Origin: Solirubrobacteraceae bacterium
GTDB taxonomy: Bacteria; Actinomycetota; Thermoleophilia; Solirubrobacterales; Solirubrobacteraceae
Direction of reading: 5' to 3'
NCBI GenBank assembly: GCA_049517155.1
Contig: JBEKSK010000002.1
Location: 1 to 39,165 of the forward strand
Length of the DNA: 39,165 nucleotides
Shown: positions 1 through 39,165 of the stretch, in pieces
Numbering within the stretch: the first letter of the stretch is position 1
Layout of the letters: each line of letters starts with the position of its first letter
Notes under the pieces: generated by a model
The model's database searches: none
What the model was told of the DNA's origin: nothing
Seen by the model: the letters and a program-made list of their open reading frames with translations, nothing else
Position numbers and translations under genes: made by a program

Positions 1-29
1 TCGGGGCCGGCTTGCCCAGCCGGCCCCGA
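1..29. other. Perfect GC-rich hairpin (11-bp stem, 7-nt loop) at the window edge. Possibly the terminator of a gene outside the window.
   Basis: TCGGGGCCGGC-TTGCCCA-GCCGGCCCCGA. The arms are exact reverse complements. No U-tract follows. Confidence 0.3.
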
Positions 30-204
30 TCCCAGACTTCCGCGACACCCCTGGCGCCGTCCCGCCGACGTGATCGTGCCTGGTCCCGGGCGACCGGCGT
101 CCCACAACGATTAGGCCCAGACGCCGCCGAATGACGTCCGCCGGCCACCACGAGGATCGTCGACGGCCGTAAAGATCGCCATTGGATCCGTCGATACCTT
201 CGAG

Positions 205-2403
205 ATGCTGGGCCAGCTCAGCCTCGAGCTTCAGGCCGTCATCGCTGACACGCTGCAGGAGCCAGGCGCGCGGATGACGGTGCGCGAGCGACTTGTCGAG
301 GCACTCGTTGGCGGCGGGTTCATCGCCGCCGTGCTGGGCGTGTGGGCTCTAGCGCCGCCACACGGCTTCGGCATGACCGCTGCGATCGCGTGCTTCGTTG
401 TGCTCGTGGCTGCGCTGCGCGTCCGCGTGGACACCCCGTTTGGCTTTACGGTGCCGGCGCAGCTCGCCTACGTCCCGCTGCTGTTCGCGATGCCCGTCGC
501 GCTCGTTCCAATCGCCGTCGCCGCCGCCATGGCGCTCGCCCGTCTGCCCGAGATCATCACGGGTGAGACGCGAGCCAGCCGGCTCGGCCAAAGTTTTGGC
601 AATGCATGGTTCGCGATCGGACCCGCGTTCGTGTTCGCAATCGCGAGGGTCGCGCCGGCCAGGGCTTCGCCCGCGCTGCTGGTCGGAGCGCTCGCGGCCC
701 AGTTCGTCGTGGACTTCGGGGTGTCGGGCCTGCGTTTCGCGCTCGGCCGCGGCGCTACGCTCGCCGCCCAGCTCGGCGACAGCTGGGTCTACGTCGTCGA
801 CGCCGGGCTCTCGGGAATTGGTCTGCTGGTGGCCAACGAGCTTCACAGCGCCCCCCTCGCCCCCCTTGCGCTGCTCCCGTTGCTGGGGCTCGTGGCCATG
901 TTCGCGCGGGAGCGTCGCGAGCGTCTGGAGAGCCTGCTCGAGCTGAACGAGGCCTACCGCGTCGCCCGCGACGAGGCGATCGAGGCCTCGAAGATGAAAT
1001 CGGCCTTCCTCGCCAACGTGAGCCACGAGATCCGAACACCGATGAACGGTGTGATCGGCATGAACGACCTTCTGCTCGAGACCCCGCTGAACAATGAGCA
1101 GCGGACCTACGCCGAGCAGGTGAGCCGCTCAAGCGAGCACATGCTCGCGATCATCAACGACATCCTCGACATCTCCACGATCGAAACGGGCCGTCTCAAG
1201 CTGGACCACGTCGATTTCGACCTGCGCGACACCGTTGACCAGGCATGCGCGCCGGGTGCGCTGCAAGCGCGAAGCCAGGGAGTCGATCTGGCTATAGAAA
1301 TCGCCGCGGACGTGCCGCGCCGGGTGAGCGGCGACGGTTCGCGCCTGCGCCAGGTGCTGATGAACCTCGTCTCCAACGCCGCCAAGTTCACAACCGCCGG
1401 GTCCGTCACGGTCCGCCTTCGCAAGGTTGCCGGCCCGGGCACCGACGGAGTTCGCTTCGAGGTCGCCGACACCGGCATCGGAATCGACCCTCAGGCCCTG
1501 GAGCGCATGTTCGAGCCGTTCACTCAGGCCGACGTCTCCACCACCCGCGTGTACGGCGGCAACGGGCTTGGACTGGCCATCGCCAAGGAACTCGTCGAGC
1601 TCATGGGCGGCGCACTCGAGGCCGAGAGCGAGCCGGGTGCCGGCAGCCGCTTCTGGTTCGAACTGGCGCTGCCGCCGGCAGCGCCGAGCGACGGCGCAGT
1701 GGTGGCCGCCGCCGCGCGGCGGACGGCAGCGCCGCGACCGCCAATGAGCGGCCGGTCGACGATCGCCGCCAACCACCCGCCGGCTCGCGGCGCCCGCGCC
1801 GGCGAGGCGGCGGGCACACCGGTTTCGCAGCCGATCACCGTCGCGGCGGCTGAGGCGAGCGCGCCGGGTTCGCCAGGCAATGCAGACAGCCCCGCTGGCC
1901 GCGCCCCCGCGATCGTGCTCGTGGTCGAGGACAGCCCGGTCAACCGCATCGTCGCAGGACGCGTGCTCGAACGCTCAGGCTTCCGTACGCTGCTCGTCGA
2001 TGACGCGCTGCAGGCGCTCGAGGCGCTCGACGTTCGGCATTTCGACGCCATCCTGATGGATTGCCAGATGCCCGGAATGGACGGCTACGAGGCAACGCGC
2101 GAGTTGCGCCGACGCGAGAGTGCCGGCGGGCGCCATACGCCGGTGATCGCGATGACCGCGCATGCAATGACCGGAGACCGCGAGCGATGCCTGGACGCCG
2201 GCATGGACGACTACATCACCAAACCCGTGCGCTCCCGGGTGCTGGTCGAGGTGCTGCAACGCTGGATCGGAGAAGGACGAGCCGAGCCCGCCTCGAGCGA
2301 CGATGCCCTGCGCGTCGCGGGCGCACCTGGGGAGCACTCGCGCGACGATTGCGGCGACGAGACCGCCGAGGCCGATCCCCCCGCGGTGCGGGTCGCGGGC
2401 TGA
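205..2403 (+). CDS. Hybrid sensor histidine kinase/response regulator: polytopic N-terminal membrane domain, HisKA, HATPase_c, low-complexity linker, REC.
   Basis: H-box [22 protein letters not shown]-lid motifs [23 protein letters not shown] and GGNGLGLAI. Receiver domain [12 protein letters not shown]...[20 protein letters not shown]...TAHAM...DDYITKP. Several hydrophobic segments lie in the first 230 aa. Confidence 0.9.
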
Positions 2404-2434
2404 GCTGCCCCACGCGTCGCCCGCCGGCGGCACA

Positions 2435-3900
2435 TCAGCGATCACCACGCTCTGCCGCGTCGGTTGCGCCCTCCGGCCGGGGCGTCGCCCGGTGCTGACC
2501 ATCACGCCCGCAGCCGCCGCCGCCTGGAGTCTCGATCAGCAGCCGCGAGCCGGCCGCCATCGTCCCGGTTGATTTAGCGCCGAGCGGCTCGCCGTCGAGC
2601 GTGTCGCGGCCGAGCGCCCCGTCCTCCCCTCCCTCCGCGCCTCGCGGACCATGACGCCGGCGCTCGGCGATCAGCGAGAACTGCATCGGCTCGAGCGCCT
2701 CGAGCTCGCGGACGATGCCGTCGCCCCCGCGAAAGCGCCCAGCCCCGCCGGAGCCGCGCCTGCGCTCGCTGCGCAGGACGCGAAGCGGGAATGCACGCTC
2801 GAGCGCCTCGACCGGCGTGTTGAGGGTGTTGCTCATCGCGACGTGTACGCAACTCGGCCCGTCCGCGTCGGGGCAGGCGCCTTGGCCGCCGCCGATCGTC
2901 TCGTAGTAGGAGAAGCCGGCGTTGCCAAGCGTCAGGTTGTTCATCGTTCCCTGCCCCAGCGCCCGGCCGAACGCGCCGAGCACGAGATCGGCGACACGTG
3001 AGGAGGTCTCGACGTTGCCGGCGGCAACCGCAGCCGGGCGACGCGCGTTCAACAGCGAGCCGGCGGGCGCTTGAATCTCGATCGGCCGGTAAGCGCCGGC
3101 ATTGGGCGGCGTCTCCGGATCGGTCAGTACGCGGATCGCGAAGTAGCAGGCGGAACGCGTCACCGCCAGCGGAGCGTTGAGGTTGCCCGGATGCTGTCCG
3201 GCGCTCTGTGCGAAGTCGAGCACGATGCGCGCGCCGCACACCGTCGCCCGCAAGCGCAACTCGAGATCGCCGCCTGGCGCCTCAATGACGTCGCGTGCCT
3301 CGCGGACCCCGTCGCCCAGCGCGGCGATCGCGCGCCGATCACGTTCGCCGCCAGCTGCGCGCGCAGGTCAGCCGCACGCTCGGCTGGCTGGCGCATCGGT
3401 GCGACGAGCCCTTCGATCTGCGCCTGCGCGAATGGTTGCGGCGGGATCAGGACGCCTTCCTCTGCCAGCGTGCGGCTATCCGCCGGCATCGAACCGGCCG
3501 TACTCCCCCCGACATCCGCGTGGTGCGCTCGCGTCGCGGCGAAGCCGATCAGCCGGCCGTCGAGGTGAGCGGCGCTGATGACCGTGATATCCGGAAGGTG
3601 CGTGCCACCGGCGAATGGATCGTTGAGGATCCACGAGCGCCCCGGCGGCTGGTCGTGTTCGAGCACGGTGGCGAGGGCGGCAGGCATCGCGCCGAGGTGA
3701 ACCGGGATGTGCTCGGCCTGCATGATCATCTCCCCGCGCGCGTTGAACAGGGCGCTCGAGGCATCGTGGCGCTCCTTGATGTTCGGCGAGTGCGCAGCCC
3801 GGATCAGCAGCGCACCCATCTCCTCGCACGCGGCATGCAGCGCACCCATGGTTACCGGCAGGCCGATCGGGTCGTCGCCCGTCAGCGCTGCGGTTTTCAT
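2435..3900 (-). pseudogene. hyuB: Hydantoinase B/oxoprolinase family gene (hyuB-like), split over two reading frames with an apparent internal deletion.
   Basis: The N-terminal half lies in the frame of ORF 3160..3948 (NIKERHDASSALF, IPVHLGAM, LNDPFAGGTHLPDIT, RAHHADVGG, DLRAQLAAN). The C-terminal half lies in the frame of ORF 2435..3259 ([80 protein letters not shown]). The frame switches near 3328..3346. The start ATG at 3900..3898 overlaps the hyuA stop (ATGA). Confidence 0.75.
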
Positions 3901-5849
3901 GTGCGGGTCAGTTCGATTGTCGCGTCGGCCAGGACCAGCCCAGTCCACCCCGGCGTAACTAGCAGCGTCGAGTCGGTCAGCGCGCAGATCGCTGGGGCCG
4001 GGATGCGCTCGCCGGGCGCCGGATCGCCCGCGATCAGCGCGGCTTCCAGCTCCTGCCCGCCAAGGCGCATGCGGGTGCGCGCCCGCTTAGCTTGCGAGCT
4101 GGCGGCGCGGGGCGCAAATGACGGCGCCTCGCCCCAAACCGAAACCGTCACCGTGACGAGTTCGATCTCGCTGCCTGTTTCGCGGTACCCGTACGCCCGC
4201 TCGTGTGCTTCCTCGAAGCGCGCGCGAAGCAGGCGTGCGTCGGCGTCCGGCGGGGCGTCGACGGCCAGCTCGAACGACTGGCCACGGTAGCGCAGCGAGT
4301 AGCGCACGCGCTCAGCGAAGGGCTCGCTGCCGAGCTCGGCCCGCGCGCGGGCCCGCAGCGGCCCGACCGCCGCGGCGTCGAACGCGGCGGTCGCATCGCG
4401 GCGCGGCGCCGCCGCCGCGAGCCCGAGCGCCGAGAGCACACCGCTGGCCCGCGGGCAGAGGATCCGGCGGATGCCCAATTCCTCCGCGATCGCCGTCGCA
4501 TGCAACGGACCCGCCCCGCCGAACGCCATCAGCGCGTAGTCACGCGGGTCGATGCCCCGAGCGACCGTCACTGCGCGCATCGCCCGGAGCATCTCGGCAT
4601 TCGCAACCTCGACGATGCCTTCGGCGGCGCGCAGCGGCTCCACGTCCAACACCTGCGCGAGGCGCCGGACGGCGGCCAGCGCCAGCCCGTGATCGAGGCG
4701 CACGCCGCCCGCGAGCACTCCGTCGCGCGGCAGGTGTCCAAGCACGAGATGCGCGTCGGTGACGGTCGGCTCGGTTCCGCCGCGCCCGTAGCCCGCGGGC
4801 CCGGGTACTGCGCCGGCGGAGCGCGGGCCGACGCGCAGGACGCCGCCCGGGTCACACCAGCCGATCGAGCCGCCGCCGGCGCCGACCGTCTCGATGTCCA
4901 GGCTGGGCAGCGCGAGCGGCCGGCCCGCGATCGTGCGAAGGTAGGTCTCACGAACCTCCCCCCCGTCGATCGCGCAGACGTCGGTCGAAGTGCCGCCCAT
5001 GTCAAAGCAGAGAACGTCGCGCGCGCCCGCCGCCGCAGCGACCAGGCGGGCTCCCCGGGCGCCTGCGGCCGGGCCGGAGAGAACCGTCAGCGCCCCGTGT
5101 GCGCCGGCCCGCGCCGCGCTTGTGAGACCGCCCGACGACTGCATCACCGCGACGGGCGGGAGCCCAACCTCAGTACAGCGATCGGCGAGTGCGGCGAGGT
5201 GCCGGCGCAGCAGCGGAGAGAGCGCCGCGTCGATCTCTGTCGTCGCACCGCGCTCGTATTCGCGCGGTGTGGCGCTGACCTCGTGCGAGAGCGAGATGTG
5301 GACGCCGGGCATCCGGCGGCGCAGCGCCTCCCCCACCTCGAGCTCGTGCGCCGGGTGCGCGGAGGCGTGCAGCAGAACGACGGCGATCGCCTCGACCCCA
5401 GCCGCGGCGAGCGCCGACGCCAGCTCCTGAAGCCCTGCCGGTGCGCGCAGCGGACCGTGTGGACCGGTCCGCTCCTGGACCGCGAAGCGCAAATGCGCCG
5501 GCGCGAGCGCCGGCGGATGTGCGGCGCAGAGCCGGTAGAGGTCGGCGCGCGCCTGGCGGCCCAGCTCGATCAGGTCGGTGAATCCTTCGGTGGCGACCAG
5601 CGCCGTGCGCGCCGCGCGCCCCTCCAGCAGCGCGTTGGTCGTCACCGTCGTGCCGTGCGCGAATGCGGAGACCTCGGCCGCCGTGGCGCCCGCGGCGGCC
5701 AACGCCATCTCGACCGCCCGGATCACGCCGACCGCCTCATCGGCCGGAGTGGTGAGCGTCTTCGCCGTGTGGAGCTCCCCGGCCGGCGAGACCACGACCG
5801 CATCCGTGAAAGTCCCGCCCACGTCGACGCCGAGCAGCATCGCACGCAC
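3897..5849 (-). CDS. hyuA: Hydantoinase A/oxoprolinase family protein.
   Basis: N-terminus LLGVDVGGTFTDAVV, later FDMGGTSTDV and GAGGGSI, as expected for hydantoinase_A/oxoprolinase. 650 aa. The stop overlaps the hyuB start. Confidence 0.85.
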   Translation of the reverse strand: MRAMLLGVDVGGTFTDAVVVSPAGELHTAKTLTTPADEAVGVIRAVEMALAAAGATAAEVSAFAHGTTVTTNALLEGRAARTALVATEGFTDLIELGRQARADLYRLCAAHPPALAPAHLRFAVQERTGPHGPLRAPAGLQELASALAAAGVEAIAVVLLHASAHPAHELEVGEALRRRMPGVHISLSHEVSATPREYERGATTEIDAALSPLLRRHLAALADRCTEVGLPPVAVMQSSGGLTSAARAGAHGALTVLSGPAAGARGARLVAAAAGARDVLCFDMGGTSTDVCAIDGGEVRETYLRTIAGRPLALPSLDIETVGAGGGSIGWCDPGGVLRVGPRSAGAVPGPAGYGRGGTEPTVTDAHLVLGHLPRDGVLAGGVRLDHGLALAAVRRLAQVLDVEPLRAAEGIVEVANAEMLRAMRAVTVARGIDPRDYALMAFGGAGPLHATAIAEELGIRRILCPRASGVLSALGLAAAAPRRDATAAFDAAAVGPLRARARAELGSEPFAERVRYSLRYRGQSFELAVDAPPDADARLLRARFEEAHERAYGYRETGSEIELVTVTVSVWGEAPSFAPRAASSQAKRARTRMRLGGQELEAALIAGDPAPGERIPAPAICALTDSTLLVTPGWTGLVLADATIELTRT

Positions 5850-5903
5850 GTTATCGATGCTCGCGCGAGCGTCGCCTCGGCGCGCTGCGCGCGCGAGCCG
5901 CGA

Positions 5904-6760
5904 CTACGCGCGCAGCGTGGCGGTTGCGCCCACGCTCGGCAGCGAGGCCGCGAACAGCGCCTGGGCGCGGCGCGTGATCGGACCCGGCGCGGCGAGCCGG
6001 CGGCCGTCGACGGTCGCGACCGGGACAACCTCGGCGCCGGTCCCTGTGAGAAACGCCTCTGCCGCCGTCCATGCGTCGGCGCTCACGAGCGTGCGCTCCG
6101 CCACCGCGATCCCGTCGCCGCGCAGCAACTCGATCACGTGCTCTCGCGTGATGCCCTCCAGCGCGCCGGCTGACACCGGCGGCGTGCTGACCACTCCCCT
6201 GCCCACGAGAAACACATTGTCGGCCGTGCATTCGGCGATCTCGCCGGCGCCATTGAGCAGCAGTGCCTCGTGCGCCCCGCGCGCGCGGGCCTCCGCAGCC
6301 GCGAGCACCGAGGTGAGGTAGTTCAGGGACTTGATCTGCGGCGGCACGCTGTCGGGAGCGGCGCGGCGCAGACTCGAGGTGATCACGTCCACGCCGCGCT
6401 CATACAGCTCGGGCGGATAGAGCTGGAGCGAGGCTGCGATCAGGATCGTTGTCGGGCGCTCGCAGGTGTGTGCCGAGACTCCGAGCATGCCGCGGCCGCG
6501 CGTGACGATCAGGCGCAGGTAGCCGTCGGGCTCGCCGAACCGGGCGATCGCGTCCGAGCACAGCTCGCTGAGCTCTCGGTCGCCGTGGGGAACATCAGCC
6601 GGCGCAGGTGCGACGCCAGCAGGAACGGCGTCGAGGCGTAGAAGCGGATGCCCTCGAACACGCCATCGCCGTAAAGCAAACCGTGGTCGAGCACCGAGAC
6701 GCTCGCGTTCGCGGCGTCGTCGTGCCAGACACCGTCGACCCACGCTATCGGCTGGCCCAT
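5904..6760 (-). pseudogene. Class IV (branched-chain/D-amino-acid) aminotransferase gene with a frame disruption near 6590..6600.
   Basis: The N-terminal 50-odd aa ([21 protein letters not shown]...LLASHLRRL) are in the frame of ORF 6509..6760. The remainder ([59 protein letters not shown]) is in the frame of ORF 5904..6743. Confidence 0.75.
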
Positions 6761-6766
6761 CGCGCG

Positions 6767-6790
6767 AACTTACTGTTCACACAGTTAGTT
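6767..6790. promoter_or_regulatory. Candidate TetR operator: 10-bp inverted repeat with 4-bp spacer in the divergent intergenic region.
   Basis: AACTTACTGT-TCAC-ACAGTTAGTT, 9 of 10 arm positions complementary. It is an AT-rich patch in a GC-rich background, lying between the aminotransferase start (6760) and the TetR start (6821). Confidence 0.55.
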
Positions 6791-6820
6791 GTCAAGGCGA
6801 GACGCTAGGCTTGGGTCACT

Positions 6821-7492
6821 GTGCCTGCATCCGCGCTCCACACCCGGGGAATCCGCCACCGCGACGCCACCGCCTCGCGACAGGCGATCCTCGACGCCGC
6901 AGAGCATCTGTTCGCGCAGCGTGGATACGAGCGCACGAGCCTGAGCGAAATCGGCCGGCGCGCCGGCGTGTCGGCCGCGCTGCCGGCGTATTTCTTCGGC
7001 GGCAAGCAGGCGCTCTACGAGGCGGTGCTGGAGCGTCTGCTGCTGGAGCGCGAACGGCGCCTCGAGCCGCTCGCCACGCGGGCCGCGGAGGAGCTCGAGC
7101 GAAGCGGCCGTCTGCGGCCCGCGCTTGAGCTGCTGATCGACGGCTACATCGACTTCCTACGCGAGCGCACGGCGCTCGTGCGCCTGATGGGCCGCGAGGC
7201 GCTCGCAGCCGGCCGCCACCTCGCTCCCGGACCGCGTCATTCCGTCGCCGTGGCAAGCGGCCTCGCGCGCTTCATTCGCTCGCTGCCGCCGCCGCCCGGT
7301 CCCTGCGTCGACCCCGAGCAGTTGCTGATCTCGGTCGTGGCGCTGTGCTTCTTCCCGATCGAGCACAACGACACAATGCTCGCCGCGATGGGACTGGACG
7401 CCACCGGCGAGCAGTTCGCGGCAGCCCGCAAGCGCCACGTCGTCGACGTGCTCGAGCGCGTCCTGAGCGGCGGCACCGCCGAGCCGCGGTAA
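6821..7492 (+). CDS. TetR/AcrR family transcriptional regulator.
   Basis: N-terminal HTH signature ASRQAILDAAEHLFAQRGYERTSLSEIGRRAGVSAALPAYFFGGKQALYEAVL. GTG start. Divergent from the aminotransferase-hyuAB operon. Confidence 0.9.
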   Translation: MPASALHTRGIRHRDATASRQAILDAAEHLFAQRGYERTSLSEIGRRAGVSAALPAYFFGGKQALYEAVLERLLLERERRLEPLATRAAEELERSGRLRPALELLIDGYIDFLRERTALVRLMGREALAAGRHLAPGPRHSVAVASGLARFIRSLPPPPGPCVDPEQLLISVVALCFFPIEHNDTMLAAMGLDATGEQFAAARKRHVVDVLERVLSGGTAEPR

Positions 7493-7707
7493 CGCTAGCG
7501 GCGCCGCGCGCGCCAGCGCGCGATCATCCGCCACAGACGCCGTAGGAGCCGAGTCCAGTCACCCATCTGTCTCGAGTCTCGCATACGCGCAGGGCAGCTC
7601 GGCATCGACCCCCCACGCGAGGGCGGTCCAGCTCCACGCGACCACCGCGGTACAGCCGCCGGCCCGGAGCCTGCGCCCGCAAAGCAGCGAACCCAACAAG
7701 CCCCGGC

Positions 7708-8871
7708 TCAGGTCCCGATCGCGAGACCCAGCAGGAAGGTCACACCGCCGACGATGGCACCCGCAGCAGTCATTTCGATGCCCGCAGACCAGGCCGTGCG
7801 CAGCGTGAAAAGCGACTTCGCGGCGCCGACCGCGAAGTGCGCGACGAGCGAGACCGACGCGGCCACGATCACGCCGGCCGTACCGTGCAGAAAGAAGAAC
7901 GGGATCACCGGCACCATCGCGCCCACGGCCGTCGAGAGTCCGCCGGCGAGCGCAGCCTGCACCGCGTCTCCGCGCTCGGCGTCCGCGCTGCCGAACTCCT
8001 CGATCGCGACCGCCCTGAACAGCTGCTCGGGGTCCTCGGCGATACGCGCGACCACCATGTCCGCCTCGGCGACCGTGAGGCCCTTGAGCTGGTAGAAGAG
8101 GGAAAGCTCCTCCTTCTCCTCCTCAGGGTGAGTGCGCACCTCCTCGCGCTCGCGGGCGAGATTGGCCGCTGCAACCTCCGCCACCGAGCGTTCCGCGAGG
8201 TAAGCACCCGTCGCCATCGAGAGCGCCGAGCCGATCGCACCGAACAGCCCCGCCGTCAGCACGAGGTGCGACCCTCCGGTGGCCCCGGAGAAGCCGGCGA
8301 CAAGGCCGAAGACCGCAGCCAGCCCGTCGTTGGCGCCGTAGATGACGCCCGAGATCCAGCCGCCAGAGGCGCGGTGCCAGCGCTCGCGCCCGAGGATCCG
8401 CGTCAGGCGGACCTGAGGGCCGTCGCTGCCGGCCCCGGCGCGATCGCTCACCGGCAGCGCACCTGAGCGCAGCTGCCCGAGCGCGACCGTGTGCTGCTCC
8501 TCCTCGTCGCGGATCTGCTCGAGCAGCCGGTCGGTGTCGGGATCGCCCGTGGGTCGCTCCTCGATCTCGCTGGCGATATCCGCCTCCATTGCCTCCTGGC
8601 GGGCGAGCAGGCGGTCGACCGGCGCCACGCGCGCCTGCAGGCGCCGCCAGGCGGAGAGCCTGACGGTGGCCTCGTCGGGGATCTGTATCCCGAGTTCCGT
8701 CATCCGCCGCTCGAGCCGGTCGCGGTGGGAGCGCTCAACCTCGGCGAGACGATTCAGCACGGCGGCGCGGCGAGGATCCGCCTCGCGCGCCGCGATCAGC
8801 CCATAGACAATCGTCGCCTGGACCTCGTCGGTCCAGGCGTCGATCAGGCGCCCGCTGACATCTGTCGCCAC
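7708..8871 (-). CDS. Erythrin (ferritin-like) domain fused to a VIT1/CCC1 iron/manganese transporter (MbfA-like).
   Basis: N-terminal four-helix ferritin-like region (EVQATIVYGLIAA...EVERSHRDRLE...DEEEQH). C-terminal VIT1 motifs VIYGANDGLAAVFGLVAG and TM segments. Confidence 0.75.
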   Translation of the reverse strand: MATDVSGRLIDAWTDEVQATIVYGLIAAREADPRRAAVLNRLAEVERSHRDRLERRMTELGIQIPDEATVRLSAWRRLQARVAPVDRLLARQEAMEADIASEIEERPTGDPDTDRLLEQIRDEEEQHTVALGQLRSGALPVSDRAGAGSDGPQVRLTRILGRERWHRASGGWISGVIYGANDGLAAVFGLVAGFSGATGGSHLVLTAGLFGAIGSALSMATGAYLAERSVAEVAAANLAREREEVRTHPEEEKEELSLFYQLKGLTVAEADMVVARIAEDPEQLFRAVAIEEFGSADAERGDAVQAALAGGLSTAVGAMVPVIPFFFLHGTAGVIVAASVSLVAHFAVGAAKSLFTLRTAWSAGIEMTAAGAIVGGVTFLLGLAIGT

Positions 8872-8874
8872 CGC

Positions 8875-10998
8875 TCAGAGAGCGTAGTGGACCCTGGGAT
8901 GGGTGCGCAGGAACTCCCGCGCGCTGCGATAGGGATGGCGCAGCTCTTTCGCCTTGCCGCGGCAGTCGACCAGGTAGTTGCCGGTGCTGGTTATGCCCCC
9001 GGCCCAGGCGCTCGCCGGAACCTCGGGGCAGACCAGGCGCGCGGCGGTCGAGGCGCCGTTTCCCCCGCGCGTGGAGTAGATCCCCGAGACCAGCATGTAA
9101 CGGGCCCTGCCCTCCGCGACGAGTGTGGCGAGCTGATCGCCGGTGAGCGCCGGATCCGTCGTGTTGTAGCCGCCCTCGGCGGATGCCGCGAGGCCGAGCA
9201 GGATCAGTGGGGAGGCCTGATCGGCGGAAACGGTGAGGAGGGCGTAGGGCCGCGTTTCGCCCTCGCTGCGCAGGAACCTGATCAGCGCGAGATCGGCCGA
9301 CATGCCGGCGGCGGTGAGGCCGTATCCGCCGTGGCCCGGATAGCTGTATGGACCGGCGACCGGGAACGTTCCGCTGACCGGGGCCAGCCAGACGCTGAAG
9401 GAGTAGACCATCGGCGCGACCAGCAGCGCGCCCACGGCGACGCCATGCGCCCTGCCGGCCCGCGGGCGAACGGCCGCGATCGCGATCACCGCGACGACGC
9501 ACGCCACGACGAGCGGCACGCGCCACCACAGCGGATCGCCCTCACGCGCGATCAGCACGAGCTGCGCCGCAAGCGTGCCGGCGACCGCTGCCACCGCGAG
9601 CAGGTAGCCGCCCAGCGCCGTGCGCGTACGCTCGCTGCGCAGCAGCGAGCTGATCGCAAGCGCACCGCCCCCGGCCATCGCCGCGAGACCCGGACCCAGC
9701 GCCGAGGAGTAGTAGGGATGAACGATCCCAGCCGAGAAATCCAGTGCCAGAAGCTCAACCAGGAACCAGCCACCGAGCACGAACAGTCCCGCCAGGCGCC
9801 GGTCGCCGCTGCGCCCGCGCAGCACGAGGCCCAGACCGAGCATGCCGATCAGCGCGAGCGGCACAAGCCAGCCCGCCTGGCCGCCCAGTCCAACGCCAAA
9901 TATCCGTAGCGGGCCGCGCGGGCCGCCGAACGGAGTCGGCGAGATCGCGCGCCGGCGTCCCGTCGTGTGCGACACGGGCGTGGTGGGCACCACGACCGGC
10001 CGGTGCGTCGCGATGTAGTGGCGTTCGGAGGACGTCAGCGGGACGTTCACGCCGGGACGCACGAGCGGCCGCGTCTGGGCCCTCGTCAGATAAGTCTTGG
10101 TCGACCCGGGCCCGCCCTGCTGGCCCCCGACGCGCCCGAACCCGTTGTAGCCGAACTCCAGCTGAAACTCCGTGTTGGCGGAGGTGCTGCCGATGAATGG
10201 TCGCGCCGAGGCGGGGGTCAGGTCGACCGCCAGCGACCACGAGACAGCGACCGCGACAAACACCACCCCCGCCACCACGAGCTGCCAAAGCCGCCGCCGC
10301 CACGACCCCGGCGCACAGACCAAATAGCCAACCGCGATCCCCGGCACCACCAACAACGCCGCCAGCGACTTCGTATTGAACGCCAGCCCCACCAGCACCC
10401 CACACCACACAAGCGTCCGCAGCCGCCCCGAATCGATCGCCGCCAACCCCACACCACAAGCCGCAAGCATCAACAGAATCAGCAACGGATCAACCGCGTT
10501 CTCACGCGAAACCGCCACAAACGAGGGAAACACCGCCAACACAAACGCCGCCACCAACGCCGCCACCCGCCCAAACCGCGGCGCAACGATCCGATACAAC
10601 AACGCCACCGCCAACACCGCGCAGATCCCCTCCGGCACGATCAGGCTCAACGGCGCGAACCCGAACAGCTTCGCGCTCAACGCCTGCAACCACAACGCCA
10701 GCGGCGGCTTGTCAACCGTGATCAGACCATTTGGGTCGGCCGCGACGAAGAAGAAGTTGTGCCACGAGCGCAGCATCGACTTCACCGCCGCCGAGTAGTA
10801 CGTGTTCGCGTAGCCGTTCTGGCTCAGCTTCACGAACTCCAGAAGCCCGCTCAACACCAGGATCGCGGCGAGGCACAGACGCCCGACCCGCGGGCCGATC
10901 GCCTCAGCGGCGGCTGGGAGCAGCGGGGGCCGCGCCGGCTGGGCGGCTCGAGGAGAGGTCGTTGCCAAGATCTGAAGGAGGGGCTTGCGCCGGGGCAC
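8875..10998 (-). CDS. Glycosyltransferase family 39 (ArnT/PMT-like) polytopic membrane protein.
   Basis: NGYANTYYSAAVKSMLRSWHNFFFVAADPNGLITVDKPPLALWLQALSAKLFGF, then many TM segments and FGYNGFGRVGG. 707 aa. The stop lies 3 nt upstream of the next gene start. Confidence 0.8.
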   Translation of the reverse strand: MPRRKPLLQILATTSPRAAQPARPPLLPAAAEAIGPRVGRLCLAAILVLSGLLEFVKLSQNGYANTYYSAAVKSMLRSWHNFFFVAADPNGLITVDKPPLALWLQALSAKLFGFAPLSLIVPEGICAVLAVALLYRIVAPRFGRVAALVAAFVLAVFPSFVAVSRENAVDPLLILLMLAACGVGLAAIDSGRLRTLVWCGVLVGLAFNTKSLAALLVVPGIAVGYLVCAPGSWRRRLWQLVVAGVVFVAVAVSWSLAVDLTPASARPFIGSTSANTEFQLEFGYNGFGRVGGQQGGPGSTKTYLTRAQTRPLVRPGVNVPLTSSERHYIATHRPVVVPTTPVSHTTGRRRAISPTPFGGPRGPLRIFGVGLGGQAGWLVPLALIGMLGLGLVLRGRSGDRRLAGLFVLGGWFLVELLALDFSAGIVHPYYSSALGPGLAAMAGGGALAISSLLRSERTRTALGGYLLAVAAVAGTLAAQLVLIAREGDPLWWRVPLVVACVVAVIAIAAVRPRAGRAHGVAVGALLVAPMVYSFSVWLAPVSGTFPVAGPYSYPGHGGYGLTAAGMSADLALIRFLRSEGETRPYALLTVSADQASPLILLGLAASAEGGYNTTDPALTGDQLATLVAEGRARYMLVSGIYSTRGGNGASTAARLVCPEVPASAWAGGITSTGNYLVDCRGKAKELRHPYRSAREFLRTHPRVHYAL

Positions 10999-11116
10999 GC
11001 GCCGGGCGGCCCGCGCTGGCGTCAGAGGCTATCCACCTCACGCCGCGCCAAAGCTTAAGACCCGGTTAGCCGACGGTCGGGCCGAAGCGGCGACCGTGCA
11101 CCCGGATCGCCCGCAC

Positions 11117-11530
11117 TCAGCTTTCAGCGTCCTGAAAGCGGGCGACGCTGAAGCCGAGCAGGAGCGGGATGTCGACCGCGAACACCGCGAGCATCAGGCT
11201 CAGGATCAGGAGCTGGGTGCCGCGCGTATGGTCGTAGACGAAGACGTACTCGAGCATCCCGGCGATCACCAGGTAGGCCAGGAACACCCAGCCGCTGACG
11301 AGCCGGAACGCGCCCCAGGCAAAGTTGTCAATGCGCGCGAGTAGACCGATGTTGACCGCCAGCAGCACAGCGGCCGCTGCCAGCAGTGTGATCGCCGGCC
11401 CCTGCGGCACGTGGCGCGGCAGGTGGGCCGCGGTGTAGATGCCGCCGATCGCGATCAGTGCCAGAACCGCTATGGCGAGCTGCTGGATCGGTGGCAGCCG
11501 GCGCTCCTGCACTGGCGCGTGGGTCTCCAT
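11117..11530 (-). CDS. Hypothetical small integral membrane protein (about 4 TM).
   Basis: Four hydrophobic helices and coding-like composition. It begins 3 nt after the upstream gene stop. I recognise no family. Confidence 0.55.
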   Translation of the reverse strand: METHAPVQERRLPPIQQLAIAVLALIAIGGIYTAAHLPRHVPQGPAITLLAAAAVLLAVNIGLLARIDNFAWGAFRLVSGWVFLAYLVIAGMLEYVFVYDHTRGTQLLILSLMLAVFAVDIPLLLGFSVARFQDAES

Positions 11531-11533
11531 CGC

Positions 11534-12133
11534 TCAGCTGCTCGCAAGCTTGGTCATGATCACGAGCGTCGCAATCTGCATCAGACCGGTGATCCCGGCC
11601 GTGAAGATGAAGACCTTCATCAGACGGCCGATCCGGGCGCCATTGGGGTTTGGCTTGCGCAACTCGAACAGCACCGCGATGTTGGCCGGCTCGAGCAGCC
11701 CGAGCGCGATCGTCGCCATCACGCCGACGACGATGTAGGACGCCACGATCCACGGATGGTGTGGCGAATTGGGCGCGAGGTTGCCGAGCTTACGCGCCAG
11801 CTGGAACCCGGAGCCGAGCGTCATCGTCACGAGCGTCGGCATGATCAGCAGCATCTTCGGCATCACGCGGCTCGAGAACTCCATTCGCGCCGGGATCGAC
11901 ATCGTCCCGATGATCGGGCCAAGCACGAGACCGAAGAAGAGGTCGATACCGGTCCACAGTCCGCCGCCGGCGACGTGGTAGAAGTCAAGCGCCCACTGGC
12001 TGTTCGTGGCGATCGCGACGACCAGGCCGACAACGACGACCGCGACGACCGGCAGGCCCCGGACCGGCACTATCGCGAGCGAGCGCCGTGACGGGGCGAG
12101 GGTTGCGGGGAGGGGTTCGGCAACGCTGGCCAT
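11534..12133 (-). CDS. Hypothetical integral membrane protein (about 5 TM).
   Basis: The ORF runs 11534..12208. I prefer the ATG at 12133 (MASVAEPL...). Repeated hydrophobic helices (GLPVVAVVVVGLVVAIA, LWTGIDLFFGLVLGPIIG, MLLIMPTLVTMTLG, WIVASYIVVGVMATIALGLL, VFIFTAGITGLMQIATLVIM). Confidence 0.55.
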   Translation of the reverse strand: MASVAEPLPATLAPSRRSLAIVPVRGLPVVAVVVVGLVVAIATNSQWALDFYHVAGGGLWTGIDLFFGLVLGPIIGTMSIPARMEFSSRVMPKMLLIMPTLVTMTLGSGFQLARKLGNLAPNSPHHPWIVASYIVVGVMATIALGLLEPANIAVLFELRKPNPNGARIGRLMKVFIFTAGITGLMQIATLVIMTKLASS

Positions 12134-12213
12134 CGCTTTCGGCTCTCCTCGGTAGGCGTGTCGCGATCTACTCGCGCGAACACGCGAAAGATAGCTTGCG
12201 CTGAGCACTTTTC

Positions 12214-12225
12214 AAGCCATGGCTT
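12214..12225. promoter_or_regulatory. Perfect 12-bp palindrome in a divergent promoter region.
   Basis: AAGCCATGGCTT is its own reverse complement. It lies between the membrane-protein start (12133, minus) and the acyltransferase start (12261, plus). Confidence 0.3.
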
Positions 12226-12260
12226 AGCACCGTTCGCGACGCGTTGCGCATACTTGGCGG

Positions 12261-14144
12261 ATGCGACCGCAAAGCCCGCCCCAGGCGCCGGCACCGGCGC
12301 CGCGGCTGCGCCGCATGCCGGGGATAGACGGCCTGCGCGCCGTCGCGGTCGCCGCGGTTTTCCTTTACCACGCAGGCGTCTCCTGGATGCCTGGCGGCTT
12401 CCTCGGCGTCGATGTGTTCTTCGTGATCAGCGGTTATCTCATCACCTCGCTGCTGATCGCCGAATTCGACCACAGCGGCCGCATCGCACTGGCCCGATTC
12501 TGGGCCGGCCGGGCTCGGCGCCTGTTGCCCGCGCTGTTCGTGCTGCTCGCCGTCTGCCTGCTGATCGGTGCGACGCTGCAGCGCGGCAAGCTCGTCGGAC
12601 TGCGCGGCGACGCGCTGGCTTCGATCTTCTACGTCGCGAATTGGCGCTTCATCTTCGAGCACGAAAGCTATTTCGCCCAGTTCGGACGCCCCGGACTGCT
12701 GAGGCACCTGTGGTCGCTGGCCGTCGAGGAGCAGTTCTACCTGGTGTGGCCCCCCCTGTTCCTGCTTGCGATGAAGCTGCGCGGCCGCCGATCGTTGCCC
12801 GCGCTCGTCGCGATCGGCGCCGTCGGCTCGACGGCGCTGATGTGGGCGCTTTACGTACCGGGCTCAGACACCTCGAGGATCTTCTATGGCACCGACACGC
12901 GCGCTGCGCCGCTGCTCGTCGGGGTGCTGCTGGCGTTCGCCTGGAAGCCGTCGGCGATGCCGGCTTGGTCGAGCCCGAAGGCGCGGCGAAGACTCGACGC
13001 CGTCTCGCTGGTGGCGCTTGCCGCTGTCATCTATGAGTTCGCCGCGGTGCACGACTACGACCAGGGCCTCTACCGAGGTGGCTTCCTCGTCCTCGCGCTG
13101 TGCGCCGCCGTCATGCTGGCGACGGTCGCGCACCCGGCGGGCCTGCTCGGGCGCCAGCTCGGCCGGGCCGTCCCCCGCTGGATCGGCGAACGCAGCTACG
13201 GGATCTACCTGTGGCACTGGCCGATCCTGGTGTTCACCCGGCCGGGCATCGACGTGCACCTCGCTCGCGGCGTGTTGATCCCGGCCCAGGCCGCGGGCAC
13301 CGTCGTGGCGGCCGCCGTCTCCTACCGCTACATCGAGCTTCCGGTCCGCACCGGCGCGCTGCGCCGCCTGCGTCCGCGCTGGCCCCGGATTCTCAAACAG
13401 CCACGCACCCCGTTCGCCTTCGCAGCCGCCGCGGTGTCCGTGCTGCTGGCGCTTGTCGCACTGACCCCGCAGGGCATCGCCGCGCTGCCGCCAGGCTTCT
13501 CGCGGGCGGCGCTTTCAAGCTCCGCGCTGGCCGCCAAGCAGCTCGTGCTGCCCGCGCACTCCGGTCACGTCCCGGCGGTGACGCCGCCTTCCCGCGGCTC
13601 GGGCAAGCACCCCAAGCCGCAGAGCAAGCGCCACCAGCCCGTCGCGCCGATCCCTCGCTCCGGTCCGATCCTCGCCGTCGGGGACTCGGTGATGCTCGGT
13701 GCGTCAGCCGCGCTGGAGTCGGCGCTCGGTTCGCAACTGCACATCGACGCCGTCGTGTCGCGTCAACCCGAGCAGACGATTGCTCGCCTGTTCGCCTACC
13801 GCGCGGCGGGCTCCCTGCCACGCCGGGTGATCGTTCACATCGGCGACAACGGGCCGGTCTACTACGCCGACGTCCAGCGCCTGAAGCAGGCTCTCGCCGG
13901 TGTCCCCCTGGTCGTCATCGTCAACGTCAGGGTGAACACCAGCTGGCAGGGCGAGGTGAACAGCGAGCTGGCGCAGGCCGTCCAGGGCTGGCACGAAGCG
14001 ACGATCGCCGACTGGTATGACGCCAGCGCCGCCGCCGGATCGCTGGCCGACGGCACCCACACCACCCCGGCCGGCGCGAAGCTGTTCGCCGGCGTGATCG
14101 CCCGCGCAGTGCACGATCCGCACCTCGGCGGCGTGACACACTGA
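12261..14144 (+). CDS. Acyltransferase family 3 (OafA/YrhL-type) membrane protein with a C-terminal SGNH/GDSL-like extracytoplasmic domain.
   Basis: IDGLRAVAVAAVFLYHAGVSWMPGGFLGVDVFFVISGYLITSLL and WSLAVEEQFYLVWP are acyltransferase_3 hallmarks. About 10 TM segments. C-terminal ILAVGDSVMLGA...HIGDNG...DGTHTT resembles SGNH blocks. Confidence 0.85.
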   Translation: MRPQSPPQAPAPAPRLRRMPGIDGLRAVAVAAVFLYHAGVSWMPGGFLGVDVFFVISGYLITSLLIAEFDHSGRIALARFWAGRARRLLPALFVLLAVCLLIGATLQRGKLVGLRGDALASIFYVANWRFIFEHESYFAQFGRPGLLRHLWSLAVEEQFYLVWPPLFLLAMKLRGRRSLPALVAIGAVGSTALMWALYVPGSDTSRIFYGTDTRAAPLLVGVLLAFAWKPSAMPAWSSPKARRRLDAVSLVALAAVIYEFAAVHDYDQGLYRGGFLVLALCAAVMLATVAHPAGLLGRQLGRAVPRWIGERSYGIYLWHWPILVFTRPGIDVHLARGVLIPAQAAGTVVAAAVSYRYIELPVRTGALRRLRPRWPRILKQPRTPFAFAAAAVSVLLALVALTPQGIAALPPGFSRAALSSSALAAKQLVLPAHSGHVPAVTPPSRGSGKHPKPQSKRHQPVAPIPRSGPILAVGDSVMLGASAALESALGSQLHIDAVVSRQPEQTIARLFAYRAAGSLPRRVIVHIGDNGPVYYADVQRLKQALAGVPLVVIVNVRVNTSWQGEVNSELAQAVQGWHEATIADWYDASAAAGSLADGTHTTPAGAKLFAGVIARAVHDPHLGGVTH

Positions 14145-14156
14145 GCGCCCGCTCCA

Positions 14157-14181
14157 GGCGCCGATCGCTGCCCGCGGCGCC
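14157..14181. terminator. Hairpin between convergent genes (7-bp GC stem, 11-nt loop).
   Basis: GGCGCCG-ATCGCTGCCCG-CGGCGCC, sitting between the stops at 14144 (+) and 14181 (-). No U-tract. Confidence 0.3.
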
Positions 14182-15221
14182 TAACCAGGCGCCGCAATCA
14201 GCAGATAAACCCTGGCCGGTGGCGTGGGTGCGAAGGTGAACACCGACCACAGGCGGTCCTCATAGCTGACCGTTCCGTGGCTTGGCAGCGTGATCGGGCC
14301 GGGCCCACCGCTGGCGGCGATCACTCGTTCTCCGATTCGCACGACCACGACCGCCCCGGTCTCCGAATTGACCACCTGGACGAAGTTGGGGTAGTTGGCC
14401 GCCAGCGGATGGAAGCGCAGCGCGAGACGCTCCGCCACCCGCCCGATCTCGCTGACGTCAACCGCCGCGCAGCTCTCGGCGGCCAGCGCCGCCGAGGGAG
14501 CCGGCACGGCGATCACGGCGTCGAGCGTGCCGCTCGGGAAGGCATCGTAGGTGACCGTCTCGGACGCGTAGAGGACGCCGCCGAGCGTCAGCGAAGCGCC
14601 GGACGGCTCCGTTTTCGGGAATGACGCACCGAGCTGCGCCACCCGAGCGCCGCCGACATAGATGCCGATCGGATTGCCGAGGGCTCGCGACTCGAGCTTG
14701 GTGAAGCCGACGTCGTCCTGGACCGACATCACGAAGGTGCCGATCTGCGCGCCGGTCACGGAGCGTAGAACGCCGTCAACGGGTGCGATCACATACGGGC
14801 CGCCGACATCCGCCAGCAACCGGCCGGCGGCGTCGTAAACGCGCAGGCGCACGATGTGCCAGAAGTGGTGGTAGACGATCCTCGCCACGGCCTTCGCGGT
14901 CTCGGCGACGTTGTCGGCCCCGACGGCGGCGATCAGGTCCGGCGCCGTCGTGATGTGGCCGAGGTCGGTCCGCGTCTCGGTGCCCCCCATCTCGCCGCGG
15001 TAGATGTTGTTCGCCACCATCGCGTCGATCGCGGCCAGCGTCGAGGTGGTCGATCCGGCGCACGCAACAGCCACCTGCGCCGACGCGGCGGGCGCGGCGG
15101 CGCCGGCGAGCGCGGCCGCCGCCATCAGCCCACACAGGGTCGTGAGCCGCCAGGGGCCACCAGTCGAGCGAAACACGCCGCTATTTTCCCCCTTCCGCGA
15201 TCCGGCGTGCGCCGTCCTCAC
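14181..15221 (-). CDS. Secreted hypothetical protein with a signal peptide.
   Basis: N-terminal LTTLCGLMAAAALAGAAAPAASAQV is signal-peptide-like. The rest is soluble and beta-rich, and I recognise no family. It starts 4 nt after the GT39/PMT-like gene stop. Confidence 0.6.
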   Translation of the reverse strand: MRTAHAGSRKGENSGVFRSTGGPWRLTTLCGLMAAAALAGAAAPAASAQVAVACAGSTTSTLAAIDAMVANNIYRGEMGGTETRTDLGHITTAPDLIAAVGADNVAETAKAVARIVYHHFWHIVRLRVYDAAGRLLADVGGPYVIAPVDGVLRSVTGAQIGTFVMSVQDDVGFTKLESRALGNPIGIYVGGARVAQLGASFPKTEPSGASLTLGGVLYASETVTYDAFPSGTLDAVIAVPAPSAALAAESCAAVDVSEIGRVAERLALRFHPLAANYPNFVQVVNSETGAVVVVRIGERVIAASGGPGPITLPSHGTVSYEDRLWSVFTFAPTPPARVYLLIAAPG

Positions 15222-15225
15222 GCGG

Positions 15226-16521
15226 TCAGAGACTGAACGCCGGAAAAGCGAGGAACGGGTAGGTCAGCACGGCGGCAGCGAGCACCAGCACGAGCCAGCC
15301 GCCCAGCAGCCAGCGCGGCATCCAGGAGCTCGAGAAGGCGCGCGCGAGGGCGAGGTAGATCCCCGGCATCACGATCACCATGTAGTACAGATAGCTCGTC
15401 CGCTGCCAGAACAGGCTGAGCGCCACGAACGGCAGCCAGGTGCCCAGGAACCACGCGACCGCCACGATGTCGACGTCCGGGCCGCCGCGCCAGGCGCAGC
15501 GCAGCGCGAGCACCAGCGCGGGGATGGCGAACAGCAGCATCGGCGGGCTGATGAAGCCGAGGAAGTGGACCGTCCAGGTGCGCGCGCTGCCGGAGCTGAC
15601 CGTCACAGTGAGGTAATTGATCGGCTTCAGGTCGATCAGCCAGTCCCACGGATAGGAGGCGATGCCCTTGGGGCCGTTGGGGCTCGTCTGCCCGGCCGCG
15701 TAGCTCAGCATCCGTGCCGTGTGGGCGAACGGCCCGCCCGTGATCGTCTGCCCGGTCTGGGGGTCGTAGGGCGGCGCGATGCGGTCGAATATCGCCAGCA
15801 CCCCGAGGTAAACCGCGGTCGCGACCGCGGCGAAGATGCCGAACGCGCGTGCCGCCGCTCGCAGGCCGGCGCGGCGGTGGCGAAACAGCTCGACCAGTAG
15901 CAGCACCGCAAGCAGGTAGGGAGCCACAAGCTTTGCGGTCGCCCCCAGCCCGAGCGCCACCCCGCCGGCAAGCTGACGTCCGCGTAAGTACAGCGCAGCC
16001 GCCCAGATCATGAAGGCGACGACGTAGATGTCGAGCGTGCCGATTCGTCCGGCAACCAGCAGGAGGTTGTCGGAGGCCATCAGCGTGGCGGCGAGCAGCG
16101 AACACCACTCGCCGGCGCCGCTTGAGCGCGCCAGCGCGAACATCCCGAGGATCGCCAGCGATCCGAACAGCACACTCCCAATCCGCCAAGCGAACGGGCC
16201 GTCGCCAAACAGCTCGATCGCGCCCGCGATCACGAGCTTGGCGAGCTGCGGGTGCTCGGAGTTCGGATCCTGCCCGGCGGGATCGCCGGCGTAGTTCTGC
16301 CCGGCCGGGACCGCGATGCCGTCGATCCGCCGAGCTGCGTTTACATAGTAGGCCTCGTCGAAGATCAGTCCGTGCGCGGCCGGGCCACGGCACGGGTCCG
16401 AACACGGATCACTGAGCCACGCGACTCGGACCGCAAACGAGACCACAGATACCAGCACGAGCCCCGCGATCGGCATCCAGGGTGCCCGCAGGACGCCGCG
16501 GAGTCGATCGCCTCGCCGCAT
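15226..16521 (-). CDS. GT39/PMT_2-type phospholipid-carrier-dependent glycosyltransferase.
   Basis: FDEAYYVNAARRI (DE-motif loop 1), EHPQLAKLVIAGAIELFGDGPFAWRIGSVLFGSLAILGMFALAR, and many TM segments. 431 aa. Confidence 0.75.
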   Translation of the reverse strand: MRRGDRLRGVLRAPWMPIAGLVLVSVVSFAVRVAWLSDPCSDPCRGPAAHGLIFDEAYYVNAARRIDGIAVPAGQNYAGDPAGQDPNSEHPQLAKLVIAGAIELFGDGPFAWRIGSVLFGSLAILGMFALARSSGAGEWCSLLAATLMASDNLLLVAGRIGTLDIYVVAFMIWAAALYLRGRQLAGGVALGLGATAKLVAPYLLAVLLLVELFRHRRAGLRAAARAFGIFAAVATAVYLGVLAIFDRIAPPYDPQTGQTITGGPFAHTARMLSYAAGQTSPNGPKGIASYPWDWLIDLKPINYLTVTVSSGSARTWTVHFLGFISPPMLLFAIPALVLALRCAWRGGPDVDIVAVAWFLGTWLPFVALSLFWQRTSYLYYMVIVMPGIYLALARAFSSSWMPRWLLGGWLVLVLAAAVLTYPFLAFPAFSL

Positions 16522-16595
16522 GTCGGCGCGACGCTACCGAACTGCCGCCGACCGAGGGGAGCGAAACGCCCGCGTCACCCCGGTCGGCGCGGATC

Positions 16596-17084
16596 TCAGC
16601 GCTGCGCGGCGATCATCCAGCGCTGCTTTTCGAGCAGGCCGACCGTCGCAATCATCAAATCCTCGGTGACAGTGTCGTACTCGGCCGCCTGTTCCATCCG
16701 CTCGCGCGCGCCGGTGATCGTCTCGTCGAGCGCCGCGATCAGCGTCGTGATCACGGCGTCGGTGCGAAGTTCGCCGGGCGCGACTTCGGCGAGGCGGCTC
16801 TGTGTGCCAACCGTGCGCGCCTGACCGTCGGGGGCGACTCCGAGTGCCCGGCCGCGTTCCGCGGTCTCATCGGCCCGCGCCTGCCACTCCTCGACGAGTA
16901 CATCGAGATGCTCGTGCAGCGCCTGGAACTCGGGCCCGGTGAGGTTCCAGTGCAGGTGCTTGCCGAGCAGCGCGAGTTCGATCAGATCGATCAGCTCGCG
17001 CTGCAAGAGGCTACCCAGCGCCGCCCGCTCCTCGTGGCGCAGCGTCGGGTGGCCGTCGGTGACGATCAGGTGGTTCGCGGTCAT
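16596..17084 (-). CDS. dps: Dps family DNA-protection/ferritin-like protein.
   Basis: LQRELIDLIELALLGKHLHWNLTGPEFQALHEHLDVLVEEWQARADETAERGRALG matches the Dps ferroxidase-site region. An AAGGA RBS lies about 6 nt upstream of the ATG. Confidence 0.85.
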   Translation of the reverse strand: MTANHLIVTDGHPTLRHEERAALGSLLQRELIDLIELALLGKHLHWNLTGPEFQALHEHLDVLVEEWQARADETAERGRALGVAPDGQARTVGTQSRLAEVAPGELRTDAVITTLIAALDETITGARERMEQAAEYDTVTEDLMIATVGLLEKQRWMIAAQR

Positions 17085-17197
17085 GCCGAGTCCTTTTTAG
17101 CGGTCGTGAAGATGCTCCCCCCTCAGGTTAGCGATGCCCCGCACCGGCCCGTCCGGGGGCGCCGTCGCGCGACCCCGTCAACCTCCCCGCCTGGTGC

Positions 17198-18172
17198 TCA
17201 GTGGCGCTCGAGCATCTGCAGGAACCCGTCCTGCGTGTGCCGGCCGGGCGGCTCCCCCGCGCGTGCGTCCGCCACGGCGAGCCGGCGCAGAAGTTCGTTG
17301 ACGGGCGTCGCCACGTCGTGCAGCCGGCCCAGCAGGACGACTTCGCCGTTCAGCTGGTCGGCCTCGATCACTCCGCTGCGACGCGCGAGGCTCTGCCACG
17401 AGGAGCCGCCGCCGCGGGGTGCTCCGGCGACCGGCCGCAGTGTGATCAGGCGCTTGAAGCGCTGCTCGTAGATCTCGTCGCCAACGTAGTCGATTCCCGC
17501 AGCCCCGAGCACAGCCACAGCCTCCGCCAGCGCACGACGCTGGACCTCCGGAGCACCCCGATCGTGGTCGAACAGCGCGTCAACGGCGTTCGCGACGTTG
17601 CGCAGGAACTTCGCGTATTTCCAGCGCGACACGTCCTCGCGCGCCTCGGATGCAAAGCCCGAGCTCTCGAACGCGGCGGCGATCTCGCCCGCCCGCCGAC
17701 CCGGCCCATCGGGGTAGCGGCCGATGTCCAGCGCGCCGGTCACCGGCGCGGAATGGGCCACAACCACGCCGGGAACCAGATGCGTCGCGGGCAGCTGAAC
17801 GACCACGGAGTAGACCTCGGCGAAGCGGCGCAAGGCGAGGCGCTCGTTCTCGACGCCGTTCTGTGCGCACGCCACCGCGACGTCGGGCCCGGCCGCGGCC
17901 TCCAGGCGCTCGAGCGCGGCCGCCGTGTCCTGACCCTTCATCGTGAGCAGGACCACGTCGTCGGCGCGCCAGTCCAGCTCCTCGGGACCGCCGGCCACTG
18001 CGACCGGGACCACGAGCACGCCGTCGGGAAGCTCGAGGCGCAACCCGTCGCGCTCAATCGCCTCGCGATGGGCGCCGCGCGCGATCAGCACAACGTCGTG
18101 GCCGTGCTCGAACAGGCGGCTGCCGATCACCCCTCCGACCGCCCCTGCGCCGTACACGACGAAGCGCGCCAC
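17198..18172 (-). CDS. panE: 2-dehydropantoate 2-reductase (ApbA/PanE family) oxidoreductase.
   Basis: N-terminal Rossmann motif FVVYGAGAVGGVIGSRLFEHGHDVVLIARG, plus overall length and layout of the ketopantoate reductase family. Confidence 0.6.
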   Translation of the reverse strand: MARFVVYGAGAVGGVIGSRLFEHGHDVVLIARGAHREAIERDGLRLELPDGVLVVPVAVAGGPEELDWRADDVVLLTMKGQDTAAALERLEAAAGPDVAVACAQNGVENERLALRRFAEVYSVVVQLPATHLVPGVVVAHSAPVTGALDIGRYPDGPGRRAGEIAAAFESSGFASEAREDVSRWKYAKFLRNVANAVDALFDHDRGAPEVQRRALAEAVAVLGAAGIDYVGDEIYEQRFKRLITLRPVAGAPRGGGSSWQSLARRSGVIEADQLNGEVVLLGRLHDVATPVNELLRRLAVADARAGEPPGRHTQDGFLQMLERH

Positions 18173-18183
18173 CGCCTAACCGC

Positions 18184-19350
18184 CTACTCGAACGCCGCGT
18201 GGCCGGTCAGGGCCTTGCCGAGCACGAGCGTATGGATCTGGTGTGTGCCCTCGTAGGTCAGCACCGACTCGAGGTTGACGAGATGGCGCATGACCGGGTA
18301 CTCGAGTGTGATCCCGTTGGCGCCAAGCAGCGCCCGTGCGCGGCGGGCGACGTCGGTGGCCATCCGTACGTTGGAGAACTTGCCGTAGCTGATGTGCTCG
18401 GGGGTCACGAGGCCCGCGTCCTTCAGGCGCCCGATCCGCGTTGCGAGCAGCAGCCCGTTGTTGACCGCCACGTGCATCTCGACCAGTTCCTGCTGGACGA
18501 TCTGGCGCGCCGAGATCGGGCGACCGAAGGCGACCCGGCTCGCGGTGTAGTCCAGCGCCGCCTCAAGGCACGCGCGCGCGGCTCCAACGGCCCCCCACAC
18601 GATGCCGAAGCGCGCCTCGCTCAGGCACGACAGCGGGCCGCGCAGCGAGTCGGCGCCGGGCAGCATGGCGTCGGCGTCCAGGCGGCAGTCCTCAAAGATG
18701 AGCTCAGACGTCGTCGAAGCCACCAGCGACAGCTTGTCCTTGACGTCGACGGTGCGAAAGCCCTCGCTGCCCGCGGGCACGAGGAAGCCCCTGATGCCCT
18801 CAACCGTCGCCACCCACACGACGGCCACGCCGGCGCGGCTGCCGTTGGTGATCCACATCTTGGTCCCGTTGAGGACCCAGCCATCCCCATCGCGGCGCGC
18901 ACTGGCGCGCATCGCGGCGGGGTCGCTGCCGGCGTCGGGCTCGGTCAGGCCGAAGCAGCCGATCACCTCACCCGCCGCCATCGGCGCAAGCCAGCGTTCC
19001 TTCTGCTCCTCGGAGCCGAACGCGTGGATCGCGAACATCGCGAGGGAGCCCTGCACCGACACGAGGCTGCGCAGCCCGCTGTCGCCAGCCTCGAGCTCAA
19101 GGCAGGCGCGGCCGTAGGCCGTGGCGCTGGCGCCCGCACAGCCGTAGCCCTCCAGGTGCATGCCGAGCACGCCAAGCTCCCCGAGCTCGGGGCCGAGCTC
19201 AGGCGGCAGCCGGCCCGCGCGCCAGGCATCGATGACGATCGGCAGGAAGCGGCGGCGAACCCAGTCGCGCACCGTCGAGGCGATCAGTTGCTCCTCGTCG
19301 CTCAGCTCGCCGGCAAGTCCGAACGGGTCCTCGACTGAGTAGCTCATCAC
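18184..19350 (-). CDS. gcdH: Acyl-CoA dehydrogenase, glutaryl-CoA dehydrogenase-like.
   Basis: GCFGLTEPDAGSDPAAMRASARRDGDGWVLNGTKMWITNG and the C-terminal YEGTHQIHTLVLGKALTG. A GAGGAG RBS lies 8 nt upstream of the ATG. Confidence 0.8.
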   Translation of the reverse strand: MMSYSVEDPFGLAGELSDEEQLIASTVRDWVRRRFLPIVIDAWRAGRLPPELGPELGELGVLGMHLEGYGCAGASATAYGRACLELEAGDSGLRSLVSVQGSLAMFAIHAFGSEEQKERWLAPMAAGEVIGCFGLTEPDAGSDPAAMRASARRDGDGWVLNGTKMWITNGSRAGVAVVWVATVEGIRGFLVPAGSEGFRTVDVKDKLSLVASTTSELIFEDCRLDADAMLPGADSLRGPLSCLSEARFGIVWGAVGAARACLEAALDYTASRVAFGRPISARQIVQQELVEMHVAVNNGLLLATRIGRLKDAGLVTPEHISYGKFSNVRMATDVARRARALLGANGITLEYPVMRHLVNLESVLTYEGTHQIHTLVLGKALTGHAAFE

Positions 19351-19402
19351 GGCATCTCCTCGCCTTCGCAGCGTCGATTCGTGTGGCTCACGCGCCGACC
19401 AT

Positions 19403-19416
19403 ATTCAATCGTGAAT
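19403..19416. promoter_or_regulatory. AT-rich inverted repeat upstream of gcdH.
   Basis: ATTCA-ATCG-TGAAT, about 53 nt upstream of the gcdH ATG, in an otherwise GC-rich spacer. Confidence 0.25.
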
Positions 19417-19424
19417 TCCGTCCG

Positions 19425-19450
19425 CGCCCGCCGGTGCGACGCGGCGGGCG
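19425..19450 (-). terminator. GC-rich hairpin immediately after the CoA-transferase stop codon.
   Basis: CGCCCGCCG-GTGCGACG-CGGCGGGCG: a 9-bp perfect stem and 8-nt loop ending 1 nt from the stop at 19452..19454. No U-tract. Confidence 0.4.
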
Positions 19451-19451
19451 G

Positions 19452-20609
19452 TCAGACCCCGCCGGGCGCAGGGTCGTCACCGCACAGCCAGCTGCGCACC
19501 GCATCGCCGTCGGCGCCGAGCGCCGGCGGAATCCTGCGGTATGACGCCGGCGTGGCATCCAGCGCGATTGGGCTGGCGACCTGACGGGCACCCTCCGCCA
19601 TCTCGACGATCGAGGGAAGGCCGAGCGACGCAGCCAGCGCGAAAGCGCCGCCGATGTCGTTGACCGGGCCACAGGGCACCCCGGCAGCGCTCAGCGTCTG
19701 CGCGAGCTGCGCACCCGGGCGGGCGCCGATCAGCGGCTCCAGCGCGGCGGCCAGGTCGGCGTGATGCTCGACGCGCGCCGCGTTGGTGGCGAAGCGCACG
19801 TCGGTGGCGAGGGCCGCGCAGCCGAGTTCACGGCAGAGCGAGAGGAACTGGCGGTCATTCCCGACCGCCACAACGATCTCGCCGTCGGCAGCAGCGAAGG
19901 ACTCGTAGGGAGCGATGCTCGGATGGCGATTGCCCATTCGCGCCGGGATCACACCGGCGCCGAGAAAACCCGACGCCTGGTTGACGAGCGCGGAAAGCAG
20001 CGAGCCGAGCAGTGAAATCTCCGCGCGCTGTCCGATGCCGCTGCGTTCGCGCTCGGCCAGGGCGGCGAGGATCGCAACAGTTGCGAACAGCCCTGCGATC
20101 ACATCGACCAGCGCGACCCCCACCTTCGTCGGCGGGCCCTGCGGCTGGCCGGTCACGCTCATCAGGCCACCGACCGCCTGGACCATCAGGTCGTAACCCG
20201 GTAGCGCCGCGCCCGCGCCGGAGCCGAAGCCGGTAAGGCTGCACGAGACCAGACGCGGATTCGCGGCGCGAGTCGTCTCCTCGCCAAGACCGAAGCGCTC
20301 AAGCGTGCCCGGACGGAAGTTCTCGATCAGCACGTCGGAGCGCTCGATCAGGCGAGCGGCCAGCTCGCGATCTCGCTCGTCACCCAGATCCAGCACGATG
20401 CTGCGCTTGTTGCGGTTCACCGCCTGGTAGTAGGTGCTGGTTCCGTCCGGCGCCCACGGCGGACCCCATGACCTTGTGTCGTCCCCTGAAGGACGCTCGA
20501 CCTTGATCACCTCTGCACCCAGGTCGCCGAGCGTCATCGCCGCGAAAGGCCCGGCCAGTATTCGCGAGAAGTCCGCGACGAGCACCCCATCCAGCGGTGG
20601 GCGGCGCAT
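19452..20609 (-). CDS. Family III CoA-transferase (CaiB/BaiF type).
   Basis: From the ATG at 20609: MRRPPLDGVLVADFSRILAGPFAAMTLGDLGAEVIKVERP.GDDTRSWGPPW, typical of CoA_transf_3. The 183 codons upstream in the ORF track are Arg/Pro-rich and overlap the mocA promoter side, so I judge them non-coding. Confidence 0.8.
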   Translation of the reverse strand: MRRPPLDGVLVADFSRILAGPFAAMTLGDLGAEVIKVERPSGDDTRSWGPPWAPDGTSTYYQAVNRNKRSIVLDLGDERDRELAARLIERSDVLIENFRPGTLERFGLGEETTRAANPRLVSCSLTGFGSGAGAALPGYDLMVQAVGGLMSVTGQPQGPPTKVGVALVDVIAGLFATVAILAALAERERSGIGQRAEISLLGSLLSALVNQASGFLGAGVIPARMGNRHPSIAPYESFAAADGEIVVAVGNDRQFLSLCRELGCAALATDVRFATNAARVEHHADLAAALEPLIGARPGAQLAQTLSAAGVPCGPVNDIGGAFALAASLGLPSIVEMAEGARQVASPIALDATPASYRRIPPALGADGDAVRSWLCGDDPAPGGV

Positions 20610-20693
20610 CGGCGAGGGCGGGTTGGCGGGCACTGCGGGTGAATCTAGCGACGCGGCCCGCGGAGAGAGCGTCCGGCGCGCGCGCGGCCGCGC

Positions 20694-21344
20694 TTGCGGA
20701 TGCCGCGGGCCCACCGGATACTCCTCGACATGGGCGCGCGTGACCGCAGCGCAACTGTCGCAGGACTCGTGCTGGCCGCAGGCTCGGCGCGGCGCTTCGG
20801 CTCGCCCAAACAACTGGCGACGCTTGCGGGCCGACCGCTGCTGGAGCACGCCCTGCTCGCGATGGCCAAAGCCACACGCGTGGAGGAGGTGATCGTAGTG
20901 CTCGGCTCCCACGCCGACGAGATCCTCTCCAGGGTCGACCTGCAGGGCGCACGGGCGGTGATCTGCACCGGCTGGGAGGAGGGTCAGGCCGCGTCGCTGC
21001 GGACCGGCGTTGCGGCGCTCGAGCAACACGCAGAGGCGATTGTCATCACGCTCGGCGACCAGCCGGCGATCGACCCGCGCGCGATCGACCGCGTGGCGTC
21101 CACGCGGGATGAGGCGAGCGTCGCGTTGCGCGCGAGCTACCGGGGCCGGCCAGGCCATCCGGTGCTGCTCGAGCGGGCGCTATTTGAGGAGGTCGCGCAG
21201 CTGCGCGGCGACGAGGGGGCGCGGCGGCTGCTGGGCGGCGTCGCCGTGGCGCTCGTCGAGTGCGACGGGCTCGGCAGCGACGCCGATATCGACACCTTCG
21301 AACAGCTGGCGCTCAGCGGGGGCGGATCGTGGTCTCCGTCGTGA
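20694..21344 (+). CDS. mocA: MobA-like NTP transferase, molybdenum cofactor cytidylyltransferase type.
   Basis: VAGLVLAAGSARRFGSPKQLATLAGRPLLEH...IVITLGDQP...GRPGHPVLL. An alternative start is the ATG at 20730. The 3' end overlaps xdhC convergently by 32 nt. Confidence 0.75.
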   Translation: MRMPRAHRILLDMGARDRSATVAGLVLAAGSARRFGSPKQLATLAGRPLLEHALLAMAKATRVEEVIVVLGSHADEILSRVDLQGARAVICTGWEEGQAASLRTGVAALEQHAEAIVITLGDQPAIDPRAIDRVASTRDEASVALRASYRGRPGHPVLLERALFEEVAQLRGDEGARRLLGGVAVALVECDGLGSDADIDTFEQLALSGGGSWSPS

Positions 21345-22422
21345 TCAGGGCCTCTCCGCGGCGCCCGGATCTTGCCGCGATCACCTCCGCCATGATCGAG
21401 ATCGCGACCTCCTCGGGCGTAGCCGCGCCGATATCGAGCCCGCAGGGAGAGTGCACGCGCTCGAGTTCCTGCGGATCGACTCCCGCCGCGAGGAGCCGGG
21501 CACTGCGTTCCTTCGCGGTCCGGCGGCTGCCGAGCGCCCCGATGTAGCCGGCGTCACTGCGCAGCGCCGCGACGATCGCCGGCTCGTCGAACTTCGGGTC
21601 GTGGCTGAACACGATCACGCCGTCGCGCGGTCCAAGCTCGCGCTCGTCGATGGCGGGCGCCGGCCAGCCGATGTGCACCGTCGCGACGCGCGAAAAGCGC
21701 TCGGAACGCGCGAACGCCTCCCGCGCATCGGCGATCACGACCTCGTAGCCGGCCGCCGACGCGAGCGCGGCGACGGCGGCGGAGTAGTCGATGGCGCCGA
21801 CCAGCACGAGCGTCGGCGGCGTCCGGAAGGCCTGCAGATGGACACTCAGCCCGCCGCCGAGCGCCTCACCCGCTCGCCCGTAATGGCGCAGCGCGCTCGT
21901 GCCACGTTCGCTCAGCGCTGTGAGATCGCGCGCCACGCTCCGGTCGAGAAGCTCCGGTCCGTGCAGGCTGCCGATCACGCGTCCGTCGACGACTGCGAGC
22001 TTGGCCCCCGGCTCGTCCCCCTCGACGAGCGTGGCAATCCCGGCCGCCAACCCTCGTGCCGCAGCATCGAAGGCCTCGGCACTGGCTGCTCGGGCGCCAC
22101 CGGCCAGCTCATGCACGAAGACGTGGACAGTGCCGCCGCACATCAATCCGACCTCGTGTGCCGCCTCGTCAGACACTCCGTAGCGAAGCGCCCGCGGCGC
22201 GCCGTCGCCGGCCAGCATCTCGAGCGCGTTGACTACCACGTCGGCCTCCACGCAGCCGCCGGTGATCGAGCCTTCGATTGCGCCGTCGGCATCGATCAGC
22301 ATGAAGGCTCCAGGCTGAAACGGCGAGGACCCCTCGGCGTCGGTCAGCAGCGCGCAGACGATGCGTCGATCCTCGGCGACCCAGCGCAGTCCGACCGACA
22401 GCTGCTGGCTCACGACGCTCAT
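21313..22422 (-). CDS. xdhC: XdhC/CoxF family molybdoenzyme maturation (sulfuration/insertion) chaperone.
   Basis: N-terminal XdhC_CoxI region (GSSPFQPGAFMLIDADGAIEGSITGGCVE). C-terminal Rossmann region (LVLVGAIDYSAAVAALASAAGYEVVIAD...VIVFSHDPKFDEPAI...YIGALGSRRT). Confidence 0.85.
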   Translation of the reverse strand: MSVVSQQLSVGLRWVAEDRRIVCALLTDAEGSSPFQPGAFMLIDADGAIEGSITGGCVEADVVVNALEMLAGDGAPRALRYGVSDEAAHEVGLMCGGTVHVFVHELAGGARAASAEAFDAAARGLAAGIATLVEGDEPGAKLAVVDGRVIGSLHGPELLDRSVARDLTALSERGTSALRHYGRAGEALGGGLSVHLQAFRTPPTLVLVGAIDYSAAVAALASAAGYEVVIADAREAFARSERFSRVATVHIGWPAPAIDERELGPRDGVIVFSHDPKFDEPAIVAALRSDAGYIGALGSRRTAKERSARLLAAGVDPQELERVHSPCGLDIGAATPEEVAISIMAEVIAARSGRRGEALITTETTIRPR

Positions 22423-22443
22423 GACATCAGCGTAAAGCAGTAC

Positions 22444-23706
22444 TCAAGGCCGTCGAGGCGATCTTCGCCCGCCTGAGCGGCTCGCCGCGATCGCCGCCGC
22501 CACCTCGGCGAGTGCCTCGAAGTTGTGCCCGCTCACGAGCGCATCGCAATACGGCAGGGCCGCCACCATTCCGCCTGCCGCGACGGAGAATGCGCTCGAG
22601 CTCGCCCGGGGATTGACCCAGACGATCCGGTGGGCGAGGCGCCCCAGTCGCTCCATCTCGCGTCCCACAAGCATCGGGTCGCCGCGCTCCCAGCCGTCGG
22701 AGAGGATCACGACCACGGCGCCACGCGCCATGCCGCGGCGGCCATGACGGTCGTTGAACGCCTTCAGCGCATCGCCAATCCGTGTCCCGCTCGACCAGTC
22801 CGGCGCGGCGGCTGCGGCGCGCTGGATCGCCCGCTCCGGGTTGCGGGATGCCAGCGAGCGCGTCAACCGCGTCAGGCGGGTGGCGAACACGAAGGCCTCG
22901 GCGCCCGGTCCACTGCCCGCCGCGCAGGTCAGGAACTGCAGGTATGCGCGCGCGTAGGGCTCCATCGAACCGGAGATGTCGCACATCATCACGAGGCGTC
23001 GAGGGACCACGCGCCGGCGCCGGCGGGCGAGTCGGATCGGGTCGCCGCCGGTACGCAAGCTGGCGCGCAGGCTCCGGCGCAGGTCGATGCGCTCGCCGTG
23101 ATGCCCCTTCTCGTAGCGGCGGGTGCGCCGCGTCGGAGTGCAGAGCTGCAGCTGGGACATCAGGCGGTAGAGCTGCGCGAGCTCGTTGGGCTCGAGCGCG
23201 TCGAAGCTCTTGCTTCGCAGCAGCTCCGCGTCACTGGCCATCGCCGTGGGCACCTCCACATCGGCCGCGTCATTGTTCTCGCCGAGCGCGCTTGGCGCCG
23301 TGGACGACAGATTCGCTCCGCGGGCGAACGCCTCTGAGCGCGCCGGAACCCCTGTGCGAGCGCTCCTCTCCCGCTCCTGCGCCGGCGTGGCTGCGGTTTG
23401 CACGTCCGCGGCATCTGACCCCAGTTGAGGGCCGTCGCCGCCACCGAACACCGAGCGGAAGACAGCATCAAACGCCCCGGCCTGCGCCGGGTCGGACACC
23501 GCCATGGCGCGCAGCGTCCAGTACAGTCGCCGGCGGGTCACCGGCCGCGCGAGCGTGAGCGCCCGGGCGAGGTCAGCCGCGCGGGCGGGCGTCATCGGGA
23601 CGGCGGCAGCCTGCAGACGGCGGCTGAACGCCCCAACGAGCGCCGGCAGATCGAGCTCGATCATGTCGACCTCTGACGCTGCCGCGGGCGCGGCAGCGTC
23701 AGTCAC
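22444..23706 (-). CDS. coxE: VWA domain-containing CoxE-like protein.
   Basis: RLVMMCDISGSMEPYARAYLQFL (MIDAS DxSxS) preceded by IDLRRSLRASLRTGGDP, typical of CoxE/VWA_CoxE. Confidence 0.8.
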   Translation of the reverse strand: MTDAAAPAAASEVDMIELDLPALVGAFSRRLQAAAVPMTPARAADLARALTLARPVTRRRLYWTLRAMAVSDPAQAGAFDAVFRSVFGGGDGPQLGSDAADVQTAATPAQERERSARTGVPARSEAFARGANLSSTAPSALGENNDAADVEVPTAMASDAELLRSKSFDALEPNELAQLYRLMSQLQLCTPTRRTRRYEKGHHGERIDLRRSLRASLRTGGDPIRLARRRRRVVPRRLVMMCDISGSMEPYARAYLQFLTCAAGSGPGAEAFVFATRLTRLTRSLASRNPERAIQRAAAAAPDWSSGTRIGDALKAFNDRHGRRGMARGAVVVILSDGWERGDPMLVGREMERLGRLAHRIVWVNPRASSSAFSVAAGGMVAALPYCDALVSGHNFEALAEVAAAIAASRSGGRRSPRRP

Positions 23707-24622
23707 CGGCGCGCACGAGCGCTTCGAGGCCAGCGGCGCGGATCACCTCCTGGTCCTCGCCGTATTTGAGCACCGATCCGAGCGTGAGATCCACGGCCGC
23801 GGCGTCCAGGCGCTCGATTCCAAGTAGGTCGAGAGCCGCTAGCCAGTCGATCGCCTCGGCGATGCCGGGCGGCTTCTGCACGTCGCTCTCGCGCATGCGA
23901 GAAACAGCGTTCGCGACCGCCACTGCAAGCGTCTCGGAGGCGCCCCTAACCCGCAGGCGCACGATCGCCACCTCACGCTGCGCACTCGGATAGTCGATCC
24001 AGTGGTAGAGGCAGCGGCGCTTCACGGCGTCGTGCAGGTCGCGCGTGCGGTTGGAGGTCAGGACGATGATCGGTGGGTGCGTCGCCCTGATCGTGCCGAT
24101 CTCGGGAATCGTCACCGCGGCCTCCGCGAGCAACTCGAGCAGAAACGCCTCGAAGTCGTCATCGGCACGGTCGACCTCGTCGATCAAAAGCACGGCTGGC
24201 CGCGGGCCGGGGTGTTCGAGCGCGCGCAGCAACGGGCGCCGGATGAGGTACTCGGAGCCAAACAGCTCCTCCTCGCCGAGCCGCGAGCCGCTCGAATCCG
24301 CAAGCCGAATCGCCAGCAGCTGACGCGGATAGTTCCACTCGTAAAGCGCTTCGGCGGCGTCGATCCCCTCGTAGCACTGCAGGCGGATCAGCGGCGTGTC
24401 CAGCACCCTCGCCAGTGACTTGGCGGCCTCGGTCTTGCCGACCCCTGCCTCGCCCTCGAGCAGCAGCGGCTGCGGCAGTCGCGCGCTCAGAAACATCGAA
24501 GTCGCGAGACCCTCGTCGACCAGATAGTCGACCGCGGCCAGGCGTTGCGTGAGCGTGTCCACGTCCGGCAGCAGCCGGCGCAGCTCTACGTCGGCTTCCC
24601 CCGTGATCTCGGGAGGGTTCAT
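23699..24622 (-). CDS. coxD: MoxR/CoxD-type AAA+ ATPase.
   Basis: Walker A LLLEGEAGVGKTEAAKSLA, Walker B VLLIDEVDRAD, and YEWNYPRQLL. The preferred start is the ATG at 24622. The stop overlaps the coxE start by 8 nt. Confidence 0.8.
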   Translation of the reverse strand: MNPPEITGEADVELRRLLPDVDTLTQRLAAVDYLVDEGLATSMFLSARLPQPLLLEGEAGVGKTEAAKSLARVLDTPLIRLQCYEGIDAAEALYEWNYPRQLLAIRLADSSGSRLGEEELFGSEYLIRRPLLRALEHPGPRPAVLLIDEVDRADDDFEAFLLELLAEAAVTIPEIGTIRATHPPIIVLTSNRTRDLHDAVKRRCLYHWIDYPSAQREVAIVRLRVRGASETLAVAVANAVSRMRESDVQKPPGIAEAIDWLAALDLLGIERLDAAAVDLTLGSVLKYGEDQEVIRAAGLEALVRAGD

Positions 24623-24794
24623 CGGGCGACCGCCGCCGGCGCGCCGGCGCCGGGCCGGAAGCCGAGCACCGCCTGCCCGAGGACCGCCCGGTGGTTGAGG
24701 GCTTTGCGGTCCAGCATCTGAGCGGCCGCGAACGATACTGCTCGAGCGCCGCGACCAACACACCGGACGGCAGCCCGGCTGGGCCCGTGCCGGC

Positions 24795-25184
24795 TCAGGC
24801 GCCCGTGTGAACCATCACCGAGGTGGCTTTCACCGTCGCCGTCGCGGCCATACCCGCGTGCAGCCCGAGCTCCTCGACGGAGTCCCTCGTGATCGCGGCG
24901 GTGATCCGGTGCGGACCGGCCTCGATCTCGACCAGCGCCATCACGCCGGAAACCTCGACAGACGTCACGACACCCGGGAATCGGTTGCGGGCGGAGAGGT
25001 TGCTCCGCGTCGCGTGGCGCTTGGGCGACGCCGAAACGCGATCCACCTCCGTCCGGTCGACCAGGCGGCGGTTTCGCTCGTCGCGAAGCGTCGTGATCTT
25101 CCCGGCTCGGTCCCAGCGGCGCAACGTGTCAACGCTCACACCCAGCGCCTTCGCCGCTTCACCCATCGTCAGAGTCTCCGACAT
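24795..25184 (-). CDS. Molybdate/tungstate-responsive regulator candidate: MerR/excisionase-type HTH fused to a TOBE (Mop) oxyanion-binding domain.
   Basis: From the ATG at 25184: HTH MGEAAKALGVSVDTLRRWDRAGKI. TOBE-like SARNRFPGVVTSVEVSGVMALVEIEAGPHRITAAITRDSVEELGLHAGMAATATVKATSVMV. The upstream 151 codons of the track ORF look non-coding. Confidence 0.75.
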   Translation of the reverse strand: MSETLTMGEAAKALGVSVDTLRRWDRAGKITTLRDERNRRLVDRTEVDRVSASPKRHATRSNLSARNRFPGVVTSVEVSGVMALVEIEAGPHRITAAITRDSVEELGLHAGMAATATVKATSVMVHTGA

Positions 25185-25355
25185 GCGCACGCAAAGCATG
25201 CCAGACCAAGGTGGACGCCGGCGACGCCGCCGGCTCGCGTTCGGTTGCTGCGTTTCGCGCCAAGCCCCAACCGCCTGAGGACTCGCGACCAACGCGCGGC
25301 GTGCCACGGCAAACGCCGGCGCGCGAGAGCTGCGCCGCAATCGAGTTCCGCGGAG

Positions 25356-25446
25356 TGCATATGCAATCGGACAACGAACATCGATCGGCAAGCAACAACG
25401 TCGGCAAAGACTGCGCGCGACCACATATGCAGTGCGCTTATATAGT
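25356..25446. promoter_or_regulatory. AT-rich control region for the tup-like operon: repeated CATATGCA boxes and a TATAGT -10-like hexamer.
   Basis: TGCATATGCA, a perfect 10-bp palindrome, at 25356..25365. CATATGCA again at 25424..25431, 66 bp apart. TCGGCAA direct repeats at 25385 and 25401. TATAGT at 25441..25446, 6 nt before the ATG at 25453. Confidence 0.45.
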
Positions 25447-25452
25447 GGGCCG

Positions 25453-27531
25453 ATGACACGACACAGCAGCCGATTCCCGGGCCGCCTCTGGCGGCCAATA
25501 AACCTTCCCGGTCGCCCTGGCCCTCTGCGCCACCTTCGACCGCTGCCCTTCCTCGTCGTTGCGGTCGTCGCGGCGCAACTGCTCGCCCCGGCGCTCGCGA
25601 GCGCAGACAGCTCCTCGACGCTCACCGTCGTCGGCACGAGCGACGTCAGCGACTCCGGCCTCGTCCCGAATCTGATCCAGCCGGAGTTCCACAGCGCCTA
25701 TCCGCAGTTCTCGTTTCACTACATCGGAACCGCCAGCGGCACCGCGATCACCGACGCCGAAACCGGCTCCGTGGGTGCGAGCGTCCTGATCGTCCACGCC
25801 GCATCACTGGAGAACCAGTTCGTTGCCGGCGGCTACTCCTACGAGCAGTACGGTCGCGCGATCTTCACGAACGACTTCGTGCTCGCCGGACCGACCGGCG
25901 ACCCCGCCGGCGTGTCGGCCGCCGGAGCCACGAACGGATCCAACAACATCGTCCAGGCCTTCGCCGACATCGCGGCGGCCGGATATAACAGCGGCGGCAC
26001 GCCGCTGGTCACGTTCGTGTCTCGAGGCGGTACGCCCGGCACGACCGTCGAGGAGCACCAGATCTGGGCCCTCGTCGCCAGCCTGGCCAGCCCGCCGGCG
26101 GGCCTGCACCTCTGCACCGTCAGCGCTGCCGACGGCGGTGGCGAGACACCCGTGTCGGCGGCGAGTGGCCTCGGTGGCCAGCCCTGCGGCGGACTGCCGC
26201 CCAGCGGGGATCTGCCGACTTGGTATGTGACCACCGGCGTCACGCAGGGCCCGAATGTCGTGGACGCCAACGCCTGCACGGGGTACGCGAGCCCCGCAAA
26301 CTCGTGCTACGTCCTGACCGACCGCGGCACCTACGACTATCTCGCCTCCGGCGCCGATCCCGCTGGCGCGATCCCGACCCTCGCGATCCTGACTCGCAAC
26401 AACAGCACCTCTGCCCCAGGGGGAGCTGATGAGCTGATCAACTACTTTCATTCCTACATCGTCAACCCAGCGAAACCCAGCGAGCAGGTCAACCTGACCG
26501 CCGCCGAGGATTTCGTGAACTTCCTCACCTCTCCCGCGCTCCAGGCGCAGCTGAAGACCTACCTCGACGACACGACCGACCCGGGCGGACCGCCGTTCGT
26601 CGCCGACGCCTCGCCAAGCCTCACCGACGCCGGCATCCCGAGCGTCGATGTCGCGGACACGCCGGTGACCGTGACCGGGACGCTGACGAACGCGGAGCCG
26701 GGCTATCCGGCCCTGGCGAGCCAGACGGTGACGGTTGACGAGATCGAGGCGGGACTGCCGGTGGCAGTCGCCAGCGGGACGACGAACTCGAGCGGCAGCT
26801 ACAGCATCACGTTCACGCCCACCTCGAGCGGCGCATACCAGGTCGCGACGGGCCAGATCGCCCAGGTCGAGAACAGTGCGCTCAGCCCGGTGTTTGGCGA
26901 TCTGCTCTCACCGGCCGCGACCGCCGCGGTCACGATGAGCGTGCAGGGATCGGTGTCGATCGCCTCGGCGTCGGCGCGTGCCGGCATCGTCACCGTCTCA
27001 GGATCGATCGCGCCGGCTGCCCCAGACGCCAACGCGGCGGTCGCGCTGCTGGCGCGCCCGAGCGGCTCGACGAAAAGCTACTCGGAGATCGGCGCGGCGC
27101 CGCTTGTCGCGGGCCAGAGCTCCTACACGATCTCAAGCCCCCTGGCCAAGGGCAGCTGGCAACTCGAGACGAGCTACACCGATCCTGGAGCTCTGCTCGC
27201 CGCAACGGCCACGGGTGAGGTCACCGTCGATAACGCCGGCGGGTCGAGCGTCACCTTGAGCAAGGCCAAGGTCAGCGCCGGGAAGCTCACGCTGACCGGG
27301 ACGATCAGCCCTGATCCGATCGCGACGGGCGCAAGGGTCGAGCTCTTCGGGCTGCGCAGCGGCAGCACGAAGTTCACGAAGCTGGCCGCTGCGACGCTCA
27401 AGATCGACCAGACGACGTTCACGATCAAAGCCAAGCTGAGGCGTGGATATCACTGGATACTGCAGCTTGAATACGTCCAGACAGGGCAGCGCACGAGCTA
27501 TTCGAAGCTCAGCACGATCGACGTACACTAG
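25453..27531 (+). CDS. tupA: TupA-family (tungstate/molybdate-type) periplasmic-binding-protein domain fused to three C-terminal beta-sandwich-like repeats. Secreted, no lipobox.
   Basis: The PBP part matches the TupA layout: LTVVGTSDVSDSGLVPNLIQPEF, IGTASGTA, LIVHAASLENQFVAGG, TNDFVLAGPTGDPAGV, FVSRGGTPGTTVEEHQIW, WYVTTG, YVLTDRGTYDYL, LINYFHSYIVNP. The C-terminal ~300 aa form repeats (VTVTGTL.., IVTVSGSIAP..GSTKSY.., KLTLTGTISP..GSTKFT..). Signal peptide ...LLAPALASA. An alternative GTG start is at 25432. Confidence 0.75.
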   Translation: MTRHSSRFPGRLWRPINLPGRPGPLRHLRPLPFLVVAVVAAQLLAPALASADSSSTLTVVGTSDVSDSGLVPNLIQPEFHSAYPQFSFHYIGTASGTAITDAETGSVGASVLIVHAASLENQFVAGGYSYEQYGRAIFTNDFVLAGPTGDPAGVSAAGATNGSNNIVQAFADIAAAGYNSGGTPLVTFVSRGGTPGTTVEEHQIWALVASLASPPAGLHLCTVSAADGGGETPVSAASGLGGQPCGGLPPSGDLPTWYVTTGVTQGPNVVDANACTGYASPANSCYVLTDRGTYDYLASGADPAGAIPTLAILTRNNSTSAPGGADELINYFHSYIVNPAKPSEQVNLTAAEDFVNFLTSPALQAQLKTYLDDTTDPGGPPFVADASPSLTDAGIPSVDVADTPVTVTGTLTNAEPGYPALASQTVTVDEIEAGLPVAVASGTTNSSGSYSITFTPTSSGAYQVATGQIAQVENSALSPVFGDLLSPAATAAVTMSVQGSVSIASASARAGIVTVSGSIAPAAPDANAAVALLARPSGSTKSYSEIGAAPLVAGQSSYTISSPLAKGSWQLETSYTDPGALLAATATGEVTVDNAGGSSVTLSKAKVSAGKLTLTGTISPDPIATGARVELFGLRSGSTKFTKLAAATLKIDQTTFTIKAKLRRGYHWILQLEYVQTGQRTSYSKLSTIDVH

Positions 27532-27536
27532 GCCGC

Positions 27537-29132
27537 GTGACGCCCCGGCGAACTCGTGTGAACAGACAGCGCCGGACCGCCAGCCGCCGTCTCGGGATCC
27601 TGCCCGGGCGGCGCTTGGCGGTGCTCATCGTGCTCGCGGCGGGGCTGCTCGGATGCCTGGCGAGCGCAGCTTCGGCAGACGAGTCGATCGCGACGGCGAT
27701 CATCGTCAAGCCCGGTGAGCAATCCCCAAGCGAAGTGGCGCCGGTGTCTCTCTCGACGCTCCTGGCTACACCCGCCTGCGTGCCCTATTCCAACACCACC
27801 AGCACGCTCACCACCGTCGCCCCCTCCAGCAGCCAGTCGCTCACCACCTCGAGCGACACGTGGCCGATCTACACGATTCTGGCGTGCGGCCTGGGCCAGA
27901 CGCTGAGCGCCGGTGATTGGGTGCAGATACAGGACCCCTCGACCGGGCCTGAGGCGCCACTTTTCTACTCAGCCGGTGACCTGACGACCCCGAGCGACTT
28001 CCAGGACCCCGGGCAGGTCCCTCTGATCATCGCCGAGCCGGGCGAGAACGTCCTGCAGTACTACCGGCCGCAGCGACGGCCCGACGGCGGCGTGACCGAC
28101 GAGAACGCGTACGACTTCTTCCAGGTCAACCCCGGACCGATCACGATCTGGGTCGACGAGGGCGGATCTCCGCCCCTTTCGGTCGCGATTACCGGGGTTC
28201 CCGCCGGCGGCGTCACGGCGGGGGCAACCGTGAGCCTCACGGCCGCGGAGAATCCGAACGGCGCAACCCTCCCGGATCCGGCGAATCTCAGCTACAGCTG
28301 GACCAGCAACGACAGCGTCCAGTTCAGCAACGACGGCGCCGGGCAGGCCGTGCAAGCGACGCTCGGGGCCGCCGGCGAAGCCGAGGTCACAGTCGAGGTG
28401 CAAGACAACCAGGACGGCACCTTCGGATTCGCCAACGCAAGGATCACCGTCGGAGCACCCGGATCCGACGCGACATCTGCGACCCCCAACTCCTCCAACG
28501 GCCAGACGTCGCAGACATCCGCCCCTGCGACCGGCCCCAAGCAGAGCAACGGCAGCGCGACCGGCGGAACCGCGGAGCCCCGCCACCACAGCGCTCCCGT
28601 CGCACCGGGCGCCGGCAGCGGACAGAGCAGCGGCGCTCCCGCCACCGCCAAACCGAGGCCTGCTCCCAAGAGCGAATCCGCGCCAAGCAGCGCGACGACC
28701 GGGGCCTCCTCCACGAAAGCAGCCCCGACCGACTCCGGGCACCCGGCGCCGTCAAGCTCTCCGCAAGCGGTGAGCGGCTCCGCCGGCGCGGCGGCCCACG
28801 CCTCGCAGCCCCCTGGTCACGCCGCCCGGCCCAGCGCACGCCTCACGAGGCCGCCCACCGCTTCGCCCACCCACATGGCCGCAACAACACGCCAGGCACG
28901 GGTCACGGGACGGCTGATCGAAGGCGTGACGGTGCTCCCGGCCGCCGCGAGCCCGCTCGTCTACGCAGTCCCGCCGACAATCGCGACGGCAGCGCCTGTG
29001 CGCCGCGGCGCGGTCGCCTCCGCCCTCCCCGCGCTCGCCGCTGGACTCGTCGTGACCCTGCTCTTCAGCCTGGGCGCCGGGCGCGAGCTGCGCTGGCGAC
29101 GGCGCCTGGGCGCGCGGCTGCACGGAAGCTGA
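27537..29132 (+). CDS. Surface protein of unknown function: signal peptide, globular region with a PKD/Ig-like segment, ~140-aa Pro/Ser/Ala/Gly-rich spacer, C-terminal TM anchor with a basic tail.
   Basis: Signal peptide RRLAVLIVLAAGLLGCLASAASA. Ig-like segment SVAITGVPAGGVTAGATVSLTAAENP...EVTVEVQD. Low complexity spans about 28450..28890. C-terminus LPALAAGLVVTLLFSLGAGRELRWRRRLGARLHGS. It starts 6 nt after the tupA-like stop. Confidence 0.7.
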   Translation: MTPRRTRVNRQRRTASRRLGILPGRRLAVLIVLAAGLLGCLASAASADESIATAIIVKPGEQSPSEVAPVSLSTLLATPACVPYSNTTSTLTTVAPSSSQSLTTSSDTWPIYTILACGLGQTLSAGDWVQIQDPSTGPEAPLFYSAGDLTTPSDFQDPGQVPLIIAEPGENVLQYYRPQRRPDGGVTDENAYDFFQVNPGPITIWVDEGGSPPLSVAITGVPAGGVTAGATVSLTAAENPNGATLPDPANLSYSWTSNDSVQFSNDGAGQAVQATLGAAGEAEVTVEVQDNQDGTFGFANARITVGAPGSDATSATPNSSNGQTSQTSAPATGPKQSNGSATGGTAEPRHHSAPVAPGAGSGQSSGAPATAKPRPAPKSESAPSSATTGASSTKAAPTDSGHPAPSSSPQAVSGSAGAAAHASQPPGHAARPSARLTRPPTASPTHMAATTRQARVTGRLIEGVTVLPAAASPLVYAVPPTIATAAPVRRGAVASALPALAAGLVVTLLFSLGAGRELRWRRRLGARLHGS

Positions 29133-29161
29133 CGGAGGCCCGCTGGCTGGCCCGCCCGAGT

Positions 29162-29833
29162 ATGCGTTCACTTTCCCCGATCCTCGCACTGAGCTCGCAC
29201 GACATCGACGAGGCGATCTTCCACGTCGCGAGCGTGCTCGAGGTGCCCGTGCTGATCCTCGCGCTGCTCGCCCTCGCCATGGTGATCCTCGAACTCGGAA
29301 GCTTCGTGATCGAGTTGCGGCGCCGGCGACGGCGCCGTTTCACGGCCCTCTCGAGTGGAGCCGAGCGGGCGCGGGAGGCGCTCGCGATCGACGATCGCCG
29401 GGGCGCCGCGGCGGCGCTGCACGGACTCGCGCGCAGCGCGGCGATGGCCGACACGCTGGCGTTCATCGCCGCTCACGCGCGCCGGGACGGGAGCGACTAC
29501 GAGCTCAACAAGGCGCTCGCCGACTTCGACTTCAGCTCGCGACGACGGCTCGACCGCACCCGGCTGCTCGTCCGCGTCGGACCGGCGCTCGGCCTGATGG
29601 GAACGCTCATCCCGCTCTCGCCCGCGCTCACCGGGCTCGCCAACGGCAACACCTCGACGCTCAGCAACGACCTGCGTCTGGCCTTCAGCGTCACCGTCGT
29701 CGGACTGATGATCGGCGCGATCGCGTTCGGACTCTCGCTCACGCGCGACCGCATGTACGGGCAGGACCTCTCCGACCTCGAATACGTGGCCGCCGCCATC
29801 AGCGATCCGCCGGCGCCGGTGAGCACACGATGA
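29162..29833 (+). CDS. MotA/TolQ/ExbB family proton-channel protein.
   Basis: Three TM segments in the ExbB arrangement (TM1, long cytoplasmic loop, TM2-TM3). Family motif RVGPALGLMGTLIPLSPAL...LAFSVTVVGLMIGAIAFGLSL. The stop overlaps the next start (ATGA at 29830..29833). Confidence 0.75.
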   Translation: MRSLSPILALSSHDIDEAIFHVASVLEVPVLILALLALAMVILELGSFVIELRRRRRRRFTALSSGAERAREALAIDDRRGAAAALHGLARSAAMADTLAFIAAHARRDGSDYELNKALADFDFSSRRRLDRTRLLVRVGPALGLMGTLIPLSPALTGLANGNTSTLSNDLRLAFSVTVVGLMIGAIAFGLSLTRDRMYGQDLSDLEYVAAAISDPPAPVSTR

Positions 29834-30165
29834 TCTCGGTCACCCCGCACGCCCGCAACCGCGAGGACCGAGCCGGCGACCCGCTCGACGGCCTTGTCAA
29901 CCTGTTCGATCTGGGGATCGTCCTCGCCGTCGCGTTTCTGCTGGCGGCGCTCTCCTCCCTGCATCTGGCCGGCACGATCACCAGTCACGGCCTCCACGCC
30001 ACGCCGGCCAAGATCATCGTGGTCCAGCCGGGCCAGACCGTCGCGCCGCTGCCGAAGCCCGGAACGCGCACGATCGGCCGGGGCACTCAGGCCGGCATTG
30101 TCTACCGCCTCGCCAACGGAGAGCTCGTGTACGTCCAGGCGGCGCCGCGCAAAAAGAGCCGCTGA
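29830..30165 (+). CDS. ExbD/TolR-like single-pass membrane protein. From memory it resembles the DUF2149 type.
   Basis: 111 aa. DPLDGLVNLFDLGIVLAVAFLLAAL carries an Asp at the start of the TM helix (codon 29908..29910), as in ExbD/TolR/MotB. A small extracytoplasmic domain follows. The stop TGA at 30163..30165 is followed directly by the GTG start of the first permease. Confidence 0.6.
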   Translation: MISVTPHARNREDRAGDPLDGLVNLFDLGIVLAVAFLLAALSSLHLAGTITSHGLHATPAKIIVVQPGQTVAPLPKPGTRTIGRGTQAGIVYRLANGELVYVQAAPRKKSR

Positions 30166-30891
30166 GTGGCCTATCTCTGGCACGAGCTGCGCAGCGCGGT
30201 CCCGCTGATCGTGAGCGGGAACGCCTACATCCTCGCCGTCACCTGGGTCACGATCCGTGTGGCCGTGGTGTCCACCGCCGCGGCGCTCGTGATCGGCCTG
30301 CCGATCGGGCTCACGCTCGGCCTCGGGCGTTTCCGCGGCCGACGCGCGCTGCACATCCTCGCCAATGCAAGCCTCGCGCTGCCACCCGTGATCGTCGGCG
30401 TTGGGGTCCTTTTGCTGCTGCTCCCAGCCGGGGCGTTCGGCTCGCTGCGGATCGAGTTCACGCTGCGCGGCGTGTACGTCGCGCAAACAATTCTCGCCCT
30501 CCCCTACATCGTTGCTCTCACCCCGGCTGCGATCCAGGCGCTACCGCCCGGCCTGCTCGCGCAGGCGCGGCTGCTCGGCGCCGGGCGCCGCCAGCTCGCG
30601 CTGCTAGCGCTGCGCGAGGCCAAGATCGGCGTGTTCGCGGCCGTGATCGCCGCCCTCGGCGCAGCGCTCTCCGAGGTCGGCGCAGTGGTCATCGTCGGCG
30701 CGAACATCGCAGGTCACGACCAGACGCTCGCCAGCGCGGTGCTCGCGCAGATCAACGACTACGCGAACTATCCCTACGCCCTGGCGATCGGCCTCGTGCT
30801 GCTCGCACTCATCCTCGTGCTGGTCGGCCTGCTCACGGTGCTCCAGCAACGCACAAGCGGAATCCAGCTGCGCTTCCGGGGACTGCCTTGA
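30166..30891 (+). CDS. tupB: ABC transporter permease, TupB-like (paralogue 1).
   Basis: Six-TM permease with the EAA-loop region LLGAGRRQLALLALREAKIGVFAAVIAALGAALSEVGAVVIVGANIAGHDQTLASAVL. Confidence 0.8.
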   Translation: MAYLWHELRSAVPLIVSGNAYILAVTWVTIRVAVVSTAAALVIGLPIGLTLGLGRFRGRRALHILANASLALPPVIVGVGVLLLLLPAGAFGSLRIEFTLRGVYVAQTILALPYIVALTPAAIQALPPGLLAQARLLGAGRRQLALLALREAKIGVFAAVIAALGAALSEVGAVVIVGANIAGHDQTLASAVLAQINDYANYPYALAIGLVLLALILVLVGLLTVLQQRTSGIQLRFRGLP

Positions 30892-30951
30892 CGCGGGCCC
30901 GCCGGCGCACAATCGCGCGGGCGCGCCGCTCGCCGCCGACCGCCCCGGCGT

Positions 30952-30976
30952 CGCCCGGGCACCACCCGCCCGGGCG
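30952..30976 (+). other. Intercistronic GC hairpin between the two permease genes.
   Basis: CGCCCGGGC-ACCACCC-GCCCGGGCG: a 9-bp perfect stem and 7-nt loop ending 14 nt before the tupB2 ATG. No U-tract. Confidence 0.4.
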
Positions 30977-30990
30977 GCAGGATCCTTGAC

Positions 30991-31713
30991 ATGCACCTGC
31001 TGTGGGAGGAGCTTCGCAGTGCCGTGCCGCTCATCGTGCACGGGAACCCCTACCTGCTGAGCATCGTCTCCTTCACCGTCGAGGTCGCCGCGATCGCGAC
31101 GGCGGCTGCGGCCTTAATCGGACTGCCGATCGGCCTCGCGATCGGGCTCGGGCGCTTCCGCGGCAGACACGCGCTGCACGTGCTGGCCAACGCGAGCCTA
31201 GGCCTGCCACCCGTGCTGGTCGGGCTGTTTCTGTTCCTCATCCTCGTGCCGCAGGGCCCGCTCGGCTCGCTGCATCTGCTCATCACCAAGCAGGCCGTGT
31301 TCATCGCGCAGACGATCCTCGCTCTCCCCTACGTCGTCGCGCTCACCGCAGCGGCGATCCAGGGGCTCCCGCAGGGGCTCCTGTCGCAGGCGCGCGTGCT
31401 CGGCGCCGGCCGCCGCCAGCTCGCCACACTCGCGCTGCGCGAAGCGAGAATCGGTGTGATGGCCGCGCTGATCGCGGCGCTTGGGTCCGCACTGTCGGAG
31501 GTCGGCGCGATCGTCATCGTCGGCGGCAACGTGTACGGCTTCGACCAGACTCTCGCGAGTGCCGCGCTGTATGAGGCAAACGCAGCCCGCTACGACGACG
31601 CCGTAGCAATCGGGATTGTCCTGATCGCGCTGATCCTGGTCCTGATGTGCGCCGTCGGCGTGCTTCAGCAGCAGGGCGCGGGCATCCGCCTGCGCTTTCG
31701 GTCGGCGTCGTGA
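30991..31713 (+). CDS. tupB: ABC transporter permease, TupB-like (paralogue 2).
   Basis: Collinear with paralogue 1 over its full length and, by eye, identical at well over half of positions (LWEELRSAVPLIVHGNPY.., LIGLPIGLAIGLGRFRGRHALHVLANASLGLPPV.., LGAGRRQLATLALREARIG.., SEVGAIVIVGGNVYGFDQTLASAAL). Confidence 0.8.
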   Translation: MHLLWEELRSAVPLIVHGNPYLLSIVSFTVEVAAIATAAAALIGLPIGLAIGLGRFRGRHALHVLANASLGLPPVLVGLFLFLILVPQGPLGSLHLLITKQAVFIAQTILALPYVVALTAAAIQGLPQGLLSQARVLGAGRRQLATLALREARIGVMAALIAALGSALSEVGAIVIVGGNVYGFDQTLASAALYEANAARYDDAVAIGIVLIALILVLMCAVGVLQQQGAGIRLRFRSAS

Positions 31714-32678
31714 GCGAAAAGCAGTCCCACGCGAATGCGGCGCTGTTGCGCTGCGAGAACCTGAGCGTGTGCCGCGGCGCGCGCGAGGTCGTCACCGACG
31801 TCAGCCTGGAGCTTCGCGCCGGCGAGCTGGTCGCCCTGCTCGGGCCCAACGGCGCCGGCAAGAGCACGCTGCTCGACGCGCTCGCCGGTGTGCTGGCGCC
31901 CGCGCAGGGGCGGGTCGAGCGCGCCGGCCGCGTCGCGATCGCGCTCCAGGCGCCCGATCTCGCGCGCCGCACCGTCCTCGCGAATGTGATGCTTGCGCTC
32001 GGCTGGTGGGGTGTCCCCGGCCACGAGCGCGAGGATCGCGCGCGCGCCGCGCTGCGAGCGCTGGGCGGCGAGCACCTCGCCCAGCGCCAGGCTGCGAGCC
32101 TCTCCGGCGGCGAGCGCCGTCGCGTGCACCTGGCTCGCGCGATCGCCGTGCGCCCCGACGTCCTGATGCTTGACGAGCCCTTCGGCGGCCTCGACACCGA
32201 GACGCGGGCGACGCTCCTCGACGACGCGGTCGGCGCACTGCGCTCGCAGGCCAGAGCAACCCTCGTCGTCGTCCACGACCGCAGCGAGGCATGGGCGCTC
32301 GCCGACCGCCTGCTGATCCTGATCGGTGGCCGGCTCGTCGCGGAAGGCACCCCACGCGACCTGCTGGAGCGACCCCCGAGCGCGCTCGTCGCCCGCTTCC
32401 TGGGGTTTGACGGATCGCTGCAGGACGGCGGCGAGTTGCTGTTGACGAGACCTGCTCACGTCGCGCTCGACCCGGCCGGCCCGCTGCGCGCCCGCGTCAC
32501 GCGAGCCGTCGCGCTGGAGGACGGCGTGCGCCTCGAACTCGAGCTCGACAGCGGACGGCTCTACACCGTGGCGCCGCTGCCTGCTCCCCGGCCGAGTGAC
32601 ACCGTGCGTGTGCGCATCGACGGCGGCGCCCGCTTCGCCCGCAGCGTGACAGACGACGGCGCGGCGCCCAGTCCTTAG
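31710..32678 (+). CDS. tupC: ABC transporter ATP-binding protein with a C-terminal TOBE-like domain (TupC-like).
   Basis: Walker A LLGPNGAGKSTLLD, signature LSGGERRRVHLARA, Walker B VLMLDEPFGGLD. The GTG start at 31710 overlaps the permease stop (GTGA). The track ORF begins earlier, at 31647, inside tupB2. Confidence 0.8.
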   Translation: MSEKQSHANAALLRCENLSVCRGAREVVTDVSLELRAGELVALLGPNGAGKSTLLDALAGVLAPAQGRVERAGRVAIALQAPDLARRTVLANVMLALGWWGVPGHEREDRARAALRALGGEHLAQRQAASLSGGERRRVHLARAIAVRPDVLMLDEPFGGLDTETRATLLDDAVGALRSQARATLVVVHDRSEAWALADRLLILIGGRLVAEGTPRDLLERPPSALVARFLGFDGSLQDGGELLLTRPAHVALDPAGPLRARVTRAVALEDGVRLELELDSGRLYTVAPLPAPRPSDTVRVRIDGGARFARSVTDDGAAPSP

Positions 32679-33244
32679 CCGGCGCTGGCGCCCGCGCCGA
32701 CCGTGGCGCCCGGTGTCGCGCAGGAGCGAAGGCCGTAGGTCGCCGCATCGGCGCCGACCGGGCTCACCCGCAGCGCAGCTTCGGCGCTCGCCACCCCGCC
32801 GCTATCGCCTCGCTTCGCGGCCGCCGCGAGGTCGGTGTACTCGCCAACCGCCCGGGCGAGCGCCCGGAGGTAGCGCCCGAGTGCGGCACGCTCGCTCGCC
32901 TTCTCGCTGGGACGTCGCAGCGCCCGAAGCGAACCCGACTCCGCGCGCACGAACGGCAGCGCATCGGCCAGGTAGCCCGCGAGCCCCCGCAGCTTCTGCG
33001 CCGCGGAGTCGCCCGAATCCGGCGGCGCGATCAAGCGCACCTTGCGCACCGTACTCGCACAGATCGCATTGGCGCGAGCGGTGAAGTCAGCCTTCGTGTA
33101 GCTGCCGCAGCCGCACAGGAGCACGGCGAGCGCGATCACGGCAAGGGCTCGTCCGGCGTGGCGCACACGGCTCGAGCATGGAGCCAGCCGCGCAACTCGC
33201 GCCGGTGCCGGCCCGGCGCCTGGCCACAAGCGCCAACCGCTCAC
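32675..33244 (-). CDS. Putative lipoprotein of unknown function.
   Basis: Lipobox-like LAVLLCGCGS after a hydrophobic stretch. The true start is probably internal (VRHAGRALAVIAL...). It is the last gene of the moa operon, and its stop codon overlaps the tupC stop convergently. Confidence 0.55.
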   Translation of the reverse strand: MSGWRLWPGAGPAPARVARLAPCSSRVRHAGRALAVIALAVLLCGCGSYTKADFTARANAICASTVRKVRLIAPPDSGDSAAQKLRGLAGYLADALPFVRAESGSLRALRRPSEKASERAALGRYLRALARAVGEYTDLAAAAKRGDSGGVASAEAALRVSPVGADAATYGLRSCATPGATVGAGASAG

Positions 33245-33247
33245 CTG

Positions 33248-33727
33248 CTAGTGCTCGCTGCGCACATCCGCCATCAGCGCCACGGCGTGCGGCAGCGCAT
33301 CGGCAATCGCCGCGGCGGCCTGCTCGATCGACCGCGGCGAGCCGGGGAAGTTGATGATCAGCGTCGCGCCGCGAATGCCCGCCACGCCCCGCGAGAGCAG
33401 CCAGTGCTTGGTGTGCGCCCGCGACGCTTCGCGCATCGCCTCGGCGATACCCGGCACCTCACGTTCGATCACGCTCCGTGTCGCCTCCGGCGTGACATCG
33501 CGCGGGGCGACGCCGGTACCGCCGGTCGTCAGCACCAGCGCGCATTGATCGACGTCGCTGAGGTGGCGCAGCCGCCCCGCGATCATCCCCAGCTCGTCGG
33601 AGATCACCTCGCGCGCGACGACCTCGCCGCCGATGCCCACGGCGAACTGCTCGAGGCGATCGCCGCTCTCGTCGCCGCCCACTCCCGCCGCCCGCGACGT
33701 GCTGACCGTGATGATCGCCACACGCAC
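33248..33727 (-). CDS. moaB: MoaB/MogA family molybdenum cofactor biosynthesis protein.
   Basis: MRVAIITVSTSRAAG...DQCALVLTTGGTGVAPRDVTPEAT...PGSPRS, the canonical MoCF_biosynth domain. Confidence 0.85.
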   Translation of the reverse strand: MRVAIITVSTSRAAGVGGDESGDRLEQFAVGIGGEVVAREVISDELGMIAGRLRHLSDVDQCALVLTTGGTGVAPRDVTPEATRSVIEREVPGIAEAMREASRAHTKHWLLSRGVAGIRGATLIINFPGSPRSIEQAAAAIADALPHAVALMADVRSEH

Positions 33728-33729
33728 GC

Positions 33730-34218
33730 TCAGCCGCCTTCTTCCAGGCGCCAGTCGTTGCGCCCACCGGTCTTCTCGAGCAGCACGACCTGCTCGACCG
33801 CCACCCCGCGCTCGAGTCCCTTGACCATGTCGTAGACGGTCAGCGCGGCGACACTACAGGCGACCATCGCCTCCATCTCGACGCCGGTGGCAGCCGACAC
33901 GGACACCTCGGAGATCAGCTCGACGAGGCCGCCCTCAACGTCCACCCCCGCGCGAACGTCGACGAAGCTGAGCGCGATCGGGTGTGCGAGCGGAATCAGC
34001 GCCGCGGTCTGCTTGGCCGCCATGATCCCGGCGAGCCTGGCGGTGCCCAGCACCTCCCCCTTCGCCACGTTGCCGGCGACGATCGCCGCGGCCGTCTCGC
34101 GCGACATGCGAACTCGCGCGCGGGCGCGCGCGCGACGTTCGCTCACCGGCTTGGAGCCGACGTCGACCATCCGGGCGTTGCCGTCAGCGTCGAGGTGCGT
34201 GAGGCGCGCGCCACTCAT
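33730..34218 (-). CDS. moaC: Cyclic pyranopterin monophosphate synthase accessory protein MoaC.
   Basis: LTHLDADGNARMVDVGSKPVSERRA...LIPLAHP...TGVEMEAM...ALTVYDM.K. The ATG overlaps the upstream stop (ATGA at 34215..34218). Confidence 0.9.
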   Translation of the reverse strand: MSGARLTHLDADGNARMVDVGSKPVSERRARARARVRMSRETAAAIVAGNVAKGEVLGTARLAGIMAAKQTAALIPLAHPIALSFVDVRAGVDVEGGLVELISEVSVSAATGVEMEAMVACSVAALTVYDMVKGLERGVAVEQVVLLEKTGGRNDWRLEEGG

Positions 34219-34892
34219 GTGCCCGCCGCGTCCGCCGGCAGCGCGACTGCCTCGCCCGCCACCCAGCGCACCTCGCCGCCGTCCAGCTCCCGCTTCCAGA
34301 TCGGTGCCTCCGCCTTGATCCGGTCGATCAGCTCACGCGCACCCGCGAAGGCGGCATCGCGGTGTGCCGCCGAGACCGCCACGACGACGCCCGGCTCCCC
34401 CAGCGCAACGCGCCCCACGCGGTGCTCGGCGGCCGCTGCCGCCAGGCCATGGCGGTGCACGCACTCCGCCGCGATCGCCGCCATGCGCTGCTCGGCCATT
34501 TCGCGATAGGCCTCATAGTCGAGAAACTCGACGTCGCGAACGGTGCCCTCGAAGGTGACGACGGCCCCGGCGCCGGGCCGGCGCACAAGCGCGGTGACAT
34601 CCGCGGGCGTGATCGGGGTCTCGCTGACGCGTACATCCGGGCCCGCGCCGCCGCTGACCGGTGGCAGCAGGGCAAGCTCGTCGCCCGCGTGCAGCGGTGT
34701 GTCCTCCCCGACCAGCTCGCGGTTGACGGCCATCCGCACCGGCAGCCGCTCGAGCAGATCGGCGAGCCGCGAGTCCTGCGCGAGCGCCGCCAGCGCGTCG
34801 CCCACGGTCGCCCCGTCAGCCAGCTCCGCCTCGATCGCGTCGGCTCCCGCGCGCTCACGCAGCTGGGCGAAAAGTCGTATCCGCAAGATCAT
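34215..34892 (-). CDS. moaDE: Fused molybdopterin synthase: MoaD (sulfur carrier) plus MoaE (catalytic subunit).
   Basis: The first ~81 aa are MoaD-like and end in ...LALLPPVSGG. A MoaE-like region follows directly (GAVVTFEGTVRD...EYEAYREMAE...VAVSAAHRDAAF...IDRIKAEAPIWK). Confidence 0.8.
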   Translation of the reverse strand: MILRIRLFAQLRERAGADAIEAELADGATVGDALAALAQDSRLADLLERLPVRMAVNRELVGEDTPLHAGDELALLPPVSGGAGPDVRVSETPITPADVTALVRRPGAGAVVTFEGTVRDVEFLDYEAYREMAEQRMAAIAAECVHRHGLAAAAAEHRVGRVALGEPGVVVAVSAAHRDAAFAGARELIDRIKAEAPIWKRELDGGEVRWVAGEAVALPADAAGT

Positions 34893-34956
34893 GACCGGCT
34901 CAGCCTACCCCGCCGCCGCCCGCGGCTCGCCGAGGTCGCCCTGTTATCTTCGCGTG

Positions 34957-35955
34957 ATGGCGGGAGGGGCGCAACTCACGGACGGCCACGGACGCGCGAT
35001 CGGCGATCTGCGCCTCTCGGTGACCGACCGCTGCGGCTTCCGCTGCCGCTACTGCATGCCGGCCGAGGGCATGCAGTGGCTCGAACGCGCGGAGCTTCTG
35101 AGCTTCGAGGAGATCGAGCGCCTCGTGCGCGTGCTGGTCGAGATGGGCGTACGCGATGTCCGCCTCACCGGCGGCGAACCGCTCCTGCGCCGCGAGCTGC
35201 CCCGCCTGGTCGCGATGCTGGCGGCGATCCCCGGGCTGAACGAGCTCGCGCTCACGACCAACGGCTACCAGCTCGAGCGCGACGCCCACGCACTGGTTCA
35301 CGCGGGCATTACGCGCTTCAACGTCTCCGTCGACTCACTCCAGCGCGAGCGCTTCAGCGAGATCACCCGCCGCGACGCGCTGGACAAGGTCCTGCGCGGC
35401 CTTGCGACGCTCGCCTCTTTCCCGCAGGCGCACCCGATCAAGGTCAACGCCGTCGCGATGCGCGGCTTCACCGAGACGGAGCTGATCCCTTTCGCCCGCT
35501 TCGCCCGCGAGCACCCCTACGAGGTCCGCTTCATCGAATTCATGCCGCTCGACGCCGACCACGCCTGGACGCCCGACGACGTGCTGAGCGGCGAGGAGAT
35601 CCGCGCGGCGATCCACGCCGTCTACCCACTCGAGCCCGAACCCCGCACGCCCAGCGCGACCTCACGAACCTTCCGCTTCGCGGACGGCCGTGGCCGGATC
35701 GGCTTCATCAACCCGGTTTCCGAGCCCTTCTGCGGCGACTGCAACAGGATCCGCGTGACCGCCGACGGCCAGCTGCGCACGTGCCTTTTCTCGCTGCGCG
35801 AAACGGACCTGCGCGCGGTGCTGCGCGGCGCTGGCGGCGACGACGAACTCGCGGCCGTACTGCGCGACGCCGTCTGGCGCAAGGAGCTCAAGCACCACAT
35901 CGGCGATCCGGGCTTCGTGCAGCCCGACCGCACGATGTCGGCCATCGGCGGCTGA
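34957..35955 (+). CDS. moaA: GTP 3',8-cyclase MoaA (radical SAM).
   Basis: From the ATG at 34957: DLRLSVTDRCGFRCRYCMP (CxxxCxxC), VRLTGGEPLLRR, and C-terminal FCGDCNRIRVTADGQLRTCLF. The upstream 138 codons of the track ORF overlap moaDE antisense. Confidence 0.9.
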   Translation: MAGGAQLTDGHGRAIGDLRLSVTDRCGFRCRYCMPAEGMQWLERAELLSFEEIERLVRVLVEMGVRDVRLTGGEPLLRRELPRLVAMLAAIPGLNELALTTNGYQLERDAHALVHAGITRFNVSVDSLQRERFSEITRRDALDKVLRGLATLASFPQAHPIKVNAVAMRGFTETELIPFARFAREHPYEVRFIEFMPLDADHAWTPDDVLSGEEIRAAIHAVYPLEPEPRTPSATSRTFRFADGRGRIGFINPVSEPFCGDCNRIRVTADGQLRTCLFSLRETDLRAVLRGAGGDDELAAVLRDAVWRKELKHHIGDPGFVQPDRTMSAIGG

Positions 35956-35957
35956 TG

Positions 35958-35987
35958 GGGTGAGTGGGTGCGGTGCACCCCTCACCC
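35958..35987. terminator. Strong hairpin between convergent moaA and moeA.
   Basis: GGGTGAG-T-GGGTGC-GGT-GCACCC-CTCACCC: 13 bp in total with a one-nt bulge and a triloop, beginning 3 nt after the moaA stop. No U-tract. Confidence 0.5.
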
Positions 35988-36023
35988 ATGCACCTCGCGC
36001 CTGACCTGACAGCGGTGGCGCTC

Positions 36024-37220
36024 TCAGAGCAGTTCGATCGTCACCTGCTCGCCGGCCGCGAGCACACCAGCGCCGGCCGGGATCAGCGCCAGCGCGTCGG
36101 CGCCCAGCATCGACGTGAGGATGTGGGAGTCCTGCGCGCCGGTCGGCGTCACATGCCAGCCGTCAGGGCGCAGCGCGAGCCGACAGCGGACCGCCTCGAC
36201 GCGCGCCGGCGTGCGCCGGCAAGCCTGATCGAGCGTCGCGACCGTCCGCCGGCGCTCCGGCGGCTCGCCGGCGAGCGCCTGCAGCGCCGGCCGCACGAAC
36301 AGCAGGAAGGTGACGAGCGACGACACGGGGTTGCCCGGCAGGCCGAACACGAGCGTCCGTTCGCGGCTGCCGAACCAGAACGGCTTGCCCGGCCGCAGCG
36401 CCACGCCCGCGAAGTGTCGCTGCACCCGCAGGCCGTCGAGAACCTCGGCCACGTGATCGTGAACACCGACTGACATTCCGCCCGTGATCACCACCGCGTC
36501 GGCCGAGAGCGCCGCAGCGATCGCCTCGCGGATCAGCGCCACCTCGTCACGGGCGTGCACGACGGAGGCGACCTGCGCGCCGGCCCGCTCGGCGAGTGCG
36601 GGGATCACGAACGCGCTCGAGTCGCGCACTGAACCGGGCGGCGGCTGCTCGTCCACGGCGACCAGCTCGTCGCCGGTGGTGACGACCGCGACGCGCGGGC
36701 GCGCTCCGGCCGACACGACCGGGCGGCCGATCGAGGCGAGCACGCCAAGCGCCGCGGGGCCGAGCCGCACACCCGGCTCGAGCACCGTCTCCCCCGCTCG
36801 CACGTCATCGCCCGCCCTGCGCACAAAGCGTCCCGCCTCGACGCCGGCCAGAAGCTCGACCGAGCTTGCGTGGCGGCGCGTCTGCTCGACTGGAACGACC
36901 GCGTCGGCGCCCGCCGGGATCGCCGCGCCGGTCGAGATCGCGCACGCCTCGCCCGCCGCGAGCACCACCGCGGACGGCGCGCCCGCCCGTGACTCAGCGA
37001 CGATCTCCAGGCGGGCCCCGGCGCCGCTGTCGGCGGCCCGGACCGCGAAGCCGTCCATCGCCGAGTTATCGAAGGCCGGCACATCTTCGGGCGCCCGGAC
37101 CTCCTCGGCCAGCACCCGCCCGAGCGCCTCGCCGAGCGCCACGCTCTGGGGCGCAAGCGGCTGCGCATGCTCGAGCACGAGGGCGCGTGCGTGCTCGAAC
37201 TCGGTCAGCTTCGTGGTCAC
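36024..37220 (-). CDS. moeA: Molybdopterin molybdotransferase MoeA.
   Basis: [39 protein letters not shown], and the PGNPVSS-type segment [16 protein letters not shown] start. Confidence 0.9.
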
Positions 37221-37414
37221 CGCCGAGGCACTCTATTCGCGCCCGAGCGGCGCCGAGGGCCGCCGGCGCGGGCGGGTCCGCTATCTTTGCCCGCTCCGCG
37301 GCTGCGGTTTGGGAGAGCGGTGCTCGCCCGTGTGAGCGCACGGCGCCGGCTCGCGGGCAGATGTGCTGGCGTGGCGATTTTCCGTTTGTTCCCTGTCGAG
37401 GTTCGGGAGTTTTC

Positions 37415-38623
37415 ATGAGTTCTGATTCTGGGTTTCTGTTCACGTCGGAGTCGGTCACGGAAGGACACCCCGACAAGATCGCCGACCAGGTTTCCGACGG
37501 CGTGCTGGACGCCGTGCTGAGCGATGATCCCTACGCCCGGGTGGCGTGCGAGACGCTTGTGACCACCGGGCTGGTGGTGGTTGCCGGGGAGATCACCACC
37601 TCGACCTTCGTCGACATCCCGGCGGTCGTGCGCGAGACGGTGCGGCGGATCGGCTATGACGATGCGACTGCCGGCTTCGACTGCGACACCTGCGCCGTGA
37701 TCTCCACGATCGACCGCCAGTCGCCCGACATCGCCCAGGGCGTCAGCGAGGCGTTCGAGCGCCGCGCCTCCGGATCCGGCGACGAACTGGACCTCGCCGG
37801 CGCCGGCGACCAGGGCATGATGTTCGGCTACGCCTCGGATGAGACGCCGGAGCTGATGCCCCTGCCGATCTCGGTGGCGCACCGCCTCGCCGAGCGCCTC
37901 GCAGCGGTGCGCAAGGACGGCACGCTTGGGTACCTGCGCCCGGACGGCAAGACTCAGGTGAGCGTGCGCTACGAGGGTGGCCGGCCGGTCGCGATCGAGA
38001 AGCTCCTGATCTCCACCCAGCACGCCGACGGGGTCGATTCGGAGACCCAGATCAAGCCCGATCTGTGGGAGCACGTCGTGACAGCGGTGCTGCCGGAAGC
38101 ACTCTACGACCCGTCCGCGCTGCGCCGCGACTTCCTCGTGAACCCGACCGGGCGCTTCGTGATCGGCGGCCCGATGGGCGACTGCGGGCTGACGGGCCGC
38201 AAGATCATCGTCGACACCTACGGCGGGATGGCCCGCCACGGCGGCGGCGCGTTCAGCGGCAAGGATCCTTCGAAGGTCGACCGCTCAGCCGCCTACGCCG
38301 CCCGCTGGGTCGCGAAGAACTGCGTCGCCGCCGGCCTGGCGCAGCGGCTCGAGGTCCAGGTCGCCTACGCGATCGGCGTCGCCCACCCCGTCTCGGTGAT
38401 GGTCGAGACGTTCGGCACCGAGCGCGTCGACCGTGCGAAGATCGCGGCCCTCATCGACGAGCACTTCGACCTGCGTCCCGGCGCGTTCCGCGAGGAGTTG
38501 AAGTTGCACCGGCCGATCTACCAGGCGACCGCCGCCTACGGGCACTTCGGGCGCAATCACCCCGATTTCACCTGGGAGCAGACCGGCAAGGCAGACGCGT
38601 TGCGATCCGCCGCGGGCCTATGA
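37415..38623 (+). CDS. metK: S-adenosylmethionine synthetase.
   Basis: From the ATG at 37415: [71 protein letters not shown] at 37405..37409. The upstream part of the track ORF is antisense to moeA. Confidence 0.95.
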
Positions 38624-38656
38624 GCGTTTCCGCGGCGCGCGCGCCAGCCTGAGCGG

Positions 38657-39165
38657 ATGCGCGAGGAGCCCGCAGGCTCGTTGTCGCTGCCGGATCGCGA
38701 GGCGGTGCTCGAGCACGCCGCGGCGTTGATCCTGGAGACCTGGCGCTCGTTCGATACCGCTCGCGCCGGCCAGCCGCTCGCGGGCGAGCGCCACCTCGAG
38801 CTGCTGCGCGAGGCGCTGCCGCAGTTCCCCGGCGAGGCCGCGCCGGCGCTCGACGCCGCCGCTGCTGTGCTCGACGTCTCTTTGACCCAGGCGCGGCCGC
38901 GCTTCTTCGGCTGGATCGGCGGCTCCGGACTCGAGATCGGCGTGCTCGCCGACGCGCTGATGGCCTCCCACGACGTCAATGTGGCGCTGAGCGCGGGCGC
39001 CGCCACTTTGCTCGAGCGCCAGACCGTGCGCTGGGCCGGCGAGTTCGTCGGCTTCGCCACGAGCGCCGACGGATTGATGGCGGCGGGCGGCACGCTCTCC
39101 AACCTGACGGCGCTGACGGCGGCGCGCGAGCGCGCGATCCCCGGGGCGCGCTACGACGGACTCGC
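38657..39165 (+). CDS. PLP-dependent (group II-like) decarboxylase, 5' fragment running off the window.
   Basis: Own translation from the ATG at 38657: MREEPAGSLSLPDREAVLEHAAALILETW...RPRFFGWIGGSGLEIGVLADALMASHDVNV...VRWAGEFVGFATSADGLMAAGGTLSNLTALTAARE. It is absent from the ORF track because no stop codon is reached. Confidence 0.65.
   Translation, partial: MREEPAGSLSLPDREAVLEHAAALILETWRSFDTARAGQPLAGERHLELLREALPQFPGEAAPALDAAAAVLDVSLTQARPRFFGWIGGSGLEIGVLADALMASHDVNVALSAGAATLLERQTVRWAGEFVGFATSADGLMAAGGTLSNLTALTAARERAIPGARYDGL

Follow-up and report, generated by a model that had tools for sequence, protein, structure and literature searches.

The predicted molybdate/tungstate importer operon of a soil actinobacterium of the family Solirubrobacteraceae contains a three-gene cassette that encodes an anchored PKD-domain protein, an ExbB-like protein and a DUF2149 protein. 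This cassette is portable rather than Tup-specific; it forms an integral part of operons that import several scarce metal ligands, and it brings its own TonB-like arm, of reversed topology. Ton/Tol-type motors are usually treated as energising an outer membrane. We consider it a little better than evenly probable that the cassette is a Ton-like, proton-driven force transducer built into a Mo/W importer and fitted to a single-membrane envelope.

Organisation of the operon

The window, that is, the whole stretch of 39,165 nucleotides that was analysed, carries seven co-directional and tightly packed open reading frames on the plus strand between positions 25432 and 32678 (ORF coordinates checked), with a regulator gene divergently upstream. 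All eight genes had been listed in a first-pass annotation and were found where it had placed them, and its view that the genome context is actinobacterial agrees with the source lineage. The binding-protein gene is separated by 5 nt (not 6, as first reported) from the gene for a 531-aa surface protein, and a further 29 nt lie between that gene and the exbB-like gene. Three junctions described earlier can be seen in the sequence: an ATGA overlap between the exbB-like and DUF2149 genes, a DUF2149 stop codon that directly abuts the GTG of permease 1, and a GTGA overlap between permease 2 and the ATPase gene. A 99-nt gap between the two permease genes had escaped mention. Taken together, the junctions suggest translational coupling, and the motor genes are embedded in the Tup-type importer operon, as had been claimed, rather than merely near it; they are also co-inherited with it. 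Molybdenum cofactor (Moco) biosynthesis genes flank the operon, and CoxD/E/XdhC are also among the flanks. Read directly from the sequence, a TATAGT −10-like box (25441..25446, plus strand) stands 6 nt upstream of the ATG at 25453, an arrangement that could possibly fit a leaderless transcript; a sigma-70 consensus scan gave no match.

The predicted importer

The divergent regulator (24795..25184, minus strand, start at 25184; 129 aa) combines a MerR-type HTH with a TOBE/Mop molybdate-binding domain (Pfam TOBE, 5.4e-18; MerR, 2.4e-11; NCBIfam Mop TIGR00638, 58.5 bits against a cutoff of 55), and a homologue adjoins most Tup-type loci. On the plus strand, the TupA-family substrate-binding protein (25453..27531; PBP_like_2, E 1.5e-12) is encoded in an ORF that opens at GTG 25432, with ATG 25453 the most likely start. 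It has a Sec signal, cleaved between ALASA and D, and no lipobox, which is also absent in 35 of 37 orthologues. The PBP domain extends to residue ~400 and is followed by an Ig-like C-terminal extension of ~300 aa. Tungstate-binding proteins are its closest relatives in the PDB (3lr1, 1.5e-12; 5my5, 1.9e-11). It shares its fold family with Desulfovibrio alaskensis TupA (5my5) and keeps the equivalents of TupA R118, T124 and D170 together with the SRG, GT and TDRGTY elements. The TupA motif TTTS is replaced by VGTS, a position variable among orthologues, and ligand specificity is not readable from the site residues.

Downstream of the cassette lie two TupB-like paralogues, permease 1 (30166..30891, plus strand; 241 aa) and permease 2 (30991..31713, plus strand; 240 aa). 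Both match BPD_transp_1 and exceed the NF038017 cutoff of 100 bits, with 147 and 169 bits, respectively. Some related loci have a single permease. The ABC ATPase (31710..32678, plus strand; 322 aa counted from the GTG in the overlap with permease 2; ABC_tran, 6.7e-29) ends in a weak TOBE_2-like region (E 0.004, under threshold). A TupB-like permease, an ABC ATPase, a Mo/W-type regulator and a molybdenum-cofactor neighbourhood are all shared with TupABC systems. The locus differs from them in its two permease paralogues, in the three extra genes between the A and B components, in the Ig-like tail and missing lipid anchor of the binding protein, and in Tup equivalog scores far under the NCBIfam cutoffs (TupA NF041772, 43.9 bits against 400; TupB NF041773, 97 and 120 bits against 320 for permeases 1 and 2). 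The conserved TupA residues, the Mop regulator and the Moco and CoxD/E/XdhC flanks suggest a molybdate/tungstate-type ABC importer.

The putative motor pair

The first motor gene (29162..29833, plus strand) encodes a putative proton-channel subunit of 223 aa with three TM helices, and Pfam, profile comparison and the predicted fold all uphold its earlier assignment to ExbB. It scores 33.2 bits against MotA_ExbB (PF01618; gathering score 22.9), and hhalign pairs it with ExbB/TolQ at a probability of 79% (E 1.6e-5). Its AF2 model (pLDDT 94.3) has the full-length ExbB-type fold, in which a long helical domain in the cytoplasm accompanies the three TM helices, and the top Foldseek matches in the PDB are all ExbB of E. 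coli (5sv0, 6tyi, 9ddo; ~207 aligned columns, TM 0.5-0.6, probability 1.0). The channel threonines of this fold are T148 and T181 in ExbB and T145 and T178 in TolQ. Their counterparts here, T148 (29603-29605, plus strand; aligned to ExbB T148) and T178 (29693-29695, plus strand; aligned to ExbB T181), are invariant in 47 diverse sequences.

The second motor gene (29830..30165, plus strand) stands in the ExbD/TolR position and had been called ExbD-like, an assignment that we could not uphold: Pfam places it in DUF2149 only (PF09919, 5.6e-14; 52.7 bits, threshold 27.1), so that one half of the proposed ExbB/ExbD placement of 29162..30165 stands and the other does not. The 111-aa product has a single N-in helix and a short, beta-rich ectodomain, and just the Asp-bearing N-terminal helix aligns to ExbD/TolR (hhalign probability 22.8%, 34 columns covering the N-terminus and TM). 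Within that helix, Asp27 (29908-29910, plus strand) aligns to ExbD D25 and TolR D23, and both Asp27 and a GDPLDGLVNLFD box are invariant in 40 DUF2149 sequences at identities down to 37%. For the ectodomain of ~55 residues, neither profile comparison nor a PDB sequence search detected likeness to the ExbD periplasmic domain; a fold search gave no information, as confidence in the model itself is low (pLDDT 69). With dN/dS of 0.14-0.29 for the exbB-like gene and 0.13-0.23 for the DUF2149 gene, the pair is a distinct ExbB/DUF2149 subfamily under strong purifying selection in these lineages.

The anchored surface protein

The first-pass annotation had noted two large extracytoplasmic proteins, and both are present: the binding protein and the anchored 531-aa protein (27537..29132, plus strand), which was delineated by hydropathy, composition and homology to PKD proteins. 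The latter matched no Pfam family and contains no TonB_C (PF03544). It consists of a signal peptide (residues 1-47), an N-domain (~50-208) that had no match in our searches, a PKD-like Ig domain (~209-308), a linker (~309-455) of 55-73% Pro/Ala/Ser/Thr, a conserved juxtamembrane strand (456-476), a C-terminal helix (492-515) and a basic tail. PKD domains were matched in its orthologues, and hhalign relates it, with a probability of 99.9% (E 1.8e-35), to PKD-domain proteins that other loci encode in the corresponding place; the anchored proteins of Tup-type and heme-type loci are homologous.

The gene as a whole evolves with a dN/dS of 0.58-0.80, and two short elements are kept while the ectodomain diverges. 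The juxtamembrane motif (RVTGRLIEGVTVLP...; 28902..28964, plus strand) shows 60-70% identity versus ~30% for the rest of the protein, and its pattern, [VIL]-x-G-[REKQ]-[LIV]-[LIV], occurs in 32 of 72 orthologues. The second element, G-A-G-R-E-L-R where the C-terminal helix meets the cytoplasm (29073..29093, plus strand), is a candidate motor-docking element. The helix itself is found in 63 of the 72 upstream ORFs and the motif G-x(1-4)-E-x-[RKQG] in 51, against a background of ~10 loose matches among ~870 other genes of the same loci. Both elements recur on the unrelated ectodomain of a distant DUF3344 protein in the equivalent slot, with the helix-end motif present in L089.

Compared with TonB-ExbB-ExbD, the cassette shares the ExbB fold with both channel threonines, a partner whose single N-in helix carries an Asp matching ExbD D25, a third protein built from a membrane helix, a proline-rich linker and a distal globular domain, and a link to uptake of scarce metal ligands. 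In a Planctomycetes locus ordered receptor, CobN, canonical TonB, ExbB-like, DUF2149, TonB itself fills the third slot beside a DUF2149-type pair; the slot of the anchored protein is equivalent to that of TonB. TonB has an N-terminal signal-anchor helix with an SHLS motif, whereas the 531-aa protein has a cleavable signal peptide and a C-terminal helix running out-to-in with a G-A-x-x-E-x-R motif, opposite in orientation. The proline-rich linker is analogous to that of TonB, not homologous, and because of the reversed helix and the absence of TonB_C the analogy is architectural only. The DUF2149 ectodomain bears no detectable relation to that of ExbD, the locus has no outer membrane receptor, and the cassette genes lie within the operon of an ABC importer, in a lineage of Gram-positive type.

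These comparisons bear on a reading, unlikely in our estimation, in which the ExbB-like/DUF2149 pair does no mechanical work but acts on ions, conducting or sensing them, and regulates the importer, either through gating by membrane potential or through local protons that loosen oxyanion or heme from the binding protein, with the anchored protein as tether or receptor. The very short DUF2149 ectodomain, with no recognisable wall-binding or ExbD-like domain, would fit such a regulator, as would the conserved channel residues Asp27, Thr148 and Thr178 and the union of the cassette with mechanistically different transporter classes. However, in Planctomycetes the same pair has a canonical TonB and a TonB-dependent receptor as neighbours, the conserved docking-like motifs of the anchored protein favour a mechanical partner, and every characterised member of the ExbB/MotA/TolQ fold generates force (reviewed in PMC12905483).

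Conservation and spread of the cassette

Among the 600 genome matches listed, 597 encode a relative. In the 83 related genome loci reached via the motor protein, the MotA and DUF2149 genes are always adjacent and the ORFs always intact; the same adjacency was seen in the further loci that we examined, archaeal and planctomycete ones among them. The Tup-type operon recurs with the same gene order in 40 of the 83, from Thermoleophilia, Nocardioidaceae (including Nocardioides), Mycobacteriales and Frankiaceae. In the reverse direction, metagenome loci were sought via the binding protein and counted where they had enough downstream sequence; all 19 informative loci contain the motor, again in the same order. 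Together with a dN/dS equal to that of the permeases, these counts show that the motor pair is no random local insertion. A deletion variant was seen on one metagenome contig.

These data leave very little probability to the view that the motor genes are what is left of an ancestral Ton system, decaying and without function. A 2025 survey regarded the incomplete Ton systems of single-membrane Actinobacteria as 'likely non-functional' (PMC12204202), and the deletion variant would accord with decay. However, the dN/dS of the motor genes (0.13-0.29) equals that of the permeases and the ATPase, catalytic-type residues are invariant at identities down to 29-37%, and the intact ORFs, the junctions suggestive of translational coupling and the relatives encoded by 597 of the 600 listed matches also count against decay. 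The selection and conservation data contradict this view.

The cassette is also joined to heme transporters of the HtaA/FecCD kind and to ECF and MacB-type transporters; its heme-type sister loci encode a FecCD permease and a Peripla_BP_2 binding protein along with HtaA-domain proteins. About 31 of the 83 loci have no obvious adjacent transporter, and in one of these a protein O-mannosyltransferase gene lies directly upstream of the anchor gene. Such loci, and the rapid evolution of the anchored protein, as of exposed surface proteins, would fit the idea that the cassette serves the surface protein itself (its export, positioning, turnover or wall insertion) or adhesion, with an indirect effect on transport. 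We give this a low probability, since in 40 loci the cassette separates the binding-protein gene from the permease genes, with codons that overlap or abut, since it is present in 19 of 19 loci found from the binding protein, and since both bacteria and archaea have repeatedly recruited it to importers of scarce metal ligands. Zorya-type (ZorAB) anti-phage defence was rejected: PADLOC defence-system models matched none of the three cassette proteins, and the neighbours are transporter genes.

An unrecognised outer barrier, with the motor energising some outer channel as in a normal Ton system, also seems decidedly unlikely. The binding proteins linked to the motor are secreted and have no lipid anchor, as would befit a periplasm, and carriers in the Mycobacteriales have a mycolate outer membrane. 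However, neither the window nor the actinobacterial loci that we examined contain a TonB_C, Plug or beta-barrel receptor gene, and ModA in the genome of a relative is a normal lipoprotein with a lipobox, unlike the motor-linked binding proteins. Nocardioides and Aeromicrobium, classical single-membrane genera, are among the carriers.

Discussion

The combination of a PMF motor and an ABC importer had been put forward as undescribed. In double-membraned bacteria, however, the association of an ABC system with TonB-ExbBD and a TonB-dependent receptor is classical, and the MotA/DUF2149 pair has already been named HmuU/HmuV in Bacteroidota. The novelty therefore lies in the presumed single-membrane setting and in the missing TonB and receptor; our literature search found no description of a motor-in-importer arrangement in a single-membrane bacterium. 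HmuU and HmuV of the hmuYRSTUV operon are annotated as MotA/TolQ/ExbB and DUF2149, respectively, and are therefore the same two-gene family pair, likewise linked to metal-tetrapyrrole uptake. That operon differs in having a TonB-dependent receptor (HmuR) and a CobN-like dechelatase (HmuS) and no ABC importer; HmuT is called a predicted inner-membrane protein in the literature, and in a similar receptor-CobN locus (L088) the pair is preceded by a gene for a polytopic membrane protein rather than for a PKD-domain arm. The Corynebacterium-type HtaA-HmuTUV and Isd-type wall relays offer a second comparison, as the sister loci of the cassette carry HtaA proteins and are likewise wall-spanning systems of capture that feed an ABC importer. 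Described relays of the HtaA and Isd kinds are understood to move ligand along gradients of affinity with no energy input at the wall, to which the sister loci add a putative proton-motor cassette.

For the force transducer that we favour, the stoichiometry, proton dependence, contacts, force target and substrate are inferred. The ExbB-fold and DUF2149 proteins would form a proton-conducting motor of the Ton/Tol/Mot type, 5:2 by analogy, with Asp27 of DUF2149 as the proton-carrying residue. The 531-aa protein would play the role of TonB, held by its one membrane helix with the conserved docking motif, while the proline-rich linker of ~150 residues would take it through the wall to present globular domains, one of them PKD-like, at its end. 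Proton flow would move or tension this arm, which may act on the unanchored, Ig-tailed binding protein in retrieval, docking or ligand stripping at the permease; the ATPase would still power the membrane-crossing step. Several observations count against this mechanism: the loci with no obvious adjacent transporter, the short, non-ExbD ectodomain of DUF2149, the unmatched N-domain of the arm, and an anchor helix opposite to that of TonB with no TonB_C. Even in Bacteroidota, the DUF2149-type pair has been assumed, without test, to power transport. We also know of no ABC importer that needs extra energy for unloading a binding protein.

More broadly, and tentatively, as a proposal that we place somewhat short of evenly probable, single-membrane prokaryotes may possess a functional Ton equivalent, in which an ExbB-like/DUF2149 proton motor drives a wall-spanning arm and so powers the capture of scarce ligands (Mo/W oxyanions, heme, corrinoids) and their hand-off to ABC, ECF or MacB-type transporters. 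The arm would dock by its C-terminal helix and juxtamembrane strand, and its outer domains (PKD, DUF3344 and others) would be interchangeable. If so, Gram-positive-type uptake would use two energy sources in series, as in Gram-negative cells. The culturable carriers Nocardioides fonticola, Aeromicrobium stalagmiti and Conexibacter stalactiti make the idea directly testable. Should the motor do mechanical work at the wall, DUF2149 would gain a function, the part of HmuU/HmuV in the heme system of gut and oral Bacteroidota would become clearer, and a minimal Ton-like system without an outer membrane, perhaps easier to study mechanistically, would be at hand; views of how Gram-positive-type bacteria and archaea take up nutrients would change with it.

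Organization of the operon

The region from 24795 to 32678, in a window of about 70% G+C, carries seven plus-strand genes and one minus-strand gene. The latter (24795-25184) encodes a 129-aa regulator with a MerR-type HTH and a TOBE/Mop domain (TOBE, 5.4e-18; Mop TIGR00638, above cutoff). The plus-strand genes encode a binding protein (25432-27531; PBP_like_2, 1.5e-12), a 531-aa protein for which the family search gave no match (27537-29132), an ExbB-like protein (29162-29833; MotA_ExbB, 33.2 bits vs. 22.9), a DUF2149 protein (29830-30165; DUF2149, 52.7 bits vs. 27.1), two paralogous permeases (30166-30891 and 30991-31713; NF038017 above cutoff, the TupB equivalog far below its cutoff) and an ABC ATPase (31710-32678; ABC_tran, 6.7e-29). 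These gene, family and junction data confirm the first-pass observation of motor genes inside a Tup-type operon. The ATGA overlap between the ExbB-like and DUF2149 genes, the DUF2149 stop immediately followed by the permease GTG, and the GTGA overlap ahead of the ATPase can all be read from the sequence, but the gap between the binding-protein and 531-aa genes is 5 nt and not 6 as first given. The 531-aa and ExbB-like genes are spaced by 29 nt, and 99 nt left out of the first description (30892-30990) separate the permease paralogues. Permease spacing in relatives is roughly 0-90 nt (mostly about 10-40), compared with 99 nt in the window, and some relatives (homologous locus L001, Nocardioides, Mycobacteriales) encode just one permease. 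Given this wide gap and the single-permease relatives, the permease pair looks to have arisen by tandem duplication within Solirubrobacterales.

ATG 25453 is the probable start codon of the binding protein, and a TATAGT box six bases before this codon would fit a leaderless transcript. Promoter and terminator consensus scans of the window were uninformative, and an Rfam search of it found no riboswitch or other RNA. The JGI metagenome contig Ga0302319_10001718 (48.8 kb) carries a binding-protein gene 100% identical to that of the window, with 99-100% identity over the remaining operon; further flanking sequence of the source organism is therefore obtainable.

The motor pair

The structure model of the ExbB-like protein (pLDDT 94.3) matched E. 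coli ExbB chains best, over ~207 columns, with PomA, TolQ and MotA next in rank. A direct PDB sequence search with this protein returned zero matches, and a profile of 47 diverse relatives aligned with ExbB/TolQ over 180 columns (probability 79%, E 1.6e-5), placing the invariant Thr148 and Thr178 on ExbB Thr148 and Thr181. The subfamily is small and distinct, as only 1085 clusters (50% identity) were phmmer-reachable among 1.84 billion representatives. In three low-GC sequences (P0216, named 'ExbB/TolQ/LEA14-like' in one source, P0243 and P0228) the ExbB-like domain is fused directly behind an N-terminal extracellular domain of 200-450 residues, such that the ectodomain belongs to the motor subunit itself. 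Another protein, P0159 (649 aa), was rejected as evidence of gene fusion because its middle section looks frameshifted.

The DUF2149 protein has a single helix, an invariant GDPLDGLVNLFD box ahead of it, and a beta-strand ectodomain of about 55 residues. Asp27 is invariant in 40 DUF2149 sequences with identity down to 37%, and aligns with ExbD Asp25 in a match that covers only the N-terminus and helix (probability 23%). Relatives of the ectodomain were not detected by PDB sequence search, and the structure model, built from a shallow alignment, is of such low confidence (pLDDT 69) that a fold search from it is meaningless. Position, topology and the key Asp agree with the earlier description of this gene as ExbD-like, but since the alignment is confined to the helix region and the ectodomain lacks a detected relative, that term is wrong as a family label; the family is DUF2149. 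In several non-Tup loci (L036, L038, L043, L048 and L081-L083 in our DUF2149 alignment, A3) the protein is extended at its C-terminus by 30-90 residues rich in Pro, Thr and Gly. The most distant group, L081-L083, adds a long cytoplasmic extension at the N-terminus; in this group the cytoplasmic tail of the anchored protein is also longer and the G-A-x-x-E-x-R motif described below is missing, which hints that the two proteins co-vary in this group. A Zorya-like defence reading of the genes was excluded by PADLOC.

Conservation and selection

We searched for the ExbB-like protein in one genome per GTDB species, and among 600 matches listed, 597 encode a relative. The best 80 of these were all from Actinomycetota, including Solirubrobacterales, Thermoleophilia, Conexibacter, Nocardioides, Aeromicrobium, Mycobacteriales and Frankiaceae. 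With three loci found earlier, a DUF2149 gene directly followed the ExbB-like gene in 83/83 loci, and 40 of the 83 shared the Tup-type operon of the window, in most cases together with the Mop regulator. The reverse search with the binding protein retrieved 44 metagenome loci, and the motor was present in all 19 of those whose downstream sequence extended for 2.4 kb or more. The dN/dS values were 0.14-0.29 for the ExbB-like gene, 0.13-0.23 for the DUF2149 gene, 0.14-0.30 for the permeases and 0.17-0.24 for the ATPase. This conserved linkage and selection contradict the possibility, raised in the first-pass annotation, that the motor pair is a random local insertion. A vestigial remnant is another reading of the motor genes, and a 2025 evolutionary survey considered actinobacterial Ton remnants 'likely non-functional' (PMC12204202). 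Of the alternatives to the mechanism proposed below, this is the only one that our data contradict. In one metagenome contig (L103:3057-5509) a deletion has cut off the last part of the binding-protein gene, all of the anchored-protein gene and the first ~28 ExbB-like codons; decay of this copy or an assembly artefact would explain it. Since the deletion truncates both the binding-protein and ExbB-like genes, L103 was rejected as gene-fusion evidence.

The anchored protein

The 531-aa protein consists of a cleavable signal peptide, a domain of ~160 residues without recognised fold (the N-domain), a PKD-like Ig domain, a Pro/Ala/Ser/Thr-rich linker of roughly 150 residues, a C-terminal helix and a basic tail. 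It is fast-evolving: genomes that share 70-80% identity in the ExbB-like protein share only 25-35% in this one, and dN/dS of its gene is 0.58-0.80. Two short elements are conserved, namely V-x-G-x-L-I, which forms a juxtamembrane strand (residues 456-476), and G-A-x-x-E-x-R, located where the helix ends on the cytoplasmic side. The helix was found in 63 of 72 orthologues and the strict motif in 51 of 72, against a background of ~10 loose matches in ~870 other genes from these loci. An LLGC sequence could serve as a lipobox, but orthologues do not keep it, and N-terminal lipidation was rejected.

A homologue search with the ectodomain gave zero matches; the N-domain profile matched no Pfam family and, in the PDB, gave spurious matches to designed repeat proteins. 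An SLBB/beta-grasp fold, suggested by reading the sequence, was unsupported by profile matches. The N-domain (27684-28160) has a conserved R-P-x(4-8)-D-x-N-A-x-D segment, and its sub-threshold match to the molybdenum-binding domain of the sulfite:cytochrome c oxidoreductase SorA (E about 0.3) is a lead, not evidence. The Ser/Thr/Pro-rich linker could be O-mannosylated. The window has two PMT_2/PMT-family glycosyltransferases (8875-10998 and 15226-16521), and in Aeromicrobium sp. Root472D3 (L055:6076-7602) a PMT-family protein O-mannosyltransferase lies immediately upstream of the anchored PKD gene.

A portable triad

The anchored protein and motor pair form a portable triad that is not confined to Tup operons. 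Twelve other actinobacterial loci encode HtaA-domain proteins, a Peripla_BP_2 binding protein, a FecCD permease and an ATPase, then a 385-450-aa protein with the architecture of the 531-aa protein, then the motor pair. The anchored proteins of the Tup- and HtaA-type loci are homologous across the N-domain and PKD domain (hhalign 99.9%, E 1.8e-35). In further actinobacterial loci the triad lies beside a MacB/FtsX-type ABC system, an ECF transporter or a protein O-mannosyltransferase.

More distant loci encode the pair with other partners. In Methanosarcinaceae, DUF2162 precedes the pair and a 1727-aa CobN-like protein comes after it. In L088, a TonB-dependent receptor and a polytopic membrane protein lie ahead of the pair, with CobN and corrin genes behind. 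In L089, from an SLH-bearing organism, the pair stands between DUF3344/SLH proteins and CbiQ with an ECF ATPase. In L090, a divergent Actinomycetota MAG, it comes last, after DUF4430/SLH proteins, ECF genes and a prenyltransferase-like protein. In a Planctomycetes locus the pair follows a receptor, CobN and a canonical TonB (helix, Pro-rich linker, TonB_C), and this TonB fills the exact slot of the actinobacterial anchored protein. The C-terminus of the L089 DUF3344 protein reads VKGQVLV, helix, TERMK, and thus shares the juxtamembrane strand and helix-end Glu/Arg of the 531-aa protein but has a different ectodomain. A shared C-terminal unit on unlike ectodomains points to that unit as the candidate motor-contacting part. 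The cassette's role might instead centre on the surface protein itself.

Transport and molybdenum context

The nearest solved structures to the binding protein in a PDB sequence search were the tungstate-binding proteins 3lr1 and 5my5. The TupA structure paper singles out a TTTS motif, Arg118, Thr124 and Asp170 (PMC5517513). Our protein keeps equivalents of the three residues (SRG, GT and TDRGTY, respectively), and the motif reads VGTS. Every Tup equivalog model scored far under its cutoff for this operon; the system is a divergent member of the Tup family and not an orthologue of a characterised TupABC.

Two flanking molybdenum-related gene sets support a molybdenum or tungsten role for the operon. 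Downstream are cofactor genes (33248-37220) for MogA/MoaB (33248-33727), MoaC (33730-34218), a MoaD-MoaE fusion (34215-34892), MoaA (within 34543-35955) and MoeA (36024-37220), and upstream are molybdoenzyme maturation genes (21313-24763) for XdhC (21313-22422), a CoxE-type VWA protein (22444-23706) and a CoxD-like AAA protein (23699-24763). Elsewhere in the window, a minus-strand gene (7708-8871) encodes a rubrerythrin-VIT1 fusion of iron transport or storage type.

A signal-peptidase I site (AxA↓D) and no lipobox cysteine were found in 35 of 37 motor-linked Tup-type binding proteins (window 25453-25610, L001-L079), those of Nocardioides and Mycobacteriales included. This is unusual for a Gram-positive-type binding protein, and the motor-linked protein is not tethered in the usual Gram-positive fashion. 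Heme-type binding proteins in L052 and L063 look alike in this respect. About 4 kb downstream of the motor-linked operon, the relative L001 also encodes a canonical ModA, with a LATGC lipobox and a TIGR01256 score above cutoff, together with ModB and an ATPase (14678-16663); the motor-linked system is therefore a second, specialised Mo/W route beside ModABC.

Proposed mechanism and significance

Our data show the parts, how they are conserved and linked, and that the anchored protein's slot corresponds to that of TonB. From here on we propose a mechanism by analogy with the Ton/Tol/Mot motors (reviewed in PMC12905483). A DUF2149 dimer would be encircled by the ExbB-like ring, with protons passing via Asp27. 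The pair might also be a non-mechanical channel or regulator. If it is a motor, the helix and juxtamembrane strand of the anchored protein would receive its movement, in the manner of TonB, whose helix binds ExbB and whose D-box binds ExbD. The linker would extend the PKD and N-domains into the wall, where they would act on the free binding protein, by retrieving it, docking it or unloading it at the permease; the membrane step would still be ATP-driven. An outer barrier, so far unrecognised, may be the motor's target instead. We give slightly better than an even chance to the mechanism as a whole, a proton motor acting on the binding protein through an anchored arm.

The MotA/DUF2149 pair is known only by name, as HmuU/HmuV of the Bacteroidota hmu operon, assumed to power HmuR. 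Among open-access papers and bioRxiv, seven mention DUF2149, none of them on Actinobacteria or ABC importers, although a description in a subscription journal is possible, and we found none tying ExbB-type proteins to Gram-positive ABC, ECF or HtaA systems. The first-pass interpretation of a Tup operon with a motor is partly supported, and we would widen it to a Ton-like triad that serves primary importers in single-membrane prokaryotes. Carriers that can be cultured make the proposed mechanism accessible to direct tests.

Follow-up and report, generated by a model that had tools for sequence, protein, structure and literature searches.

A C-tail-anchored stalk protein encoded beside a MotA_ExbB/DUF2149 pair as a possible motor partner in a putative Mo/W importer of Solirubrobacterales

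ExbB/ExbD-type motors are understood as energising outer-membrane processes, and the 5:2 motors of this type work through an elongated membrane-anchored partner encoded beside them. The Solirubrobacterales are presumed to be monoderm. What, then, could a MotA_ExbB/DUF2149 pair do within an ABC importer cassette of this order, and what is the 531-aa protein encoded just ahead of it? We addressed these questions in a 39,165-nt stretch of DNA from a Solirubrobacteraceae bacterium, the whole of which is called the window here. The cassette and its regulator gene are arranged as follows:

24795..25199, minus strand: MerR-type HTH plus TOBE/Mop regulator (Pfam MerR/HTH_17 and TOBE; NCBIfam Mop domain; start approximate)
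25432..27531, plus strand: TupA-like secreted SBP (Pfam PF12849; weak NCBIfam TupA match)
27537..29132, plus strand: the target gene, encoding a 531-aa C-tail-anchored stalk protein
29162..29833, plus strand: MotA/TolQ/ExbB-family proton-channel subunit (PF01618, 33.2 bits against a cutoff of 22.9)
29830..30165, plus strand: DUF2149 protein of the HmuV family, ExbD/TolR-like (PF09919, 52.7 bits)
30166..30891, plus strand: ABC permease 1, TupB/ModB-type (PF00528; NCBIfam ABC_perm1 above cutoff)
30991..31713, plus strand: ABC permease 2, TupB/ModB-type (PF00528; NCBIfam ABC_perm1 above cutoff)
31647..32678, plus strand: ABC ATPase (PF00005 and synteny; true start probably near 31710)

The SBP consists of a PBP_like_2 core (residues 60–368) and a C-terminal Ig-like tail of ~330 aa. 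Inspection of the termini of the window copy and of ~35 orthologues revealed signal peptides, with no lipobox and no TM anchor. The regulator is probably responsive to Mo/W, and its gene also flanks most orthologous cassettes. The genes are tightly packed, with gaps of 5 nt and 30 nt on the two sides of the target gene; the DUF2149 start overlaps the MotA_ExbB stop, and the DUF2149 gene abuts that of the first permease. Moco biosynthesis genes adjoin this Tup/Mod-type cassette. With TupABC/ModABC systems the cassette shares the Tup/Mod-type SBP, the permease, the ATPase, the Mop/TOBE regulator and neighbours of this kind. The canonical systems usually have one permease gene and, to our knowledge, lack motor genes, a stalk protein and an SBP with a 330-aa Ig tail.

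The target gene has a GTG start 5 nt past the SBP stop and ends 30 nt ahead of the MotA_ExbB start, directly upstream of the MotA_ExbB/DUF2149 pair, as the original prediction had placed it. Its GC3 is 0.84, and the reading frame is maintained across the low-complexity part. The product is composed of a signal peptide, a two-domain β-rich acidic head, a disordered stalk, a juxtamembrane motif, one TM helix and a basic tail; every element of the layout first read from the sequence is present:

27537..27677, plus strand: signal peptide, residues 1–47
27678..28172, plus strand: N-domain, residues 48–212
28173..28460, plus strand: predicted diverged PKD/Ig-like domain, residues 213–308
28461..28898, plus strand: disordered T/P/G/S/A stalk, residues 309–454
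28899..28976, plus strand: juxtamembrane motif, residues 455–480
29007..29129, plus strand: TM helix (residues 491–515) and cytoplasmic basic tail (residues 516–531)

No Pfam model matched the window protein, even at E ≤ 10. Searching 1.84 billion representatives exhaustively with an HMM of the C-terminal module (C-module) recovered a single family (~194 clusters at 50% identity), whose members here all come from Solirubrobacterales-type MAGs. The C-module occurs with one head architecture only, and the N-domain HMM matches 103 of the 104 full-length members. These matches, together with the confident model of the head described below, mark the target as a member of a real family and not a chance reading frame. 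Word-index homology searches had returned just 10 and then 3 relatives, a large undercount that is probably due to low-complexity words.

The signal peptide was delimited by hydropathy, by conservation of its n-region and by statistics on the AxA/D site and on Cys. Its twin-arginine n-region, SRRLGILPGRRLAV, takes the family form RRxGIxPGRR[FL]A[LV], and a hydrophobic signal (residues 24–47) with the site ASA|DE follows. The PGRR[FL]A[LV] part is conserved in members with a complete N-terminus; the RR motif is found in 47 of 104 gene calls, many of the others being N-terminally truncated. Export probably proceeds via Tat, to judge from this motif. Tat-exported C-tail-anchored proteins are known in E. 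coli: the hydrogenase small subunits HyaA/HybO and FdnH combine a twin-arginine signal with a single C-terminal TM helix, giving an N-out/C-in topology. The target shares this topology, its Tat dependence being read from the motif only; HyaA/HybO and FdnH are redox-cofactor subunits of respiratory enzymes and have no long stalk. The sequence LLGC (residues 37–40) resembles a lipobox, a reading that we dropped as a family feature because Cys occupies the position in just 22 of 90 members.

The globular part of the target spans residues 48–308. An AF2 model built with the 104-sequence family alignment reaches pLDDT >90 for residues 50–310, while the single-sequence model was unusable (mean pLDDT 39). 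The N-domain is lineage-specific and β-rich with two short helices, and residues C81, W109, C117, Y175, R177, P178, D188 and D193 are near-invariant. It has no sequence match in Pfam, NCBIfam or the PDB, the last also searched with an N-domain profile, and Foldseek returned generic Ig-like matches only. For residues 213–308, the orthologues and the predicted fold indicate a diverged PKD/Ig-like domain. Specifically, PF00801 matches two orthologues (P0004 and P0009) at the aligned region (35.5 and 45.3 bits; cutoff 23.5; E 1e-8 to 9e-12), while the window protein has no match even at E ≤ 10; residues 215–306 have pLDDT >90, and Foldseek aligns them to the PKD domains of ColG/ColH with a target-normalised TM-score of 0.62–0.72. 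A TonB_C or TolA-III domain was also sought in the head: no Pfam match appeared at E ≤ 10, and Foldseek against the PDB gave only generic Ig/PKD matches for the globular part. The head evolves fast, with ~30% identity across the family.

The stalk is 146 aa long in the window and 86–221 aa in the family (median 123), with ~14–15% Pro and 10–15% Gly. Basic residues far outnumber acidic ones (K+R 12, D+E 1.8), 102 of the 104 members have a stalk of net positive charge, and a small motif, PTGPxxSxGxxPGG, is conserved at its start (residues 330–347). The rigid Pro-rich spacer proposed at first gives way to a disordered cationic linker: the composition is that of T/P/G/S/A-rich sequence, pLDDT is 40–57, and there is no rigid polyproline rod. 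Nor is the region poorly conserved junk with frame errors, since its presence, composition and length are kept while the sequence varies, and since the frame runs on into the best-conserved part of the protein.

This best-conserved part is the C-terminal 80 residues. Mean identity to the window copy is 0.52 in the juxtamembrane segment and 0.49 in the TM helix, against 0.33 in the N-domain, 0.29 in the PKD domain and 0.22 in the stalk. The juxtamembrane segment, RLIEGVTVLPAAASPLVYAVPP, was delimited by column statistics on 104 sequences and modelled at pLDDT about 71–75; its family consensus is V-x-G-R-L-I-S-D-V-x-P-L-P-x-x-x-S-P-L-V, in which G458 is invariant and conservation reaches 92% or more at L460, S472, P473 and L474. 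The TM helix, supported by hydropathy, conservation and an AF2 helix at residues 497–525, leads into the basic tail RELRWRRRLGARLHGS, and its inner end and the tail are conserved as L-L-x-L-G-A-G-R-E-L-R-x-R-R (G513 invariant, E517 95%, L509 95%). Such conservation of the TM/juxtamembrane module is more than a plain membrane anchor would need.

Next to the target lies the putative motor. MotA_ExbB is a 223-aa protein with three TM helices and a GPALGLMGTL motif, and hhalign sets its TM2/TM3 on E. coli ExbB, weakly. DUF2149 has an N-terminal TM helix and a ~60-aa extracytoplasmic part with no recognised wall-binding domain. This helix carries D27, which all 15 of 15 sequences share and which aligns with ExbD D25 and TolR D23 at an hhalign probability of only 3–16%; these low values against E. 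coli ExbD/TolR/ExbB, for both proteins, arise because the profiles hold little diversity. DUF2149 has >5000 relatives, with identity of at least 79% for the best 120. In the cassettes that were fetched, identity to the window copies is about 60–94% for DUF2149 and 65–86% for MotA_ExbB, and a comparison of MotA_ExbB across these cassettes gave 70–86%. PDB sequence searches with the two proteins gave nothing meaningful, tblastn of DUF2149 against plasmids found nothing, and PADLOC reported no Zorya-like or other defence match. In the literature we found no demonstrated function for any DUF2149/MotA_ExbB pair, the Bacteroidota hmu operon included.

Does the target go with this pair in other genomes? 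The gene order SBP, target, MotA_ExbB, DUF2149, two permeases and ATPase is kept in 35 of 35 GTDB genome loci, in 8 further fetched loci and in the window, down to ~30% identity in the head. The reverse test, which counts only metagenome DUF2149 loci with enough upstream DNA (n = 32), found the C-module in 29, no more than 200 nt from the start of MotA_ExbB; a divergent version in locus L122 raises this to 30, and a divergent copy in L125 lies outside the 32. The co-occurrence across genomes that the original prediction called for thus holds in both directions. Two motor pairs (L054 and L060) have neither SBP nor target upstream. Among the loci examined the target family was seen in no other genomic context, and the cassette encodes no other single-pass protein with an extracytoplasmic extension.

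Additionally, we carried out an exploratory co-variation analysis on 37 complete cassettes, with permease/ATPase distances as the phylogeny control. The largest residual correlation is between the C-module and MotA_ExbB (r 0.55, Mantel p about 5e-4), above that between the C-module and its own N-domain (r 0.23), and this ranking is stable under four other backgrounds. There are also residual correlations of the SBP Ig tail with the C-module (r 0.48) and with MotA_ExbB (r 0.47), and of the N-domain with the SBP core (r 0.39). At the level of sub-regions the signal is diffuse, peaking with the MotA_ExbB cytoplasmic loop and not with TM1.

How does the target compare with known motor partners? 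With TonB/TolA it shares a single TM helix, a conserved membrane-adjacent segment, a long Pro-containing disordered linker, here of TonB/TolA type in its length, its ~15% Pro and its pLDDT, and a distal globular domain; like them, it has as gene neighbours a member of the MotA/ExbB family and an ExbD-like protein whose TM helix bears an aspartate, and is tied to nutrient uptake. Unlike them, it carries its head at the N-terminus and its anchor at the C-terminus, so that the helix runs from outside to inside, and it has a cleavable Tat-like signal peptide. The SHLS/His motif is missing (across 104 sequences, no TM column has His as one of its three most frequent residues), there is no TonB_C domain, and the juxtamembrane profile gave no match, with negative scores, to the post-TM region of E. 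coli TonB and TolA. By eye, TonB 34-QVIELPAPAQPISV resembles target RLIEGVTVLPAAASPLV, a tentative lead. The host, which presumably lacks both an outer membrane and a TonB-dependent receptor, also differs, as does the partner transporter, an ABC importer that works with an SBP. Of the original proposal of a TonB/TolA design principle with reversed polarity, the layout and the motor neighbourhood stand, while homology finds no support; on these sequence comparisons, the target is a TonB analogue in design and not a TonB/TolA homologue.

Non-TonB partners of 5:2 motors, namely vWA proteins, have recently been inferred from the same kind of evidence (PMC12204202). These putative transducers, encoded beside tolQR-like genes, likewise have a non-TonB head, a TM helix and a disordered linker, and their motor coupling is inferred from synteny; they keep the TonB topology, many keep SHLS, and they occur in diderms, whereas the target has an inverted topology, a head made of a new domain plus PKD, and an actinobacterial host. 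The closest parallel in gene content is HmuT-HmuU-HmuV of the Bacteroidota heme operon, in which HmuU is MotA/ExbB-like, HmuV is a DUF2149 protein called an ExbD homologue (PMC10100974), and the order "membrane protein X – MotA_ExbB – DUF2149" recurs in a setting of metal or cofactor acquisition. HmuT differs in being described as a multi-spanning membrane protein and not a stalked single-pass one, and the hmu system in its diderm hosts, its TonB-dependent receptor, its CobN-like dechelatase and the lack of an ABC importer.

What role do these data suggest? We favour, at slightly less than an even chance, a motor-coupled stalk in a proton-motive-force-assisted Mo/W ABC importer. Here the target would be the dedicated third membrane component of the MotA_ExbB/DUF2149 proton-driven complex. 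It would be exported, probably by Tat, lose its signal peptide and be held in the membrane by the C-terminal helix in an N-out/C-in orientation. For the remaining steps we infer the following: the helix, its cytoplasmic GRELR end and the juxtamembrane motif would dock on the motor; the disordered cationic stalk would span the cell wall and keep the acidic two-domain head in the outer wall zone, where it may meet the unanchored TupA-like SBP or its Ig-like tail; and motor activity would move or pull the stalk, coupling proton-motive force to extracytoplasmic Mo/W capture or to delivery to the ABC permease. A motor action on this protein, as first proposed, gains indirect support from the synteny, from the unusual TM/juxtamembrane conservation and from the exploratory co-variation with MotA_ExbB. 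The tight gene packing, the single head architecture, the lack of another candidate in the cassette and the precedent of the vWA partners also speak for the motor-coupled stalk. Several points count against it: a host that is monoderm, as presumed, offers the motor no receptor in an outer membrane; the TM helix lacks SHLS/His and runs opposite to that of TonB and TolA; the juxtamembrane profile does not match the post-TM region of TonB or TolA, and the head has no TonB_C fold; the motor pairs of L054 and L060 have no target upstream; and the SBP Ig tail shares in the co-variation, which does not localise to MotA_ExbB TM1.

A passive tether or scaffold, an option that the original prediction also raised, is the main rival: the stalk would hold the unanchored SBP at the surface through its head, the motor would act elsewhere, for instance on the permeases or on wall passage, and no force would be transmitted. 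We consider this unlikely, but the most serious of the alternatives. An SBP with neither lipobox nor TM anchor needs some means of retention in a monoderm; SBP and target are adjacent everywhere and jointly absent in L054 and L060; and the N-domain/SBP core and C-module/SBP Ig tail correlations would fit a contact between the two. A tether leaves unexplained why conservation peaks in the TM helix, the GRELR end and the juxtamembrane motif, and why the C-module tracks MotA_ExbB above all else. BLASTP of the head against the SBP Ig-like tail found no similarity that would point to Ig-Ig pairing by homology.

The C-module/MotA_ExbB co-variation would suit a stator anchor, in which binding of the cationic stalk to anionic polymers of the wall fixes the MotA_ExbB/DUF2149 complex in place of the peptidoglycan-binding domain absent from DUF2149, the motor working on another partner. 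The short extracytoplasmic part of DUF2149 and the net positive charge of nearly all stalks also fit. This reading is improbable in our view: it gives the conserved acidic two-domain head no role, the B subunit is itself the anchoring element in known 5:2 motors, and neither Pfam nor Foldseek detected a wall-binding domain in the target.

PKD domains are common in surface proteins and the head evolves fast, so one could also picture an unrelated PKD-type surface protein or adhesin merely travelling in the operon; the position fixed over deep divergence in every genome locus and in 30 of the 32 loci of the reverse test, the fact that the family was seen in no other context, and a C-module both conserved and co-varying with MotA_ExbB make this very improbable.

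Least credible of all is the sorting signal once suggested for the C-terminus, by which the motif, helix and basic tail would be removed by an exosortase, archaeosortase, rhombosortase or sortase: the likeness to a tripartite motif, hydrophobic helix and Arg-rich cluster is superficial, a pattern search found no LPXTG or LAXTG (as first claimed) and no PEP, PGF or GlyGly-type motif at the helix start, the conserved motif lying ~12–16 residues ahead of the helix, no sortase or exosortase family occurs among the scanned window ORFs (about 19.4–38.2 kb), no NCBIfam model matched at E ≤ 0.01 in a library that presumably holds the curated CTERM sorting-domain models, and the C-module sits on a single head architecture, while true sorting signals are common to many unrelated cargo proteins.

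Together, these results bear on what ExbB/ExbD-type motors may do outside diderms. A survey judged the scattered motors of this type in monoderms, Actinobacteria included, to be probably non-functional (PMC12204202). The cassette described here looks selected, because DUF2149/MotA_ExbB identities are high and the gene order is essentially fixed, and such motors may be functional in monoderms. The view that HmuV/DUF2149 is diagnostic of heme transport (PMC10100974) is contradicted by its place in a Mo/W locus. In these soil Actinobacteria the ABC importer cassette includes a motor of this kind together with a candidate transducer whose design is inverted. More tentatively still than the motor-coupled stalk itself, we propose that a presumed monoderm lineage runs a three-part proton-motive-force-driven device, made of an ExbB-like pentamer, a DUF2149 dimer and an inverted-TonB stalk, within an SBP-dependent ABC importer, moving or unloading a free Ig-tailed SBP across the wall. 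If so, one Mo/W uptake system would use both ATP and proton-motive force, the device would count as the first functional analogue of TonB outside diderms, and the DUF2149/HmuV motor class would gain a function. The cassette, with its eight genes and a phenotype that is easy to score (growth when Mo or W is limiting), is a compact test system that could show what DUF2149-type motors do and how a partner docks with reversed helix polarity.

The gene for the stalk protein (window 27537..29132, forward strand; 531 aa, start codon GTG) starts 5 nt past the stop of the gene for the 699-aa TupA-like binding protein (SBP) and ends 30 nt ahead of a MotA/ExbB-family gene. Its GC3 is 0.84 and stays high across the low-complexity part, in a window of ~70% GC. 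The layout described in the original prediction is confirmed, with every element found, and its interpretation is partly supported. The protein comprises:

aa 1–47, forward strand: hydrophobic signal, ending ASA|DE
aa 48–308, forward strand: globular part
aa 309–454 (nt 28461..28898), forward strand: A/S/P/G/T spacer
RLIEGVTVLPAAASPLVYAVPP: conserved segment between the spacer and the transmembrane (TM) helix
aa 491–515, forward strand: single TM helix
RELRWRRRLGARLHGS: C-terminal tail

LPXTG and LAXTG motifs are absent from the protein. The low-complexity region, which might have been frame-error junk, is not: in 104 independent sequences the head, the variable stalk and the conserved C-module (juxtamembrane motif, TM helix and basic tail) are all read in a single frame, and a frame artefact was rejected. 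In L008 (5840..7340) and several MFD long-read MAG loci (L010, L022, L028, L038, L040), the gene is split over 2–3 frames or partly matched, most likely through long-read indel errors in GC-rich low-complexity DNA and not as pseudogenes.

A word-index search returned 10 relatives and a profile of the N-domain (aa 48–212) three more, which together underestimate the family. When the last 80 residues were used in an exhaustive HMM search, 194 representatives came up at the 50% identity level, and 129 of these had E<1e-10. Almost all are 430–565 aa long and carry the C-module at the extreme C-terminus; among these representatives, with 104 full-length members compared, the module was never found on any other head. 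The N-domain HMM matches 103 of the 104 full-length members, and the remaining one looks related by eye; the relatives therefore form one family with one fixed architecture, whose anchor is not a movable module. The 35 loci from GTDB species genomes belong to Solirubrobacterales/Solirubrobacteraceae MAGs, a few labelled Actinomycetota only.

AlphaFold2, run with the 104-sequence alignment, gave pLDDT >90 over aa 50–310, comprising two beta-rich domains. The second (aa 213–308) is a diverged PKD domain: no Pfam model scores on the window protein even at E≤10, orthologues match PF00801 above threshold, and Foldseek finds a resemblance to collagenase PKD domains (target-normalised TM-score 0.6–0.7). 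The N-domain has no sequence match in Pfam, NCBIfam or PDB, and its fold gives only generic Ig-like Foldseek matches; it contains two nearly invariant cysteines (C81, C117) and a conserved Y-x-R-P…D-x-N-x-x-D patch. The stalk, 86–221 aa long across the family (median 123), consists of ~75% T/P/G/S/A. A description as a rigid Pro-rich rod is inapt, because it is predicted to be disordered (pLDDT 40–57), has only ~15% Pro and ~15% Gly, and is net cationic in 102/104 members. The head, in turn, is strongly acidic, and this separation of charge is seen family-wide, with K+R ~12, His ~5.6 and D+E ~1.8 in the stalk (28461..28898) and D+E ~23.6 vs K+R ~6.4 in the head (27678..28460). A small conserved PTGPxxSxGxxPGGxxG motif (28524..28577, aa 330–347; G333 93%, G339 89%) opens the otherwise unconserved stalk and could be a putative hinge, glycosylation site or binding site.

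The C-module is the best-conserved region of the protein. Specifically, the juxtamembrane consensus is V-x-G-R-L-I-S-D-V-x-P-L-P-x-x-x-S-P-L-V (G458 invariant, S472 97%, P473 93%), and the inner end of the TM helix reads L-L-x-L-G-A-G-R-E-L-R-x-R-R (G513 invariant, E517 95%). At the other terminus, members with a complete N-terminus share, in the signal peptide (27537..27677), an n-region RRPGIxPGRR[FL]AL, followed by AxA|D, which fits a twin-arginine (Tat) signal. Given this Tat-like signal and the C-terminal helix, the protein is predicted to be Tat-exported and C-tail-anchored, its N-terminus lying on the outer and its C-terminus on the inner side of the membrane. RRLLAVPL also occurs in many SBP orthologues. 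A lipobox-like L-x-[GA]-C (LLGC, aa 37–40, 27645..27656) lies 8 residues ahead of AxA|D; such a motif is present in 22/90 members, and a lipobox was rejected as a family-wide feature.

The operon is organised as follows:

Member 1: MerR-TOBE/Mop regulator, transcribed divergently
Member 2, 25432..27531, forward strand: SBP, PBP_like_2 core plus C-terminal Ig-like tail of ~330 aa
Member 3, 27537..29132, forward strand: stalk protein
Member 4, 29162..29833, forward strand: MotA_ExbB (PF01618, above threshold)
Member 5, 29830..30165, forward strand: DUF2149 (PF09919), start overlapping the MotA_ExbB stop
Members 6 and 7, 30166..30891 and 30991..31713: two TupB/ModB-type permeases
Member 8 (last): ABC ATPase

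The permease genes are tandem paralogues kept as a pair in nearly all fetched cassettes, which implies a predicted heterodimer instead of a single-gene permease. The cassette lies within a molybdenum island: since Moco biosynthesis genes follow downstream (33248..37220; mogA-like, moaC, moaD-moaE, moaA, moeA) and coxD/moxR-, coxE- (VWA) and xdhC-like genes lie upstream (21313..24763, reverse strand), molybdate or tungstate is the most likely substrate. Right after the ATPase gene, a 189-aa ORF (32675..33244, reverse strand) belongs to no Pfam family and carries a lipobox-like LLCGCGS. L001 and L003 also have unannotated genes at this position, and L064 has a similar ORF upstream (2511..3026).

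DUF2149 is the family of HmuV, and in the hmu heme operon of Bacteroidota the counterpart of its MotA_ExbB partner is HmuU; HmuU/HmuV have been described as ExbB and ExbD homologues (PMC10100974). Invariant D27 in the N-terminal helix of DUF2149 (…NLFDLGIVLAVAFLLAA) aligns with ExbD D25 and TolR D23, at low hhalign probability because the profiles are shallow. HmuV has been called diagnostic of heme-transport operons (PMC10100974), whereas DUF2149 here (29830..30165) sits in a Mo/W-type ABC operon beside Moco genes. A DUF2149 search returned >5000 relatives, the best 120 being at least 79% identical to the window copy.

The co-occurrence of stalk protein and motor genes, which the original prediction had proposed to check, held in the forward direction: the protein lies between SBP and MotA_ExbB/DUF2149/permeases/ATPase in 35/35 genome loci and in 8/8 loci fetched earlier. 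For the reverse direction, a DUF2149-seeded metagenome scan gave 80 loci; in 32 of them the MotA_ExbB N-terminus is complete and 1000 nt or more of upstream sequence is available. A bona fide C-module ends <200 nt from MotA_ExbB in 29 of these 32, and L122 has a divergent version of the same design (VEGFVL…, helix, then LLLGLGAEIEARW); L125, which is outside the 32 and has a DUF2149 of just 62% identity, carries a similar divergent version. In the remaining two, L054 (3759..4942) and L060 (1058..2168), the genes upstream of MotA_ExbB and DUF2149 are unrelated, and both SBP and stalk protein are missing. In L064 (3057..5509), a deletion took the SBP C-terminus, the whole stalk protein and the MotA_ExbB N-terminus, fusing truncated SBP to truncated MotA_ExbB. 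The high identity of the motor across cassettes argues that it is strongly constrained and no decaying remnant.

Identity to the window in fetched cassettes
DUF2149: mostly 76–94%; down to ~60% in the metagenome set
MotA_ExbB: 65–86%
Permeases: mostly 70–90%
SBP: ~52%
C-module: ~55%
N-domain: ~30–35%

We tentatively propose that the protein is a motor-coupled, wall-spanning stalk, which would connect the MotA_ExbB/DUF2149 complex with the part of Mo/W uptake that involves the binding protein outside the cytoplasm, its head engaging the SBP and its C-module the motor. Four indirect lines, namely position, conservation, the single head and co-variation, point that way. Within the cassette, only this protein combines a single membrane pass with an extracytoplasmic extension, and its gene directly precedes the motor genes. 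Conservation is higher in its TM helix, the cytoplasmic end of that helix and the juxtamembrane segment than in the folded head, which favours coupling because a plain membrane anchor would not need such a conserved module. Additionally, to control for phylogeny, pairwise distances from 37 complete cassettes were regressed on the mean distance of the permeases and ATPase.

Residual correlations (r)
C-module vs MotA_ExbB: 0.55 (Mantel p ~5e-4)
C-module vs SBP Ig tail: 0.48
MotA_ExbB vs SBP Ig tail: 0.47
N-domain vs MotA_ExbB: 0.42
N-domain vs SBP core: 0.39
C-module vs DUF2149: 0.27
C-module vs own N-domain: 0.23
C-module vs SBP core: 0.01

Four alternative backgrounds and a fit with a quadratic term left the ranking intact, and the signal could not be assigned to any one segment of MotA_ExbB; the co-variation is supportive of coupling but weak. 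The SBP Ig tail co-varies with both the C-module and MotA_ExbB.

The main rival, which we consider rather unlikely, is a passive tether holding the SBP. The window SBP and ~35 orthologues all have signal peptides and lack a lipobox or TM segment; the head is the obvious tether candidate because an unanchored SBP in a wall-only envelope must be retained somehow, and the co-variation of N-domain and SBP core is compatible with this role. An SBP (25432..27531) with a ~330-aa Ig-like tail, a signal peptide and no anchor is unusual for a presumed monoderm. Tethering and motor coupling are compatible, not exclusive. Kinship with TonB/TolA was rejected: the protein has neither a TonB_C domain nor an N-terminal helix with SHLS/His, and its juxtamembrane profile gave no match to the regions that follow the TM helix in E. 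coli TonB or TolA. The exosortase/archaeosortase-type sorting signal suggested earlier was also rejected, with no NCBIfam CTERM match, the motif 12–16 residues from the helix and the module on a single cargo; a known defence system was dismissed, as PADLOC gave no match.

The closest designs to the motor-coupled stalk are the TonB/TolA class and the vWA-type transducers, the latter proposed from the same kind of evidence: synteny with tolQR-like genes and a foreign head together with a TM helix and disordered linker (PMC12204202). The stalk protein differs from both in its inverted chain polarity, cleavable Tat-like signal and new head, and in a presumably monoderm host with the motor inside an ABC importer operon. 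Full-text searches covering DUF2149, the Hmu proteins, ExbB in connection with tungstate transporters, and monoderm Ton components found no account of the cassette or the family, and we class the protein as a putative 5:2-motor partner. Ton components of monoderms, Actinobacteria included, have been regarded as likely non-functional (PMC12204202); for this motor class, the conservation of MotA_ExbB/DUF2149 argues against this.

What the first reader, a model, noticed from the sequence alone, without database searches (positions are those of the whole stretch)
29162..30165. ExbB/ExbD-like pair retains the proton-relay Asp but has no recognisable TonB/TolA partner
**ExbB-like product (223 aa):** It has the ExbB/TolQ topology of TM1, a long cytoplasmic loop rich in Arg (ELRRRRRRRF), then TM2 and TM3. 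It carries the family motif GPALGLMGTL...VVGLMIGAIAFG.

**ExbD-like product (111 aa):** It is a single-pass protein whose TM begins NLFDLGIVLAVAFLL. This places an Asp (codon 29908..29910) where ExbD Asp25, TolR Asp23 and MotB Asp32 sit, which argues for a functional ion-driven stator rather than a relic.

**Missing partners:**
- No protein in the window has the TonB layout (N-terminal TM, Pro-rich spacer, C-terminal TonB domain).
- There is no peptidoglycan-binding MotB/OmpA domain.

From memory, small ExbD-like proteins of the DUF2149 type pair with MotA/ExbB homologues in archaea and some monoderms, with unknown function. I could not verify this recollection here.
Basis: partly seen in the sequence, partly recalled or inferred. 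Interest (0 to 1): 0.8.

Follow-up and report, generated by a model that had tools for sequence, protein, structure and literature searches.

The report
Proton motor inside a molybdate importer
A Gram-positive soil actinobacterium carries a well-conserved ExbB-like/DUF2149 pair, probably a proton-driven motor, inside a molybdate/tungstate-type ABC importer operon, and the gene just upstream encodes a tail-anchored surface protein that looks like a mirror-image substitute for the missing TonB.

Summary
**Observation.** It is confirmed. ORF 29162-29833 is a MotA/ExbB-family protein (Pfam E 5e-8). Its AlphaFold model matches only 5:2 stator A-subunits. ORF 29830-30165 is DUF2149 (E 5.6e-14), with Asp27 at 29908-29910.

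**Organism.** It is a Solirubrobacteraceae bacterium (Actinomycetota).

**Is the pair a relic?** No.
- Asp27 is invariant in 83/83 related loci.
- ExbB-like Thr148 and Thr178 are invariant in 80/80.
- DUF2149 is the most conserved protein of the cassette.

**Context.** The pair sits in a seven-gene cassette conserved across about 80 Solirubrobacterales species: a TupA-like binding protein, a PKD-type surface protein, ExbB-like, DUF2149, two TupB-like permeases and an ATPase. About half the loci also carry a divergent Mop-domain regulator.

**The "no partner" claim.** It holds only for a literal TonB. The upstream 531-aa protein has a Tat-like signal, an ectodomain, a Pro/Ser-rich linker and a C-terminal membrane helix. 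That helix is the best conserved part of the protein. Other DUF2149 contexts (CobN/HmuS-type and alpha/alpha-toroid proteins) also have tail-anchored upstream proteins.

**What is known.** DUF2149 is not an ExbD family member. The pairing itself is already annotated as HmuU/HmuV in Bacteroidota and as a TolQ link in methanogens, with no tested function.

**Verdict.** This is a new variant of a known kind.

The parts
24795..25185 (-). Divergent regulator with an excisionase-type HTH and a Mop (molybdate-binding TOBE) domain. The listed ORF runs to 25637, but homology and an ATG place the start at 25185.
   Evidence: It hits Pfam TOBE and MerR. It hits NCBIfam TIGR00638 Mop at 60.3 bits, above the 55-bit cut-off. 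A homologue is adjacent in 41/83 related loci. The CAT at 25183-25185 was read.
25432..27531 (+). Secreted binding protein of 699 aa. It has a TupA-like PBP domain (about aa 60-368) and a C-terminal Ig-like extension of about 330 aa, with no membrane anchor. The likely true start is the ATG at 25453.
   Evidence: It hits PBP_like_2 at E 1.5e-12. It hits TupA at 43.9 bits, far below the equivalog cut-off of 400. Its nearest solved structures are the tungstate-binding TupA proteins 3lr1 (E 1.5e-12) and 5my5. It gives weak Big_13 hits. Its only hydrophobic segment is N-terminal. It is present in 74/83 loci.
27537..29132 (+). Candidate force-receiving partner of 531 aa. It has a Tat-like signal (PGRRxAL...AxA|D, aa 1-47), an ectodomain (PKD in homologues), a Pro/Ser/Thr/Ala/Gly-rich linker (about aa 310-460), a conserved juxtamembrane segment (461-480), a C-terminal TM (about aa 497-516, nt 29025-29084) and a GRELRWRRR tail.
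   Evidence: Hydropathy was computed. Homologues carry PKD domains. An upstream protein with a C-terminal TM is found in 70 of 83 related loci. The most conserved 20-aa window is 501-522, where L509 and G513 are 100% and E517 is 98% conserved, while the linker scores only 0.22-0.45. The N-terminal RR and AxA motifs are conserved and Cys40 is not.
29162..29833 (+). ExbB-like stator A-subunit of 223 aa with three TM helices. Thr148 is at nt 29603-29605 and Thr178 at nt 29693-29695.
   Evidence: It hits PF01618. The AlphaFold model has pLDDT 83. All 50 listed Foldseek hits are ExbB, TolQ, MotA or PomA chains; the best is 5sv0, with probability 1.0 and TM-score 0.54. hhalign puts T148 and T178 on ExbB T148 and T181. 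Both threonines are invariant in 80/80 loci.
29830..30165 (+). DUF2149 protein of 111 aa, the presumed B-subunit. Its N-terminus is cytoplasmic, the TM helix spans aa 18-43, Asp27 is at nt 29908-29910, and a small three-strand ectodomain spans aa 71-103.
   Evidence: It hits PF09919. The structure model was obtained. D27 is invariant in 83/83 loci and conserved in at least 90% of 54 diverse members. D27 aligns with ExbD D25 and TolR D23. It is the most conserved cassette protein, with median identity 80.6%.
30166..30891 (+). ABC permease 1, TupB/ModB-like.
   Evidence: It hits BPD_transp_1. It hits NF038017 at 147 bits, above the 100-bit cut-off, and TupB at 97 bits, below the 320-bit cut-off. 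It is present in 81/83 loci.
30991..31713 (+). ABC permease 2, a TupB/ModB-like paralogue.
   Evidence: It hits NF038017 at 169 bits and TupB at 120 bits. It is present in 81/83 loci.
31647..32678 (+). ABC ATPase with a weak C-terminal TOBE_2 match. The likely true start is the GTG at 31710, which overlaps the permease stop codon (GTGA).
   Evidence: It hits ABC_tran at E 6.7e-29 and TOBE_2 at E 0.004. The sequence around the start was read. It is present in 79/83 loci.
32675..33244 (-). Conserved neighbouring protein of 189 aa that looks like a lipoprotein and belongs to no known family.
   Evidence: It has no Pfam, NCBIfam or PDB match. A homologue lies next to the cassette, on either side, in 68/83 loci.

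Best explanation
**Shown by tool results.**
- The ExbB-like protein has the ExbB fold.
- DUF2149 carries an invariant TM Asp, and the ExbB-like protein carries invariant TM2 and TM3 Thr residues.
- The two genes are translationally coupled.
- Synteny with the partner gene and the ABC genes is strict.
- The partner's TM helix is the most conserved part of that protein.
- The neighbouring proteins are molybdate/tungstate-type.

**Inferred mechanism.** The ExbB-like and DUF2149 proteins form a working proton-driven membrane motor of the ExbB-ExbD (5:2 stator) type.
1. Protons pass via DUF2149 Asp27 and ExbB-like Thr148/Thr178.
2. Proton flow makes the ExbB-like ring move relative to a DUF2149 dimer.
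3. The motor does not engage a TonB. It engages the C-terminal TM helix of the protein encoded just upstream.
4. That protein is Tat-exported and tail-anchored. Its Pro/Ser-rich linker of about 150 residues can span the Gram-positive wall.
5. Force or torque passed along the linker acts on the PKD-type ectodomain.
6. This action assists capture or hand-over of an oxyanion, most likely molybdate or tungstate. The substrate moves from the large unanchored TupA-like binding protein to the co-encoded ABC importer.

**Inferred steps that were not tested.**
- The 5:2 stoichiometry.
- Physical contact between the partner and the motor.
- What the applied force accomplishes.
For: **The pair is a motor-type complex.**
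- The ExbB-like model has pLDDT 83, and all its listed Foldseek hits are 5:2 stator A-subunits.
- The Asp and Thr registers align with ExbD D25, TolR D23 and ExbB T148/T181.
- D27, T148 and T178 are invariant in 80-83 loci. DUF2149 is the most conserved cassette protein, with median identity 80.6%, against 32.5% for the partner.
- The two genes overlap by ATGA.

**The cassette and its partner gene.**
- The cassette is conserved in about 80 species, while the flanking Moa genes are not.
- The partner has a C-terminal TM in 70/83 loci, and this is its most conserved segment.
- Locus L082 keeps partner, ExbB-like and DUF2149 without any ABC genes, so these three form the core unit.

**Other DUF2149 contexts show the same pattern.**
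- CobN-like proteins upstream of the pair have a C-terminal TM.
- Bacteroides thetaiotaomicron HmuS has predicted TM helices at both ends (PMC12583661).
- Alpha/alpha-toroid proteins upstream of the pair have a C-terminal TM.
- An unnamed protein in L094 has a Pro/Thr linker and a C-terminal hydrophobic segment.
- Across diverse metagenomic loci, 46/50 upstream ORFs have a C-terminal hydrophobic segment, against 38/271 background ORFs.

**Substrate assignment.**
- The nearest solved structures of the binding protein are TupA proteins.
- The permeases are TupB/ModB-like.
- A Mop-domain regulator is adjacent here and in 41/83 loci.
- The window is rich in molybdenum-cofactor genes.
Against: - No complex structure could be predicted, and no experiment exists for any DUF2149 protein.
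- DUF2149 has no recognisable ExbD ectodomain and no peptidoglycan-binding domain, so how a stator would be held still is unclear.
- The hhalign matches are short and weak, with probability 5-28%.
- In CobN-type loci a small multi-TM protein (DUF2162 or HmuT-like) lies directly upstream of the ExbB-like gene. The rule that the tail-anchored partner is immediately upstream is therefore not universal.
- Part of the 46/50 count comes from such multi-TM proteins.
- The binding protein and permeases score far below the TupA and TupB equivalog cut-offs, so the substrate is not certain.
- ABC importers normally need no second energy source, and nothing here shows why this one would.
Confidence: 0.5

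Rival explanations
1. The motor acts directly on the ABC importer or on its binding protein, for example by gating or accelerating hand-over using the proton gradient. The PKD protein is then an unrelated co-transcribed surface protein.
For: The pair lies directly next to the permease genes, and its stop codon abuts the permease start, in nearly all Solirubrobacterales loci. A second ABC-embedded arrangement was found in L137.
Against: L082 keeps the PKD protein, ExbB-like and DUF2149 but has no ABC genes. Outside this order the pair almost never sits with ABC genes: 1 of about 94 loci. It regularly follows a membrane-anchored extracytoplasmic protein instead. The partner's TM is its most conserved segment.
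Confidence: 0.15
2. The pair is a dedicated assembly, retention or turnover device for the tail-anchored surface protein. The conserved C-terminal helix plus basic tail would act as a sorting signal handled by the motor, and the pair would not be a force transducer for uptake.
For: The layout of a conserved segment, a hydrophobic helix and an Arg-rich tail resembles C-terminal sorting signals. The ectodomains are highly variable while the C-terminus is constant.
Against: No sortase-type or exosortase-type motif is present, and no processing enzyme lies in the cassette. Co-location with uptake or (de)chelatase systems across lineages points to a role in nutrient acquisition. No motor of this type is known to do sorting; this last point rests on my own knowledge.
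Confidence: 0.12
3. The pair is a vestige of a lost Ton system and has no function. A recent survey assumed this for incomplete Ton systems in monoderm Actinobacteria.
For: PMC12204202 calls such systems in Actinobacteria 'likely non-functional'. No TonB or receptor is present in the window.
Against: D27, T148 and T178 are invariant. Median identities are 80.6% and 73.5% across about 80 species, higher than for the transporter subunits. Gene order and translational coupling are fixed. The B-subunit is DUF2149, not ExbD.
Confidence: 0.03
4. The pair with its partner is a trans-envelope signalling device. It would report substrate occupancy to a regulator, as TonB-FecA-FecR does, rather than assist uptake.
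For: An ECF sigma factor gene lies upstream of the cassette in L001. A Mop regulator is adjacent in half the loci.
Against: The sigma factor is not seen in the window. The Mop regulator can sense cytoplasmic molybdate by itself (a property of the domain family). The cassette contains no anti-sigma domain.
Confidence: 0.05

Closest known systems
HmuU/HmuV of the Bacteroidota hmuYRSTUV heme operon (MotA/TolQ/ExbB protein plus DUF2149 protein)
   Same: Both pairs combine the same two Pfam families in the same gene order. A Hmu-type relative (P0264, found next to a TonB-dependent receptor and a CobN-like gene) is detectable directly by phmmer from the window protein. The function is untested in both cases (PMC12094164 and PMC13227078).
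   Different: Here there is no CobN/HmuS, no HmuT/DUF2162, no TonB-dependent receptor and no outer membrane. The pair is instead flanked by a PKD-type tail-anchored protein and a TupABC-like importer.
ExbB-ExbD-TonB (Ton system)
   Same: The A-subunit has the ExbB fold across its full length. The small partner subunit is a single-pass, N-in protein whose TM Asp sits in the ExbD D25 register. A linker-bearing third protein is encoded alongside.
   Different: The B-subunit is not an ExbD family member and lacks the ExbD periplasmic domain. The third protein is anchored by its C-terminus rather than its N-terminus, has no TonB_C domain and has no His in its TM. There is no outer-membrane receptor to pull on.
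TolQ-TolR-TolA
   Same: The A-subunit has the same fold, with TolQ chains among the Foldseek hits. D27 aligns with TolR D23.
   Different: There is no TolA, TolB or Pal. The host is a monoderm according to its lineage.
MotA-MotB / PomA-PomB flagellar stators
   Same: PomA and MotA are among the top structural matches. The principle of a TM Asp is shared.
   Different: The B-subunit has no OmpA-like peptidoglycan-binding domain. The A-subunit has three TM helices as in ExbB, whereas MotA has four according to my own knowledge. There are no flagellar genes nearby.
TupABC / ModABC oxyanion ABC importers
   Same: The binding protein, two permeases and an ATPase belong to this superfamily. The closest solved structures of the binding protein are TupA proteins.
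   Different: All scores lie far below the equivalog cut-offs. The binding protein carries an Ig-like extension of about 330 aa and has no lipid anchor. A motor pair and a surface protein are inserted into the operon.
Archaeal arCOG03208 (DUF2149) linked to TolQ
   Same: It shows the same family pairing and is listed as uncharacterised in methanogens (PMC9425974).
   Different: The archaeal context was not examined here. DUF2162-type neighbours were seen in metagenomic loci and are absent from the window.

Membership tests
MotA/TolQ/ExbB (PF01618) | Pfam model hit above the gathering score | tested here: met
   The hit scores 33.2 bits against a cut-off of 22.9, with E 5e-8.
MotA/TolQ/ExbB (PF01618) | ExbB-type fold: TM1, a large cytoplasmic helical domain, then a TM2-TM3 hairpin | tested here: met
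   Hydropathy supports this layout. The AF2 model has pLDDT 83. Foldseek aligns 208-231 columns with ExbB at probability 1.0 and TM-score 0.5-0.59.
MotA/TolQ/ExbB (PF01618) | Conserved polar Thr residues in TM2 and TM3 lining the ion path | tested here: met
   hhalign places T148 and T178 on ExbB T148 and T181, although the match is weak and short. Both residues are invariant in 80/80 loci.
MotA/TolQ/ExbB (PF01618) | Pentameric ring around a dimer of the B-subunit | not testable with these tools
   No multimer prediction tool was available.
ExbD/TolR (PF02472) | Pfam model hit | tested here: not met
   None of 54 DUF2149 proteins matches PF02472 at E<=10. A profile search against PDB sequences found no ExbD or TolR.
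ExbD/TolR (PF02472) | Single N-in TM helix with an essential Asp near the cytoplasmic side | tested here: met
   The TM spans residues 18-43. D27 aligns with ExbD D25 and TolR D23. D27 is invariant in 83/83 loci.
ExbD/TolR (PF02472) | ExbD-type periplasmic alpha/beta domain | tested here: not met
   The ectodomain is a three-strand element of about 60 aa. No PDB match has E below 2.
DUF2149 (PF09919) | Pfam model hit above the gathering score | tested here: met
   The hit scores 52.7 bits against a cut-off of 27.1. All 54 aligned relatives also match.
Ton system | A TonB protein (N-terminal TM, Pro-rich spacer, TonB_C domain) and a TonB-dependent receptor | tested here: not met
   No such domains occur in any scanned ORF of the window. 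The rest of the genome could not be searched.
Ton system | An outer membrane to act upon | not testable with these tools
   The lineage is Actinomycetota, Thermoleophilia, Solirubrobacterales. These are described as Gram-positive according to my own knowledge. The envelope was not examined.
Hmu-type HmuSTUV module | A CobN-like HmuS and an HmuT/DUF2162-type membrane protein next to the pair | tested here: not met
   Both are absent from the window and from the Solirubrobacterales cassette. Both are present in other DUF2149 loci.
TupABC tungstate transporter | NCBIfam equivalog scores for TupA and TupB | tested here: not met
   TupA scores 43.9 against a cut-off of 400. TupB scores 97 and 120 against 320. 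The subfamily model NF038017 is met, at 147 and 169 against 100.
Flagellar MotAB stator | An OmpA-like peptidoglycan-binding domain on the B-subunit | tested here: not met
   No OmpA domain was found.
Zorya (ZorAB) defence motor | Match to ZorA or ZorB models, or a defence context | tested here: not met
   The pair and the partner give no PADLOC match.

The most novel reading that the evidence does not exclude
ExbB-like/DUF2149 pairs are a separate, widespread class of proton-driven 5:2 motors that need neither TonB nor an outer membrane. They grip the C-terminal membrane helix of an extracytoplasmic effector protein and power work outside the cytoplasm, where no ATP is available. The effectors include CobN-type heme dechelatases, alpha/alpha-toroid binding proteins and PKD-type surface proteins. 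In Solirubrobacterales the motor has been built into a molybdate/tungstate ABC importer, which would then be energised by both the proton gradient and ATP.
Probability: 0.35. Interest if true: 0.85.

Novelty: new variant of a known kind. Interest (0 to 1): 0.62.

Why it matters
- **Monoderm ExbB homologues.** ExbB-type motors are understood almost only as outer-membrane energisers, and their homologues in monoderms have been dismissed as probably non-functional (PMC12204202). This cassette shows a strongly constrained pair in a Gram-positive lineage, wired into a nutrient importer.
- **A testable idea for HmuU/HmuV.** The recurring tail-anchored upstream protein suggests what these motors act on. 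That would also apply to the uncharacterised HmuU/HmuV of abundant gut Bacteroidota and to the DUF2149-TolQ pairs of methanogens.
- **If confirmed.** It would add a new B-subunit family and a new, mirror-image coupling geometry to the 5:2 motor group.

Tried and rejected
- **Sequence search of the PDB.** A search with the DUF2149 profile and with the ExbB-like protein found nothing relevant. Only fold comparison recovered ExbB.
- **Foldseek of the DUF2149 model.** It gave no meaningful match.
- **Paralogy test.** BLASTP found no similarity between the binding protein's Ig-like tail and the partner ectodomain, so that idea was dropped.
- **Partner as lipoprotein.** This was rejected because Cys40 is present in only 8/56 relatives.
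- **Defence (Zorya-like) reading.** It was rejected because there is no PADLOC match.
- **Other negative searches.**
  - No Rfam family, including the Moco riboswitch, occurs in the window.
  - No inverted repeat lies in the divergent promoter region.
  - The promoter/terminator scan was uninformative.
  - There is no DUF2149 on plasmids.
- **Uninformative look-ups.** Several representatives lay on contigs too short to show context.
- **Sampling limit of the genome scan.** The scan returned only the 80 closest of 569 matching species, all Solirubrobacterales. Breadth had to come from the metagenome scan.
- **Literature.** Searches found no description of an ExbB/DUF2149 pair in a molybdate or tungstate operon.
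Full report
**1. The observation.**

Both ORFs exist as described.

The 223-aa product:
- It carries ELRRRRRRRF after its first hydrophobic helix and the motif GPALGLMGTL...VVGLMIGAIAFG.
- Hydropathy gives TM1 at about 25-50, a loop at 53-135, then two more TM helices.
- It matches PF01618 MotA_ExbB at E 5e-8, above the gathering score.

The 111-aa product:
- It matches PF09919 DUF2149 at E 5.6e-14.
- Bases 29908-29910 are GAT, which is Asp27.

The two genes overlap by ATGA. The DUF2149 stop codon abuts the next gene's GTG start.

**2. Organism and operon.**

The closest DUF2149 proteins and loci come from Solirubrobacteraceae and Solirubrobacterales MAGs. Their lineage is Actinomycetota, Thermoleophilia.

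The pair lies in a + strand operon, in this order:

| Coordinates | Product |
|---|---|
| 25432-27531 | TupA-like binding protein with an Ig-like extension of about 330 aa |
| 27537-29132 | 531-aa surface protein |
| 29162-29833 | ExbB-like protein |
| 29830-30165 | DUF2149 protein |
| 30166-30891 | TupB/ModB-like permease 1 |
| 30991-31713 | TupB/ModB-like permease 2 |
| 31647-32678 | ABC ATPase; likely start at the GTG at 31710, overlapping the permease stop |

Neighbouring genes:
- An HTH + Mop-domain regulator lies divergently upstream (TIGR00638, 60.3 bits).
- The window also holds MoaA, MoaB, MoaC, a MoaD-MoaE fusion, MoeA, XdhC, a MobA-like protein and MadB/MadC-like (CoxD/CoxE-type) genes.

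**3. Conservation.**

In 83 related loci, tblastn with the window proteins gave these counts:

| Protein | Loci with a match (of 83) |
|---|---|
| ExbB-like | 82 |
| Each permease | 81 |
| ATPase | 79 |
| Binding protein | 74 |
| Neighbouring 189-aa protein | 68 |

- Moa genes are never adjacent in the relatives, so the cassette is a unit independent of its flanks.
- The Mop regulator is adjacent in 41/83 loci.
- Median identities to the window proteins are:

| Protein | Median identity |
|---|---|
| DUF2149 | 80.6% |
| ExbB-like | 73.5% |
| Permeases | about 70-73% |
| ATPase | 72.7% |
| Binding protein | 51.8% |
| 531-aa protein | 32.5% |

- D27 is invariant in 83/83 loci, and T148 and T178 in 80/80.

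This conservation rules out a relic. It contradicts the general assumption that incomplete Ton systems in monoderm Actinobacteria are non-functional (PMC12204202).

**4. What the two proteins are.**

The ExbB-like protein:
- Its AlphaFold model has pLDDT 83.
- The model finds only ExbB, TolQ, MotA and PomA chains in the PDB. ExbB 5sv0 is best, at probability 1.0, TM-score about 0.54 and full-length alignment.
- Plain sequence search of the PDB finds nothing, so this subfamily is divergent.
- hhalign places GLMGT148 on ExbB GLFGT148 and SVT178 on ExbB LAT181.

The DUF2149 protein:
- Its model shows a TM helix at 18-43, a short helix and a three-strand sheet. Foldseek finds no PDB match.
- None of 54 diverse DUF2149 proteins hits the ExbD Pfam model.
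- hhalign does align LFD27LGIVLAVAFLL with ExbD FID25VMLVLLIIFM and with TolR LLD23VLLVLLLIF. The probabilities are low because the segments are short.

DUF2149 therefore works like an ExbD/TolR-type subunit in position, topology and Asp register. It is not a member of that family.

**5. The missing partner.**

No TonB_C or OmpA domain occurs in any scanned ORF.

The gene immediately upstream of the ExbB-like gene encodes a protein with these features:
- A conserved Tat-like signal, PGRRFAL...AxA|D.
- An ectodomain that is PKD-type in homologues.
- A linker of 65-70% Pro/Ser/Thr/Ala/Gly with 10-17% Pro.
- A C-terminal TM helix followed by GRELRGRR.

This tail is present in 70/83 loci. In a 56-sequence alignment, residues 501-522 are the most conserved stretch of an otherwise fast-evolving protein, with L509 and G513 at 100% and E517 at 98%. 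The layout is TonB turned end for end.

**6. Generality.**

Contexts of more distant DUF2149 relatives, each with DUF2149 following the ExbB-like gene:

| Locus | Genes preceding the ExbB-like gene |
|---|---|
| L084 | TonB-dependent receptor, then a CobN-like protein with a C-terminal TM |
| L087, L089, L098 | alpha/alpha-toroid (Prenyltrans/SQHop-like) protein with a C-terminal TM |
| L094 | unnamed protein with a Pro/Thr linker and a C-terminal hydrophobic segment |
| L082 (a Solirubrobacteraceae locus) | PKD protein; no ABC genes present |

The 80 diverse metagenomic loci gave these results:
- An ExbB-like gene directly precedes DUF2149 in 70 of them.
- The ORF upstream of the ExbB-like gene has a C-terminal hydrophobic segment in 46/50 cases, against 38/271 background ORFs.
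- Of 34 such ORFs, 13 are alpha/alpha-toroid proteins, 8 are DUF2162, 1 is CobN and the rest are small multi-TM proteins.
- CobN-like genes occur in 29 and toroid genes in 28 of about 94 loci. TupB-like permeases occur in only one, L137.

Two caveats apply. In the CobN-type loci, a small multi-TM protein of the HmuT or DUF2162 type sits between CobN and the ExbB-like gene. The Bacteroides thetaiotaomicron HmuS protein is reported to have predicted TM helices at both ends (PMC12583661).

**7. What is already known.**
- The pairing is annotated as HmuU/HmuV in the hmu operons of Porphyromonas, Prevotella and Bacteroides.
- It is noted as a DUF2149-TolQ link in methanogens.
- Recent papers still call HmuT, HmuU and HmuV uncharacterised, and describe HmuV as having no homology to any known family.
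- I found no report of the ABC-embedded arrangement.

**8. Explanation and rivals.**

Most likely, with confidence about 0.5, the pair is a functional proton-driven motor of the ExbB-ExbD type. It would act through the tail anchor of the upstream surface protein to assist uptake of molybdate or tungstate by the co-encoded importer.

The rivals, in order of confidence:
- Direct action on the ABC importer or its binding protein (0.15).
- A sorting or retention role for the partner (0.12).
- Signalling (0.05).
- A vestige (0.03).

The stoichiometry, the physical coupling and the purpose of the force are all inferences.

**9. Verdict.**

The feature is real and functional-looking. The family pairing was already known, but the context and the candidate coupling geometry are new. 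I rate it a new variant of a known kind, with interest 0.62.

Noticed in passing
window 29306-29335 and 29082-29105: The stretch just after ExbB-like TM1 (ELRRRRRRRF; family consensus ELRGRRRRRF) and the tail after the partner's C-terminal TM (RELRWRRR; family consensus RELRGRR) share an ELRGRR-type motif at the cytoplasmic face. This could be chance in an Arg-rich proteome or a common docking feature.
   Followed up: partly
window 25359-25450: The divergent promoter region of this 70% GC genome holds two CATATGCA boxes 66 bp apart and a CTTATATAG element just before the binding protein's likely ATG at 25453. Similar CATATG or TATATA elements sit at the same place in 29/71 related loci. They may be an operator or a -10 element for the Mop regulator.
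   Followed up: partly
protein P0262: A 2009-aa protein matches the DUF2149 ectodomain region (query residues 35-106) in 11 separate stretches. The small beta domain may therefore also exist as a tandem-repeat module in a giant protein.
   Followed up: no
window 2435-3948, - strand: Hydantoinase_B/oxoprolinase is split over two overlapping ORFs. ORF 3160-3948 matches profile positions 1-192 and ORF 2435-3259 matches positions 247-518. This could be a frameshift, a pseudogene or an assembly error.
   Followed up: no
window 30892-30990: A 99-bp GC-rich spacer separates the two permease genes. In relatives the gap is about 10 bases.
   Followed up: no
window 20694-24763 and 33248-37220: The cassette is surrounded by genes of molybdenum-cofactor biosynthesis and molybdoenzyme maturation: MobA-like, XdhC, MadC/CoxE-like VWA, MadB/CoxD-like AAA, MoaB, MoaC, a MoaD-MoaE fusion, MoaA and MoeA. 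This adjacency is not conserved in relatives.
   Followed up: yes
locus L082 7104-9330: A Solirubrobacteraceae genome carries the PKD tail-anchored protein, ExbB-like and DUF2149 genes without the binding protein or any ABC genes, next to a GGDEF-EAL protein.
   Followed up: partly
loci L087 1-681 and L098 183-908: In alpha/alpha-toroid contexts a multi-TM protein with a weak match to ECF-transporter S components precedes the toroid protein. The toroid protein of L087 also gives a faint hit to eukaryotic cobalamin-binding proteins. This hints at vitamin or corrinoid uptake.
   Followed up: no
window 7708-8871 and 16596-17084, - strand: A rubrerythrin-VIT1 fusion protein and a ferritin-like protein, both iron-handling genes, lie elsewhere in the window.
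   Followed up: no
window 32675-33244, - strand: A 189-aa lipoprotein-like protein with no family or structural match travels with the cassette in 68/83 loci, on either side of it. It may be an unrecognised component.
   Followed up: partly
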